A stretch of 64,000 nucleotides of DNA from Macrostomum lignano. Taxonomy: Eukaryota. Shown here piece by piece: positions 1-64,000 of the stretch (positions are counted from its first letter, which is position 1; every line of letters begins with the position of its first letter). The position numbers were made by a program, and so were the translations under genes. The notes under the pieces are model-generated. The model saw nothing but the letters and a program-made list of their open reading frames with translations, made no database searches and was not told the origin of the DNA. The stretch lies in NCBI GenBank assembly GCA_002269645.1, contig NIVC01001443.1, forward strand, positions 38,443 to 102,442, in the 5' to 3' direction.

Positions 1-433
1 CACGCGTTCGCCTTCTGCAGGAACCGGTCGCCCTCCTTGAACAAAAAGTGGTCGTCAATCAGCTGCTGCTGCACCTCCTTGGTCATCCCGGTCAGTGGGT
101 AATACGTGCCCTTCAGCTCGCCCGACATGTCCTTCAGCGTGCCCGACACGAGCTCCTCCAGCTGCTTGTAGTGCTCCTCCGTCATGTTCGGGTTGAACGG
201 GAACTGCTTCACCGACCTGCCGCACCGGATTCGGGTCGACACGACGTACTTTCCCTCCGGGTCCACGTCACCGAACTGGTTCGGGTCGCCCAGCGTGCAC
301 GGCGGGTGCCTGTCAGTCCGCTTGAAGCCTCCATGGTACTCCTCGATGATCGGGTCGAACAGGTCGGCGAACACCGTGTACGCCTCGGCGTCGGGAGCGT
401 AGACACCCACTCCGGAGTCGGGGTTCTCCACGC
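1..433 (-). CDS. Arginine kinase repeat exon C (partial, cut by window edge)
   Basis: Third copy, again offset by 1852 bp, same acceptor at 434. Confidence 0.88.
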
Positions 434-3400
434 CTGAAAACAGTAATTTGCTTCACTTAATCCAATGCTGTTACACCCTTTTGCAGCACCACAAAATACG
501 TACTACAGCGCCGTAAAACCACATGTGTCCCCTTCTGCTCAATTGCACCCTAACCAAAAACTCATACCCAACTAGCTCAGAAGAGACTGCTCAAAAGATT
601 ATACTTAAAGGGTTCAGAAACCGTAAAAATATGCTTCATCTGCATGCTCTTCATCAAGAATAACCTATCAGTAACAAGTAAATACATCAGGCTTATCAAC
701 AACTCCAGTACCAACCCTTATTTGTAAGTAAATCAATTTGTACTAAATGATACACCAGTGTGAATCGAAACAGATACACCAGTCTGAATCAAAACTGATA
801 CACCAGTCTGAATCAAAACTGATACACCAGTCTGAATCAAAACTGATACACCAGTCTGAATCAAAACCGATACACCAGTGTGAATCAAAACCGATACACC
901 AGAGTGAATCGAAACAGATACACCAGTCTGAATCAAAACTGACACACTAAACGGCACAATGACAACCAGGTACTTAAGGACCTTTAATTAGTTCAGTGAA
1001 ATTCCCCTTTAAGGTACAAAGAATGCATGCACAGTTGAATGAGAACCGTGGTCACTAATGTATTACTGCGTTAATTTTGTCAGCAAAAACAATATCCGTG
1101 CATTGTTGAAAATTGTAAGCAAATGCCGGTATGAATACTTCAGTTTTAGCAATGCGTACAATTCAATAAACACGTGAAAGAACCAAGAAATCAGAGTCTC
1201 CTCACCAGACTGGATCACGTCCTTCAGAGTTGATCCGAATGACGGAGTGCTCATGTTCTTGAGCTTGTCGACCACCTCCTTGGTGAGGTGCTTCTTCAGC
1301 AGTGAGTGGCAAGTGGCGTCGCCCTGCAGCTTCTGGTAGCCGGCTTCGATGTAGCTGACGACCTCGGTGTCGACGCCTTGCTCGAGCGCCTTCTCCATGC
1401 GGATGAGCTCGGCGATGCCGTGGTTCATCTTGCTGACAGCATCGAACTCGGTGAGACCCATGCGCTCCTTGTTGGAGATGTCGTAGAGTCCGCCGACAGC
1501 CTCGGAGTGCTCACCGGCTGAGCCGCGCACCTGCAGCTGGAACCGGTCGGCCACGCGCTGCAGAGCTTCCTGGCCTCCAGCGGCCAGCTTGGGCAGCTTG
1601 ATGTGCACCGAGGCGCGGATCGTGGTGCCCAGGTTCGTCGGGCAGAAGGTCAGGAAGCCGAGACGCTCGTCGTGGCTAAACGCCATCCGCTTCTCGATCT
1701 CGTTCACCGCGTTCACCAGCCGGCCGTAGACCTCCCGGATGCAGCCTCCCTTCTGCATCGAGATTATACGCATGTGGTCCTCCTCGCCGACCCACACTAG
1801 GAACGTCTTGCTGTCGTTGTGGTAGATGCCGCGACCCGTCGGCCAGTAGCGGCACGCGTTCGCCTTCTGCAGGAACCGGTCGCCCTCCTTGAACAAAAAG
1901 TGGTCGTCAATCAGCTGCTGCTGCACCTCCTTGGTCATCCCGGTCAGTGGGTAATACGTGCCCTTCAGCTCGCCCGACATGTCCTTCAGCGTGCCCGACA
2001 CGAGCTCCTCCAGCTGCTTGTAGTGCTCCTCCGTCATGTTCGGGTTGAACGGGAACTGCTTCACCGACCTGCCGCACCGGATTCGGGTCGACACGACGTA
2101 CTTTCCCTCCGGGTCCACGTCACCGAACTGGTTCGGGTCGCCCAGCGTGCACGGCGGGTGCCTGTCAGTCCGCTTGAAGCCTCCATGGTACTCCTCGATG
2201 ATCGGGTCGAACAGGTCGGCGAACACCGTGTACGCCTCGGCGTCGGGAGCGTAGACACCCACTCCGGAGTCGGGGTTCTCCACGCCTGAAAACAGTAATT
2301 TGCTTCACTTAATCCAATGCTGTTACACCCTTTTGCAGCACCACAAAATACGTACTACAGCGCCGTAAAACCACATGTGTCCCCTTCTGCTCAATTGCAC
2401 CCTAACCAAAAACTCATACCCAACTAGCTCAGAAGAGACTGCTCAAAAGATTATACTTAAAGGGTTCAGAAACCGTAAAAATATGCTTCATCTGCATGCT
2501 CTTCATCAAGAATAACCTATCAGTAACAAGTAAATACATCAGGCTTATCAACAACTCCAGTACCAACCCTTATTTGTAAGTAAATCAATTTGTACTAAAT
2601 GATACACCAGTGTGAATCGAAACAGATACACCAGTCTGAATCAAAACTGATACACCAGTCTGAATCAAAACTGATACACCAGTCTGAATCAAAACTGATA
2701 CACCAGTCTGAATCAAAACCGATACACCAGTGTGAATCAAAACCGATACACCAGAGTGAATCGAAACAGATACACCAGTCTGAATCAAAACTGACACACT
2801 AAACGGCACAATGACAACCAGGTACTTAAGGACCTTTAATTAGTTCAGTGAAATTCCCCTTTAAGGTACAAAGAATGCATGCACAGTTGAATGAGAACCG
2901 TGGTCACTAATGTATTACTGCGTTAATTTTGTCAGCAAAAACAATATCCGTGCATTGTTGAAAATTGTAAGCAAATGCCGGTATGAATACTTCAGTTTTA
3001 GCAATGCGTACAATTCAATAAACACGTGAAAGAACCAAGAAATCAGAGTCTCCTCACCAGACTGGATCACGTCCTTCAGAGTTGATCCGAATGACGGAGT
3101 GCTCATGTTCTTGAGCTTGTCGACCACCTCCTTGGTGAGGTGCTTCTTCAGCAGTGAGTGGCAAGTGGCGTCGCCCTGCAGCTTCTGGTAGCCGGCTTCG
3201 ATGTAGCTGACGACCTCGGTGTCGACGCCTTGCTCGAGCGCCTTCTCCATGCGGATGAGCTCGGCGATGCCGTGGTTCATCTTGCTGACAGCATCGAACT
3301 CGGTGAGACCCATGCGCTCCTTGTTGGAGATGTCGTAGAGTCCGCCGACAGCCTCGGAGTGCTCACCGGCTGAGCCGCGCACCTGCAGCTGGAACCGGTC

Positions 3401-4933
3401 GGCCACGCGCTGCAGAGCTTCCTGGCCTCCAGCGGCCAGCTTGGGCAGCTTGATGTGCACCGAGGCGCGGATCGTGGTGCCCAGGTTCGTCGGGCAGAAG
3501 GTCAGGAAGCCGAGACGCTCGTCGTGGCTAAACGCCATCCGCTTCTCGATCTCGTTCACCGCGTTCACCAGCCGGCCGTAGACCTCCCGGATGCAGCCTC
3601 CCTTCTGCATCGAGATTATACGCATGTGGTCCTCCTCGCCGACCCACACTAGGAACGTCTTGCTGTCGTTGTGGTAGATGCCGCGACCCGTCGGCCAGTA
3701 GCGGCACGCGTTCGCCTTCTGCAGGAACCGGTCGCCCTCCTTGAACAAAAAGTGGTCGTCAATCAGCTGCTGCTGCACCTCCTTGGTCATCCCGGTCAGT
3801 GGGTAATACGTGCCCTTCAGCTCGCCCGACATGTCCTTCAGCGTGCCCGACACGAGCTCCTCCAGCTGCTTGTAGTGCTCCTCCGTCATGTTCGGGTTGA
3901 ACGGGAACTGCTTCACCGACCTGCCGCACCGGATTCGGGTCGACACGACGTACTTTCCCTCCGGGTCCACGTCACCGAACTGGTTCGGGTCGCCCAGCGT
4001 GCACGGCGGGTGCCTGTCAGTCCGCTTGAAGCCTCCATGGTACTCCTCGATGATCGGGTCGAACAGGTCGGCGAACACCGTGTACGCCTCGGCGTCGGGA
4101 GCGTAGACACCCACTCCGGAGTCGGGGTTCTCCACGCCTGTCATAGTGTTTTGGGGTTTGTTTTGAATGCACACAACACTTCGTGATTGAGATTTAGTCT
4201 CTTGTGATTCCTATTACCTGACTGAATGACATCTTTTAGGGTGGATCCAAAAGTGGCCGTCTTCAGGCCCTTTAGTTTTTGCAGCACCTCGGCAGTAAGA
4301 TGTTTTTTTAGCAGGGACTTGCAGTTGGGATCGGATTGCAGCTTTTGGAATCCATCCTCGAGATAGGCAATGACGGCTGGGTCCACCTCGTTGCTCGCGC
4401 CGCTATGGGGGAGAATTTGTTTAATTTTTGCTTAGATATAGTTCGTTTAGTATAAAAATAAATTAATTAAACTGCATTACCTGTTATGATTCATGATTCA
4501 TGAAGGAATATTTTAGTTTATTTTGTGTGTAGTAGTATAAGTAGTAGTTCATGCATGCACTCAGATTTTTTGTTGTTTTGATTGTTTTGAAATTGGATTT
4601 TACGTTATTTATGGGAGCGGAACAGCCAGGATAGACAGATTAAAAAGCTTTCTAAAACAAAATGTCGAAGCAAGGTCAAAAGAATTGGTGTCTCTCATGC
4701 AGCTTCATTTGAAACTGGTTTAACGGAAATAATAGCATTCACACATTCATAGGAGAGGATTATGCAGTTAGTAGTTCCCCGTGACTTGACATGCAAGAGT
4801 TTTGAAAGCAACTGCAGCATGTCAGCACAATCTCCTTACTATCATTAGGGACTACTTACCCACTAACCGGTTGAGCATCTGCCGGTCTCGCCTGACCTCT
4901 TTGACCTCCTCGGCCTTTAAATAAGTTCCCCAT
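1..4933 (-). CDS. Multi-domain arginine kinase (phosphagen kinase), 3' end runs off the window start
   Basis: Exons in transcript order: 4933-4860 (MGNLFK..., donor GTAAGT, phase 2), 4402-4218 ([17 protein letters not shown]...KDVIQSG), 4137-3058, 2285-1206, 433-<1. All introns are GT-AG and phase-consistent. Motifs: [20 protein letters not shown] (guanidino-specificity region of arginine-kinase type), [46 protein letters not shown]. Confidence 0.95.
749..948. repeat. 24-bp minisatellite in arginine kinase intron (second copy at 2601-2800)
   Basis: About 8 copies of gatacaccagtctgaatcaaaact. Confidence 0.9.
1206..2285 (-). CDS. Arginine kinase repeat exon B (1080 nt), copy of exon A: end of domain 2 plus start of domain 3
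   Basis: Exactly 1852 bp from exon A; acceptor ...ttttcag at 2286, donor gtgagg at 1205; translation identical to exon A in the ORF track. Confidence 0.9.
3058..4137 (-). CDS. Arginine kinase repeat exon A (1080 nt, phase 1-1): C-terminal ~300 aa of domain 1 plus N-terminal ~60 aa of domain 2
   Basis: Acceptor ...atgacag at 4138, donor gtgagg at 3057; reads GVENPDSG...[18 protein letters not shown]...KDVIQSG. Confidence 0.93.
4481..4494 (-). CDS. Candidate alternative first coding exon of the arginine kinase (MNHN-S)
   Basis: ATG AAT CAT AAC AG|gtaatg: phase 2, in frame with the acceptor at 4403, giving a 78-nt intron similar to the next 80-nt intron. Confidence 0.45.
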
Positions 4934-7900
4934 TTTGACGAGCTGTCTTGTAGGATTAGACAGTTAAGGAGTTCACTCGAAGGGAACTAAACTTAGTCGA
5001 ATGGGAGTGGCTTGTGTGATTGATCGGCGCTCCCAGCTTGGCAGTGGCTGCACAGGAGTGGACACAGTGTGATCTGTGCAGGCAGGCAATGAAATCTCAG
5101 GCGCTGCGGGAGGTGTTGGGGTTGTGTCTGAGCTAAAATACGCGGCGGAATCGGGGGAGTGGGGGTTAGGCTCTCGTAGGACTGGGGGAGGGCCTGCCGC
5201 ACATGCGTTGAATTAAGTGTACATTATCGGTTGATAATCTTCTTGAGATTGGTTGTTACATTGAGACGTGTTGGTCGTCTCGCTGAGTGAGCATAAGGAG
5301 GAACAAGATAAGAAGGAATGAGGCAGTTCATTTAAAACATTTGTTAGTGTAAATATGACAGCTGCGAAGATTTGTACTTGTCTGCATTGGCACCCAACCC
5401 CGCTGTTTATTTGCGTGATGCAAACTAAAGAAACGTCACGCCAAATGTACATGGCATATATAAGCGAGTGTACGCGGTGACTGCATGGGTTGGTTGGTTG
5501 AGCAAATATTAAACTGCGGTCTGGTTTAGGGACTTGGCGGTGTCAACGGCAAGGCGCGGGCAAGTGCAGCAAAAAGAGAAGGGAGGTAGGGGGACCCTGA
5601 TCAACATGTTTGCTGTCAAAGGGTAAAAAATTCGACTAAATAAAAACACGCTAGGTGGATAATGCGCGCATATCTCTGGTTAAGAAATCGACTCCGCATG
5701 CAAAACGCAATTTAAAGCTATTTTTCATATATACTCAAGTCCCAGCTCCTGGACAAGAGCCAGAAGAATTTGACAAAACCTACTGAGTTATACCAAGGAC
5801 GCATTCAAACTGTATTGCGCATATCATATGCGTAGTGCGAATCTCTAAGAAACAGTCTGTTATATGTGTCAATCAAAGAGAACTTACATCGTTACCGGAT
5901 CCATCGTTTTAAATAGTTTTTTTGGAACCAAGAGTCAACACTGGGTTTACCCAAGAAAGCAGAGCTTTGTCCCTATAGGAACTCTACAAAAAAGACTGAG
6001 ATTGATGTCTAACTAGCTAATGAGAGGAAAAGCTGCTGAAGCGCGGTTCTGGAGGAAGATTAGGGCAGCAAAAGAGGATCCGTGGATCCGGAGTGGATGA
6101 AGTTGAAATAGGCGAAGCCAAGGCCTCCCCTGTGCGCAAGCCGGTATGGGGAAGTCATGGGGTTGCAGAAGGGCCGGCGCAGCCGCGCAGATTGCAGGCC
6201 TTGCCAGTCTCGAAGAGCTTCCGCGTACAGACACGCAGCAGCTGCTTGCCAGCAGCCCATCGTCTGTCTGGATGGCGATCTTCTAAAATCAGAGTGCACA
6301 GCAAAAGCAGAAAGTGGGGATTTATGGCTCAGCGTACGTCTGGCATCTGCGTCGCTTGGGGACGGGCAAGGGAAGAATGTTTCTTGGAGATCAAAGCTTT
6401 TGGAGGGCTCCTACCCGTTCGCTCCAGCATCCGACAAGCAGCAGAATGCGGTCACGAAGTATTGACCCAAAAATTCTGTCTGTTCCACCGTTGCCCCTAT
6501 AACCCCCCCCACAGCGCACAGCACGGGCCAGGCCATCGAATGCCATTTCCCAGCGGTGCAGATTTTTCAAAGGTTATTCCTCCTTCCTTTTGCCTACTGC
6601 CTTGCCTGTAGACCACACCTTCGTGGCCTTTTGCTAAGCATTGATCCGTTTATCCTCCACAGTTTTCTGGGTTGGCTCCGCTAGAATTTTTCTGTTTGTA
6701 GAGATCTTGAAATGTGGTGATTTGTGCCACATTTTTCGGTTTCTTCATTTAATTTTTTCTGGTCTGTTCTGGTTTTGATACTCGTATCTGTCTGCTTTGT
6801 GTGGTCTCGGTCTGTCTAGTCTTGTGTGCTGATTCTGTAAATTGTAACGCAATGCGACATATTTTAAATTATAATATACATGTATACTTGTATGCGTAGT
6901 AATTTAACCATGCTGCATATCAAATTGCCCCCTAAACTGAACACTAGCGTATGTAAAATTTGGAGCGGCGGGAAAGATTAGATTCGGGTGGCGCCATGCT
7001 GTGTATGTGCTGCTTTGGCACCTGCAGTTGCAGGTCTCTGTATGCATTGATCACATGCAAGTGCCGACTCGTATGCGACTATTTACACGATTCGGTAAGT
7101 TGTCGGTAGCGACTGCGAGGTACGCATGCATTGATGATATGGTATAAAACAACGCACCGTCCCTGCACCACGTGTCTACCTGTAGTATCGTTATCTCATG
7201 ATCACTGCAAAATTAGAGACGACAAGCAAGCACAAAATCGTGGAGCTATACAAGCGTATTGTCAATTTTGTTTATTTGCTTTCAAAGTCGGTTTGCACGA
7301 CGCGGTATCAGATTTATAGTGAAGCTGTTATGTGTCAGAATCAGCCAACAGACAAGCATAAACAATTAATCAAAAGCATCACTTAATTTTGCTCGTGCAG
7401 TCACAAAAAATTGGATCACTTAAAAACTTCGTGTCTGTTTCATGAAGATATTTAGTGATAACGTATAAAAGTAAACCAAGGTTAACTGGTCCGCGGAACG
7501 GTCTTAAATTCAGGTTAGTAACTACGGACAGCGGTTCATTAAAAAGTTATCAGCTAAACCTAACTGATCTGATCTGGATAGACGTGTCTCATGGTTACTC
7601 AGACCGAATATCAGCTTCATTTTATCCGGAGTCTATTACCAAGAAATAGTTAGCAAGAGATAAAACTCACTCAAAGCCTTAGCAACTAATCTTGTACTTC
7701 TGAAATCGGGTATCGAGAATGCATACCCGAGAATGGGGATTTGGCTCTATCAAGCAAAATTTGCTCGTATAACGGCCATACATCATATGTGAATATGAAT
7801 ACCAGTTATATGTTACACTGATCGATTCTCTACTCTACAAGGGACTGTACATGTAGGAACCATTCGGGATTATAGTCCTGAGAATCCCTTTAGACGATTG

Positions 7901-8771
7901 AGCTGCTGCATTTCCTTATTTCCATATTCCAAATGTATATACGTATAATAAAAATAAACCCACAAAAATTACTGCTGAATTGACACGCACATGTTAAGGA
8001 TGTTGATATATATACGAGCTTATGTCAGAATATGCGTGAATTTATTGAGGTTTGCATGTACTCATCCCGTCATCCCGATCCTCAACAGAAAAATATATAC
8101 ACAGCTGCGATGCATGGGTCGTTTGCATTCATCAACATTATAGGCATTTACGTTTGTAAAGCCCATCGATCGAGTGCTTTGATGTATATAGATAAAAAGA
8201 CATATGCATGCATCATTGCGTCAATATCGTGGGTATAGCAAATCTCTACCATGGCAGCTTATATGGCTAATATCATGGAGGAAAGATAATATATAGACAT
8301 CTGGCTCATCTGACGTCCAATGACCACAGCAGACAGTCAGATACATACAGACATAACATGCTCATGCCTCATTCGACAAACAATGCACATGTACCATGGG
8401 GGCATTATTTCACAGTACATCAATACAATTAATATATCACACATCTTGTACATGTAAATGTGCATTAATCTATTATTGCCAACACTCACAAGTCTCGTAA
8501 TGACAGCAAATGTACCAAAAATTCTACTTAATTAGCTATCGTATAAAACAATCTAAACACAGACTTGAACCATTAAAAACTCTTGAAATCATTCATCTGT
8601 AGGGTCTTTTGAAGTTCCGAGGGGTCGAACCAGCCTAAAAATGGCTGAGCAGGTTTAAAGCAAAAAAGTAATGCTTCTCTCAGCTAGCTTCCATGAAATT
8701 CTATATTTCGAGTCCTTCGGTTCTGTTTCTAGCTGTTTGCCTGCACATCCTTTTGATTGTAATCACCTTTA

Positions 8772-9899
<1,128 letters not shown>

Positions 9900-10805
9900 T
9901 ACTTGTCTTGGAGGCTTTTCATATTACCAATTCCAGAATCAGAATCGGTTCGGATCTTCCAAGAAAAACAGCAGTATAACTATTTGATTCTGTTGAATGT
10001 CTGACTGCCTTAACAACCTCGCTTAGCACTATTTTTCACTTTCTTCTTGGCGATTGTCATTCAATTAATAATAAAAACTTTATAGCACGTACCTCCCTCT
10101 AGTTATGAAGACAAAAAGTTATACTTCACAAATTGGTTCTGATTCTGCAACCAGAACAAGCAATATGAAAAGGCCCTAGGTTGTTACAATTTGTTTTAAT
10201 TTACTTAGTTCATTATTCGATAAGTTTTTAAACACCTCAAAACCCAACCAGAAATCGCGCGAGAGATCCAGTAGTCAATCATCTTAGATCTTGTCGGCGT
10301 CGGCGACGAATAGGCCTAGGTTTAATTCGATTCGACGATTCGATACATGATCTGCGAGTCTTCAACCTCTCCTTTCTTGGTAGTGGTATTGTCGTATTGA
10401 GAGAATATAGTAATTAGTAAGCACAGCTTTTCGTCTCTTGCGAGCTTGACTGTTGGTGTTTTGCATGATCAGTCTCACTCACCCACCCGGCCACCCCATG
10501 CCATCTCCTTCGGCCTCATTCATCTATGCTGTATGGTCGTGGTGTAGTGTAATCAGTGTAGACGTGCCGTGTAGTTTATAGTGTAGCTACATTTGTGTGT
10601 GTAATACTCACGTCATACAAAGAAAATGACATGATGTGGCTGGTGCATAAAATACTAGGCTTACATCTTACATGATAAAAACTAAGAAGGCAACACTTGA
10701 CATACCTTCATACCTTGCAATACAAATTTTATACATGACATGGCAGCATAGTACTGGGCTAGCTATCTTAATTTTATAAAACCTATTTGCTATGCATCAA
10801 TGATC

Positions 10806-11298
10806 CCATAGTGTGGATCATGCTAAGTGCACGCGAGAAACGACCCAAAGCTAATTCCCAAAAGCACGCCGACGACAAGCGAATGCACGCCGATAAATTA
10901 AAATTCAAATTGAATACAAAAAACGTATTTTAAATTGCATTGTGTAAAACAAAGCAACAAACGATGTACAAAAGAAATGATATATCTTTAAAAACGTGTA
11001 TTTCTCATACATTAATTTATTTAACAGTCTTATACACTGTTTATTTATAATAGTTTTTTTTCAAAAGTTAAATGCAATAATACGTATTTTATGTCTGCTT
11101 ACCATTGCATTGGCAGCTTTGCCACATCAGGTGCCAGGCACGCGGCACGCGGCGCATGCCAGGCACGCCAGTGTATTTATGTAGTGTGCATTATGCACGC
11201 CAAATGCACGCCACTTACCTAATCGCACGCCGGTGCACGCCACTTTTGAAAATGCACGCGGGAAAATTCTCGCGTGCACTACATGATCTACACTATGG
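10806..11298. mobile_element. Non-autonomous DNA transposon (hAT-like by its 8-bp TSD)
   Basis: About 34-bp imperfect TIR ccatagtgt(g/a)gatcatg..agtgcacgcgagaa; 8-bp direct repeat caatgatc at 10798-10805 and 11299-11306. Confidence 0.75.
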
Positions 11299-12684
11299 CA
11301 ATGATCTATATTGTTAAATATCAAATCAAATATTTGAATAGTCCTATATATCACTTAGGTGAAACTGTAATGAGTTTTGACTAAATATTTTTTTAGTTTT
11401 CAATAATATCAAGTAGGCCTAGTAAATATGATAAAATTTTTATAAAACTCTAAAGTAAACAAAAAAGAAATATTTTTAATAGGCCTAGCTTAATCTTTAG
11501 TTAGGATATTTAATTTTGTGAAGAAAATTTTGAGAGACCAAGCAAAACAAAGGACCAATAGAATAAAGGCCTATCTTTCCATTTTAGATCTAAACCCTCC
11601 TTTAGATTTACCTTTTTCATTTGTACTATTGAGATTAGGCCCTAAATTGAACCATAAGCCTAGTGCAAAAGGATTCCCATGTACAACAGAAGGTAAATAT
11701 CAATTTTAGCCTATTATATATGACAGCAAGATGTGTGGGTTCCCCAACAGATATTCACCCCGACAGATATTTTTTCTTTGGGCAGATAATTCAAACAAAA
11801 AATGAATTCATGTTTCGGGATGCATTCCTTACTCTGACGCCATATTTAGCTTTAAAAATTTGTAAGCAGAAATTTTTTGTCCCAAAGAAAAAAAAATTGG
11901 GATGAATGCAAAGTGTGTCAAAAGACGAATTCATTGGCACCCCTTACAAACACATTTTGGAAGCAAATATCTCGGGAAATACAAAAGGGAATAATGTGTC
12001 TAAGATGTCATTGCAAAGCTGAGACATGCGTCAAGAAGTAATAAAAGTTTCAGAGCAAATTATTGAAGCATTGAGACATAGCGATAAATCAAAGTTTTTG
12101 TTGATCAACAATCTTCAACCAAGATAAACCAAAACTTTGCTCCTTGCTTATTGGGCATCCTAAAGGGGGCACTAGATTACTAGTGGAATTTAGCATGCTA
12201 GCTTGAGTTTTATTCAATGTAATTTAAAAAAAACAAAATAATATTTTTCATTGGATAAAATTAAATAAGTTTAATACGTATTAGGTCTAATTAAGTTTAA
12301 TTATGTATTAGGTCTATATGTATTAAGCTACAAAAAGATATTTAGATTTTTTGAATGATATAGATCTTAACTAAGGATTATCTAGTAAAGTTAAAGCTTA
12401 ATATATAATTAAATGATATATTATTTTTGTGCAGATGTAGATAAATGATTTTCCAAAATATCTAATATATACCTATTGGCAATATGCTACTTTATCCTGT
12501 TATTTTATAACTTTGTTTTTAATGCTTTTTCTTTGTATCATTAAAATATCAATCAACATTTAATTAAAATTCAAAATTCAGCAATAAATTTGTTCCTAAA
12601 TATTTTTTTATGTTGCAGAAATTACTTAAGGCCTGATCGCGCTACTTATCAGTAGGCATTTAGAGAATATTCAGCTAAAATAGA

Positions 12685-15600
12685 ATGCGCGGTCCACTAT
12701 CGCTGCCACTACCCAGGCGACTGCGCCAACTGGTGCTGGCCAATTTTGCCTGTCCTGGCAATCGCACTGGCCACCTCGCTCGCCTGGCATTTCGCCTCGC
12801 CTCCCATGAGCAGCAGCACGCCTCCCGCCTGTGCGCCGAGGCTTGCATTGATTTGTTGCCAGCAGCAACACCCGCCTCGCCGGCGACCTGCCTGGAGGTT
12901 GGCTTTGGCGCCGGGCACGCGCTGGCCGAGCTGCGACGACTTCGGCCAGTTGGCGAGCTTCGCCTTCTGGGCGTCGACGCGAGCAGCTTGGCTTTGAAGC
13001 TGGCAACGGCGCAGCTTGGCGGCGAGCCCGACAATGCAAAGCTGTTCCACTGCCAGGCCGACGACCTGCTGCCTGTGGCCACCGGCAGCTGCAACCTGGT
13101 TGCTCAGGTAGCTTAGCCTAGGTTGGCTTCGGCTGCCGATTCTTCAGTGTCTGCTCCCCCGGGTCTTCAGGTGTTGCTACCCCTTTATAGATTTTTTCAG
13201 GCGCTGCTATCTTTAGTTCCTCAGGTGCTATTTGCTATTGCCCCCCGTTCTTCAGGTGCTTTTGCCCCCCGGTTCTTTATGTGCTTTTGCCCACCGGTTC
13301 TTTATGTGCATTTGCCCCCCGGTTCTTTATGTGCTTTTGCCCCCCGGTTCTTTATGTGCTTTTGCCCCCCGGTTCTTTATGTGCATTTGCCCCCCGGTTC
13401 TTTATGTGCATTTGCCCCCGGTTCTTTATGTGCATTTGCCCCCCGGTTCTTTATGTGCTTTTGCCCCCCCCCCCCGGTTCTTTATGTGCTTTTGCCCACC
13501 GGTTCTTTATGTGCATTTGCCCCCGGTTCTTTATGTGCTTTTGCCCCCCGGTTCTTTATGTGCTTTTGCCCCCGGTTCTTTATGTGCTTTTGCCCCCCGG
13601 TTCTTTATGTGCATTTGCCCCCCCCCGGTTCTTTATGTGCTTTTGCCCCCCGGTTCTTTATGTGCATTTGCCCACCGGTTCTTTATGTGCATTTGCCCAC
13701 CGGTTCTTTATGTGCATTTGCCCCCCGGTTCTTTATGTGCATTTGCCCCCCGGTTCTTTATGTGCATTTGCCCCCCCCCGGTTCTTTATGTGCATTTGCC
13801 CCCGGTTCTTTATGTGCATTTGCCCCCCCCGGTTCTTTATGTGCTTTTGCCCCCCGGTTCTTTATGTGCTTTTGCCCCCCCCCGGTTCTTTATGTGCATT
13901 TGCCCCCCGGTTCTTTATGTGCATTTGCCCACCGGTTCTTTATGTGCATTTGCCCCCCGGTTCTTTATGTGCATTTGCCCCCCGGTTCTTTATGTGCTTT
14001 TGCCTCCAGTTCTTTATGTGCATTTGCCCCCCCCCGGTTCTTTATGTGCTTTTGCCCCCCCCCCGGTTCTTTATGTGCTTTTGCCCCCCCGGTTCTTTAT
14101 GTGCTTTTGCCCACCGGTTCTTTATGTGCTTTTGCCCCCCGGTTCTTTATGTGCTTTTGCCCCCTCCGGTTCTTTATGTGCATTTGCCCCCGGTTCTTTA
14201 TGTGCATTTGCCCCCGGTTCTTTATGTGCATTTGCCCCCCGGTTCTTTATGTGCTTTTGCCCCCGGTTCTTTATGTGCATTTGCCCCCCGGTTCTTTATG
14301 TGCATTTGCCCCCGGTTCTTTATGTGCATTTGCCCCCCCCCCGGTTCTTTATGTGCTTTTGCCCACCGGTTCTTTATGTGCATTTGCCCCCCCCCGGTTC
14401 TTTATGTGCATTTGCCCCCCCGGTTCTTTATGTGCTTTTGCCCCCCCCGGTTCTTTATGTGCTTTTGCCCCCCCCCGGTTCTTTATGTGCTTTTGCCCCC
14501 CCCCCGGTTCTTTATGTGCTTTTGCCCACCGGTTCTTTATGTGCTTTTGCCCCCGGTTCTTTATGTGCTTTTGCCCCCCCCCGGTTCTTTATGTGCATTT
14601 GCCCCCGGTTCTTTATGTGCATTTGCCCCCCGGTTCTTTATGTGCATTTGCCCCCCGGTTCTTTATGTGCATTTGCCCCCCCCTGGTTCTTTATGTGCTT
14701 TTGCCCCCCCCGGTTCTTTATGTGCATTTGCCCCCGGTTCTTTATGTGCATTTGCCCCCGGTTCTTTATGTGCATTTGCCCCCCGGTTCTTTATGTGCTT
14801 TTGCCCCCGGTTCTTTATGTGCATTTGCCCCCGGTTCTTTATGTGCTTTTGCCCCCCGGTTCTTTATGTGCATTTGCCCCCCCCGGTTCTTTATGTGCTT
14901 TTGCCCCCCCCGGTTCTTTATGTGCATTTGCCCCCCGGTTCTTTATGTGCTTTTGCCCCCCGGTTCTTTATGTGCATTTGCCCCCCGGTTCTTTATGTGC
15001 TTTTGCCCCCCGGTTCTTTATGTGCATTTGCCCCCCGGTTCTTTATGTGCTTTTGCCCCCCGGTTCTTTATGTGCTTTTGCCCCCCGGTTCTTTATGTGC
15101 TTTTGCCCCCCCCGGTTCTTTATGTGCATTTGCCCCCCGGTTCTTTATGTGCTTTTGCCCCCCCCCGGTTCTTTATGTGCATTTGCCCCCCCCCCCCGGT
15201 TCTTTATGTGCTTTTGCCCCCCCCCGGTTCTTTATGTGCATTTGCCCCCCGGTTCTTTATGTGCTTTTGCCCCCCCCCCGGTTCTTTATGTGCATTTGCC
15301 CCCCGGTTCTTTATGTGCTTTTGCCCCCCGGTTCTTTATGTGCTTTTGCCCCCCCCCCGGTTCTTTATGTGCATTTGCCCCCGGTTCTTTATGTGCATTT
15401 GCCCCCCGGTTCTTTATGTGCTTTTGCCCCCCGGTTCTTTATGTGCTTTTGCCCCCCCCCCCGGTTCTTTATGTGCATTTGCCCCCGGTTCTTTATGTGC
15501 TTTTGCCCCCCCGGTTCTTTATGTGCTTTTGCCCCCCCCGGTTCTTTATGTGCATTTGCCCCCCGGTTCTTTATGTGCTTTTGCCCCCCCCGGTTCTTTA

Positions 15601-17994
15601 TGTGCATTTGCCCCCGGTTCTTTATGTGCTTTTGCCCCCCCCCCGGTTCTTTATGTGCTTTTGCCCCCCGGTTCTTTATGTGCTTTTGCCCCCGGTTCTT
15701 TATGTGCATTTGCCCCCCGGTTCTTTATGTGCTTTTGCCCCCGGTTCTTTATGTGCTTTTGCCCCCCCCCGGTTCTTTATGTGCATTTGCCCCCCGGTTC
15801 TTTATGTGCTTTTGCCCCCCCCCCGGTTCTTTATGTGCATTTGCCCCCGGTTCTTTATGTGCTTTTGCCCCCGGTTCTTTATGTGCTTTTGCCCCCCCGG
15901 TTCTTTATGTGCTTTTGCCCCCCGGTTCTTTATGTGCATTTGCCCCCCGGTTCTTTATGTGCTTTTGCCCCCCGGTTCTTTATGTGCTTTTGCCCCCCCC
16001 CCCCGGTTCTTTATGTGCTTTTGCCCCCCCCCCGGTTCTTTATGTGCTTTTGCCCCCCCCCCGGTTCTTTATGTGCATTTGCCCCCCGGTTCTTTATGTG
16101 CTTTTGCCCCCCCCCCGGTTCTTTATGTGCATTTGCCCCCGGTTCTTTATGTGCTTTTGCCCCCGGTTCTTTATGTGCTTTTGCCCCCCCCGGTTCTTTA
16201 TGTGCATTTGCCCCCGGTTCTTTATGTGCTTTTGCCCCCGGTTCTTTATGTGCTTTTGCCCCCCCCCCGGTTCTTTATGTGCTTTTGCCCCCGGTTCTTT
16301 ATGTGCTTTTGCCCCCCGGTTCTTTATGTGCATTTGCCCCCCGGTTCTTTATGTGCTTTTGCCCCCCCCGGTTCTTTATGTGCTTTTGCCCCCCCCCGGT
16401 TCTTTATGTGCATTTGCCCCCCGGTTCTTTATGTGCTTTTGCCCCCCCCCGGTTCTTTATGTGCATTTGCCCCCGGTTCTTTATGTGCTTTTGCCCCCGG
16501 TTCTTTATGTGCTTTTGCCCCCCCCGGTTCTTTATGTGCATTTGCCCCCGGTTCTTTATGTGCTTTTGCCCCCCCCCGGTTCTTTATGTGCATTTGCCCC
16601 CGGTTCTTTATGTGCTTTTGCCCCCCGGTTCTTTATGTGCTTTTGCCCCCCCGGTTCTTTATGTGCTTTTGCCCCCCGGTTCTTTATGTGCATTTGCCCC
16701 CCGGTTCTTTATGTGCTTTTGCCCCCCGGTTCTTTATGTGCTTTTGCCCCCCCCCGGTTCTTTATGTGCTTTTGCCCCCCCCCCGGTTCTTTATGTGCAT
16801 TTGCCCCCGGTTCTTTATGTGCTTTTGCCCCCCCGGTTCTTTATGTGCTTTTGCCCCCCCCGGTTCTTTATGTGCTTTTGCCCCCCGGTTCTTTATGTGC
16901 TTTTGCCCCCCCGGTTCTTCATGTGCATTTGCCCCCGATTCTTTATGTGCATTTGCCCCCCGGTTCTTTATGTGCTTTTGCCCCCCGGTTCTTTATGTGC
17001 ATTTGCCCCCCGGTTCTTTATGTGCATTTGCCCCCCGGTTCTTTATGTGCATTTGCCCCCCGGTTCTTTATGTGCATTTGCCCCCCGGTTCTTTATGTGC
17101 TTTTGCCCCCGGTTCTTTATGTGCATTTGCCCCCCGGTTCTTTATGTGCATTTGCCCCCCGGTTCTTTATGTGCTTTTGCCCCCCGGTTCTTTATGTGCT
17201 TTTGCCCCCCCCGGTTCTTTATGTGCTTTTGCCCCCCCCCGGTTCTTTATGTGCTTTTGCCCCCCCCGGTTCTTTATGTGCTTTTGCCCCCCAGTTGTTC
17301 AGGTGCTACTGCCCTCAGTTGCTAAGGTGCTACTGACCCCAGTTGCTAAGGTGCTACTGACCCCAGTTGTTCAGGTGCTACTGCCCTCAGTTGCTAAGGT
17401 GCTACTGACCCCAGTTGCTAAGGTGCTACTGACCCCAGTTGCTAAGGTGCTACTGACCCCAGTTGTTTCAGGTGCTACTGCCCTCAGTTGCTAAGGTGCT
17501 ACTGACCCCAGTTGCTAAGGTGCTGCTGACCCCAGTTGCTAAGGTGCTACTGACCCCAGTTGTTCAGGTGCTACTGCCCTCAGTTGCTAAGGTGCCACTG
17601 CCCCCAGTTGCTAAGGTGCTGCTGCCCCCAGTTGCTAAGGTGGTGCTGCCCCCCGTCCATCAGGGCTTGCTAAACCTAACCCTGCAAGCTATGGTTCCCC
17701 AACGCCCCACCGGCCCCGCCCCAATTCCAGGTGAACTGCTTCGGCGTGCTGCCCCGCGCTCAGTTGGCCGGGGCCTGCAGAGAAGCCTACCGGGTGCTCC
17801 GTCCGGACGGCCGGCTGGTGGCGGTGGCCGACTGCTGGCTGACCAGCCGGTTGGTCGCGGAGCTCGGCCGGCCGGATCTGCTGGACAGCCTGGCTGCCCT
17901 GGAGGCGGCCGGCTTCTCCAAGTTGAAGCACAGTCGGCGCCAGTGCTGCCTGACTGGCCGGCCGCTGCACCTGGTCACGGCTGAGGTCCGCTGA
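12685..17994 (+). CDS. Class I SAM-dependent methyltransferase, 2 exons, about 228 aa
   Basis: Exon 1 12685-13107 (motif I LEVGFGAG, motif II LLGVDAS; donor gtagct, phase 0). Exon 2 17731-17994 (acceptor ccaattccag; REAYRVLRPDGRL post-motif typical of Methyltransf_11-like enzymes). Substrate unknown. Confidence 0.85.
13150..17655. repeat. Intronic minisatellite: GGTTCTTTATGTGC(T/A)TTTG plus a variable C-run, followed by a 24-bp sub-array
   Basis: Core array about 13245-17290; 24-mer ccccagttgctaaggtgctactga at about 17290-17655. Confidence 0.97.
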
Positions 17995-18126
17995 CCCCCC
18001 TTGGAGGAGTGTCCACGCAGACGGAAAAGTGTCTTTCTGACTTTAAGAGCAGTCCAGCGCCTTTTTCAGTTCGTGCATATTAAAGTGACCGTTTGTTACC
18101 TGCGGCCACAGATACTTGAATAAGTA

Positions 18127-18503
18127 GATGGGCCACTCAGGCATATGTACTTAGTAAAACAGCTTTCTACTTTCAATTCAGTAGCAAATAAGAATACATA
18201 AGCTTTTATAAAAAGGCAGCTGAAATGACTTTGATAAGTTTAGAAGCCAAAGCTAATCGGTTCAGCCATAATGTACATTAGCCAGTCCACTGAAATGTAC
18301 ATGGCAGCTTTAGGCTGGAATTCCGTGGAAGGCAATAACGGGCGAGGCGGGGGGGGGGGGTAGTGTGGAAAGGCGTCGTTGGAAGGTTTAATCTGGAAGA
18401 GCCCATAAATGAACCTTGACTTTAAAAATACATTAAAATGCTTCAGTTTAACTTACTACTGAACTGATAGTAGCTTACACGCAAATGTGCTGAGTGGCCC
18501 ATC
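18127..18503. mobile_element. MITE with TIRs and TA flanks (Tc1/mariner-like signature)
   Basis: TA|gatgggccactcag ... ctgagtggcccatc|TA. Confidence 0.65.
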
Positions 18504-19113
18504 TAGTTATTCTCATATTGTATCATTGTATCCAAATGATTGAAAACCCCAAGGAATTACTCAAAATAAAATATGAATTGCAGAGACTATGGAACTTGAA
18601 TGAAAAATTGAAACTGGTGGTAGCTGCACCCATGAGACAGGCTGTAAAACAAAAAACCAGCTTGGCTTTCTGTTTCTACGAAAGTGTCCTAGAGGTTTCA
18701 GACCAGAAGTCCTGCAGTATATCTGCAGTTATTAGCCTTGTTAGCTCCTATTTTAATTGCTGCTTCATCCGGTTCATCAATATGTTGTCAGCCATGTTTT
18801 CTGTTGTGGATGATTTTTTGGTTGCTAACCAATGTGTTCAGGCATTTATGAGCCTTTGGCGTCTGCCAGTGTCTGTCTGCTCAGCTGCAGAAAATTGTAT
18901 TTTAATAAACTGCGTTCTCGGATATTCGATTTCTTAGCATAGCTGCAATCTTTTTTTATGACAGCAAACATTTATAGTTATTTGTTTGACTTAATTTGTT
19001 AATTTCTTATTTTTAAATACTTTTTGCGCAACTGGTGTCCGTATAGCGCAGTTATTGGTACATTTATCTGCAGTCGAGGTGCATTGACTAAGTCTTTCCC
19101 TATCACGCTATGG

Positions 19114-19475
19114 CAGAGGTTGGCAAACTTTTTTACCTCGAGGCCAGATAGACAACCTAGCGCATGAGGGGAGAGAGGAGAGAGAAAAGAGATGAGATGA
19201 CAGATGAGAGAAAGGAGAGGCGAGGCGAGGCTAAAAGAGAGTAGACGAAAGGAAATGAGAGATGAAATAGAAGAAGAGAGGAGAATCGAAAGGGAAAGAG
19301 AGGAGAGAAGGGAGAGCAGGTGAGAGGATAAAGTAGAGGAGAGAAATGAGAGGAGATTAGAGAGAAGGGAGCTGAGAAGAGACTACAATAGCAATCCGGC
19401 CCGCTCAAGGTTTGTCTCTTCTCAAAGGTCCGAGGGCCGGATGGAGAGGCTTCGCTGGCCGGAGTTTGCCTGCTG
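19114..19475. mobile_element. hAT-like non-autonomous element with GA-rich interior; related fragment at 61744-61870
   Basis: Starts cagaggttggcaaact and ends ggccggagtttgcc; the segment caatagcaa(t/c)ccggcccgctcaaggtttg recurs near 61810. Confidence 0.5.
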
Positions 19476-19499
19476 CTTTCAGTTCTTATTCTACGTGCT

Positions 19500-19777
19500 A
19501 ATATAATAACAATGATAATAATTTATTACACCTACCCTATGGTTTTTGCGCGGCGCATTTTAAGGCTGCGTACGGCTGTCCAGTCCAAGGACTGGGGGGG
19601 TCGCCCTCATGCAATTACCCCAGCCAATGCTGGTATCCATTTTACAGCTGGGTGAACTGAATCGATTCAGAGTTAAGTGTCTTGCTCAAGGACACGAATT
19701 TTTCCGAGTGGATTAGGAATCGAACCCCCGACCTTTCAGTCGTGAGTCTGAAGCTCTAACCACTAGGCTACAACCCT
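19500..19777 (-). mobile_element. tRNA-derived SINE
   Basis: Minus strand: A box TAGCCTAGTGG (19770-19760), B box GGTTCGATTCC (19726-19716), then gtgtccttgagcaagacacttaac and cacccagctgtaaaatggatacc (conserved-core-like), then a TTA-rich tail. Confidence 0.8.
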
Positions 19778-20734
19778 ATCTTAGTCTATGGTGAATATAA
19801 GAACTCTACTTGGCTCTTGGCAACGCACCAAACTGGACTAAAGCAAAAAGGTGTATTACGTTGGAATATATCATTCCTACAAAATAAGTGGTTAAATGCT
19901 TGTTAATGACAATCCTGAACCATAAATGACCTTCCAAACTTAATAAATTAAACTAAACTAATAAAATAAACTAATAAATTATATTGTAGAGATTTATAAT
20001 CTGTTGCAACTCGTACAGTTGCCATGGTAACTGCGAGGATCCGCACTCTTGTCTTGACGGAATCAATTTCCATTCACCTTATTCGCTTTGTAGATCGCAA
20101 AGGAGAGCAGAGCCTATAGAAACTCAGCTATGCGACTATTGTTTCTCGGGAGCTTCTCAGCCTGCCTGCCCAAGGGTCTCGGAAACTTTCAGATTTGGTT
20201 CCCATGGTTACCGCGCCGGCAGGGGGTTGACAGAAGAACGGAGTGGGTAGAGAAACTTCTGAATTAGTGTACGCTACGGACGGCTTCTCGTGGGAGAATG
20301 GGTGTGTGAGGTTGGGGCTGCTGAGAGCTTGTGTTCTGGCAGACAACCCGCTCTCTCTGCATTGCTGCCACTCCCCGGCTGTCCCAAACTCTGCACAAGA
20401 ATGCTCTGCCTCTCCTACCATTGTGCTCAACAGACTCATCTATCCCCTTCCCCTCCCCCCCAGCCTGCCTGCATTTGTGAGTAGGGCTTAGTGAGCACAG
20501 CCTTTATAGGCGTACCTTGGCTTTGATGCCTTCATAAAATCCTCCGTCAGTTGCTATAGTATCTCAGCCGTCCTGGGGTGCGGACAAATCCCGTTAACAT
20601 CTCTGTCTAATCCCGGTACCGCTTTGTTTCATAGCCCTGTAGTCTGCTGCTCCTTCTGAGTCTTCGGTTCCAATCGAACTCCGCCATCTCAATTCCCTGT
20701 TCTGTAGATTAGTTTAGAATTATAAATATCAGTT

Positions 20735-22258
20735 ATGGATCTCATAATGGACCAGGCCGCTCACTTCTACGATAGCTACCAATTCTGGCTGAGAAAAGCC
20801 GGTGAGTGAAACCATTGGAATTAGAATTTCAATTAGAGCTCCTATCTGTAATGGTTGCTATAGGAACTGTTGCCAACGCTTGACTGCACTCGTACGACCT
20901 CCGATTCGGATGTTATTATCGCATTGCCTTCTGATAACTTTGATTTTCAGCACGATAATCACAATATTCACAATATGCTGTTATTATTTTTGCACTCCGC
21001 AGACAAGCGCGTGGCAGACTGGCCGCTAATGAAATCCTACTGGCCCACCTGGGCCCTGATGTTCGGCTACCTGATCGCGGTGAAGGTCGGCCAGCGCCTC
21101 ATGGCCAGCCGCCAGCCCTTCCGCCTGCGCTGGCCCCTGTTCGCCTACAATATCTGCCTTGTGGTGCTCAACTTTCACATATTCTCCGAGGTAACTGAAG
21201 ATAACCGAGATATCTACGGATATTTTTTGTTCTAAATATATTCTTTCTTGACAGACTTTAGCCTGCAGTCTACTGCTACGCTCGTAGTATCAGTAGAGTG
21301 GTAGACAAAATTGCAACCTTATTTTATTCAATGGCCTGAAAAGTTAAATTAAGCACGCGGCAATAATTTCAGCTACTGTACTGCTCTTGGAAACGCAACT
21401 ACAACTACCTGTGCCAGCACATCGACTACTCGGACAATCCCTACGAGGTTCGCATCGCCAAGGCCCTGTGGTGGTACTACTTCTCCAAGTGTATCGAGTT
21501 TATGGACACAATGTTCTTTGTGCTGAGAAAGAAAAACACGCAGATCAGCTTTCTGCATCTCTACCACCACGCCACCATGTTCCCGATCTGGTGGATCGGC
21601 GTGAAGTGGGTGGCCGGCGGTCAGTCTTTCCTCGGCGCCATGATCAACTCCTTCATTCACGTGCTCATGTACACCTACTATGGGCTGAGCTCCCTTGGAG
21701 AGGCTGTGCAGAAGTTCCTGTGGTGGAAGCGGTACTTGACCCGGCTGCAACTGGTGAGGGAGAGTCTTATGCAGCAATCCAATGCACGCAACACTCAAAG
21801 CACAAAAGCCCTGAATCCCAGGAATCCATGCACCACTCTAAATGCGTCCAGTGAAACTCCCCACGTGTGTAGATTTAAAACAATCATACTTGGCTAATGA
21901 AACTGTCCGCAGATTCAATTCTTCATCGGGATGCTGGTCGGCACTCATTCCCTGCTAACTGGCTGCGGCGCCGTCCCCATCTGGATGGAGTACTCCGGCA
22001 TGGTGTACGGCCTCTCCATGATTGCACTGTTCGCCAACTTCTATCACAAAGAGTACGTCACCAGAAGCAATTTGAACAAGCGGGAAGCCGTCGACAAAGT
22101 GAGTGTCCAGAGAAAATCTTATTCACAATTTGTACTTTTTCTGAGTTCGATCGTTTCGAAAACGAATCGCCCATCTGTTGGCATTGCAGCGACCGAACGG
22201 GCAGGCTAACGGACACGCCACTAACGGGCACGTCGCGTCCTCAAAGAAGCAACATTGA
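20735..22258 (+). CDS. elovl4: Very-long-chain fatty acid elongase, ELOVL4-like, 5 exons, about 296 aa
   Basis: Exons 20735-20801, 21003-21190, 21373-21753, 21913-22098, 22190-22258, all GT-AG and phase-consistent. Motifs: KCIEFMDT, HxxHH box [31 protein letters not shown]-terminal KKQH* ER-retrieval signal. The ELOVL4 subfamily call is from remembered similarity. Confidence 0.93.
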
Positions 22259-22406
22259 ATAGAAATTAATGAATGTAACAGAGGCTCTCATGCGATCTCA
22301 GTCGCGTCTGTGGCTTTCAATCTGTTTGGTACAGGCACCTGTTGTTTATGGTCGAAACTGGCATCGATCGACCATAAAAAACATGGCCATAGACTACGCC
22401 CGTGTA

Positions 22407-22592
22407 AGCCATAGACTATATGAATAGAGAATCAAAATTAGACGCCGCCTATCAGTACGAGACTGAATTTAAACTAACTGATTAATTTGCGTGTGAATAG
22501 TGACCACAGATGCTAAAAACTGTGATCGTGACTGTCACCTAGGCGAAAGAGCGGCAGCTAAAATGGATGATCCGTTATTATAGTCTATGGCT
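22407..22592. mobile_element. Short element with a 14-bp inverted repeat (possible MITE)
   Basis: agccatagactata ... tatagtctatggct; no TSD found. Confidence 0.4.
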
Positions 22593-23174
22593 GATACTGT
22601 CGTAATCTATGGCAATGCTTTCCTTAACATCTCTCGTGCTGGTTTGTATGGGGATTGCTTCATGGAGTCTCGCCTTGTTTGACTAAAGTCTCATTAAGAT
22701 AAGATCGTCAGAAGCAATGGGAAAGAGGGAGTTTTTGCTAACTGCAGATTGAAGTCATGTCATTTCGATCATGGTAGATTTTATCATAGATAAGTTAAAA
22801 GCCCCATGCCCCACATTGCTGCAAACTGTCATTTGGCTTATATATATTACCATCGCTTGGCCATACGAGGCCTTTGAACGCTTCGCATAAGCAGGTGTGT
22901 AATATTTTATAGCTAAGTGCCAGAATAGAAATTTCAGTAGTCCATACTTGCCTGTTGCTTCATTTGAGCCTGTCTATTTCTTCTGCTACCAATTCTTCAT
23001 TGTTGAAGGGGCCAGTTTATTGCGCTTGATTTAAAAAAATGTGCCTTAGTTTCATAGCCTGGCGCTTTACTTTAAGGAGCGTATGAGTCTCTTTATACTT
23101 TAGTAATGGTATCTTCCTCTGGGAGAATGCAATTTCTCGACTCTGCATTCAGCAGCCCAAACCGCCCGGCTCTA

Positions 23175-23800
23175 TACCTCTGATCATTCAGTAGTCTACC
23201 GCCTCTACCCCTGATCGTTCAGTAGTCTACCGCCTCTACCCCTGATCGTTCAGTAGTCTACCGCCTCTACCCCTGATCGTTCAGTAGTTCACCGCCTCTA
23301 CCCCTGATCGTTCAGTAGTCTACCGCCTCTACCCCTGATCGTTCAGTAGTCTACCGCCTCTACCCCTGATCGTTCAGTAGTCTACCGCCTCTACCCCTGA
23401 TCGTTCAGTAGTCTACCGCCTCTACCCCTGATCGTTTAGTAGTCTACCGCCTCTACCCCTTATCGTTCAGTAGTCTACCGCCTCTACCCCTGATCGTTCA
23501 GTAGTCTACCGCCTCTACCCCTGATCGTTCAATAGTCTACCGCCTCTACCCCTGATCGTTCAATAGTCTACCGCCTCTACCCCTGATCTTTTAGTAGTCT
23601 ACCGCCTCTACCCCTGATCGTTCAATAGTCTACCGCCTCTACCCCTGATCTTTTAGTAGCCTACCGCCTCTACCCCTGATCGTTCAATAGTCTACCGCCT
23701 CTACCCCTGATCGTTCAGTAGTCTACCGCCTCTACCCCTGATCGTTCAGTAGTCTACCGCCTCTACCCCTGATCGTTCAGTAGTCTACCACCTCTACCCC
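23175..23800. repeat. 31-bp minisatellite, about 20 copies
   Basis: Unit accgcctctacccctgatcgttcagtagtct. Confidence 0.97.
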
Positions 23801-24490
23801 TCAGGCACAGCACTGCCTCTCAATTGCTAATTGAGCAAAACTTATTCTGTTGACACCTTCCTGTCTTTTACTGTTTTCTATTTTGTTTTTATCTCTTTAA
23901 ATAGACAGTTCTGCTGAGCCAATAACCATTTTAAAGTCTAATTTTGCACCTTTTTGCCCCGATAACTGCGCGCTGTTTTTTATTTGATTTCCTGTACTTT
24001 TTGTGTTATCCACCGGAGTTTTATCCTACCAATATTGTTTTAGTAGATTTTTTGTTACGTTGAAGTTTCTTTTTAAAAAATGTCATAAAAGCTGGAGGAT
24101 TGATGTTTTGATCTCATGTTGTATTTCTCCGTTCTCAGTGGACCCATCATTCTCCATTACTGCTGGTCCATGCGTAAGTTTTTAATCTTGCTTTTTGTCA
24201 TAAATTTTTTTTTTAACTTTTTAAAGTTGATGTTTAACGTCGAGGGCTAGATGGACTTCATGGTCTGAGTACTTAACAAGAGTTTATTGTTTTGTGTGCC
24301 TCTTTTTGTTTACTGATTTCAACGAGAAATTTTAGCGATGAAATACACTTGATAGTTGAATCTCTGTGCAATAAATTCATGCTTTACTTCCCAGTAAAAT
24401 GGACTTAAATTCTGTTGTAGTTTTACTAAGTTTTGCTCCGATGCCGGCAGGATATTCAACGACCCATCGCCTTTTAAACCCAATCGACAA

Positions 24491-24958
24491 CGACAACAAC
24501 AGAATACGCAGTTAGCGTCACAGGGCGCGCCTCAAGGCCAGGTCGCGAATGAACGCCACACCGCCGGCCGAATCCGGGGCGCCGGCGTCAGCCAGCAGGC
24601 AGTCGACGAAACGAGTCAGCAGCAGCACCTCCTGCACCGGCTCTGGGCAGTACGACTCAGCGCGGATGATGTGGCCTGCCAGCTGGAGTAGCCGACGACG
24701 CAGCAGGTCGCTTGGACGGACCAGGCCGGCGCGGTGATACAAAGCCGCGTTGGTCACTCGCTCGTAGCCGATCTTGAAGGCGGGCAGTCCTGCAGTCCGA
24801 GGCCTTGCCTGACCGCCAGAGGGAGGCGTTGTTCCAGGCGGTGATCGAGACCGTTCTGCTGTACAACGCCGAGACCTGGACGCTGACGGAGTCGCTCGAG
24901 CAACAAGTTGACGCGGTGCACGCTGCATGGCCTGCTGCGCGCCGCCTTCAAGATCGGC
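24491..24958 (-). mobile_element. 5'-truncated RTE-like non-LTR retrotransposon with 5' inversion
   Basis: Minus-strand 3' part (FKIGYERVTNAALY...LAGHIIRAE...RRAL*) with GTT-like tail; plus-strand inverted part about 24784-24958 (QSEALPDRQ...[11 protein letters not shown]); TSD ccaatcgacaa at 24480-24490 and 24958-24968. Confidence 0.85.
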
Positions 24959-25304
24959 CAATCGACAATCTAGCAAATCTTTGATGCATCCCTTTAAAGA
25001 AGCTCTTGGGCTCACTCATTGGCTGCTAAGCACGCAAAGCAGGGGTGAAACCGCTCGATTCAATATCTAGACGAAGTTGACCGATTACAAAGTTGCGCAC
25101 TGATGTGATCCTCTGCAAATGTCTCTGAAGCATCTGCAGTCTTTGATAAATCCCCGCTGTAAACTCATGTGTGTACAAACAGGTCAATGTCGTTTGTCTG
25201 GTATGGCATTCCTTTTATTGATATATTTTAGTATTGTTTAATTCTTGGCATGAAGGGCAATGAAAGTTCTCAATCGTGTTGGAAACCCAAAGACGACGTT
25301 CGAA

Positions 25305-28050
25305 CCCCTGAGAAAAGACACCTGGGACAATAGGACACCTGGGACAATAGGACACCTGAGACAAAAGGATGCCTGGGACAATAGGATACCTGGGACAATA
25401 GGATATCCTGGGACAATAGGACACCTGGGACAATAGGACACCTGGGACAATAGGACGCCTGGGACAATAAGACACCTGGGACAATAGGACACCTGGGACA
25501 ATAAGACACCTGGGACAATAAGACACCTGGGACAATAAGACACCTGGGACAATAAGACACCTGGGACAATAAGACACCTGGGACAATAAGACACCTGGGA
25601 CAATAGGACACCTGGGACAATAGGACACCTGGGACAATAAGACACCTGGGACAATAAGACACCTGGGACAATAGGACACCTGGGACAATAGGACACCTGG
25701 GACAATAAGACACCTGGGACAATAAGACACCTGGGACAATAAGACACCTGGGACAATAAGACACCTGGGACAATAAGAAACCTGGGACAATAAGAAACCT
25801 GGGACAATAGAACACCTGGGACAATAAGACACCTGGGACAATAAAACACCTGGCACAATAAGACACCTGGAACAAAAGACACCTGGGGCAATAGGACACC
25901 TGGGACAATAAGACACCTGGGACAATAAGACACCTGGGACAATAAGACACCTAGGACAATAAGACACCTGGGACAATAAGACACCTGGGACAATAGGACA
26001 CCTGGGACAATAGGACACCTGGGACAATAAGACACCTGGGACAATAAGACACCTGGGACAATAAGACACCTGGGACAATAGGGCACCTGGGACAATAAGA
26101 CACATGGGACAATAGGACCCTGGGACAATAAGACACATGGGACAATAGGACACCAGGGACAATAGGACACCAGGGACAATAGGACACCTGGGACAATAAG
26201 ATACCTGGGACAATAAGATACCTGGAAAAATGAGACAACTGGGACAATAAGACACCTGGGACAATAGGACACCCGGGACAATGAGACACCTGGGACAATA
26301 GGACACCAGGGACAATGAGACACCTGGGACAATAGGACAGCTTGGACAATAGGACACCTGGGACAATAGGACACCTGGGACAATAAGATACCTGGGACAA
26401 TAAGATACCTGGAAAAATGAGACAACTGGGACAATAAGACACCCGGGACAATGAGACACCTGGGACAATAGGACAGCTGGGACAATAAGACAGCTGGGAC
26501 AATAAGACACCTGGGACAATAGGACACCCGGGACAATGAGACACCTGGGACAATAGGACAGCTGGGACAATAGGACACCTGGGACAATAGGACACCTGGG
26601 ACAATAGGACAGCTGGGACAATAGGACACCTGGGACAGTAGGACACCTGGGACAGTAGGACACCTGGGACAAAAAGACACCTGGAACAATAGGACACCTG
26701 GAACAATAGGAAACCTGGGACAATAGGACACCTGGGACAATAGGACAGCTGGGACAATAGGACACCTGGGACAATAGGACAGCTGGGACAGTAGGACACC
26801 TGGGACAAAAAGACACCTGGAACAATAGGACACCTGGGACAAAAAGACACCTGAAACAATAGGACACCTGGGACAAAAAGACACCTGGAACAATAGGACA
26901 CCTGGGACAAAAAGACACCTGGGACAATAAGACACCTGGGACAAAAAGACACCTGGAACAATAGGACACCTGGGACAAAAAGACACCTGGAACAATAGGA
27001 CACCAGGGACAATGAGACACCTGGGACAATAGGACAGCTTGGACAATAGGACACCTGGGACAATAGGACACCTGGGACAATAAGATACCTGGGACAATAA
27101 GATACCTGGAAAAATGAGACAACTGGGACAATAAGACACCCGGGACAATGAGACACCTGGGACAATAGGACAGCTGGGACAATAAGACAGCTGGGACAAT
27201 AAGACACCTGGGACAATAGGACACCCGGGACAATGAGACACCTGGGACAATAGGACAGCTGGGACAATAGGACACCTGGGACAATAGGACACCTGGGACA
27301 ATAGGACAGCTGGGACAATAGGACACCTGGGACAGTAGGACACCTGGGACAGTAGGACACCTGGGACAAAAAGACACCTGGAACAATAGGACACCTGGGA
27401 CAAAAAGACACCTGGAACAATAGGACACCTGGGACAAAAAGACACCTGGAACAATAGGAAACCTGGGACAATAGGACACCTGGGACAATAGGACAGCTGG
27501 GACAATAGGACACCTGGGACAATAGGACAGCTGGGACAGTAGGACACCTGGGACAAAAAGACACCTGGAACAATAGGACACCTGGGACAAAAAGACACCT
27601 GGAACAATAGGACACCTGGAACAATAGGAAACCTGGGACAATAGGACACCTGGGACAATAGGACAGCTGGGACAATAGGACACCTGGGACAATAGGACAG
27701 CTGGGACAGTAGGACACCTGGGACAAAAAGACACCTGGAACAATAGGACACCTGGGACAAAAAGACACCTGAAACAATAGGACACCTGGGACAAAAAGAC
27801 ACCTGGAACAATAGGACACCTGGGACAAAAAGACACCTGGGACAATAAGACACCTGGGACAAAAAGACACCTGGAACAATAGGACACCTGGGACAAAAAG
27901 ACACCTGGAACAATAGGACACCTGGGACAAAAAGACACCTGGAACAATAGGAAACCTGGGACAAAAAGACACCTGGAACAATAGGAAACCTGGGACAAAT
28001 ATACACTTGGGACAAAAATACACTTGGGACAATAAGACACCTGGGACAAC
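25305..28050. repeat. 17-bp satellite, about 160 copies, with higher-order structure
   Basis: Unit ctgggacaata(g/a)gacac with recurrent variants. Confidence 0.97.
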
Positions 28051-28679
28051 AGGAAACTATAACAACTGATGACGGCTACGAGGGCACCAAGACACTTGGG
28101 TAGACAGGTCGCTAGACTGGGATACTGGGAGGCAAAGCAACTCAGTCAGAAGAGCTCTAACCTACCGCTAGCAGAATTGTGCAGCTCGGTGCTGCCTGCG
28201 AGCCGTCAACTTCGTCTGCTATTTCTGCTGGCAGCTGTCGCCTATGCCGCCACCTTGTCGCTGCTGATTCTGCATAGCGCTCTCAACGGCACCAACGGTA
28301 GTCGACGAAATTTGGTTGCTAACCTGCCGCTCCAGAGGGACGTGGCCTTGAAGAAGAGTCCGATCGCTCAGCAGCGACGGCTGAGTAGCGGTTTTTGGAT
28401 AAATAAAAGGCGCATTGCCTTACAAAACTGGCTCGCAGGGCAGCGGACTCGTCAGTGGTCTTCCGTAAAGCTGGCCAGCTCGACTTTGGCCACATTAAGC
28501 ACAGTCGGCTCGACAGGCAGGCCAGCAAGGAGACTACAGATTGAAGCAACTGAGAATGCTTGAAGAGACCACTGAAGGCGTGTAGGGAGATGGTAGATGG
28601 TGACGTGGATACGTGATGTGAGAGAGATAAGAGAGTAAGGATGAGGGATGGGGAGAGGGATTGAGGTGGAGGTGTGCGG

Positions 28680-29440
28680 AGTGGGTAGGGAGTGAGAGAG
28701 GCATGAGGATAGGGTAGGGAGTGAGAGAGGCATGGGAATAGGGTAGGGAGTGAGAGAGGCATGGGAATAGGGTAGGGAGTGAGAGAGGCATGGGAATAGG
28801 GTAGGGAGTGAGAGAGGCATGGGAATAGGGTAGGGAGTGAGAGGCATGGGAATAGGGTAGGGAGTGAGAGAGGCATGGGAATAGGGTAGGGAGTGAGAGA
28901 GGCATGAGGATAGGGTAGGGAGTGAGAGAGGCATGGGAATAGGGTAGGGAGTGAGAGAGGCATGGGAATAGGGTAGGGAGTGAGAGAGGCATCAGGATAG
29001 GGTAGGGAGTGAGAGAGGCATCAGGATAGGGTAGGGAGTGAGAGAGGCATGGAATAGGGTAGGGAGTGAGGCATGTGGGGATAGGGTAGGGAGTGAGAGG
29101 CATGGGAATAGGGTAGGGAGTGAGAGAGGCATGGGAATAGGGTAAGGAGTGAGAGTAGAATGAGGATAGGTTAAGGGAGTGAGAGGCATGGGAATAGGGT
29201 AGGGAGTGAGAGAAGCATGGGGATAGGGTAGGGAGTGAGAGAGGCATGGGAATAGGGTAGGGAGTGAGAGAGGCATGGGAATAGGGTAGGGAGTGAGGCA
29301 TGTGGGGATAGGGTAGGGAGTGAGAGGCATGGGGATAGGGTAGGGAGTGAGAGGCATGGGAATATGGTAGGGAGTGAGAGGCATGGGAATATGGTAGGGA
29401 GTGAGAGGCATGGGAATAGGGTAGGGAGTGAGAGAGGCAT
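28680..29440. repeat. 29-bp G-rich minisatellite
   Basis: Unit gggtagggagtgagagaggcatgggaata. Confidence 0.95.
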
Positions 29441-29939
29441 AAATTAAATTGATTTTAATACTTATGGAACAGGATTTCAGTGTGTATCATTAGATACTGA
29501 TGCTTTGTTTTCAATTCCGAAATTCTCCGTAATGAAGCACGACTGACACTTCTGCGTGACATAAATTTTCCGAGCCTCTAAATATAGCAGAACAGAAAAG
29601 GCATCTAATTTACAACTGGGCTTAAAATATGTTCTGAAGAGTCAGTCCTTCGCTAATTTGCGACAGACAGATGCTTTAGGCATGTCAGTCGGCACAGGTG
29701 GCATGACGGCTGCTTCCTGTGCTAGCAGTTTAGAATACTTCGCTCTTTCCTACAATTTCAGTGTTAGGCTAAAGTGGAGATAATTAGACTGCTATAAATG
29801 CACTCTCACAGAGAGACAGTTTATGCGTGCAGTTTAAACATCTGGGAGATTTCCGAAAACATGTTCTGTGCTTTTCCGTTTTCTATTTTCTGTGTTATGT
29901 GTCTCAGAATGGAAGATTCCTGCAGGGTGGGTTGTGAGG

Positions 29940-30580
29940 TGATACAGCTAGTAAGGCTTCAAGCAAAGGAGTGAGGCAGTTAAGTAAGGTGCCTAGCGAA
30001 TGACTGGGTTGTGGAGTGAAGCAGCTGTAGTAAGGCGCTAAGCAAAGGAGTGGGTTAAGGAGTGAGGCAGCTATAGTAAGGCGCTAAGCAAAGGAGTGGG
30101 TTAGCGAGTGAGGCAGCTATAGTAAGGCGCTAAGCAAAGGAGTGGGTTAAGGAGTGAGGCAGCTATAGTAAGGCGTCAAGCAAAGGAGTGGGGCAATTAA
30201 GTAAGGTGCCTAGCGAAGGGCTGGGTTGTGGAGTGAAGCAGCTATCAGGGTGTCCGCGCGAAATTCAATATCAATTTCCAGGTTTTTCCAGGTCGCGGAC
30301 ACCCTGCAGCTATAGTAAGGGGCTAAGCAAAGGAGTGGGTTGGGGAGTGAGGCAGCTATAGTAAGGCGCTAAGCAAAGGAGTGGGTTGGCGAGTGAGGCA
30401 GCTATAGTAAGGCGCTAAGCAAAGGAGTGGGTTGGGGAGTGAGGCAGCTATAGTAAGGCGCCAAGCGAAGGGCTGGGTTAGAGGGTGAGGCATCTAGTAA
30501 GGTGCCAAGCAAATGGGTTGGGGAGTGAGGCAGCCATAGTAGGGCGCTAAGCAAGGGCTGGGTTAGGGAGTGAGGCACAT
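29940..30580. repeat. 46-bp minisatellite
   Basis: Unit ggagtgaggcagctatagtaaggcgctaagcaaaggagtgggttaa. Confidence 0.9.
30246..30306. mobile_element. 61-bp miniature inverted-repeat insertion
   Basis: Perfect 13-bp TIR cagggtgtccgcg; 7-bp direct repeat cagctat at 30239-30245 and 30307-30313. Confidence 0.8.
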
Positions 30581-31102
30581 TATCAAGTTATAACATCTAA
30601 ATCAAATTATAAAAATTCTTCCTTCAACAAAAAAGATTTACTTCAGACAAGAGAATTGCCGCTGACAATAAAGTTTTAACCGGTATTATAATATATTATT
30701 ATAAAAAGCATACTTCATTACTGACAGTAGATAGCCGCATGTTTGGATTAATAATAATAATATTAATAGGACAGCTGATTTAATGTCGCAAATGGACAGA
30801 AACCGGGTAACATTAGCTTGAATTGGCATTAGTAGGATAGGTGTAACAAAGTAATTAATTTATTGAGTTTGTCATCATTACATCAAAATAATTACCACGG
30901 CATAAATAAAGGCTAGGCTAGTAAAATTAATCAATGTATTGTTAATCGAAAGTAGCTCGTTTTTGTAATTAAAGACAAACAATTTGCTGTTGAAACGTAA
31001 AAAAATCAACGAGACAGACAATCAGAAAGTACATTTAGTAATTAGTAAGCGACAGTTTACTTAAGTTTACTCGAGGAAACTGGCAGGCCGAGCTAAAGGC
31101 CG

Positions 31103-32132
31103 TCACTTGTAGCATCGAGAGGCCACGGCCTGGGTGCACTCCGCTGGCTTCGCGCCCTTGTAGGTGGAGCAGACTAGCTGGAGAAGGTTGGCCTCGGCCT
31201 GCTTCTGGATATCCTCGTTGTGCACCTGCGGGTGGGAGGTGGATGTTAGGTATACGGAGGTGAACTCTACGGCCATTCCTATTGGATGAAACAATTGTCA
31301 CGTGACTTCTATGAGCCAATAACGTCACACAAACCGATAGACGCTATTGATTGGCCGAGACAACAGTCACGTGACAATTGTTTCGTCCAATAGTGGCTCG
31401 TGTGACGTGTATACAGTGCCAATAGAAACGACAGAGTGAAATCGCTTTCAAACTACTCACCCCGTTGATGGTGACCCAGGGCACGTATTGAAGCGGCGGA
31501 TTGAGAGTTCGAGTTCGCTCGGCCATCCAGTGCTCGAGCTTGTCGCCCCACTCGTTGTGAGAGCAAGTGTTGATATGGTCCCAGCTGATGTTGAGCGCCA
31601 CCGCGCACTGCTCCGCCACCTGGAGCATGTTGTCGGCGGTGGAGCGCTCCTCCACGCAGGACAGGTAGGCCATCCAGCGGTCTGGCTTGTCATTCAGCAG
31701 TCCAATGGCGCAGGTCTCAACTTGGTTGCCCTCGCACTCAGCTGGGCCGTGCTGGCATTCGAAGATCCATCGGTGGCCCTTGATAGTCTCCTTGGCGTTG
31801 CCGTAGGGCACCACGTCGACCATCATGATGCCGGAGGCGTTCAACTTGCGCCAGGCGGGGTACAGCTGCTTATTAAAGAAGGCCTTGCAATCGGGGCAGA
31901 GGGACTCCATGTAAATGGTCACCTCCACCGGCTCGGCGGCCGTCCTCTGCACTCGTTTAGCAGATCGGCACTGGCTAGAAACTCCGCACGCTTCGGCGAC
32001 ATCGTCAGAGCCGCACCAGACTGACGGCGACTGGTTGCAATCGCGGTTGGGATTGCTGTTAAAACGCAGAACAGTGCTAGAGGCAAAAGCTGTGCAGGTG
32101 CATAGCATCAGAGCTGTCACTAACAGTTGCAT
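31103..32132 (-). CDS. ifi30: Gamma-interferon-inducible lysosomal thiol reductase (GILT/IFI30-like), 2 exons, about 264 aa
   Basis: Exon 1 32132-31461 (signal peptide, ESLCPDC active site, signature CQHGPAECEGNQVETC, YVPWVTING; donor gtgagt). Exon 2 31225-31103 (LVCSTY...C...CYK*). Confidence 0.93.
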
Positions 32133-33416
32133 CGCGTGTCTAATTAATAATTTATCCAGTGTTGATTCTAACTGGCCTGGCCTCTTAAGTATTGGTTGGG
32201 TCGATTAAATACAGTTGGTTGCGACTGACTCTTGAAAACCAGTTTGTGTTGTTCAAGTAAGAAAATAAAGGGCGGTTGGAGGGATGACTGTGACGCCGGA
32301 GCCAATGTACAGTGAGGCCGTACATTAAAACCCTGTCTAGGTCAAACCCCGCTGAGTGGAGCGTGAGTGTACACTGCAATTAATTGACCAGAAAGGGGGT
32401 TGAGTTCAGACCCCTGGCTGACCCTCTTGGCAAAACAAAGACAAGTAAGTGAAGGCACAACGAAGGAACGTAGAAAGGTTAGAAGGGTTTCAGCAATTCA
32501 GTTTATTGTATCGCATTGGGGTCTTTCCTATCCAGGGTCGAGTATGGTTTTCTGATACCTCCCCTAACAGCGCATTAGCCTGCTAGACTGATATTTTTTT
32601 AGATCTATCACGACACGAGTTAAACTTAATTCAGCATAAAGTGGAATGCCTCCTTGTTTATCGCTCTCTAATCTTTCAAATTTGAAACAGTTTGCAATGG
32701 AAGCAGCAAGTCGGACTTTGATATTGGAACGAGTTAATTTCCGATTTCCTGTTTAATACTGCTGGGCTTGCTTGCTACTGGTGACGCTCTGTTTGTTTAT
32801 CCAATTGCGAATTTTCCAATTCTGTAACCACCATCGTGTGAAGGCGTATCTTTGAAAGAAAACCATGCAGAGAAAAAATGCACGTCACGCTACTTACAAA
32901 AGTATGAAGAAATAAAATGAAATTAAGTCATCAAATTTTATCAAAGAACGAAGAACGTACTTAAATATTATAGACTTTTGCCTTAAGGGGATTTATTTTC
33001 TGCTTGTTCCAATCGTCTCCAATGTCCCATGAATTGGGATTTGTCGCCACGGCGAGCCAGTCAGAGGAAGTCTTCCTTTTGGTGAGTGAGAAAGGCGACC
33101 TAAGCCAAGCCGTCGAATTTCCTCTCTCCCGTCCCCTGCCCCGGGGCCCCATCCGATCCCTCGTACTACTAACTACTTCCCCATTCCGATTCCCCTCAAA
33201 GGCGCCGCTCCAAAAAAGATCTGCCTTTATAGCCAGAGCGCGGCCAGTCGAGCTTGGCACCCGAGCGCAGCCAGCACAGCCAGCATACAAGCCAGCCAGA
33301 GGAATATCTATTTCATTTAGTTTTAGCATAGCATATGTTTCTATAGAGTCCTTCTCTACTCCCGGGTGAAGCCACAGCCAGCTCTGACATTAAGCAACTG
33401 CGCCAAGTCTGCCGCG

Positions 33417-36400
33417 ATGCTGCAGCGAAGAGGCTTCCTGGCTCCGCAGAACACATTCTTGGACACGATTGCCACTAGATTCGATGGCACGCGTGAGTGG
33501 GGCAGTCAGACTGTATGGTTGTTATCATTTTCAAATGAAAAGCCTGGAGCTTCCATCTCGATCGTGGTATCTTTCGACCATAGACAAGAGCGTATCGTTC
33601 TGTCTTGTGCCGATCATGGTGTCTTTCGACCATAGGCAGGAGCGTATCTTTCTATCTTGTGCCGATCATGGTGTCTTTCGACCATAGGCAGGAGCGTATC
33701 TTTCTATCTTGTGTCGATCACGGTATCTTTCGACCATAGGCAGGAGCGTATCTTTCTATCTTGTGTCGATCACGGTATCTTTCGACCATAGGCAGGAGCG
33801 TATCTTTCTATCTTGTGCCGATCATGGTGTCTTTCGACCATAGGCAGGAGTGTATCTTTCTATCTTGTGTCGATCACGGTATCTTTCGACCATAGGCAGG
33901 AGCGTATCTTTCTATCTTGTGTCGATCACGGTATCTTTCGATCTTTCTATCTTGTGCCGATCATGGTATCTTTCGACCATAGACAGGAGCGTATCTTTCT
34001 ATCTTGTGCCGATCATGGTATCTTTCGACCATAGGCAGGAGCGTATCTTTCTATCTTGTGTCGATCACGGTATCTTTCGACCATAGACAGGAGTGTATCT
34101 TTCTATCTTGTGTCGATCACGGTATCTTTCGATCTTTCTATCTTGTGCCGATCATGGTGTCTTTCGACCATAGGCAGGAGCGTTGGCCCACCACAAAAAA
34201 ATTGGAAGCTGACTCAAGGACCACTGTGATATACGAGTGTAACAGGACGTAAAACTCGAACTAAATTAATTTTCTGTTTTTTTTTATAAGCCCAAAGTTG
34301 TATGCACTAGCTGTGTATGTTTGTATGTAGGAACTAGCTCGTAATATGCATTGAAATGGAATTATAACTACAATGATGGCTTAAAAGTATCTGCATGCAA
34401 CATTTTATCACAAATATACTTGATTCAAGAATGAACAAAACAAACAGCAAAGCTATTGCCACTTGTGAGTATTTACAACTCTGGGCTTATGAAATAAAAA
34501 GAAAAGCAATATGATAATAAAACTTTCACTTCACAGCTATATAAAATACGAGGCCAACTCCTCCGTTGGCGGAGTAAGGGGAAGAACTCCCATCGCCAGA
34601 ATTTCATTTTCTGAAATCCATCAGCTGAATCCAATGACACGAATCCCATCGTCCAAATCCTCTCCAAATCCTCTATTAAGCTCCCAAAAACCATGTTGTT
34701 TTACCTGTTTGCAAAAACTGACTGCCTGCCATCATCCAGACTGACTCTCGCCTGTCTCCTCTCTCCTCTTTGCTCTCTCATCTCTAATCTCTCCTATCTC
34801 CTCTCTGCTCTCATCTCCTCGCTTATCTATCATTTCTCATCTCCTCTCTCATCTCTCATCTCTACTCTCCTATCTCTCCTCTCTGCGCTCTCATATTTAC
34901 TCTCTTCTTTCTCCTCACTACTTTCTCCTCTACTTTTTCCTCTCTCCTCTTTTATCTCTTCTCTCTTCTCTCTCCTCTTTTATCTCCTGTCTGCTCACTC
35001 ATCTCTCTACTTTCTCCCCTCTCCTCTCTCTCTTATAATCTCGCTTCTCTCTCCTCTCTCTCCCCTCATCTCTACTCATTTATCTCTTCTCTCTCGTCTT
35101 TCGGCTCTACTCCCTCCTGTCTCCTCTTTCTCCTCTCTTACCCCCCTCTCCTCTCTCCTCTCAATTCCCTCATCTCTTCTCTCGCCTTTATTCTCTTTTT
35201 CTTTTCTCTAATCTGTCCCTTTTAATTCTCTCTGTTCATTTTCTCTTTCATCTAATCTTTTATCTTCTCTTTCCTTTTCTCTTTTCTCTATTCCATTTCA
35301 TTTAGCCATTTCATCCTCTCCATGAAACAGATACAAAATCCTCTTCGTTAAACTGCAATCCATCGTATATCATCTCATTCAAGCTACAATCCATCAATTT
35401 AAAAAAATATTATCTCTATCAAATTTCAGTCAATCAAGACTATGAAACTGAAGTTTATAAAAATATGCTTTTTACTTGTCTGGGTATACGTCAAAAAATC
35501 TTCCAAATCTTCCAAATCCTCCATAAAACCTCTGAAACCTCTGTTTTCTCATCTCTCCTTTCTCTTCTCGCTTCTCTCTCTTATCTCTTCTCTCCTGTCT
35601 TCTCTCAATTCTCTCTTATCTCTCCTCTTCTCTCTCATCTCTTATCTCTACTCGCTTATCTATCTACTCGGAAATCGTTTTTTCAATGCTGTGCTTTTTG
35701 TTTTCATATTTAAAGCAAATAACTTATATCCCCAAACTCAGCGTTGCAAGATCTTTCCAGCAATATAATTCTCTCCTCTCAAAGTTTAAAACTCAAAAAC
35801 CTCGAGGTTAGGACCACAAACACTAGCTCATGGACTTCTATACTTAGCATAGATGCTAAGTATAGAAGTCCATGACTAGCTGTTGCGAGCAGCAGAAGCT
35901 ACAGTCTATGGTAAAAAACCCCGGGAGTTTTGCGCTGCGACCAGAAAACGCTGGAGTGGCCCATATATGTATATAGAATCAGTGCTATTAGGTGCATTGG
36001 ATTTTCTACAGCCTATATAATTGTATGAAGAAGTAATTGCACTAAAGTGAAGCAGAACGACTTTCCTTACCTCCGTTTGAAAATCATTCCTATTTTTTAT
36101 CGCCCATTCTTGGAAATTTCCTTCAAGCAGTTTTGGGGGACCCAGTTTTACGACACCCACTGCGCGGCCGGTGCGCCTTGCCTTGAGGCATCCAGCGCAT
36201 TCTCTAGAATTCTCCGTATACTCTGCTTCCTGTTGCTGGGCAATTACTAGGCTCTACTAGACTCAAGCCCCGAGGCGAATTGCTATTGACTCGCTCATAA
36301 TAAATATTGCTGCAAGAGTTAAAAGTTCATTGTGATGCCATTTTATGAGTTGCGACAGTGAGAGGCAGAGAAAGAGAGACAATATTAGGAGATTGTGAAA

Positions 36401-39400
36401 CCGATTAGGAGATTGTGACACAGATTAGGAGATTGTGACACACATTAGGAGATTGTGACACAGATTAGGAGATTGTGACACACATTAGGAGATTGTGACA
36501 CAGATTAGGAGATTTCGACACAGATTAGGAGATTTCGACACAGATTAGGAGATTGTGACACAGATTAGGAGATTGTGACACAGATTAGGAGATTGTGACA
36601 CAGATTAGGAGATTGTGACACAGATTAGGAGATTGTGACACAGATTAGGAGATTTCGACACAGATTAGGAGATTTCGACACAGATTAGGAGATTGTGACA
36701 CAGATTAGGAGATTGTGACACAGATTAGGAGATTGTGACACAGATTAGGAGATTGTGACACAGATTAGGAGATTGTGACACAGATTAGGAGATTTCGACA
36801 CAGATTAGGAGATTTCGACACAGATTAGGAGATTTCGACACAGATTAGGAGATTTCGACACAGATTAGGAAATTGAGACACAGATTAGGAAATTGAGACA
36901 CAGATTAGGAAATTGAGACACAGATTAGGAAATTGAGACACAGATTAGGAAATTGAGACACAGATTAGGAAATTGACACACATTAGGAGTTTATCACATA
37001 TAAGATTGGGACGGAGATTAGGAGATTTGGATATTGTGACAAAGGCAAGGAGATTGAGACAGAGGTAGGATATTGTGATAGGGTCTCAGAGATTGTGACT
37101 AGGATGGGAATATATTGAGAGTGATTAGGGGCAACTTGTTGTGCTGATACCTGCATTACAATGCCGTTGGCCCAGGTAAGTCCAAGGAAAAACTTGCTGG
37201 AAAGAAGGGGGATCTGATGACCAAAGCTGAAGAGGCTGAAGTACAGCTCTTGATTTTGCACCGCTAGCACCTGCTAATGATGCAGCGGCCTCCTGAATGC
37301 GTCATCGAGCAATATTACTGTTCTCAGATGTTGCCATCAACTCGTCCGCTGTTATTCGGCAATCTTCGATGGCTGTAGAGCTGTTGATCTATGGATTATG
37401 ACTGCTGCATTTTGTATTATTCTGTCATTATAGCTTATATAGATTCGAGATTGCCCTCGAAGCTACCCCTGGAGACAAAATTGTCTATCTACTCGTATCT
37501 ACTCTGGTAGACTGTTCACAGCTCGAGAACCATTGCAAGTAAATACCTGTCTCCCTTAGGGACCCAACTATCATTATCTACCTGTTTACCCCTCGAGACT
37601 CCACTATCTACCTGTTCACCCCTCGAGACTCCACTGTCTACTTGTTCACCCCTCGAGACTCCACTGTCTACCTGTTCACCCCTCGAGACTCCACTGTCTA
37701 CCTGTTCACCCCTTGAGACTCCACTGTCTACCTGTTCACCCCTCGAGACTCCACTGTCTACCTGTTCACCCCTCGAGACTCCACAGTTTACCTGCCTACC
37801 CTTTGAGCCCCGCTCTGTACCTGTTTACCCCTCGAGACCAATCAACTGTATGCCTTTCTGCCCCTAGAGACCCCAATGTAAACTCACAGGACTGCGCTTC
37901 CGGCAGTAATGATACAATCGCTGTAGAGACAACTCAATTTAAGTCAGGTGGGGGATTAGCTATTCTGCGTAATAAGCTTGATTAGGGGTTAAATTTACCT
38001 TTGTGAGGTATGGAGCCGCTCAGGTGCTCGAAATGAATCGCCGGAGCAAGTTAGAGAACTCGCAAGTGTGCTCAATTTCACGCTGCACTGCTCGGGCAAT
38101 CGGGCAGGTGCGAATCGCGAGCGCAGACTGGGAATGAAGACAAATGGGGAATGCGTGATTAGTGAATGTGTGAGAACGACAGGATGCAGGGCGCGGATTA
38201 AGCAGTGGAAGCTGACACAGAAGGCTCCTCGGTCTCACTGAACTGGAGCACCTTCAATGTATCCTCTGGAAACTGGATGGGAGAAACATTTTGCAGGTAA
38301 TAATTGCTCCCTTCGCCATTATCCGCCCCAATTCGCGTATGGACGAAGGGATTATTGACTTTCATTCTCCGTGCGATCCCACAACGCCAAGCTGCAGCTT
38401 CTTCGGGTGTGTGTGTTTACCCCCTCCTCCACCGCTCCCAGTCCGGGACCCGGGCTCCCAGATCCTCAACCGATGCGATCGCGGGTGATTAATAAGCGAA
38501 CCTTCCTGCTCAGCGCTCAGCAGGGGCAACCTCCTCCCGCCCTTTTAGCAAATCTCTCCGCGGGAGAGCGGCATATGCAGGGGGTCCGCTGCACTATTGG
38601 CTCAATCTGGGAGCTGCTCACTTCGCACGCTGGACTCCGGTGCGTGACGCTTTGAGCAGACCGGGCTCGCTCACCTCAGTGCTCTTGTTTTTTAAGGGGC
38701 TCTGCGTTGGCTCCGTTCTTTGACTTTCGTCTCTCTTTCTCACTCCTACGTCGGTACTTTTGCGACTAAAGGTGGGAGTTTCTTGTTCGTTCCAATGAGA
38801 TTAAATGAGTAATTATATTGTTTGTCATAGTGCTGGGAAAAGTGCGGCACTAATGACACACCCCGAGGGACAGAGGCTGTACATGCCGCTGTGCAAGCTG
38901 TGTGAGCGTGTGTCTGAGTGCGTGCGTGCCTTCCTGTGCTGAGGAGTCAGCGGAATTTGCAGAAAATTTCGGCAAAGCCATTGCGCACAGGGTGCCCACA
39001 GCCCCCATCGGCAAATATTTTTCATTGATTGGTTAGACTAGCAATCCATTCTTTGTCGAATCCATAGACCAAGGACAGTTAGCTGGGGACTTCATGGCGG
39101 TGACAGGTCGGCTTGAGAACTTGACAGCTTGAGAACTTCGACAGTTAGTCGTGCGATCAGCCTACTCTGCATATTTATTACTCTTGTGCTCAAAGTGTTG
39201 CTCGTAAATTTTATTTGCCTGACGATCTGCTTTTATTACTTAGCTAATAAAGTTAGTGAAACTGGGAGAAAAGTTTGCAGACAGTTTTGAGCAGTTACAA
39301 CTGACTTAACGTCCACACGCCTTCTGACACTTCTGAACTCGGAAAAGCCTACCCATAACAGCTTCAACACATCGACTTAACAACCACGTCTGAGTACCCG

Positions 39401-42400
39401 CTATTATAACGCCTACATCTCGACTAGCACTCTTCGAATGTTTGCCAGCTAGCCGGATGTGTTTGCCAGCTAGCCGGATGTGTTTGCCAGCTAGCCGGAT
39501 GTGTTTGCCAGCTAGCCGGATGTGTTTGCCAGCTAGCCGGATGTGTTTGCCAGCTAGCCGGATGTGTTTGCCAGCTAGCCGGATGTGTTTGCCAGCTAGC
39601 CGGATGTTTTGCCAGCTAGCCGGATGTTTTGCCAGCTAGCCGGATGTTTTGCCAGCTAGCCGGATGTTTTGCCAGTTAGCCGGATGTTTTGCCAGCTAGC
39701 CGGATGTTTTGCCAGCTAGCTTCTTGACTACTATGACTACTTCATGCCCCAAACCCAACCCTGAACGCTCACTCCGCCATCCAACAGACAGCAACTTCGT
39801 GTTAGGCAACGCGCAGGCGAAGGACAGGCCCATTGTGTACTGCTCCGACGGATTCTGCGAGCTGACTGGCTTCGCCCGGGCCCAGGTGATGTCCAAGCCC
39901 TGCGCCTGCCGGTTCTTGTGGGGCCAGGCCACCGAGCCCACCGAGCGGCAGAAGATCGAGGACAGCTTGCTAGCGCAGAGGGAGCTGCAAACTGAGGTCG
40001 TCTTCTACAAGAAGACTGGTGAGCTCAACTGCTTTACGAATGTCTGCTGCGGGAGTCTCACAGCTTTTTGACTGGCAAGGGGCGGTGAATCCTGGTCGAG
40101 GATTAACTGTTTCGTTACTAGAGTGGGTGACCGGAGTCAGGAGTCCTGAAAAGTTTCTTTTAAACAAATAACAACAACAAAATACGCGACCCCGCATGTA
40201 CAGTCACAGCTAGAGCAGGGCGCGTCAGATGGCGCGCCGCAGAGCCTGGGAGCGAACAAAGTCCGCTCCATTGGCAGTGTCGGGCGCCCCAGCGTCGCAC
40301 AGCAGGCAGTCCACGTATCGACGGGTTCGGGCCTGACCCCGCCTGAACGGACAGGTTGGGGGCAGTAGCCCTCGGCCCGGATCACGTGACCCGCCAGTTG
40401 AGGTCGCCACCGGCGCAGAATGATGGACGGGCGCTGCAGCTTGGCCCGATCGTACAGGGCCTCGGTCCCAACGCTCTCGTCAGCTCGAAAGGCCGCACGG
40501 AGCGCCGAGTCCAGCTGCCGCTCTAGCGTAGCCGTCAGCGTCCACGTCTCGGCGTTGTATAGCAGGACGGTTTCGACCACCGCCTGCCACAGCCGAGCCC
40601 TCTGGCGGTCGGGCAGCGCTTCGGACTGGAGGACGGCTCGGATCGAACGAAAGGCCGCCCAGGCAAGTCCTCTGCGCCGCCGGAGGTCCTCTTCCACGTG
40701 GGGCACCAGACCGCCGAAGTAGGTGAACCGCTGGCAGCGTGCGAGCCTGGTCGTCTGCCCGTCTGCGCCGCGGCACGTCAGGTCCGCTGGGATGTCGGCC
40801 GGCACAGTCAGCACCTCGGTCTTCAGCGTGTTGACGATCAGACCGACGCTCGATGCCACCTCGACCAGCTTGTCGATCTGGCGCTGGCGCCTTCAACGGA
40901 CGAGGACAGGAGGGCGAGGTCGTCGGCGTAGCCAAGCACGCTTAGGCGCTTTTCGCCGTGGCGGTGACCGATGCGTCTGCGCAGCAGGAAGCCGTCATTA
41001 GCCGAGGGGAGTGCGGTCCGAAGCACCGAGTCCAGCAGCAGCACGAAGAGGAACGGCGCTAGCGTGTCGCCCTGCAGAACTCCTGATGAAGTATCGAACA
41101 GGTCAGACAGGCCGTCCGCCGTCACCACAGCAGCTCGAGTATCGCAATACAGCGCCATGACAGCGTCGATTAGCTGCTGGGGTACCCGGTAGGCTTGAAG
41201 GACAAAGGGAAGCGCAGCTCTCAACACCGAATCCAACGCCTTTCGAAAGTCAACGAAGACAATGATCAGCGTAGACTGGCGGATGCGCGCCTCCTCGATG
41301 ACACGGCGGAGTGCGAGGATCTGTGTCACTGTACCGCGTTGCGGCCGGAATCCGTTCTGCTCGTACCGCAGTTACGGGTCCAGCACCGACTGCAGACGAT
41401 CGAGCAGCAGCCGGTTGAAGAGCTTCGCGGTGCAGGACAACATCAGCGAGATCCCGCGGTGGTCTTCCTTCCGCGTTGTCCCTGCCTTCTTCGGGATCGG
41501 CACGATGTGCCCGACGGTCCACTCGGTAGGCGCAGGAGCGCCGGCGAGCACGCGGTTCATGACGCCTGTGACCTGGGAGGCCACACAGCGGAGCCGCAGC
41601 GCTTCGACCGGGACTTCGTCGGGGCCGAGCGCCTTGCCGCCTGATGTTTTCCGAGCGAACAGCACAACGTCCTCCGTGGTGACTGGGCTGGTGCAGAAGT
41701 CCTCCTCAGCTGGGAGCGGCGTGTCCAGTGAGAGCGCAAAGCTGGCGGGCAGCGGCGACGCGGGCGCGTTCACGATGCCGGCGAAGAAGTCGCGCAATTC
41801 ATTCGCGACTTTTAAACATAACGATAAAAAAGTTAGGGCCGCTGTACACTCCTGTGTGAGTGCGTGCCTGTGCGTCTGACTGCGTACGTTTCCGCGCGCT
41901 TGTTTGCCTGCTTAGGGGAGTCGGCGGAATGGGCAGTAATGCCTCTCGCCAGTTGTGCGACAATCCCGGTTAAAGTGCGCCAGGGTGCATACAGCCCCCT
42001 GCGTCTAATAAAAAAATAAAAATGTTATTGATGTGTCTCGGAATGGAAGATTCCTGTTCCTGCAGGGTGGGCTGTGAGGGGGTGTTGGGCTGTAGTGTAT
42101 GTCATGCTCTGTGAAATTTATCGAGCCCAGATAGCGAGACCAGTTTCAAAATCCCTCAACCTGCCGGACACACCCTCGTGTGTGTCCTATTTTGGAACCA
42201 CGAGCGCAGATATGCGAGCGGAAAGTGGCCATTTGAGCAGCTGGCCGCGGCCCTGGAGATTTTCTTGGCACCAGCCGCGGCTTCCGTCCCCACCTGGCCG
42301 CTCGAATTTGCAACCTTGATCTCTTCGGCCCTAAGCTGGCAGCGTTTATCGCTTTATCGCTTGAAAAAATATATTACCTCCCAGGCGGTGCTTAAGGGAG

Positions 42401-45400
42401 CTCAGCGACCGGCATTCTATCGCCGATATCGGACTTCTCCCTGGCGCACTCGGGCGGTTTCCTATTGCGCACCCGAGGCCTGGGGGCGGCCGAGACTCTG
42501 TCCCGCTTCGGTGCCAGTCGCCCGCCGCCAACGGCTCGGCCTGCAAAGCCAGGCGCAACAAAAAGCTGAAACCCAACTATTGCACTGAATGACCTCGACA
42601 GAGCTCCAATTTTGCTTTCCTTGGATTTGAGTCACAGAAAACGTCCTTACGAACTCAAGTGCATTATTGTGATTCATTATTTCAGTATGACGAACTGTTT
42701 GGCGTCAAATGAATATCAATTTGTTTGGATAATTTCTGAAACTTTTTTTACACTGAGGCAACCCAGTCCATTAAATTTTAAATTCTAGACTACCACTCCA
42801 CTCCAGGAGCATCCACCCCACTCTGGAATCATCCAACCCTCCACTCCAGTAGAATCGACCCCACTAAAGTAGCATCCACCCCACTAAAGTAGCATCCACC
42901 CCACTAAAGTAGCATCCACCCCACTAAAGTAGCATCCACCCCACTAAAGTAGCATTCACCCCACTAAAGTAGCATTCACCCCACTAAAGTAGCATTCACC
43001 CCACTAAAGTAGCATCCACCCCACTAAAGTAGCATCCACCCCACTAAAGTAGCATCCACCCCACTAAAGTAGCATCCACCCCACTAAAGTAGCATCCACC
43101 CCACTAAAGTAGCATCCACCCCACTCCGGAACCATCCACCCCACTCCGGAACCATCCACCCCACTCCGGAATCATCCACCCCACTCCGGAATCATCCACC
43201 CCACTCCGGAATCATCCACCCCACTCCGGAATTATCCACCCCACTCCGGAATCATCCACCCTACTCCGGAATCATCCAACCCACTCCGGAATCATCCACC
43301 CCACTCCGGAATCATTCACCCCACTCCGGAATCATCCACCCCATTCCGGAATCGTCCACCCCACTCCAGAATCATTCACCCCACTCCGGAATCATCCACC
43401 CCACTCCGGAATCATCCACCCCACTCCAGAATCATTAATCATCCACCCACTCTAGAATCATCCACCCACTCTGGAATCATCCACCCCACTCTGGAATCAT
43501 CCACCCCACTCCGGAATCATCTACCCCACTCCGGAACCATCCACCCCACTCCGGAATCATCCACCCCAATCCAGAATCATTAATCATCCACCCACTCTAG
43601 AATCATCCACCCACTCTGGAATCATCCACCCCACTCTGGAATCATCCACCCCACTCCGGAATCATTCACCCCACTCCGGAATCATCCACCCCACTCCGGA
43701 ATCATCCACCCCACTCCGGAATCATCCACCCCACTCCGGAATCATCCACCCTACTCCAGAATCATTAATCATCCACCCACTCTAGAATCATCCACCCCAC
43801 TCTGGAATCATCCACCCCACTCTGGAATCATCCACCCCACTCCGGAATCATTCACCCCACTCCGGAATCATCCACCCCACTCCGGAATCATCCACCCCAC
43901 TCCGGAATCATCCACCCCACTCCGGAATCATCCACCCTACTCCAGAATCATTAATCATCCACCCACTCTAGAATCATCCACCCCACTCTGGAATCATCCA
44001 CCCCACTCTGGAATCATCCACCCCACTCCGGAATCATCTAACCCACTCCGGAACCATCCACCCCACTCCGGAATCATCCACCCCACTCCAGAATCATTAA
44101 TCATCCACCCACTCTAGAATCATCCACCCTACTCCGGAATCATCCACCCCACTCCAGAATCATTAATCATCCACCCACTCTAGAATCATCCACCCACTCT
44201 GGAATCATCCACCCCACTCTGGAATCATCCACCCCACTCCGGAATCATCTACCCCACTCCGGAACCATCCACCCCACTCCGGAATCATCCACCCCAATCC
44301 AGAATCATTAATCATCCACCCACTCTAGAATCATCCACCCACTCTGGAATCATCCACCCCACTCTGGAATCATCCACCCCACTCCGGAATCATCTACCCC
44401 ACTCCGGAACCATCCACCCCACTCCGGAATCATCCACCCCACTCCAGAATCATTAATCATCCACCCACTCTAGAATCATCCACCCCACTCCGGAATCATC
44501 CACCCCACTCCGAAATCATCCACCCCACTCCGGAATCATCCACCCCACTCCGGAATCATTCACCCCACTCCGGAATCATTCACCCCACTCCAGAATCATC
44601 CACCCCACTCCAGAATCATCCACCCCACTCCGGAATCATTCACCCCACTCCGAAATCATCCACCCCACTCCGGAATCATCCACCCCACTCCAGAATCATC
44701 CACCCCACTCCAGAATCATCCACCCCACTCTAGAATTATCCACCCCACTCCGGAATCATCCACCCCACTCCGGAATCATCCACCCCACTCCGGAATCATC
44801 CACCCCACTCCGGAATCATCCAATCCACTCCGTGAGCAGATTTCTTGACATTTGATTTTCGCTTGCCATTTAGGATCCCAGTTCGTTTGTCTGCTCGACA
44901 TTGTACCGATAAAGAATGAGAAGGGCGACGTGGTCTTGTTCCTGGCCTCGCACAAAGACATCACTAAGCAGAAAAAAGGTGAGTGTTAAATTGACCGTGA
45001 TCATGAAAACGGCAGCGAGCACTTGTGACCTGTGATTGTGACTAGATGTATTCGTGACCGGATTAATTAACGATGTATAAAAAAGTACATTACTTTCTAT
45101 CATACTATAGGGCAGACGGAAGGACAAAGGGCCAAGTCTCCACTCCCTTACCTACCTTCAAAGCTTGAATAAGCAGATTTCCCGGTGACGTTGCCCTCAA
45201 ACTGCTGGTGGGCTGTTTATTTACATTTGGCCTGCGCTGCAGACACGATTTGTCAGAGGGGATCAGAGGAAAGACCGTTTTTGGGGAAATCCATCCCCTC
45301 TAGTGGGCAAAGGGTTCTGATCGCTCTATGACGATTTTACATTAATTAGCCGTGACTGAACTCTGTGACTAAGGCTGTGACACAATGTGAACTCTGTGAC

Positions 45401-48400
45401 ACAGTGAACTCAGGTTGTGACTGCGTGACACAGTGAACTCAGATTGCGACTGTGTGACACAGTGAACTCAGGTTGTGACTGTGTGACACAGTGAACTCAG
45501 GTTGTGACAGTGTGACACAGTGAACTCAGGCTGTGACTGCGTGACGCAGTGAACAAGTAACAAGCTGTTCCATCGATCAGCAGGTGCTAAAGTTATATTA
45601 ATTATAGCAATCAGGAGCAAGTACCGTATATCTCTATAATTGCCGTCACACAAATCATTCCTTCACACCAGCCTGTAAAGACTTCGCCTCCGGGGTTCCC
45701 CCCGTCCGGCCCCAGCTCCATCAAACGGAGTTTCCTGCTCCACTTAAAAATCTTATCTTATTTGTTAAGCAAAATTATTTGTTGTTATGCAGTCGCTCAT
45801 TCAACGCTCTGAGTTGCCAACAGCAGTAGATATGCGGCAGAGCGGATACAATGAACCAATCAGGGCATTGCATGTACACTATGCATGCACTCTTTAAACG
45901 TTTAGCGCCAACTCGGCCGGACCTCGGCAACGAAGCAGCTCAGACGGCAGGGCAGCAGCAGCAGCCGACCGCGCCGCTTGCAGTTGCCGAGGACGCCAAG
46001 CAGGCCGACCTGGACAGCAGCAGCAGCGGCAGCAACGGCAGCAGCGGCGGCGGCGGCGGCGGCGGCGTCAACTGCAAGGACAAAAACACAGCCAGCTCGG
46101 AATCAGCATCCGGCTCGGACTCCTCCAGCGGTGAGGACTGCGCAGGCGGCAGCGACAATGGCGGCGAGGAGTGCAGTTCGACCTTCAAGTACCAGCGCCC
46201 GCGGTCCAGGGCGGTGCTGTACCATCTCAGCGGCCAGTTCGACTCCAGGAACAAGAGCAAGCCGTTTAGCCAGCTCAATAAGGTGATGGCCAAGGCTGGG
46301 CCTTTTGACTGGGGCAACCACAGCTGGCATCCTGTACCATAGCTGCCATCCTGTACCATAGCTGCCATCCTGTACCATAGCTGCCATCCTGTACCACAGC
46401 TGCCATCCTGTACCATAGCTGCCATCCTGTACCATAGCTGCCATCCTGTACCATAGCTGCCGTCCTTATCCATGCTAATATTGAACTCATGCTCAAACTA
46501 TGTCCACTTACTTGACTTCGAGCAGTTGCTAGCACTCAGAGCCTGAATTCACACTCACTGCTCACTTTACTCATGCAGCCTCTAAAGATGTAGTCTAAGC
46601 GTTGGAAGAAATACGGGGCAAAATCCCCAATGTTGCAAAAAATCCCCCTGCCCCAGATTCACAGCCTGGGTGGCGGCAGCGCCATGCCCGAGTACAAGGT
46701 GCAGGAGGTTAAGAAGTCGCGCTGCATCCTGCTGCACTACGGGCTGCTGAAGATCAGCTGGGACTGGCTGATCCTGCTGTTCACCTTCTACATCGCCATC
46801 ATGGTGCCCTACAATGCGGCCAACAGCAACGGCCGCGCCAGGAAGGCCGGCACAGCCGCCATTGAGGACGCCGGGGTGGTCATCGACCTGCTGGTCGAGG
46901 TCGTCTTCATTGCCGGCAAGTTGAAGTTGTGTGCGAACAGACCGAGTGTACATGCGGTGTGCGCATTCCCCGATGTGTACATTCAGTTTACACCCCCGAG
47001 TGTACATGCGGTGTGCGCATTCCCCGATGTGTACATTCAATTTACACCCCCGAGTGTACATGCGGTGCGCATTCCCCGATACGTACATTCAATTTACACC
47101 CGAGTGTACATGCAGTGTGTGCATTCCCCGGTGTGTACATTCAATTTACACCCGAGTGTACATGCAGTGTGTGCATTCCCCGGTGTGTACATTCAATTTA
47201 CACCCGAGTGTACATGCAGTGTGTGCATTCCCCGGTGTGTACATTCAATTTACACCCGAGTGTACATGCAGTGTGTGCATTCCCTGGTGTGTAAATTATA
47301 GTAAAGTAAAGTACATTTGCTTTACAATTAAATAAGCGTAGACTAAAAGTACTCGTACATGGGTTAGTCTATTAAAATATACTACATGCAATTTAGCAGG
47401 TTAAATTCATAGCAAGTTAGGATCGGCAAGTATATAATATTAATATTATTATTAGAGTGAATTTGCAGCCAAGCTTTCCATAGCCGCTCAGCCCAGCTCA
47501 GTCTTCAATTAGCAGCTACTCACAGACTAACAAAAAATCATATTGCGACGGGACCCCAAATGCGCGGGAGCAGGCAAAACTGCAATCGGCAGCTGTCTTG
47601 TCAGCTAATCCACTTTCGCTTAATCACCCACGACATGGGGAGGGAAAATCCGGCCCAGCTTGTGGATTCTGAGGGATAATCGCGCTTCTTTCTCCACTGA
47701 ATCGGGAAAGAACAGGACAGATCGCTTGTAGCCCTTGCTGTGAGAGCCTTTCGCTCAGTTTTCACTGGTAGAATTATGCGCAAACTACTCTACTCATATT
47801 ATGTCATAAGTAGTTCAGCCGAATTTATTTTAATTTTTTATTTACAATAATTAATGAAATTTGCTAACCAACTCGGCAAACAGACATCTGCATCAACTTC
47901 CGTACTACATTTGTGAGCAAAGGCGGACAAGTGGTGTACTGTCAGCGGCTCATCGCCATCAACTACACAAAAACTTGGTTCTTCCTCGACCTGTTGGCTG
48001 CCGTGCCCTTCGACATGATTATCATAATTAGCAAAGCGGTCAGCTCCAACCTGGCCACGGAAATGGTGAGCGTTTCATTCTACTCATCAACACCTTAACT
48101 CCATTCTAGCTCCATCCTAGCTCCATTCTGGGTTCATCCTAGCTCCATCCTAGCTCCATCCTAGCTCCATCCTAGCTCCATCCTAGCTCCATCCTAGCTC
48201 CATCCTAGTTCCATCCTAGCTCCATCCTAGCTCCATCCTAGCTCCATCCTAGCTCCATCCTAGCTCCATCCTAGCTCCATCCTAGCTCCATCCTAGCTCC
48301 CCCAGCTAGCTCCATCCTAGCTCCATCCTAGCTCCATCCTAGCTCCATCCTAGCTCCATCCTAGCTCCATCCTAGCTCCATCCTAGCTCCATCCTAGCTC

Positions 48401-51400
48401 CATCCTAGCTCCATCCTAGCTCCATCCTAGCTCCATCCTAGCTCCATCCTAGCTCCATCCTAGCTCCATTCTAGCTCCATCCTAGCTGCATCCTAGCTCC
48501 ATCCTAGCTCCATCCTAGCTCCATCCTAGCTCCATCCTAGCTCCATCCTAGCTCCATCCTAGCTCCATCCTAGCTCCATCCTAGCTCCATCCTAGCTCCA
48601 TCCTAGCTCCATCCTAGCTCCATCCTAGCTCCATCCTAGCTCCATCCTAGCTCCATTCTAGCTCCATCCTAGCTCCATCCTAGCTCCATCCTAGCTCCAT
48701 CCTAGCTCCATCCTAGCTCCATCCTAGCTCCATCCTAGCTCCATCCTAGCTCCATCCTAGCTCCATCCTAGCTCCTCGAGCTAGCTCCATCCTAGCTCCT
48801 CGAGCTAGCTCCATCCTAGCTCCTCGAGCTAGCTCCATCCTAGCTCCTCGACCTAGCTCCATCCTAGCTCCATCCTAGCTCCCCCAGCTAGCTCCATCCT
48901 AGCTCCATCCTAGCTCCATCCTAGCTCCATCCTAGCTCCATCCTAGCTCCATCCTAGCTCCTTGAGCTAGCTCCATCCTAGCTCCATCCTAGCTCCATCC
49001 TAGCTCCTTGAGCTAGCTCCATCCTAGCTCCTCGAGCTAGCTCCATCCTAGCTCCTCGAGCTAGCTCCATCCTAGCTCCATTCTAGCTCCATTCTAGCTC
49101 CATCCTAGCTCCATTTTACCTTCATCCCAGCTCCCCCAGCTAGCTCCATCCTAGCTCCATCCTAGCTCCATCCTAGCTCCATCCTAGCTCCATCCTAGCT
49201 CCATCCTAGCTCCATCCTAGCTCCATCCTAGCTCCATCCTAGCTCCATCCTAGCTCCATCCTAGCTCCATCCTAGCTCCATCCTAGCTCCATCCTAGCTT
49301 CAATGTAAGCTCCATCCTAGCTCTATCCTAGCTCTATCCTAGCTTCATCTAATCCAAATTCGCCCTTTAAGTTCGTAGTTAAGATCGAAAAACATTGCGC
49401 TGCTTTAAGTTGCACGCACTTTCTCTGTTTAAAAGCGGCCTTGACGAAAAAATAAAGTGATCCATCAACTGAATCGCTTATTTGTTGCTCATCCTTGGAT
49501 TGAGGCTGAAAGCAACTTAAACTCTTCTCTTTTTGTCGGGCTGAGGCCTCTCATCTGAGACAGATCTCTCAACCAGCCTTCACTGGTCTCTCGCCCTCAA
49601 TAGACGGTTTCTTTTCCTGTGAGTCCAGATCCTGGGAACTATTGGTCGCTATAGTCAAATCCAAGGCGGTCAGTTGAATCCCCATCATTTGATAAAATAA
49701 GCAGAGCAATTTTTTCTAGTATTAAGTTTTTTGCTTCTATTAATGTAGCTCGTAGTTAAATGTCACTCTCAGAGATTTAGTGTTACTCACAGAGATCCAT
49801 TGTCACTAATACAGTTCCAATGTCACTCACAGAGATCCAATGTCACAGAGATCCAATGTCACTCACAGAGATCCAATGTCTTTCACAGAGATCCAATGTC
49901 ACTCACAGAGATCCAATGTCACAGAGATCCAATGTCACTCACAGAGATCCAATGTCACAGAGATCCAATGTCACTCACAGAGATCCAATGTCTTTCACAG
50001 AGATCCAATGTCACTCACAGAGATCCAATGTCACAGAGATCCAATGTCACTCACAGAGATCCAATGTCACAGAGATCCAATGTCACTCACAGAGATCCAA
50101 TGTCACAGAGATCCAATGTCACAGAGATCCAATGTCACAGAGATCCAATGTCACAGAGATCCAATGTCACAGAGATCCAATGTCACAGAGATCCAATGTC
50201 ACTCACAGAGATCTAATGTCTCTCACAAAATTTACTCGGAAAAGCCACAGTGCAACCATAGCAACCAATTCTGCCCAACCCGTGCAGGAGGCATTTAATC
50301 TGATGAAGCTGGCCCGGATGCTGAGGCTGGTAAAGCTCTACCAGAAGATTGACCGCTACGCTCAGTACTCCAGCTTGGTGCTCCTGCTGCTTATCTCGAT
50401 GTTCGCTCTGAGCGCCCATTGGTTCGCCTGCATCTGGCTGGTGATCGGGCGGAAACAGCTGGAGCTGAACCAGACCAGGGAGATCAGTGAGATTGAAATG
50501 TCACTTCGAGCCACCATTGTCACTGTTGAACGATTGATGCCACTCTCAAGCCACCATTGTCACTGTTGAACGATTGATGCCACTCTCAAGCCACCATTGT
50601 CACTGTTGAACGATTGATGCCACTCTCAAGCCACCATTGTCACTGTTGAACGATTGATGCCACTCTCAAGCCACCATTGTCACTGTTGAACGATTGATGC
50701 CACTCTCAAGCCTCCATTGTCACTGTTGAACGATTGATGCCACTCTCAAGCCACCATTGTCACTGTTGAACGATTGATGCCACTCTCAAGCCACCATTGT
50801 CACTGTTGAACGATTGATGCCACTCTCAAGCCTCCATTGTCACTGTTGAACGATTGATGCCACTCTCAAGCCTCCATTGTCACTGTTGAACGATTGATGC
50901 CACTCTCAAGCCACCATTGTCACTGTTGAACGATTGATGCCACTCTCAAGCCACCATTGTCACTGTTGAACGATTGATGCCACTCTCAAGCCTCCATTGT
51001 CACTGTTGAACGATTGATGCCACTCTCAAGCCACCATTGTCACTGTTGAACGATTGATGCCACTCTCAAGCCTCCATTGTCACTGTTGAACGATTGATGC
51101 CACTCTCAAGCCACCATTGTCACTGTTGAACGATTGATGCCACTCTCAAGCCTCCATTGTCACTGTTGAACGATTGATGCCACTCTCAAGCCTCCATTGT
51201 CACTGTTGAACGATTGATGCCACTCTCAAGCCTCCATTGTCACTGTTGAACGATTGATGCCACTCTCAAGCCACCATTGTCACTGTTGAACGATTGATGC
51301 CACTCTCAAGCCACCATTGTCACTGTTGAACGATTGATGCCACTCTCAAGCCTCCATTGTCACTGTTGAACGATTGATGCCACTCTCAAGCCACCATTGT

Positions 51401-54400
51401 CACTGTTGAACGATTGATGCCACTCTCAAGCCTCCATTGTCACTGTTGAACGATTGATGCCACTCTCAAGCCTCCATTGTCACTGTTGAACGATTGATGC
51501 CACTCTCAAGCCTCCATTGTCACTGTTGAACGATTGATGCCACTCTCAAGCCTCCATTGTCACTGTTGAACGATTGATGCCACTCTCAAGCCACCATTGT
51601 CACTGTTGAACGATTGATGCCACTCTCAAGCCACCATTGTCACTGTTGAACGATTGATGCCACTCTCAAGCCTCCATTGTCACTGTTGAACGATTGATGC
51701 CACTCTCAAGCCACCATTGTCACTGTTGAACGATTGATGCCACTCTCAAGCCTCCATTATCACTGCTAAGCCATCAATGTCACTCTCAAGCCACCAGTGC
51801 CCTTTTAGAACATTCACACCAATTGATTTCGGTGCCCTCCTGCCGCCCGATTCCTCAGGCTGGATGTCAAAGCTCAGCGACGACATGAAGGCGCCCTTTA
51901 ACTTCCAATGCTCCGTGGACGAAGATCGACCCGGCAACGCCAGCGGCGGCTGCTCAGAGGGCGGTCCGACAAAATCCTCGCGCTACATCACCGCCCTGTA
52001 CTACACCTGCAGCAGCCTCACCAGCATCGGCTTCGGAAACGTGTCAGCCAACACGGATCACGAGAAGATCTTTAGCATCTGCATCATGCTCATTGGCGGT
52101 GAGGCTCTGTTGTGTACAAACGTGTACATTTCTATGGGAAATTTTTTTAATATCAACACTGCAACTGTCGTCCCAAGGTCGAAGGATTTGCTTTAAGTTC
52201 ACACACTGTCTTAAGGTCAACGGATTGCCTCAAGGTCACATAGCTAAGTTGTCTCTCAAGGTCGACGGATTTCCTTTAAGGTCACACATACTTCAACTGT
52301 CTCCTGTCTCAAGTTCGACGGAATTCCTGCAAGGTCATACACGCCAACTGACTCCTGTCTCAAGTTCGACGGAATTCCTGCAAGGTCATACACGCCAACT
52401 GACTCCTGTCTCAATTTCGACGGAATTCCTGCAAGGTCATACACGCCAACTGACTCCTGTCTCAAGTTCGACGGAATTCCTGCAAGGTCATACACGCCAA
52501 CTGACTCCTGTCTCAAGTTCGACGGAATTCCTGCAAGGTTATACACGCCAACTGACTCCTGTATCAAGTTCGACGGAATTCCTGCAAGGTCATACACGCC
52601 AACTGACTCCTGTCTCAGGGTCGACGGAATTCCTGCAAGGTCATACACGCCAACTGACTCCTGTCTCAAGGTCGACGGAATTCCTGCAAGGTCATACACG
52701 CCAACTGACTCCTGTCTCAGGGTCGACGGAATTCCTGCAAGGTCATACACGCCAACTGACTCCTGTCTCAAGTTCGACGGAATTCCTGCAAGGTCATACA
52801 CGCCAACTGACTCCTGTCTCAAGTTCGACGGAATTCCTGCAAGGTCATACACGCCAACTGACTCCTGTCTCAGGGTCGACGGAATTCCTGCAAGGTCATA
52901 CACGCCAACTGACTGAAGGCCGAAGAAAAGCCTTTTAAATGCAAGGTATCGCTATTTCTAATTTCAACAACAGGTTTCACGAAGGCCACTTTTTACAGGG
53001 CATTAAGCCTTAAAATTAGCAGAACAGACCATTTCTCCTGCATTTGAATCCCAAAAATAGAACGAGGCAATGAAATTCGGCAACTTCTTTCTGCAGTTTA
53101 ATAGCCTGGCCGCAGTCATCAGCACAAGGCCAAGTACTTGAACAACCCCCCGGCTTTGAAGTGCAGCATGAAAGGCGACACGCCAAACTTTTGCGCACCT
53201 GCCGGGGGACACGGGACACGCGGGATGCTCCTCACGCAGAGACAAACTCGAGTCCCAACTGCGCAGCTCCAGCTCAGTTTCCTCCGGAGTTGAGGCTGAA
53301 AAAATTGCTAGGAAAACATTAATCATGATCTATGGGGATAATTTTTCCACACATCCTACAATGCCTAACAGCGCCTGTTTATTGCAAACTCCTCATTGGA
53401 ATAACTTCAAAAGTGCTTTTGATTCTAAATTCAGACTTGCTAAATTATCCGTTTTCGAAATTTTTAACCCCGTATAGATGCTGTCCAAACCACATACGCT
53501 CGTAATGCACCCCCATATATTCTGTGGGTGGTCCAAACTGCTAATAAATTACAAATTTTCATCATAAAAATAATCCTTTGCCCCCGCTGCAGCCCTGATG
53601 CACGCAGCGGTCTTCGGCAATGTGACAGCCCTCATCCAGAAGATGTACGCCAGGCGGGCGGCCTACACGGCCAAGACTCAGGAGCTGAAGGACTTCACTA
53701 GAACGCATCACATTCCCAAGCATTTGAAGCGGCGCATGCAGGAGTTCTTCCAGGCAATGTGGTCCATCAATAGAGGCATCAATCCCAACGAGGTGAGTTG
53801 GGAAAGTGCGTTTGAAGCAGGCCTGCTGAAACATGGGGTAAAGATGGGCGAAGTGGGTGTGTCCTTGGGACAGGGAGTGGGGTGGGTGCAGAGGGACAGG
53901 GAGTGGGGTGGGTGCAGAGAGGGACAGGGAGTGAGGTTGGTGCAGAGAGGGACAGGGAGTGAGGTGGGTGCAGAGAGGGACAGGGAGTGAGGTGGGTGCA
54001 GAGAGGGACAGGGAGTGAGGTTGGTGCAGAGAGGGACAGGGAGTGAGGTGGGTGCAGAGAGGGACAGGGAGTGAGGTTGGTGCAGAGAGGGACAGGGAGC
54101 AAGGTTGGTGAGAGAGGGACAGGGAGTGAGGTGGGTGCAGAGAGGGACAGGGAGTGAGGTTGGTGCAGAGAGGGACAGGGAGTGAGGTTGGTGCAGAGAG
54201 GGACAGGGAGTGAGGTTGGTGCAGAGAGGGACAGGGAGTGAGGTGGGTGCAGAGAGGGACAGGGAGTGAGGTTGGTGCAGAGAGGGACAGGGAGTGAGGT
54301 TATGCAAGGAAGGACAGGGAGTGAGATGAGGGGTGGATGCAGAGTGGAATAAGAGAGAAAGTTGGGTTTATGACAAAAGTGGCTGCAAGAGCCAGTCTGA

Positions 54401-57400
54401 TTTTTCAACCAGATCATGAAGGATTTCCCAGACGAACTGCGAGGTGACATCGCCCTCCACCTGAACCGGGAGATCCTGTCGCTGCCGATATTCGAGTCCG
54501 CAAGCCAGGGCTGCCTGAAGGCCATTGCGCAGCAGATTCTGACTGTGTTCTGCCGCCCAGAAGAGTACATTGTGCACTCTGGCGACGTGCTAAAGTACAT
54601 ATATTATGTTGTCAATGGCTCCATGGAGATTCTTAAGGACAACATGGTGGTTGCTATTCTCGGTGAGCGATCGATAATCATCACTCTCCAGAACCAGACT
54701 AGTCACTGTCTAGAATCAGCCTAGTCACTGTCTAGAATCAGCCTAGTCAATCTCTAGCATCAGTCTAGTCACTCTCCAGAATCAGACTAGTCAATCTCTA
54801 GCATCAGACTAGTCACTCTCCATAATCAGTCTAGTCACTCTCCATAATCAGTCTAGTCACTCTCTAGAATCAGCCTAATCACTCTCCAGAATCAGACTAG
54901 TCACTCTCCAGAATCAGTATAGTCACTCTCTAGCATCAGACTAGTCACTCTCCATAATCAGTCTAGTCACTCTCCATAATCAGTCTAGTCACTCTCCATA
55001 ATCAGTCTAGTCACTCTCCAGAATCAGACTAGTCACTCTCCAGAATCAGACTAGTCACTCTCTAGAATCAGCCTAGTCAATCTCTAGCATCAGACTAGTC
55101 ACTCTCCATAATCAGTCTAGTCACTCTCCATAATCAGTCTAGTCACTCTCTAGAATCAGCCTAGTCAATCTCTAGCATCAGACTAGTCACTCTCCATAAT
55201 CAGTCTAGTCACTCTCCAGAATCAGACTAGTCACTCTCTAGAATCAGCCTAGTCAATCTCTAGCATCAGACTAGTCACTCTCCATAATCAGTCTAGTCAC
55301 TCTCCAGAATCAGACTAGTCACTCTCCAGAATCAGACTAGTCACTCTCTAGAATCAGACTAGTCACTCTCTAGCATCAGACTAGTCACTCTCCATAATCA
55401 GACTAGTCACTCTCCATAATCAGTCTAGTCACTCTCTAGAATCTGCCTATAGTCAATCTCTAGCATCAGACTAGTCACTCTCCATAATCAGTCTAGTCAC
55501 TCTCTAGAATCAGCCTATAGTCAATCTCTAGCATCAGACTAGTCACTCTCCATAATCAGTCTAGTCACTCTCTAGCATCAGACTAGTCACTCTCCATAAT
55601 CAGTCTAGTCACTCTCCAGAATCAGACTAGTCACTCTCCATAATCCGTCTAGTCACTCTCCAGAATCCGTCTAGTCACTCTCCATAATCCGTCTAGTCAC
55701 TCTCCAGAATCCGTCTAGTCACTCTCCAGCATCAGACTAGTCACTCTCCAGTCCCAACCCGCCCGAACTCGTAGGCAAGGGCGACCTGTTCGGCACGGAC
55801 ATCAAGAACCCTGAAGGTCTCATGCGGTCAATGTGCGACGTGAGGTCGCTAACTTACTGCGACCTGCAGTGCGTGGAACTGCGCGGCCTCATCCAGCTGC
55901 TGCAGCAGTACCCGGAGTACCACGAGAAATTCAAGGACGACCTGCTGCAGGATTTGGCTTACAACATGCGCGAGGGCAGCGACATTGAGGTGAAACACCT
56001 GGTTGAAGTGATTAAAGTGTCGGATTTTTTTTCGAGTAAGACAAAATGTTGCTATGCTGTGTTCAGACTATGCTCATAGCATAGTCTGACACATCTACAG
56101 CTGTCTGACACATCTACAGTTGCCTGACACATCTACAGCTGTCTGACACATATACAGTTGCCTGACACATCTACAGCTGTCTGACACATCTACAGCTGTC
56201 TGACACATCTACAGCTGTCTGACACATCTACAGTTTTCTGACACATCTACAGCTGTCTGACACATCTACAGCTGTCTGACACATCTACAGCTGTCTGACA
56301 CATCTACAGTTGTTTGACACATCTACAGCTGTCTGACGCATCTACAGTTGTCTGACAAATCTGCAGTTATCTGACACATCTACAGCTGTCTGACACATCT
56401 ACAGCTGTCTGATCATTTTTGATTTTCTGTCAACCCCGCTCTCAGGAGGAGGAGGAGTTCCAGAGGCAGCACGGCACAGTGATGCCTGCAGTCACCCTGC
56501 CCATCATCGGCGAGGAGAAGGAAGAGGACGAGGAGGACGAGGAGGAGGGCGGCGACGCCACAGGAGATGCGGCAGATTCGCAGACGGCAGTGGACGGCAG
56601 CCAAGAGAAACTGCTTGGAGCCTGCGGAAACTCTGGACTGGCTGCTTTGAAGTGAGCGCAGTTGGTTGAAATTTGTTTCAGTATTGCTAACATTGGGTTA
56701 GGGAGTGCGGTTTGTGCTGGGGCGGTAGGGAGTGATGTGTGTGTGCTGGGGTGGCAGGGAGTGGGGTGTGTGTGCTGGGGCGATAGGGAGTGGGGTGTGT
56801 GTGCTGGGGCGATAGGGTGTGGGGTGTGTGCTGGGGTGGCAGGGAGTGGGGTGTGTGTGCTGGGGCGATAGGGAGTGGGGTCTGTGTGCTGGGGCGATAG
56901 GGAGTGGGGTGTGTGCTGGGGTGGCAGGGAGTGGGGTGTGTGTGCTGGGGCGATAGGGAGTGGGGTGTACTATATATTTAAAGTGATAAACTGGACCTCT
57001 TCGTGCGCCACGCGCACGGAGAGGCCTAAAATATCGATCGTACAATTTTTATACGCTCCAACTAGATCGTGCACACAACAGGAAAGTAAAACGGCCCAAT
57101 TAGGGGCAACTGAACGCAAAAATACATAGAGTCAGTAGGAATTAATACGTTTTTTGTCAGTTTATGTGGATAAATCTGACAGGTGGTAGGGAGTGGGATG
57201 TGTGCTGGTGTGGTAGGGAGTGGGGTGTGTGCTGGGGGGATAGGGAGTGGGCTTAGTAGGGAGTGGGAAGCGGGTTATACTAACAATAATGAACAGGTTA
57301 GCTGAATTATCTATGGTGAATTAACGGTTGAGATTGTCTGTGGGGAAGAGCATGGTAGACAAAGGGAGACGGCTAACTGAAAAGTACGAGGCTGAATTGC

Positions 57401-60400
57401 AAAACAGAAAGTACAAATATTTGGGGGATGGAAAACCGACAGCTGGTGTGACACGGAGTGGGGTGTGTGCTGGGGTGATATGGAGTGGGGTGTGTGTGCT
57501 GGGGTGATAGGGAGTGGGGTGTGTGCTGGGGTGATAGGGAGTGGGGTGTGTGTGCTGGGGCGATAGGGAGTGGGGTGTGTGTGCTGTGGTGATAAGGAGT
57601 GGGGTGTGTTTTCTGGTGTGGTAGGGAGTGGGGTGGCGAGTGTTGAGTGCTATTGTGCTTGGGGAGAGTGATCAGTATTGAGGTAGGAGCCGTGGAGGTG
57701 AGTTGGGTGCAGTTGTGCCTCACAAAACCAGCGCAGGTCTCAGTAAACATGAGCTGTATTGTCGCAGTTGTTTCAAACCCAGCTTCCGTATTCCCCCGTA
57801 AAAACCCAACAAAAGGCCTCATCATCAGCCTGGCCGCTCACTGCGGCAGTGGCTAAAGGCTTCCAAGCTGAGGGTCTCCAGAGACAGGTACAAATAAAAT
57901 AATTTGAAAGTTGAAACCTGAATCCTGCTACGAGCGCAGTATTTACCTGCATTAGTTTCTCCGTTGAAACACTCAATCTTAATAAGGACTAACTCGGCCT
58001 GCAAGCATGTTTTATTGAGCCAATAAATTTGCATGATTTTATTAATCCTATGCAGTGCTTTCCCTGCATACTATTGTGAGTAGAGCATGCCGTGAGTCTT
58101 CTATTAAACACTAACTCTTGCCTACATCAAAGCTTTGCACAAAAAGTACTCATGTGATAGCGATTCGAGAGCATTGCGTTTTAAACAAAGCATCTCAAGG
58201 GCAAGTCTGGGCGACTCCAGCCTCATCATCCCCGCCGAGTCGTCTCAAGTCGGTGCAGGAGCTGCTGCTGCTGACGCTGCAGGCACTCTACCGGGGTCCG
58301 GCGTTGACAGGCGCGTGGTCCTTAGATAAGGCTCCCGCTGCCCCCTATCTTTAGATATGGCTCCCGCTGCCCCCTGTCCTTAGATATGGCTCCCGCTACC
58401 CCTTGTCATTAGATAAGGCTCCCCCGCTACCCCTTGTCATTAGATAAGGCTCCCCCGCTACCCCTTGTCATTAGATAAGGCTCCCCCGCTACCCCTTGTC
58501 ATTAGATAAGGCTCCCCCGCTACCCCTTGTCATTAGATAAGGCTCCCGCTACCCCTTGTCATTAGATAAGGCCCCCGCTACCCCTTGTCATTAGATAAGG
58601 CTCCCCCGCTACCCCTTGTCATTAGATAAGGCTCCCGCTACCCCTTGTCATTAGATAAGGCTCCCGCTACCCCTTGTCATTGGATAAGGCTCCCCGCTAC
58701 CCCTTGTCATTAGATAAGGCTCCGCTACCCCTTGTCATTAGATAAGGCTCCCCCGCTACCCCTTGTCATTAGATAAGGCTCCGCTACCCCTTGTCATTAG
58801 ATAAGGCTCCCGCTACCCCTTGTCATTAGATAAGGCTCCCCCGCTACCCCTTGTCATTAGATAAGGCTCCCGCTGCCCCCTTGTCATTAGATAAGGCTCC
58901 CGCTGCCCCCTTGTCATTAGATAAGGCTCCCGCTACCCCCTGTCCTTAAATCGCCCCTGCCATTCAAAATTTCTTTATTTTTAATCTGAGTGCTCAAATC
59001 AAGCATGTTTTGTTACTAACGGTAGTCAGAAGTTTACCTTGCAGAAATTTTGAACTTTGGCAGACCCTCGCCGCTGCTCTGTGCCGAGCCGACGCCGTAC
59101 TTTGCCAGCTCAAGGACCGAGCAGTCGCCGCCATCGCCGCCCAGTCAGCAGCAGCGTCGCTGCAGCTCCGTCCGAGTGCGCACCGGCGGTGTCAGCGGGG
59201 AGGCGACGTCGGTGGACGGCGGCGCTTCTGCCGGGCAGTCGCTGCAGCCGCCGGCGCCTCTGGTTGGAATTCTCAAGCGGAGCAGAGGGAACTCAACAGG
59301 TCCGGGCTTGAAGGGTGGCAATATTTTATAATTTGAAATTGTTTCAGCCAAATTCACCTATCACTGTTGATGCTCTACCAAATACTCAAAACACTAAAGA
59401 AGTCGATTCCACTCAAGTTGATCCTAGGATAGGAAATAATCATATGAGGATATGAAACACTCATGAGAATATAAAACACTGATTAGCATTAGGTGACACT
59501 ATTAATATTAGGAAACACTATTAGGATTAGGAAACACTATTAGGATTAGGAAACACTATTAGGATTAGGAAACACTATTAGGATTAGAAAACACTCATTA
59601 GGATTATGAAACACTATTAGGATTAGGAAACACTCATTAGGATTAGGAAACGCTCATTAGGATTATGAAACACTATTAGGATTAGGAAACTATCATTAGG
59701 ATTAGGAAACACTATTAGGATTAGGAAACACTCATTAGGATTATGAAGCACTATTAGGATTAGGAAACACTCGTTAGGATTAGGAAACTCTCATTAGGAT
59801 TAGGAAACACTCATTAGGATTATGAAACACTATTAGGATTAGGAAACACTCGTTAGGATTAGGAAACTCTCATTAGGATTAGGAAACACTATTAGGATTA
59901 GGAAACACTCATTAGGATTATGAAGCACTATTAGGATTAGGAAACACTCATTAGGATTAGGAAACGCTCATTAGGATTATGAAGCACTATTAGGATTAGG
60001 AAACACTATTAGGATTAGGAAACACTATGTAAGATTAGGAAACACTATTAGGATTAGGAAACACTCATTAGGATTATGAAGCACTATTAGGATTAGGAAA
60101 CACTCATTAGGATTATGAAGCACTATTAGGATTAGGAAACACTCATTAGGATTATGAAGCACTATTAGGATTAGGAAACACTATTAGGATTAGGAAACAC
60201 TATTAGGATTAGGAAACGCTCATTAGGATTAGGAAACACTATTAGGATTAGGAAACACTCATTAGGATTATGAAGCACTATTAGGATTAGGAAACACTCA
60301 TTAGGATTATGAAGCACTATTAGGATTAGGAAACACTCGTTAGGATTGCGTAACGCTCGTTGATAAAATTCCTATCTTTTCTTCCTGGAAACTGGAGTTT

Positions 60401-60906
60401 CTTTGGGCTATATTTAGGAAGCCGGCAAATTCACGGACATCGTGCAAATAAAATTTCCGGATTTATTCTAACGACCCTCGTTACACCATTGAATAACTAT
60501 GCGCCCGGCCCGCAGTGGACCTCACCTCCGCAGCCATCACCCGCCAAACCTCTTTCTCGTTTCGGCCCCACCACTCGAGGCCGCCGCCTAATTCGCCGCC
60601 CCTAATCAATCGAGCCGCCGCTTAATTAGCGACGAAGCCGACGCCGACGAGCTGCGACGTCTGCGCGGTGACGTCGCCGAGCTGAAGGCCGGCTTAGCCG
60701 GAGTCGCCGGCCGCCTTGCGGCGCTGGCCGACCTTCTCCAGCGACGGCCGCCGACGCCGCCGCCTACTGAGCGGTGCGACGCCTTCCTGAGGCCAGAGGA
60801 CCCCGCCATCCTGACGGAGGGCCCGCGGACCAACGGCAACGACAGCGACGACAATCACGAGGAGAAGACTGATGAGGTGGAGAGTCTGCTTAAAGGTACT
60901 CGATAA
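33417..60906 (+). CDS. kcnh8: Ether-a-go-go family voltage-gated K+ channel, Elk/KCNH8-like, 16 exons, about 1116 aa
   Basis: Exons: 33417-33492, 39788-40018, 44874-44978, 45906-46282, 46657-46915, 47884-48065, 50288-50486, 51859-52098, 53593-53792, 54413-54662, 55775-55989, 56446-56651, 57816-57887, 58200-58310 (or -58295), 59064-59299, 60516-60906. Motifs: PAS cap [23 protein letters not shown]4 [11 protein letters not shown], pore [12 protein letters not shown]-linker, CNBHD GKGDLFG...LTYCDLQ, C-terminal coiled coil. Exons 1-12 are firm; exons 13-16 are tentative and exon 16 needs one extra C. Confidence 0.93.
33555..34185. repeat. 52-bp minisatellite, KCNH intron 1
   Basis: Unit tatctttcgaccataggcaggagcgtatctttctatcttgtgtcgatcacgg. 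Confidence 0.93.
34740..35650. repeat. Degenerate CT-rich low-complexity tracts
   Basis: Pyrimidine-rich (CT)n-like sequence in two blocks. Confidence 0.85.
35828..35875. other. 48-bp near-perfect palindrome (23-bp arms, 2-nt spacer)
   Basis: tcatggacttctatacttagcat-ag-atgctaagtatagaagtccatga, flanked by ctagc on both sides. Confidence 0.95.
36380..36990. repeat. 20-bp minisatellite, KCNH intron 1
   Basis: Unit gacacagattaggagattgt with blocks of variants. Confidence 0.96.
37590..37830. repeat. 30-bp minisatellite, KCNH intron 1
   Basis: Unit cctcgagactccactgtctacctgttcacc. Confidence 0.9.
39440..39720. repeat. 21/20-bp minisatellite, KCNH intron 1
   Basis: Unit gccagctagccggatgt(g)ttt. 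Confidence 0.95.
40167..41808 (-). mobile_element. 5'-truncated, frameshifted RTE-like non-LTR retrotransposon (RT region), antisense in KCNH intron 2
   Basis: RT motifs IVPIPKK...[49 protein letters not shown] across three or more frames; (GTT)n tail; TSD cttttaaaca at 40157-40166 and 41809-41818; no endonuclease domain retained. Confidence 0.92.
42800..44830. repeat. 20-bp minisatellite with higher-order repeats, KCNH intron 2
   Basis: ccaccccactaaagtagcat block, then ccaccccactccggaatcat with a recurrent cattaatcat variant. Confidence 0.96.
45350..45560. repeat. 29-bp minisatellite, KCNH intron 3
   Basis: Unit gtgacacagtgaactcaggttgtgactgc. Confidence 0.85.
46320..46460. repeat. 19-bp minisatellite, KCNH intron 4
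   Basis: Unit agctgccatcctgtaccat. Confidence 0.92.
46940..47300. repeat. 52-bp minisatellite, KCNH intron 5
   Basis: Unit cccgagtgtacatgcagtgtgtgcattccccggtgtgtacattcaatttaca. Confidence 0.92.
48100..49350. repeat. 11-bp minisatellite, KCNH intron 6
   Basis: Unit ctagctccatc. Confidence 0.97.
49770..50225. repeat. 16/20-bp minisatellite, KCNH intron 6
   Basis: Unit cacagagatccaatgt with or without cact. Confidence 0.95.
50511..51790. repeat. 40-bp minisatellite, about 31 copies, KCNH intron 7
   Basis: Unit cc(a/t)ccattgtcactgttgaacgattgatgccactctcaag. Confidence 0.98.
52290..52915. repeat. 51-bp minisatellite, KCNH intron 8
   Basis: Unit ctcctgtctcaagttcgacggaattcctgcaaggtcatacacgccaactga. 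Confidence 0.96.
53870..54330. repeat. 28-bp G-rich minisatellite, KCNH intron 9
   Basis: Unit gagagggacagggagtgaggt(t/g)ggtgca. Confidence 0.95.
54690..55750. repeat. 22-bp minisatellite, KCNH intron 10
   Basis: Unit ctagtcactctccagaatcaga and variants. Confidence 0.95.
56080..56412. repeat. 19-bp minisatellite, KCNH intron 11
   Basis: Unit tgtctgacacatctacagc. Confidence 0.95.
56700..57640. repeat. 27-29-bp G-rich minisatellite in three blocks (about 56700-56970, 57180-57260, 57450-57640), KCNH intron 12
   Basis: Unit gggagtggggtgtgtg(tg)ctggggcgata. Confidence 0.88.
58320..58950. repeat. About 30-bp minisatellite with variable C-run, KCNH intron 14
   Basis: Unit ttagataaggct(c)ngctaccccttgtca. 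Confidence 0.95.
59500..60350. repeat. 19/20-bp minisatellite, KCNH intron 15
   Basis: Unit attaggattaggaaacact(c). Confidence 0.95.
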
Positions 60907-61199
60907 CTCATGGCCGCAAACTCACTATTTGCAGGCGATTCCAAAGGAATTATTAAATACTTGGCTACTAGACTTGATCAGGTGTTTTTTACGCGCAGTT
61001 CTCGGCACAACGCGCAGTTTGTCATCTTTTATCGCTGTTTTCAACTTTCGGTTCCCCCGCTCTTTTGAATTGATTTTCACGCACTTGGTTATACGCTAAC
61101 TGGTTGGTATTATTATCGGTATGAATTAGACTTCTTGCATTTTGCTGATTATTTACTGATGGCTAATATTTAGGATAGGTGCAGTTGGAGCGAGGTGGA

Positions 61200-61460
61200 T
61201 GTACGTGGAGTGAGGTGGGTGTGGAGTGAGGTGGGTGTGAAGTGAGGTGGGTGTGGAGTGAGGTGGTGTGGAATGAGGTGGGTGTGAAGTGAGGTGGGGT
61301 GTGGAGTGGAGTGAGGTGGGTGTGGAGTGAGGTGGGTGTGGAGTGGAGTGAGGTGGGTGTGGAGTGAGGTGGGTGTGGAGTGGAGTGAGGTGGGTGTGAA
61401 ATGAGGTGGGTGTGAAATGAGGTGGGTGTGGAGTGAGGTGGGTGTGGAGTGAGGTGAGGT
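61200..61460. repeat. 16-bp G-rich minisatellite
   Basis: Unit gtggagtgaggtgggt. Confidence 0.92.
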
Positions 61461-62924
61461 TCGAGCTATGAGGTGTGCGATTGGGTGTGCAATTCAGCAA
61501 AATCAAAGTTTTTTGTTTTGTTTCCAAAAGTTCAAACTGACTTATTTTTCTCAAGAAGCAACACTATTTTTAAATGCGCTTACAATTGATGTATTTGTTA
61601 TTATTTATTTCATTTTGCCATCATGTTACTCTAAACCTACACATAAACCTGACCTCTAAGCCGGTCGAGACTCAGAATCAATAAAAAAGGATCAATTTAT
61701 TACTTTTCAATTAGTTACAATCTTATTCAGGATGCCAATTTATGGCGGGGGTCGACAAACTCAGCCGCGAAGCCTTTCTATCCGGCCCTGGGGTCCTTTG
61801 AAATTTCACAATAGCAACCCGGCCCGCTCAAGGTTTGCGTCTCCTCAGCTCTCTTCTCTCTAATCTCCTCTCTCATCGCTAGCCAGGGAGTCGAGTCTCC
61901 AAAGTAAGTGAAAGCAGAGAAACGCAGACACATAATCCGCAAATTCCATGTCAACTCAGCAAAGATTTTCAAACGTCGATATGCGCTATCAGTTTATAAT
62001 TATAATTAATAGTAAACACAAATATGTTGATGCATATTAATGTGTATAGAATATACGCAGACTCACAATTGCTACAATACCAAAGTGCTACCTGTGCATA
62101 ACTGCAGCTCACTGCAGCAAAAGGTGCGTAGGCGGGAGTCAACTGCTGATTACGTAATAAATGACTGACGCTGGGCGAGCTCTAGTAAGTAAAAACTGTG
62201 ACAGGAGGGGCTGCGCTGTCAAACGAATGGAACAAAGAATGTTGGGATTTGACGGAGGGCAAGAGCTTATTTAATGAGTGCAGATTAGATCGCGGACGCG
62301 CACGAGCTGGCCAGCAATTTCAATAATTAATCAAACCTGAGAAACTGTGCTGTCGGCATTAGCTGGAGAGAGGGCAGGGAGCCTGGAGCAGATGAAGATG
62401 AGGCAGACAGAAGCAAACAGGGGACAGTAACAAAATAACTATAGAAGGGGGGCAGTGCAAATCATGAACTGCTGAGCTGACTTGAGAACTTCTCCATCGC
62501 AACCAGCAGTTCAATGGATTAGCATTAACAAACAACTTGGCTCCGACTCACTGGTAATGAGTAGACAGATTAAAACGACAGAAGCAGAGAAAAAATATAT
62601 ATATAGTGAGACACAACGCTACTAACGAGATATAGTTGCTGGGGGGTCAGGTAATGCAGCTCAAAATGAAACTGGGTTCCGCTTTCTTCATCTGCTCGTT
62701 GAGCTCAATCCTTCTCTGTGCGCAAAAAAAGAACTCAAAAATGATGATTAATAATTAAAACATTCTGTCAGGAACTAAGATCTATAAAAAACATAAATGT
62801 GAATATTAATCGTATCGAACTTCGCTACGCAGAGAGGAACAAGGGGCGTCGGAGTAGAAAAAGAGATCAGCTATTTCAGTTGCGGCTCCGGCAGCTTATC
62901 AATTATTATTATTGTCTGCTTCTA

Positions 62925-63163
62925 GGAGGAGCAAGCAAGACACCTTGCACAGGCTGTCAAGGGCTTCGTCTGCCCTCTGTTCGTTTCAGGCCATAATTGT
63001 GGAGGCGGCCGCGGCAGCGGCAGCAGTGGCGGCCCCGCAGCTTGGCGGGTGGCGTAGCCGGAGTCCGGGCTGTCGCAGACCACGGCGCGACCGACGGAGC
63101 TGCCGCTGCCGACGCCGCCGCCGTTGCTGTTGCTGTTGTCCATGGCAGACAGCTCCATCTCCT
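62925..63163 (-). CDS. Probable exon of an unidentified minus-strand gene that continues beyond the window end
   Basis: Acceptor cccaacccgcag at 63164, similar to KCNH acceptors; strongly C-ending codons in EMELSAMDNSNSNGGGVGSGSSVGRAVVCDSPDSGYATRQ; 3' end uncertain. Confidence 0.4.
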
Positions 63164-63214
63164 CTGCGGGTTGGGCGGTTTAGCGGCATTAGCGAAATTA
63201 ATTGCCCAGCGGAG

Positions 63215-63630
63215 AATAGGGGCGGCAGAGAGCGGAGAAAAGGGGCGGCAGAGAGCGGAGAAAAGAGGCGGCAGAGAGCGGAGAAAAGGGGCGGCAGAGA
63301 GCGGAGAAAAGGGGCGGCAGAGAGCGGAGAATAGGGCGGCAGAGAGCGGAGAATAGGGCGGCAGAGAGCGGAGAAAAGGGGCGGCAGAGAGCGGAGAATA
63401 GGGGCGGCAGAGAGCGGAGAAAAGGGCGACAGAGAGCGGAGAATAGGGCGGCAGAGAGCGAGAAAAGGGGCGGCAGAGAGCGGAGTAAAAGGGCGGCAGA
63501 GAGCGGAGAATAGGGGCGGCAGAGAGCGGAGAATAGGGGCGGCAGAGAGCGGAGAATAGGGCGGCAGAGAGCGGAGAATAGGGGCGGCAGAGAGCGGAGA
63601 AAAGGGGCGGCAGAGAGCGGAGAATAGGGG
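63215..63630. repeat. 22-23-bp purine-rich minisatellite
   Basis: Unit ggcggcagagagcggagaa(t/a)ag(g). Confidence 0.95.
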
Positions 63631-64000
63631 GGGGGAGTGATCGGAGGAAGCAAAAAAGCAATCAGAGAAAATATCAAAGAAAAAGGCTCAGACACTGGTC
63701 AGTCTACTGTCAGTAGCATGCCAAGCAAATGCGCCGCCCAGTCGCAGCGATTACTCATTCCCCACAACCCCTTGCGGGCGTCGGACAGGCCGATAAACCA
63801 GGAAAATTCGGCGCCGCACGCCACCTGCCTACTCGCTTTGTTCATATAAGCTGGATTTCCGGCAGCTGATCAAACTGGCTGAATGTTGATGCGTTTTGCT
63901 TTTTTCCCCAGCCACCAACTCAGAAAAATTTCCCCATGCCAGTGATGAATGTAAAAAATATTGAAACTTTGAGGCAGTTTTAATTGGATTAATTTCTATA

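Follow-up and report, generated by a model that had tools for sequence, protein, structure and literature searches.

Several phosphagen kinases carry more than one catalytic domain on a single polypeptide. In the two-domain arginine kinases (AKs) of bivalves and of the sea anemone Anthopleura japonicus (PDB 4RF6), and in the two-domain taurocyamine kinase (TK) of the trematode Schistosoma mansoni (PDB 4WO8), complete domains that originated by duplication and fusion lie head to tail, each with its catalytic motifs, and are joined by a short natural linker. Some AK-like two-domain enzymes are taurocyamine kinases. In the anemone and clam AK genes, whose structures Suzuki and Yamamoto reportedly described in 2000, a "bridge intron" divides the two domains. 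Three contiguous domains in one polypeptide are found in the creatine kinase (CK) of sea-urchin sperm flagella, and also in P0219 (1118 aa); these three-domain CKs carry the RGTGGVDTA motif of the creatine-kinase type, and their domains are 72-74% identical to one another. The sea-urchin flagellar enzyme is N-myristoylated.

AK-type proteins with three domains have been predicted in two other metazoans. The protein of the nemertean Lineus longissimus (XP_064653124, 1060 aa) consists of three complete domains, which are ~65% identical mutually and represent an old triplication, and is encoded in many exons. That of the prawn Macrobrachium nipponense (XP_064105360, 2589 aa) combines ankyrin repeats with three AK domains, of which domains 2 and 3 are 96% identical and point to a recent internal duplication. 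An earlier, sequence-only reading of the locus described here had held that three or more domains would be unusual in a metazoan AK; such proteins are indeed rare, but these two set a precedent. It had also cited a four-domain arginine kinase from Paramecium, which looks like a misreading, since our search of the literature found only "four arginine kinases", that is, four separate genes in P. tetraurelia. AK-like proteins with 4-5 domains are present among protists in the protein database. Outside this family, the kringle IV-2 (KIV-2) repeat of human LPA is a copy-number-variable, in-frame exon cassette whose variation between individuals is documented.

We examined a 64,000-nt stretch of DNA from the flatworm Macrostomum lignano (contig NIVC01001443.1; hereafter, the window), which begins within an AK gene that resembles each of these systems in part. 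It has the head-to-tail layout, short linker and motif-bearing domains of the two-domain enzymes, and as proposed here would match the three-domain CKs in having three contiguous domains. It differs from the two-domain enzymes, to which its protein is only ~45-50% identical, in its position within an arthropod-like AK branch, in having a proposed set of at least three domains of identical sequence where they have two diverged ones, and in a domain junction that lies inside an exon rather than at a bridge intron. It differs from the three-domain CKs in being of the AK type. An intron directly after the conserved ...SG of domain 1 is shared with the Lineus gene, whereas the units in the window are 100% identical and consist of one exon and one intron each; the prawn protein differs in its large non-kinase flanks. 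As in LPA KIV-2, near-identical copies of an exon-plus-intron unit stand in tandem, each supplying one domain, and unequal recombination is the expected driver; LPA belongs to an unrelated protein family, and the unit in the window corresponds to an entire enzyme domain whose two parts are circularly permuted.

A perfect tandem repeat of one exon and one intron

Comparison of the window with itself revealed a mismatch-free tandem repeat across positions 1-4140, with a period of 1852 nt and 2.24 units: positions 1-2288 equal 1853-4140, and positions 1-436 equal 3705-4140, with 0 mismatches in each case and no Ns. Perfect 1852-nt periodicity across 4.1 kb cannot have arisen by chance. On the minus strand the unit is the sum of a 1080-nt exon and a 772-nt intron (Table 1), and even the 24-nt minisatellite inside the intron, a mutable type of sequence, is identical between copies. 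Identity halts at position 4140, at the "cag" of a splice acceptor 3 nt upstream of the exon, and the first mismatch beyond this point falls within a unique 80-nt intron. At its other end the repeat is truncated by the start of the window; the array runs off this edge, and the total of units, the terminal exon and the stop codon are out of view. The third copy of the exon may therefore be either a further cassette or the terminal exon, into which it could diverge after nucleotide 433.

Table 1. Features of the arginine kinase gene, in order of transcription (window coordinates; a slash marks an exon-intron boundary)
Feature	Coordinates	Strand	Description
Exon A, candidate first coding exon	4860..4933	-	ATG at 4933; 24 protein letters + GG; donor GG/gtaagt, phase 2
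Intron A-B	4403..4859	-	457 nt, GT..AG, GC 0.34
Exon B, unique, 185 nt	4218..4402	-	N-terminal part of AK domain 1; acceptor ccccatag/C; donor TCA G/gtaata, phase 1
Intron 1, 80 nt	4138..4217	-	Site and phase as in the single-domain paralogue, whose sole intron measures 78 nt
Repeated exon copy 1, 1080 nt, phase 1-1	3058..4137	-	C-part of domain 1 (302 aa) + N-part of domain 2 (58 aa), without stop
Repeat-unit intron copy 1, 772 nt	2286..3057	-	gtgagg...ttttcag; GC 0.38; 24-nt minisatellite at 2600-2799
Repeated exon copy 2, identical	1206..2285	-	C-part of domain 2 + N-part of domain 3
Repeat-unit intron copy 2, identical	434..1205	-	Minisatellite at 748-947
Exon copy 3, first 433 nt only	1..433	-	144 aa of the domain 3 C-part; cut by window edge

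The repeated exon is both entered in phase 1 (acceptor ttttcag/GC, or tatgacag/GC in the first copy) and left in phase 1 (TCT G/gtgagg). Its protein runs from VENPDSG to IRMEKALEQ, the C-terminal 302 aa of one domain, and passes directly into the N-part of the next, which ends in DVIQSG (58 aa including the split glycine codon). Introns inside domains occur only at DVIQSG/, whereas the domain junction ...MEKALEQ/GVDTEVV... lies within the 1080-nt exon; the bridge intron between domains is thus absent here, and is not a strict requirement for multi-domain phosphagen kinases. Like those of LPA KIV-2, the units stand in tandem, each with a symmetric exon that adds one domain in frame. The 1852-bp cassette, the phase of its exon and the rule that one unit adds one domain had been recognised in the sequence-only reading, and our self-comparison and open reading frame bear them out. 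The unique N-terminal exon (exon B) does begin at 4402, where that reading had set its boundary, and we add a candidate ATG exon upstream.

Exon B contains no in-frame Met. Exon A is the sole nearby exon with an in-frame ATG and has a consensus donor in exactly the phase that exon B requires, making it a candidate start exon. A start donated by a spliced leader at the acceptor of exon B (4402) was considered and rejected, because the M. lignano spliced leader, with the sequence given in PMC8629364, would place its ATG outside the AK frame. We also considered N-myristoylation of the MGNLFKG... start encoded by exon A; Gly2 is present, but Lys at position 6 misfits the usual motif, and the modification is speculative here.

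Base composition differs between the exons, with a GC3 of 0.89 in the cassette exon and 0.59 in exon B. We did not adopt GC-biased gene conversion in the array as the cause, because the co-repeated intron (GC 0.38) is not enriched relative to the unique introns (0.34-0.375); codon-usage selection, with a 5' ramp of low GC, would account for the difference more simply. Two antisense ORFs, 1819-2289 (+) and 3671-4186 (+), have no Pfam match and were taken as mirror ORFs of a GC3-rich gene.

An arginine kinase-type protein and its single-domain relative

Within the window, conceptual splicing yields two AK domains in full and a further 202 aa that belong to a third (58 aa of N-part and 144 aa of C-part). 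The reading frame is open over two domain junctions, and at least two complete kinase domains stand contiguously in one frame. Pfam recognises the product as ATP-gua_Ptrans (PF00217, E = 3.5e-159) and ATP-gua_PtransN (PF02807, E = 3e-99), each in 3 stretches. The catalytic motifs C-P-x(0,1)-[ST]-N-[IL]-G-T (with the reactive Cys), STRxRxGRS, EEDHxRIISM, IRASVH and VRGxxGEH occur once per domain at the expected spacing; the reactive-Cys signature reads CPTNLGT, and VRGSAGEH is also found in the repeated exon.

With regard to substrate class, crystallised single-domain arthropod AKs score ~550-570 bits against the domain (E ~1e-163 to 1e-171), whereas creatine, lombricine and glycocyamine kinases reach only ~250-300 bits. 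Among database proteins, the best arthropod AKs share ~70% identity with the protein, and the best-scoring PDB matches are 4RF6 and 4WO8, with two matched stretches each. The guanidino-specificity region is of the AK type, a 16-letter motif being present, and the protein is most similar to proven AKs rather than to CK, GK or LK. Judged by these sequence features, the protein is a phosphagen kinase of the arginine-kinase type, predicted to catalyse the reversible conversion of arginine and ATP to phosphoarginine and ADP.

The gene belongs to a metazoan, as the sequence-only reading had supposed: a neighbouring GILT gene matches M. lignano BOX15_Mlig022516g1 with 100% identity. The closest AKs to the window gene are a Logan transcript and a single-domain AK of the same species, BOX15_Mlig021515g1 (P0030). 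Short introns and an arthropod-like sequence had at first suggested an AK of an insect or mosquito, a reading rejected in view of the GILT match and of these closest AKs. This paralogue is 85% identical to the cassette over the C-part and 75% identical to exon B over the N-part, and it shares with the window gene a lineage-specific 17-letter motif. Its sole intron lies at DVIQSG/, in the same phase as in the window gene and of nearly the same length (78 versus 80 nt). Unlike the window gene, the paralogue encodes a single domain in two exons, with a start and a stop of its own, and it is found at other loci, flanked by tetraspanin genes. Within the window gene, exon B and the N-part inside the repeated exon are 63% identical in nucleotides and 67% in amino acids.

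We found little trace of the gene in other collections. Exact-sequence look-ups with the 406-aa cassette ORF, and with the GILT ORF including intron read-through, gave no match, and the 36-nt spliced junction between cassettes had 0 matches in metagenome and metatranscriptome contigs; these same searches returned no transcript record for the gene. A collection of 5.8 billion proteins held no M. lignano model for it, though other M. lignano models were present, and the literature yielded no study of M. lignano AK beyond one passing EST mention. In the independent Mlig_3_7 assembly the GILT gene is on contig NIVC01001373.1, where the 10-kb flank ends ~16 kb before the AK gene, with no annotated gene between.

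Origin of the array and competing explanations

We consider it somewhat better than an even chance that this is a genuine M. lignano AK gene that was fused and then amplified by cassettes, with a product of at least three complete AK domains. In a first step, two single-domain AK genes of two exons each, copies standing in tandem, would have fused head to tail, creating an exon in which the last 302 aa of one domain are followed by the first 58 aa of its successor. The 37% DNA difference that now separates the two N-parts would make this an old fusion. In a second step, unequal homologous recombination between the 1080-nt exon and the next exon, which starts with the same sequence, would have multiplied the exon together with its 772-nt intron, either very recently or with homogenisation still continuing. 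The sequence-only reading had likewise proposed unequal crossing-over in a two-domain ancestor with an intron at DVIQSG/ in both domains, and the matching intron site and phase of the paralogue fit this origin. So does the edge of the array: unit identity ends where the homology of successive exons would end, as expected from homology-driven unequal exchange and not from random breakpoints. Because the exon is symmetric and good splice sites recur unchanged from copy to copy, removal of the introns one by one in the usual way should leave all copies in the message. Translation would then give a single chain with three or more complete AK domains, ~40 kDa each, linked by ~20 residues of natural N-terminal sequence; with a full catalytic site in each domain, it is predicted to act as a poly-enzyme in arginine/phosphoarginine energy buffering.

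The principal competitor is over-expansion of the array during assembly, which we regard as unlikely though deserving of serious attention. The real gene would then be two-domain (exon B, one 1080-nt exon, the 772-nt intron and a terminal exon), with the first several hundred bases of the terminal exon equal to the cassette exon, and the assembler would have re-traversed this loop or ended the contig in an unresolved repeat. The 100% identity of the copies, intron minisatellite included, fits such an assembly or polishing effect as well as it fits a very young duplication; the window starts inside the array; a graph loop would likewise place the array boundary at the limit of exon homology; and the gene is without a deposited protein model. 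Elsewhere in the window, a 21-nt array has ~14 copies where Mlig_3_7 has ~29, and array lengths in the M. lignano genome are therefore either unstable or inconsistently assembled. On the other hand, harder arrays in the window, namely minisatellites of up to 4 kb and a 560-nt TAG run, are cleanly assembled, which implies a long-read assembly; single long reads should normally span an array of a few units with a 1.85-kb period, and long-read assemblers probably err more often by collapsing tandem units than by adding them. The second cassette is moreover complete: it includes a domain junction of its own and another full intron, which is more than a partial overlap. Even under over-expansion, two AK domains would be fused in one gene, and its halves would be internally identical. 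The M. lignano genome is extremely rich in tandem arrays.

It is decidedly improbable, in our estimation, that the array is real and yet yields no poly-domain enzyme, either as a silent locus or young pseudogene, where one of the genome's many tandem arrays has by chance taken in an exon, or through exon skipping that gives mainly one- or two-domain proteins. Skipping of phase 1-1 exons keeps the frame, the first coding exon is a prediction, and arrays of this general kind are plentiful in the genome. Against this, the open frame, the consensus splice sites and every catalytic motif are kept in all visible copies, and the contrast between the GC3 of the cassette exon and the GC of its intron amounts to a strong coding-type codon bias that would be unexpected in decaying sequence. 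The transcript and protein records that were not found would also be in keeping with silence or skipping, but the missing model is weak evidence, because short-read transcript assemblies cannot represent an internal perfect repeat of 1080 nt. Lastly, tandem single-domain AK genes are elsewhere merged into false two-domain models, as in Cyprideis torosa P0001, whose domain 1 is missing its end and which still has a "MVDSAV" start internally, but a cluster of separate genes is scarcely credible here and is already contradicted by the sequence, in which ...IRMEKALEQ/GVDTEVV... is read through with no stop, Met or intergenic DNA between domains and no unit has a promoter-proximal start exon.

A bolder extension of the fusion-and-amplification model takes the array to be real, with at least four cassettes, in a number that differs among M. 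lignano lines or haplotypes. Variable copy number, which the sequence-only reading had suggested as a possibility, is a matter of conjecture. The gene would then encode a modular AK of at least 160 kDa, its domain number set by unequal recombination, and might be anchored in cilia or sperm, serving there as a phosphoarginine shuttle comparable to the three-domain flagellar CK. We hold this extension to be doubtful as a whole; by analogy with that enzyme, an energy shuttle along cilia or flagella is possible.

Significance for M. lignano and the phosphagen kinases

The novelty of the locus is moderate: proteins of this kind are known, though the form is rare, and three-domain AK-like proteins have already been predicted elsewhere. 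If the array proves to be an assembly over-count, it would be a useful warning for the annotation of the repeat-rich, recently duplicated M. lignano genome, and the two-domain fusion beneath it would remain a novelty in this species. If the array and a full-length transcript are real, this would be the first flatworm phosphagen kinase with at least three domains and among very few metazoan examples of the AK type. It would also be the only one caught in mid-expansion, with identical units, one symmetric exon per domain and a single-domain paralogue that shows the starting structure, and hence a clean natural case of the growth of a repeated-domain enzyme through exon-cassette duplication. Should the array vary in number, it would be the enzyme counterpart of the LPA kringle repeat. 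Because M. lignano is amenable to transgenesis, the effect of added kinase domains on activity, cooperativity and localisation would be approachable in this organism.

Gene model and predicted protein

Self-comparison of the window revealed a tandem repeat with a period of 1852 bp and zero mismatches over positions 1-4140 (2.24 units; 1-2288 is identical to 1853-4140, and 1-436 to 3705-4140). The window start falls within a repeat unit, and the array may continue beyond position 1. Sequence reading and frame translations placed the arginine kinase (AK) gene on the minus strand, where a 1080-nt exon recurs with a 772-nt intron (together, the cassette) downstream of two unique exons, A and B.

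Positions of the AK gene and of other features in the window
Feature	Position or length	Strand	Description
Candidate exon A (ATG)	4933..4860	-	Encodes 24 residues; donor GG/gtaagt, phase 2
Intron, exon A to exon B	457 nt, directly after exon A	-	
Exon B (unique, 185 nt)	4402..4218	-	22 residues...DVIQSG; donor G/gtaata, phase 1
Intron, exon B to first cassette exon	80 nt	-	
Repeated 1080-nt exon	4137..3058; 2285..1206; 433..1 (cut by window edge)	-	
Cassette intron (772 nt, identical copies)	Between repeated exons	-	gtgagg...ttttcag
24-nt minisatellite	748-947; 2600-2799		8.3 copies, 92% matches
(TAG)n microsatellite	8985-9545		About 187 copies
Methyltransferase-motif ORF	12685-13116	+	EVGFGAG; Methyltransf_25/11, E about 1e-5
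Long minisatellite arrays	13229-17653; 25317-28054; 42793-44832; 48099-49349; 50498-51796; 54681-55751; about 15 more		
GILT-family ORF	31344..32132	-	
21-nt array	39435-39720		About 14 copies
RVT_1 reverse-transcriptase ORFs	40137-41329	-	Two overlapping frames; block GC 0.62
Voltage-gated (KCNH/EAG-like) ion-channel exons	46630-47301; about 50300-50569	+	Weak Ion_trans match

The repeated exon is in phase 1 at both entry and exit. Its first part encodes the C-terminal part of an AK domain (302 aa, VENPDSG...IRMEKALEQ) and its second part the N-terminal part of the next (58 aa including the split codon, a 15-residue stretch...DVIQSG), and frame translations gave neither a stop nor a Met at the domain junction inside it. 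The sequence-only reading had described this repeat and its exons, and was borne out in every detail, exon A being the only addition; it had also proposed one domain per unit, and 1080 nt is indeed 360 codons, or one domain. The visible conceptual spliced product is 950 aa long, with three PF02807 and three PF00217 stretches in a Pfam search. A 24-nt minisatellite, TGATACACCAGTCTGAATCAAAAC, lies within the cassette intron, with its variants in identical order in both copies.

Nothing in the sequence suggests that the gene is decaying. One reconstructed domain scored about 550-570 bits (E about 1e-163 to 1e-171) with single-domain arthropod AKs of known crystal structure and about 250-300 bits with the creatine, lombricine and glycocyamine enzymes, and the best arthropod AK proteins in a large collection are about 70% identical to it. 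The top PDB matches were two-domain enzymes, Anthopleura AK (4RF6) and Schistosoma taurocyamine kinase (4WO8), each of them matched twice. A motif search found the reactive-Cys signature CPTNLGT, the DSGVG of the specificity loop, a 25-residue stretch and VRGSAGEH once per domain at the expected spacing. About 22 residues lie between the last helix of a domain and the first conserved helix of its successor, by alignment a stretch similar to that of the solved two-domain AK.

With no in-frame Met in exon B by frame translation, the gene needs a start exon. The spliced leader of M. lignano, CGGTCTCTTACTGCGAAGACTCAATTTATTGCATG, ends in ATG (PMC8629364); a start codon supplied by this leader joined at 4402 was ruled out, as the ATG would be out of frame. 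We infer that this is exon A, as no other candidate nearby has the required phase. Within this one gene GC3 ranges from 0.89 in the cassette exon (against a GC of 0.38 in its intron) through 0.59 in exon B, which is unique but homologous to it, to 0.33 in candidate exon A. GC-biased conversion is an unlikely source of the high GC3, because the co-repeated intron is not enriched in GC; our simplest guess is that the gene is highly expressed and has a 5' codon ramp.

Relatives and proposed origin of the array

In a collection of 5.8 billion proteins the closest AKs are the M. lignano single-domain protein BOX15_Mlig021515g1 (P0030; 83-85% identical) and a Logan transcript (P0037, run SRR7428099; 84-87%); a lineage-specific 17-residue stretch is common to these two and the window AK. 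No deposited protein in this collection matches the window AK itself, and the gene thus has no public protein model. The P0030 gene contains a single intron of 78 nt, in phase 1 after ...DVIQSG, and the intron site and phase of the window gene are the same. Head-to-tail fusion of two P0030-type genes that also removed the stop codon and about nine N-terminal residues would produce exactly the composite exon observed. Such a fusion would be old, because exon B shares only 63% DNA identity and 67% protein identity with the N-terminal part that the cassette carries, whereas the cassette copies are identical to each other.

The units are identical up to a common 'cag', 3 nt upstream of the exon, and the intron before the first cassette bears no relation to the cassette intron, which carries a good acceptor of its own. 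The start of the repeat therefore coincides exactly with the start of homology between successive exons. Such a boundary is predicted if the composite exon and the one after it underwent unequal homologous exchange (or gene conversion), but not if duplication breakpoints were random. The earlier proposal of unequal crossing-over in a two-domain ancestor is strengthened to that extent, but a loop in the assembly graph would yield the same boundary, a point in favour of an assembly over-count.

The locus and its assembly

The GILT-family ORF matches M. lignano BOX15_Mlig022516g1 at 100% identity, which assigns the window to this flatworm and overturned an insect source, the first impression. BOX15_Mlig022516g1 is located on contig NIVC01001373.1 of the Mlig_3_7 assembly. 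Over their alignment, which is in reverse orientation and contains indels, that contig and the window are about 96-98% identical, so the two represent the same locus from a different assembly, haplotype or homeologue; M. lignano is a recent hidden polyploid (PMC10468722; PMC8629364). The Mlig_3_7 flank examined around the GILT gene ends about 16 kb before the AK region, with no annotated gene between; with the GILT gene at 93,072 and the orientation reversed, the AK region would fall at roughly 120-127 kb of NIVC01001373.1. The GILT-family thiol reductase gene has a saposin-A-type N-terminal motif, and the last 35 or so residues of its ORF resemble intron read-through.

We lean slightly towards a real array that encodes a poly-domain AK. 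The many cleanly assembled minisatellite arrays of up to 4 kb and the 560-nt TAG run indicate that the window comes from a long-read assembly, in which a few-unit array of 1.85-kb period would normally be spanned by single reads, and assemblers would tend to collapse units rather than add them. This, together with a second cassette that is complete and followed by a second full intron, counts against an assembly over-count of a two-domain gene, which we regard as unlikely in spite of the perfect identity of the units even in a mutable minisatellite and the truncation of the array by the window start. Such an over-count would also fit the 21-nt array elsewhere in the window, which has about 14 copies compared with about 29 in Mlig_3_7 (positions 1190-1806 of the NIVC01001373.1 stretch L004); arrays in the M. 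lignano genome are therefore either unstable in length or not assembled consistently. Also against a real array, the protein collection, exact ORF look-ups and a junction search yielded no protein or transcript record for the AK gene. That the locus is real but silent or exon-skipping we consider less probable again.

Tandem repeats occupy more than a quarter of the window. Its minisatellites are of exceptional density (periods of 11-52 nt, lengths of up to 4.1 kb and copy numbers of up to about 160) and produce spurious kilobase-scale ORFs in several frames, while the (TAG)n run gives long poly-Leu/Val/Thr/Ser/Tyr pseudo-ORFs on both strands. Minisatellites that read through as ORF interrupt or flank the KCNH/EAG-like exons. 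The ORF with a SAM-dependent methyltransferase motif, directly upstream of a 4-kb minisatellite of 25-nt period, may be a gene's first exon, and the RVT_1 block is probably a frameshifted LINE-type retroelement fragment.

Predicted product and other multi-domain phosphagen kinases

Because the intron copies all have the same donor and acceptor, inclusion of every cassette would be the default, and the predicted product is one chain with at least three catalytically complete AK domains. A full cassette as third copy would open a fourth domain; were that copy instead to diverge after nucleotide 433 into a terminal exon, a three-domain protein would result. As the exon is symmetric, skipping would preserve the frame and yield products with fewer domains.

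Two-domain AKs (anemone, bivalves), two-domain trematode taurocyamine kinases and a three-domain flagellar creatine kinase are established. We queried 1.84 billion representative proteins with P0030 and examined names and sequences. Lineus longissimus XP_064653124 (P0217; 1060 aa) has three AK-type domains about 65% identical among themselves, and its gene has an intron directly after the conserved ...SG; Macrobrachium nipponense XP_064105360 (2589 aa) also has three, of which domains 2 and 3 are 96% identical. The protists Mallomonas and Polykrikos have proteins of 4-5 domains. A metazoan AK with at least three domains is thus rare and uncharacterised, yet precedented, since the Lineus and Macrobrachium proteins were already in databases. 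The sequence-only reading was sound in its observation and is partly supported in its interpretation; for the four-domain Paramecium AK that it listed, the accessible literature gives four separate AK genes in P. tetraurelia instead.

P0217 ends in CTLL, a CaaX-type prenylation box, a hint that this nemertean has a multi-domain phosphagen kinase anchored to membranes. A 692-aa 'two-domain AK' model from Cyprideis torosa (P0001) has halves 97.6% identical and retains MVDSAV as an internal start, and its domain 1 is missing the C-terminal helix; it resembles a pair of tandem genes that annotation has fused, so numbers of multi-domain AKs drawn from predicted proteins call for care.

Flagellar creatine kinase is myristoylated, and the exon A N-terminus, MGNLFKG, recalls it; because position 6 departs from the usual motif, a ciliary or sperm role for the multi-domain AK is only speculation. 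The window AK differs from the known multi-domain kinases in that its units are 100% identical, that one symmetric exon serves each domain, with the junction inside the exon and no bridge intron, and that the single-domain progenitor type persists in the same genome. On this reading of the sequence, the gene represents a contiguous multi-domain phosphagen kinase type in a flatworm model organism.

Follow-up and report, generated by a model that had tools for sequence, protein, structure and literature searches.

The window analysed here, 64,000 nucleotides of Macrostomum lignano contig NIVC01001443.1, contains on its minus strand the 5' end of a gene that encodes three or more arginine kinase domains in one contiguous protein. 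The account that best explains this 5' end is one in which translation starts in an exon (e1a) encoding a leader that begins MGNLFK, the leader possibly serves as an anchor, and a second candidate first exon (e1b, MNHNS) is a product of chance. Taken as a whole, we consider this account reasonably likely.

Gene structure and the repeated unit

Scripted splicing of e1a to the downstream exons (Table 1) yields an uninterrupted kinase frame of 950 residues that runs to the window edge, and the corresponding frame from e1b is also open, with 930 residues. The first-pass annotation had both candidate exons ending in phase 2 and joining the exon at 4402 in frame, and direct reading together with the scripted splicing agrees. 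Pfam finds three N-terminal domains (PF02807) and three catalytic domains (PF00217) in the 950 residues (E values of 3e-99 and 3.5e-159), bearing out the earlier proposal of a multi-domain enzyme built from arginine kinase. The sequence model comprises two complete kinase domains and one cut domain, with consistent splice phases and no stop codons, and the catalytic motifs CPTNLGT (containing the reactive cysteine), EEDH, and GEHSE, along with the Arg clusters, are intact in the translated domains.

Arginine kinases in the PDB match this protein with E values of 1e-163 to 1e-173, as against about 1e-86 for creatine kinases. By predicted substrate class, the kinase is closest to arginine kinases and not to creatine, glycocyamine, or lombricine kinases. 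In the alignments with PDB arginine kinases the match begins at about residue 31 of the query, leaving residues 1 to 30 as a predicted leader outside the fold. An intron after IQSG is common to this gene and to the M. lignano single-domain arginine kinase gene.

Table 1. Positions of the arginine kinase gene features and of other elements in the window
Feature	Position	Strand	Details
Putative 5' UTR / promoter-proximal region	4934-5201	-	268 nt, ATG-free, 56% GC
Probable exon 1 (e1a), coding	4860-4933	-	24 codons + 2 nt of Gly codon; donor TGG/GTAAGT
Intron 1	4403-4859	-	457 nt, 34% GC; 3' end ttctcccccatAG
Candidate micro-exon e1b, inside intron 1	4481-4494	-	MNHN-S; donor CAG/GTAATG
Exon 2	4218-4402	-	185 nt; kinase fold start and N-terminal subdomain of domain 1; ends KDVIQSG
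Intron 2	4138-4217	-	80 nt
Exon 3	3058-4137	-	1080 nt (360 codons); domain 1 catalytic part, linker, domain 2 N-subdomain
Intron 3	2286-3057	-	772 nt; 24-bp x 8.3 minisatellite at 2600-2799
Exon 4	1206-2285	-	1080 nt, copy of exon 3; domain 2 catalytic part and domain 3 N-subdomain
Intron 4	434-1205	-	Identical to intron 3
Exon 5, cut by window edge	1-433	-	Domain 3 catalytic part
(TAG)n microsatellite	8985-9545		~187 copies; presumed intergenic, upstream of the arginine kinase gene
Class-I SAM methyltransferase gene (Methyltransf_25/11), two exons	12685-13110, ~17650-17930	+	Single intron almost all minisatellite, 25 bp x 159 (13229-17314)
ELO-family fatty-acid elongase exons	~20870-22260	+	PF01151, E = 2.7e-33
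GILT gene (PF03227)	31344-32132	-	Protein 100% identical to M. lignano BOX15_Mlig022516g1
EAG/ERG-like potassium channel exons	~39700-54000	+	PAS_9 at 39.7 kb, pore Ion_trans_2 at 51.8 kb
RVT_1 reverse-transcriptase retroelement	40137-41800	-	Inside first intron of the potassium channel gene
Long minisatellite arrays (examples)	25317-28054; 42793-44832		17 bp x 161; 20 bp x 100
Dispersed repeats	18108-18513; 19113-19776; 61765-61880		81-86% identical to flanks of the M. lignano single-domain arginine kinase gene on other contigs (L001/L002)

Window positions 1-2288 equal 1853-4140 base for base, which gives a repeat with a period of 1852 bp and 100% identity. Each unit consists of the 1080-nt exon and the 772-nt intron with its own minisatellite, and the array passes the window edge, hence the count of at least three domains. 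The N-terminal subdomain encoded by exon 2 lies outside the unit and is 67% identical to the N-subdomain within it, a divergence that points to an old origin for a gene of two domains or more. For the additional unit or units there are three readings: very recent origin, homogenisation by concerted evolution, or inflation by the assembler.

Elsewhere in the window, the GILT protein, through its full identity to BOX15_Mlig022516g1, identifies the species as M. lignano. The DNA around the GILT gene is 96-98% identical to the public Mlig_3_7 contig NIVC01001373.1, and the window appears to represent another haplotype, subgenome, or assembly than that contig. The potassium channel exons are spread across about 14 kb, with introns filled by minisatellites. 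More than 25 long minisatellite arrays are present in the window.

The probable first coding exon

The frame of exon 2 is closed upstream by a TAA at 4434-4432, and exon 2 contains no in-frame ATG, so an upstream coding exon is needed. The acceptor AG of exon 2 is at 4404-4403, immediately preceded by ttctcccccat. Listing all phase-2 ATG-to-GT frames upstream of this acceptor returned 143 frames in 8.2 kb, among which e1a has the second-best donor and is the longest frame among those with good donors. From its ATG (4933-4931) it reads through 24 codons and two further nucleotides to 4860, where GTAAGT follows in phase 2, and the start context gtcAAAATGG is a strong to optimal Kozak match (A at -3, G at +4). 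We defined an e1a-class candidate as an ATG-to-donor stretch of at least 74 nt with an equal or better donor and the same A-3/G+4 context. Across both strands of the 64-kb window (128 kb), the only such candidate is e1a itself; dinucleotide shuffles gave a density of 0.002-0.014 per kb.

The surroundings of e1a also point to a conventional start. The 268 nt before it contain no ATG where the regional density would predict 5.1 (P ~0.006), although shuffles of local composition put this at only P ~0.07-0.08. An in-frame TAA lies upstream of the ATG at 4966-4964. GC content is 56% upstream of e1a and 54% within it, falling to 34% directly past the donor, as in the other introns; the GC3 of e1a, read from the sequence, is below that of the remaining exons. 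The presence of Gly2 is weak evidence by itself, since the G at Kozak position +4 already forces a GNN codon. Taken together, e1a is probably the true first coding exon. An alternative e1a donor, CCG/GTTAGT (4868/4867), was rejected because it is in phase 0 and mismatches the phase of the acceptor.

Searches of a collection of 5.8 billion proteins, first with the leader joined to domain 1 and then with the first 158 residues, returned no orthologue above 84% identity and no protein bearing the leader. Exact look-ups of the exon-3 open reading frame (ATG 4144) and of the unit open reading frame (GTG start) in the same collection were without a match. No transcript, EST, or annotated protein of the window kinase was found in the databases searched.

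The earlier annotation paired e1a with a switchable cytosolic isoform starting at e1b, whose ATG (4494-4492) starts four codons and two further nucleotides that end at 4481 in phase 2, directly before GTAATG. A gene with two promoters, one for an anchored MGNLFK isoform and one for a cytosolic MNHNS isoform, would draw on the shared phase and good donors of the two exons and on the 78-nt intron that would separate e1b from exon 2, close to the 80 nt of the genuine intron 2. Arginine kinase genes of arthropods and corals also have alternative first exons, some encoding a Met-Gly leader and some not. Dinucleotide shuffles underestimate the background of short ATG..GT frames (0.7 expected versus 7 seen in the 8.2 kb upstream), so we took the density counted across the entire window, which is 16 candidates equal to e1b per 128 kb, both strands included (0.125 per kb). 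By this measure merely ~0.06 e1b-grade candidates would arise by chance in the 457-nt intron 1, which favours the micro-exon, but seven as good as e1b are present in the upstream 8.2 kb. Its surroundings are AT-rich and intron-like at 34% GC, and an out-of-frame ATG at 4501, 7 nt upstream of e1b, runs into a TAA just before the donor, with two further ATGs (4552 and 4556) 58-62 nt upstream. The donor GTAAT falls outside GT[GA]AG, the motif typical of M. lignano (PMC8629364). A leaderless enzyme is, moreover, already provided by a separate single-domain M. lignano gene (P0030; 83% identity), whose N terminus, MSKCPLAVTG, has no such leader; a transcript from run SRR7428099 is 84% identical to the window kinase. 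The leaderless cytosolic arginine kinase would thus be supplied by this paralogue, and we regard two genuine first exons as improbable. Most likely, e1b is an ATG..GT pair that happens to be in phase within intron 1, at a frequency near the chance level for the window, and the switchable isoform is not supported. Treated as a cassette exon with an acceptor near 4560, e1b brings in a stop codon. For annotation, the analysis places the gene start at e1a, and annotating e1b would be unwarranted without reads.

In M. lignano, 21-30% of mRNAs receive a 35-nt spliced leader that ends in ATG, and the trans-splice acceptor motif is [T/C]TNCAG (PMC8629364). Joined at 4402 or at the AG at 4432-4431, this leader would place its ATG outside the kinase frame, and exon 2 offers no other start codon in frame; both joins were rejected as giving no functional start. 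The join at 4402 is the one that the first-pass annotation had named as refuting. The true start could instead lie in an undetected upstream exon, or be supplied by the spliced leader at acAG/CTC (4943/4942), in which case neither candidate ATG would be used. In favour of the latter are the share of M. lignano genes that undergo trans-splicing (about 21-30%) and the 9 nt from 4942 to the ATG at 4933, which would keep the spliced-leader ATG in frame; the glycine would then not be N-terminal and myristoylation would not take place. The AGs at 4948-4947 and 4944-4943 nevertheless mismatch [T/C]TNCAG, and the in-frame stop at 4966-4964 allows few extra codons. The spliced-leader ATG would stand in a weak context (T at -3) where that of the ATG at 4933 is optimal, and the ATG-free stretch upstream resembles a conventional 5' UTR. 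Such a start is therefore unlikely. We also considered that the locus is non-functional, the perfect repeats being an expansion made in assembly or a very recent duplication that may not be expressed, and the e1a leader a relic. The identity of the units extends to their minisatellites, the public Mlig_3_7 contig of the neighbourhood is 2-4% different from the window, and no annotated M. lignano protein matches the window arginine kinase; NCBI annotation is, however, sparse here, with the GILT gene alone called in 21 kb. The open exons, consistent phases, and intact catalytic motifs argue against a dead locus, as does the 67% N-subdomain identity that marks a gene of at least two domains as old, and we hold this reading to be very unlikely.

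The leader as a candidate acyl anchor

The leader specified by e1a has 25 residues, is rich in Gly, Arg, Gln, Pro, and Ala, and carries a net charge of +4. Gly2 is present (ATG GGG at 4933-4928) provided that the ATG at 4933 is the start codon. Four basic residues (Lys6, Arg8, Arg12, and Arg16) precede the first acidic residue, Asp19, and this charge layout would suit electrostatic membrane binding. The stretch MGNLFKG fails at position 6, where it has Lys, in two myristoylation patterns: PROSITE PS00008, which wants [STAGCN], and the Castrec NMT motif, quoted in PMC9018777 as M-G-[^DEFRWY]-X-[^DEKR]-[ACGST]-[KR]. Asn3 and Phe5 are permitted, and position 7 is Gly, without the preferred but non-mandatory Lys or Arg. 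The description of this leader as a myristoylation-type sequence in the first-pass annotation thus stands for Gly2 and for the basic, acid-poor stretch behind it, and does not stand for position 6.

The S6R substitution turned a G-alpha-o peptide cytosolic, with loss of membrane binding (PMC9018777). Human CYRI-B (FAM49B) begins MGNLLKVLT (PDB 7ajk chain C) and is myristoylated at Gly2, labelling being abolished by G2A (bioRxiv 10.1101/164905). Its first six residues equal MGNLFK save for the permissive position 5, with Lys6 in both. CYRI-B is an unrelated protein, with Val at position 7 where the window has Gly, and is a precedent for NMT acceptance only. Acylation of the leader stays plausible because MGNLLK of CYRI-B is experimentally myristoylated despite its Lys6, and because of the Lys at this position we rate it as about evenly balanced: given that e1a is used, the leader may equally well be N-acylated or not.

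Similar leaders are found in many relatives. N-terminal extensions were present in 87 of the retrieved arginine kinase homologues, and 28 of these begin Met-Gly, mostly in agreement with PS00008; examples are MGIFVSKK, MGVCSSAE, and MGGCASKDKK, and, in barnacles, MGNLLGRKKSH and MGGIFGKKKSH. The MGNLL of the barnacle leader is nearly the MGNLF of the window. In Glossina fuscipes, MGGCASKDKK (isoform X2) is encoded by a separate exon ~5 kb upstream of a common core exon, and a second isoform (X1, MFALWY...) uses other first exons. This Glossina gene (L005, 10001-78861) spans 69 kb, and its 5' exons form at least two alternative sets, with MFALWY... exons at 10001 and 19520, the MGGCASKDKK exon at 72645-72797, and the shared core exon at ~77780. 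The arthropod isoforms belong to the same arginine kinase clade as the window kinase (67-71% identity) and share with its proposed gene model a short Met-Gly leader exon spliced to the exon where the fold starts. They differ in being single-domain and in having leaders that fit acylation motifs, many with a Cys that could be palmitoylated; RefSeq models back their alternative exons, whereas MNHNS in the window is unsupported. Some copepod-type members of this subclade (P0103, P0114, and P0121) have hydrophobic, signal-peptide-like N termini and no Met-Gly leader, which suggests further variants of arginine kinase targeting.

Leaders also occur on contiguous enzymes. Montipora has two-domain arginine kinases of 755 residues beginning MGLFPSKSKPSK (isoforms P0026, P0028, and P0029) and of 704 residues without a leader (P0025 and P0027), so that a contiguous multi-domain kinase with leader-bearing and leaderless isoforms, the arrangement proposed in the first-pass annotation, exists in this coral. 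Two-domain enzymes are also known from Anthopleura japonicus (PDB 4RF6) and from clams. This group differs from the window kinase in belonging to another arginine kinase lineage (~47% identity) and in having two domains only, and the coral leader fits both motifs; the functions assigned to these enzymes come from annotation. A convergent invention, as the annotation suggested, is therefore an overstatement of novelty: Met-Gly leaders are widespread in relatives, two-domain arginine kinases included.

Two further parallels are lipid-anchored phosphagen kinases. TbAK3 of Trypanosoma brucei is a myristoylated, Unc119-dependent flagellar arginine kinase (bioRxiv 10.1101/2020.05.07.083568; PMC4517888). 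Like the window enzyme it is an arginine kinase with an N-terminal extension and Gly2; the G2A-sensitive flagellar membrane location is a property of TbAK3. It is, unlike the window kinase, a single-domain protist enzyme with its own gene and not a leader exon, and it fits MGxxxS/T, which the window leader does not. The creatine kinase of the sea-urchin sperm tail, a contiguous trimer, exists in both myristoylated and non-myristoylated pools, as stated in PMC3080659 where it cites Quest 1997, and on the same source the annotation was right to call this three-domain flagellar enzyme myristoylated. The sea-urchin enzyme and the predicted window enzyme both place several complete domains in one polypeptide behind a Gly2 leader and would presumably be the membrane-tethered end-point of a phosphagen shuttle. 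The sea-urchin enzyme is a creatine kinase of independent origin whose myristoylation is proven, whereas that of the window leader is plausible; the units in the window are DNA-identical tandem copies and the domains number at least three. No relevant paper on arginine kinases with three domains came up in a literature search, and a 2024 review of arginine kinases describes two-domain forms only. Leader-exon design and an anchored multi-domain phosphagen kinase are both already known; what would be new is their combination with at least three arginine kinase domains.

Proposed picture and its meaning

In the picture we favour, transcription most likely starts upstream of 4934 and translation would start at the ATG at 4933. 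Exon e1a would add the 25-residue leader, joined over intron 1 to exon 2 at the start of the kinase fold. Removal of Met1 would expose Gly2, with the four basic residues behind it, an arrangement open to N-myristoylation and to retention on acidic membranes, as seen in many relatives. From the exon features, phases, and domain content read in the DNA, we infer the use of e1a, its acylation, and a membrane or ciliary location.

A tentative and rather doubtful extension is that the M. lignano product is a concatemer of at least three identical arginine kinase domains, myristoylated and tethered to ciliary or cortical membranes, the domain number being set by the recently amplified, possibly copy-number-variable 1852-bp unit under concerted evolution. 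Macrostomum sperm are not known to bear flagella, which would favour epidermal or other cilia over sperm as the site of a ciliary role.

If true, the concatemer would be for arginine kinases what the sea-urchin flagellar enzyme is for creatine kinases. A leader that is both used and acylated would make this the third independent lipid-anchored phosphagen kinase, after the sea-urchin creatine kinase and TbAK3, and the first in which an anchor is combined with at least three fused arginine kinase domains. M. lignano is transgenic and transparent, and the functions of a multi-domain phosphagen kinase and of its tethering would be directly testable in this animal.
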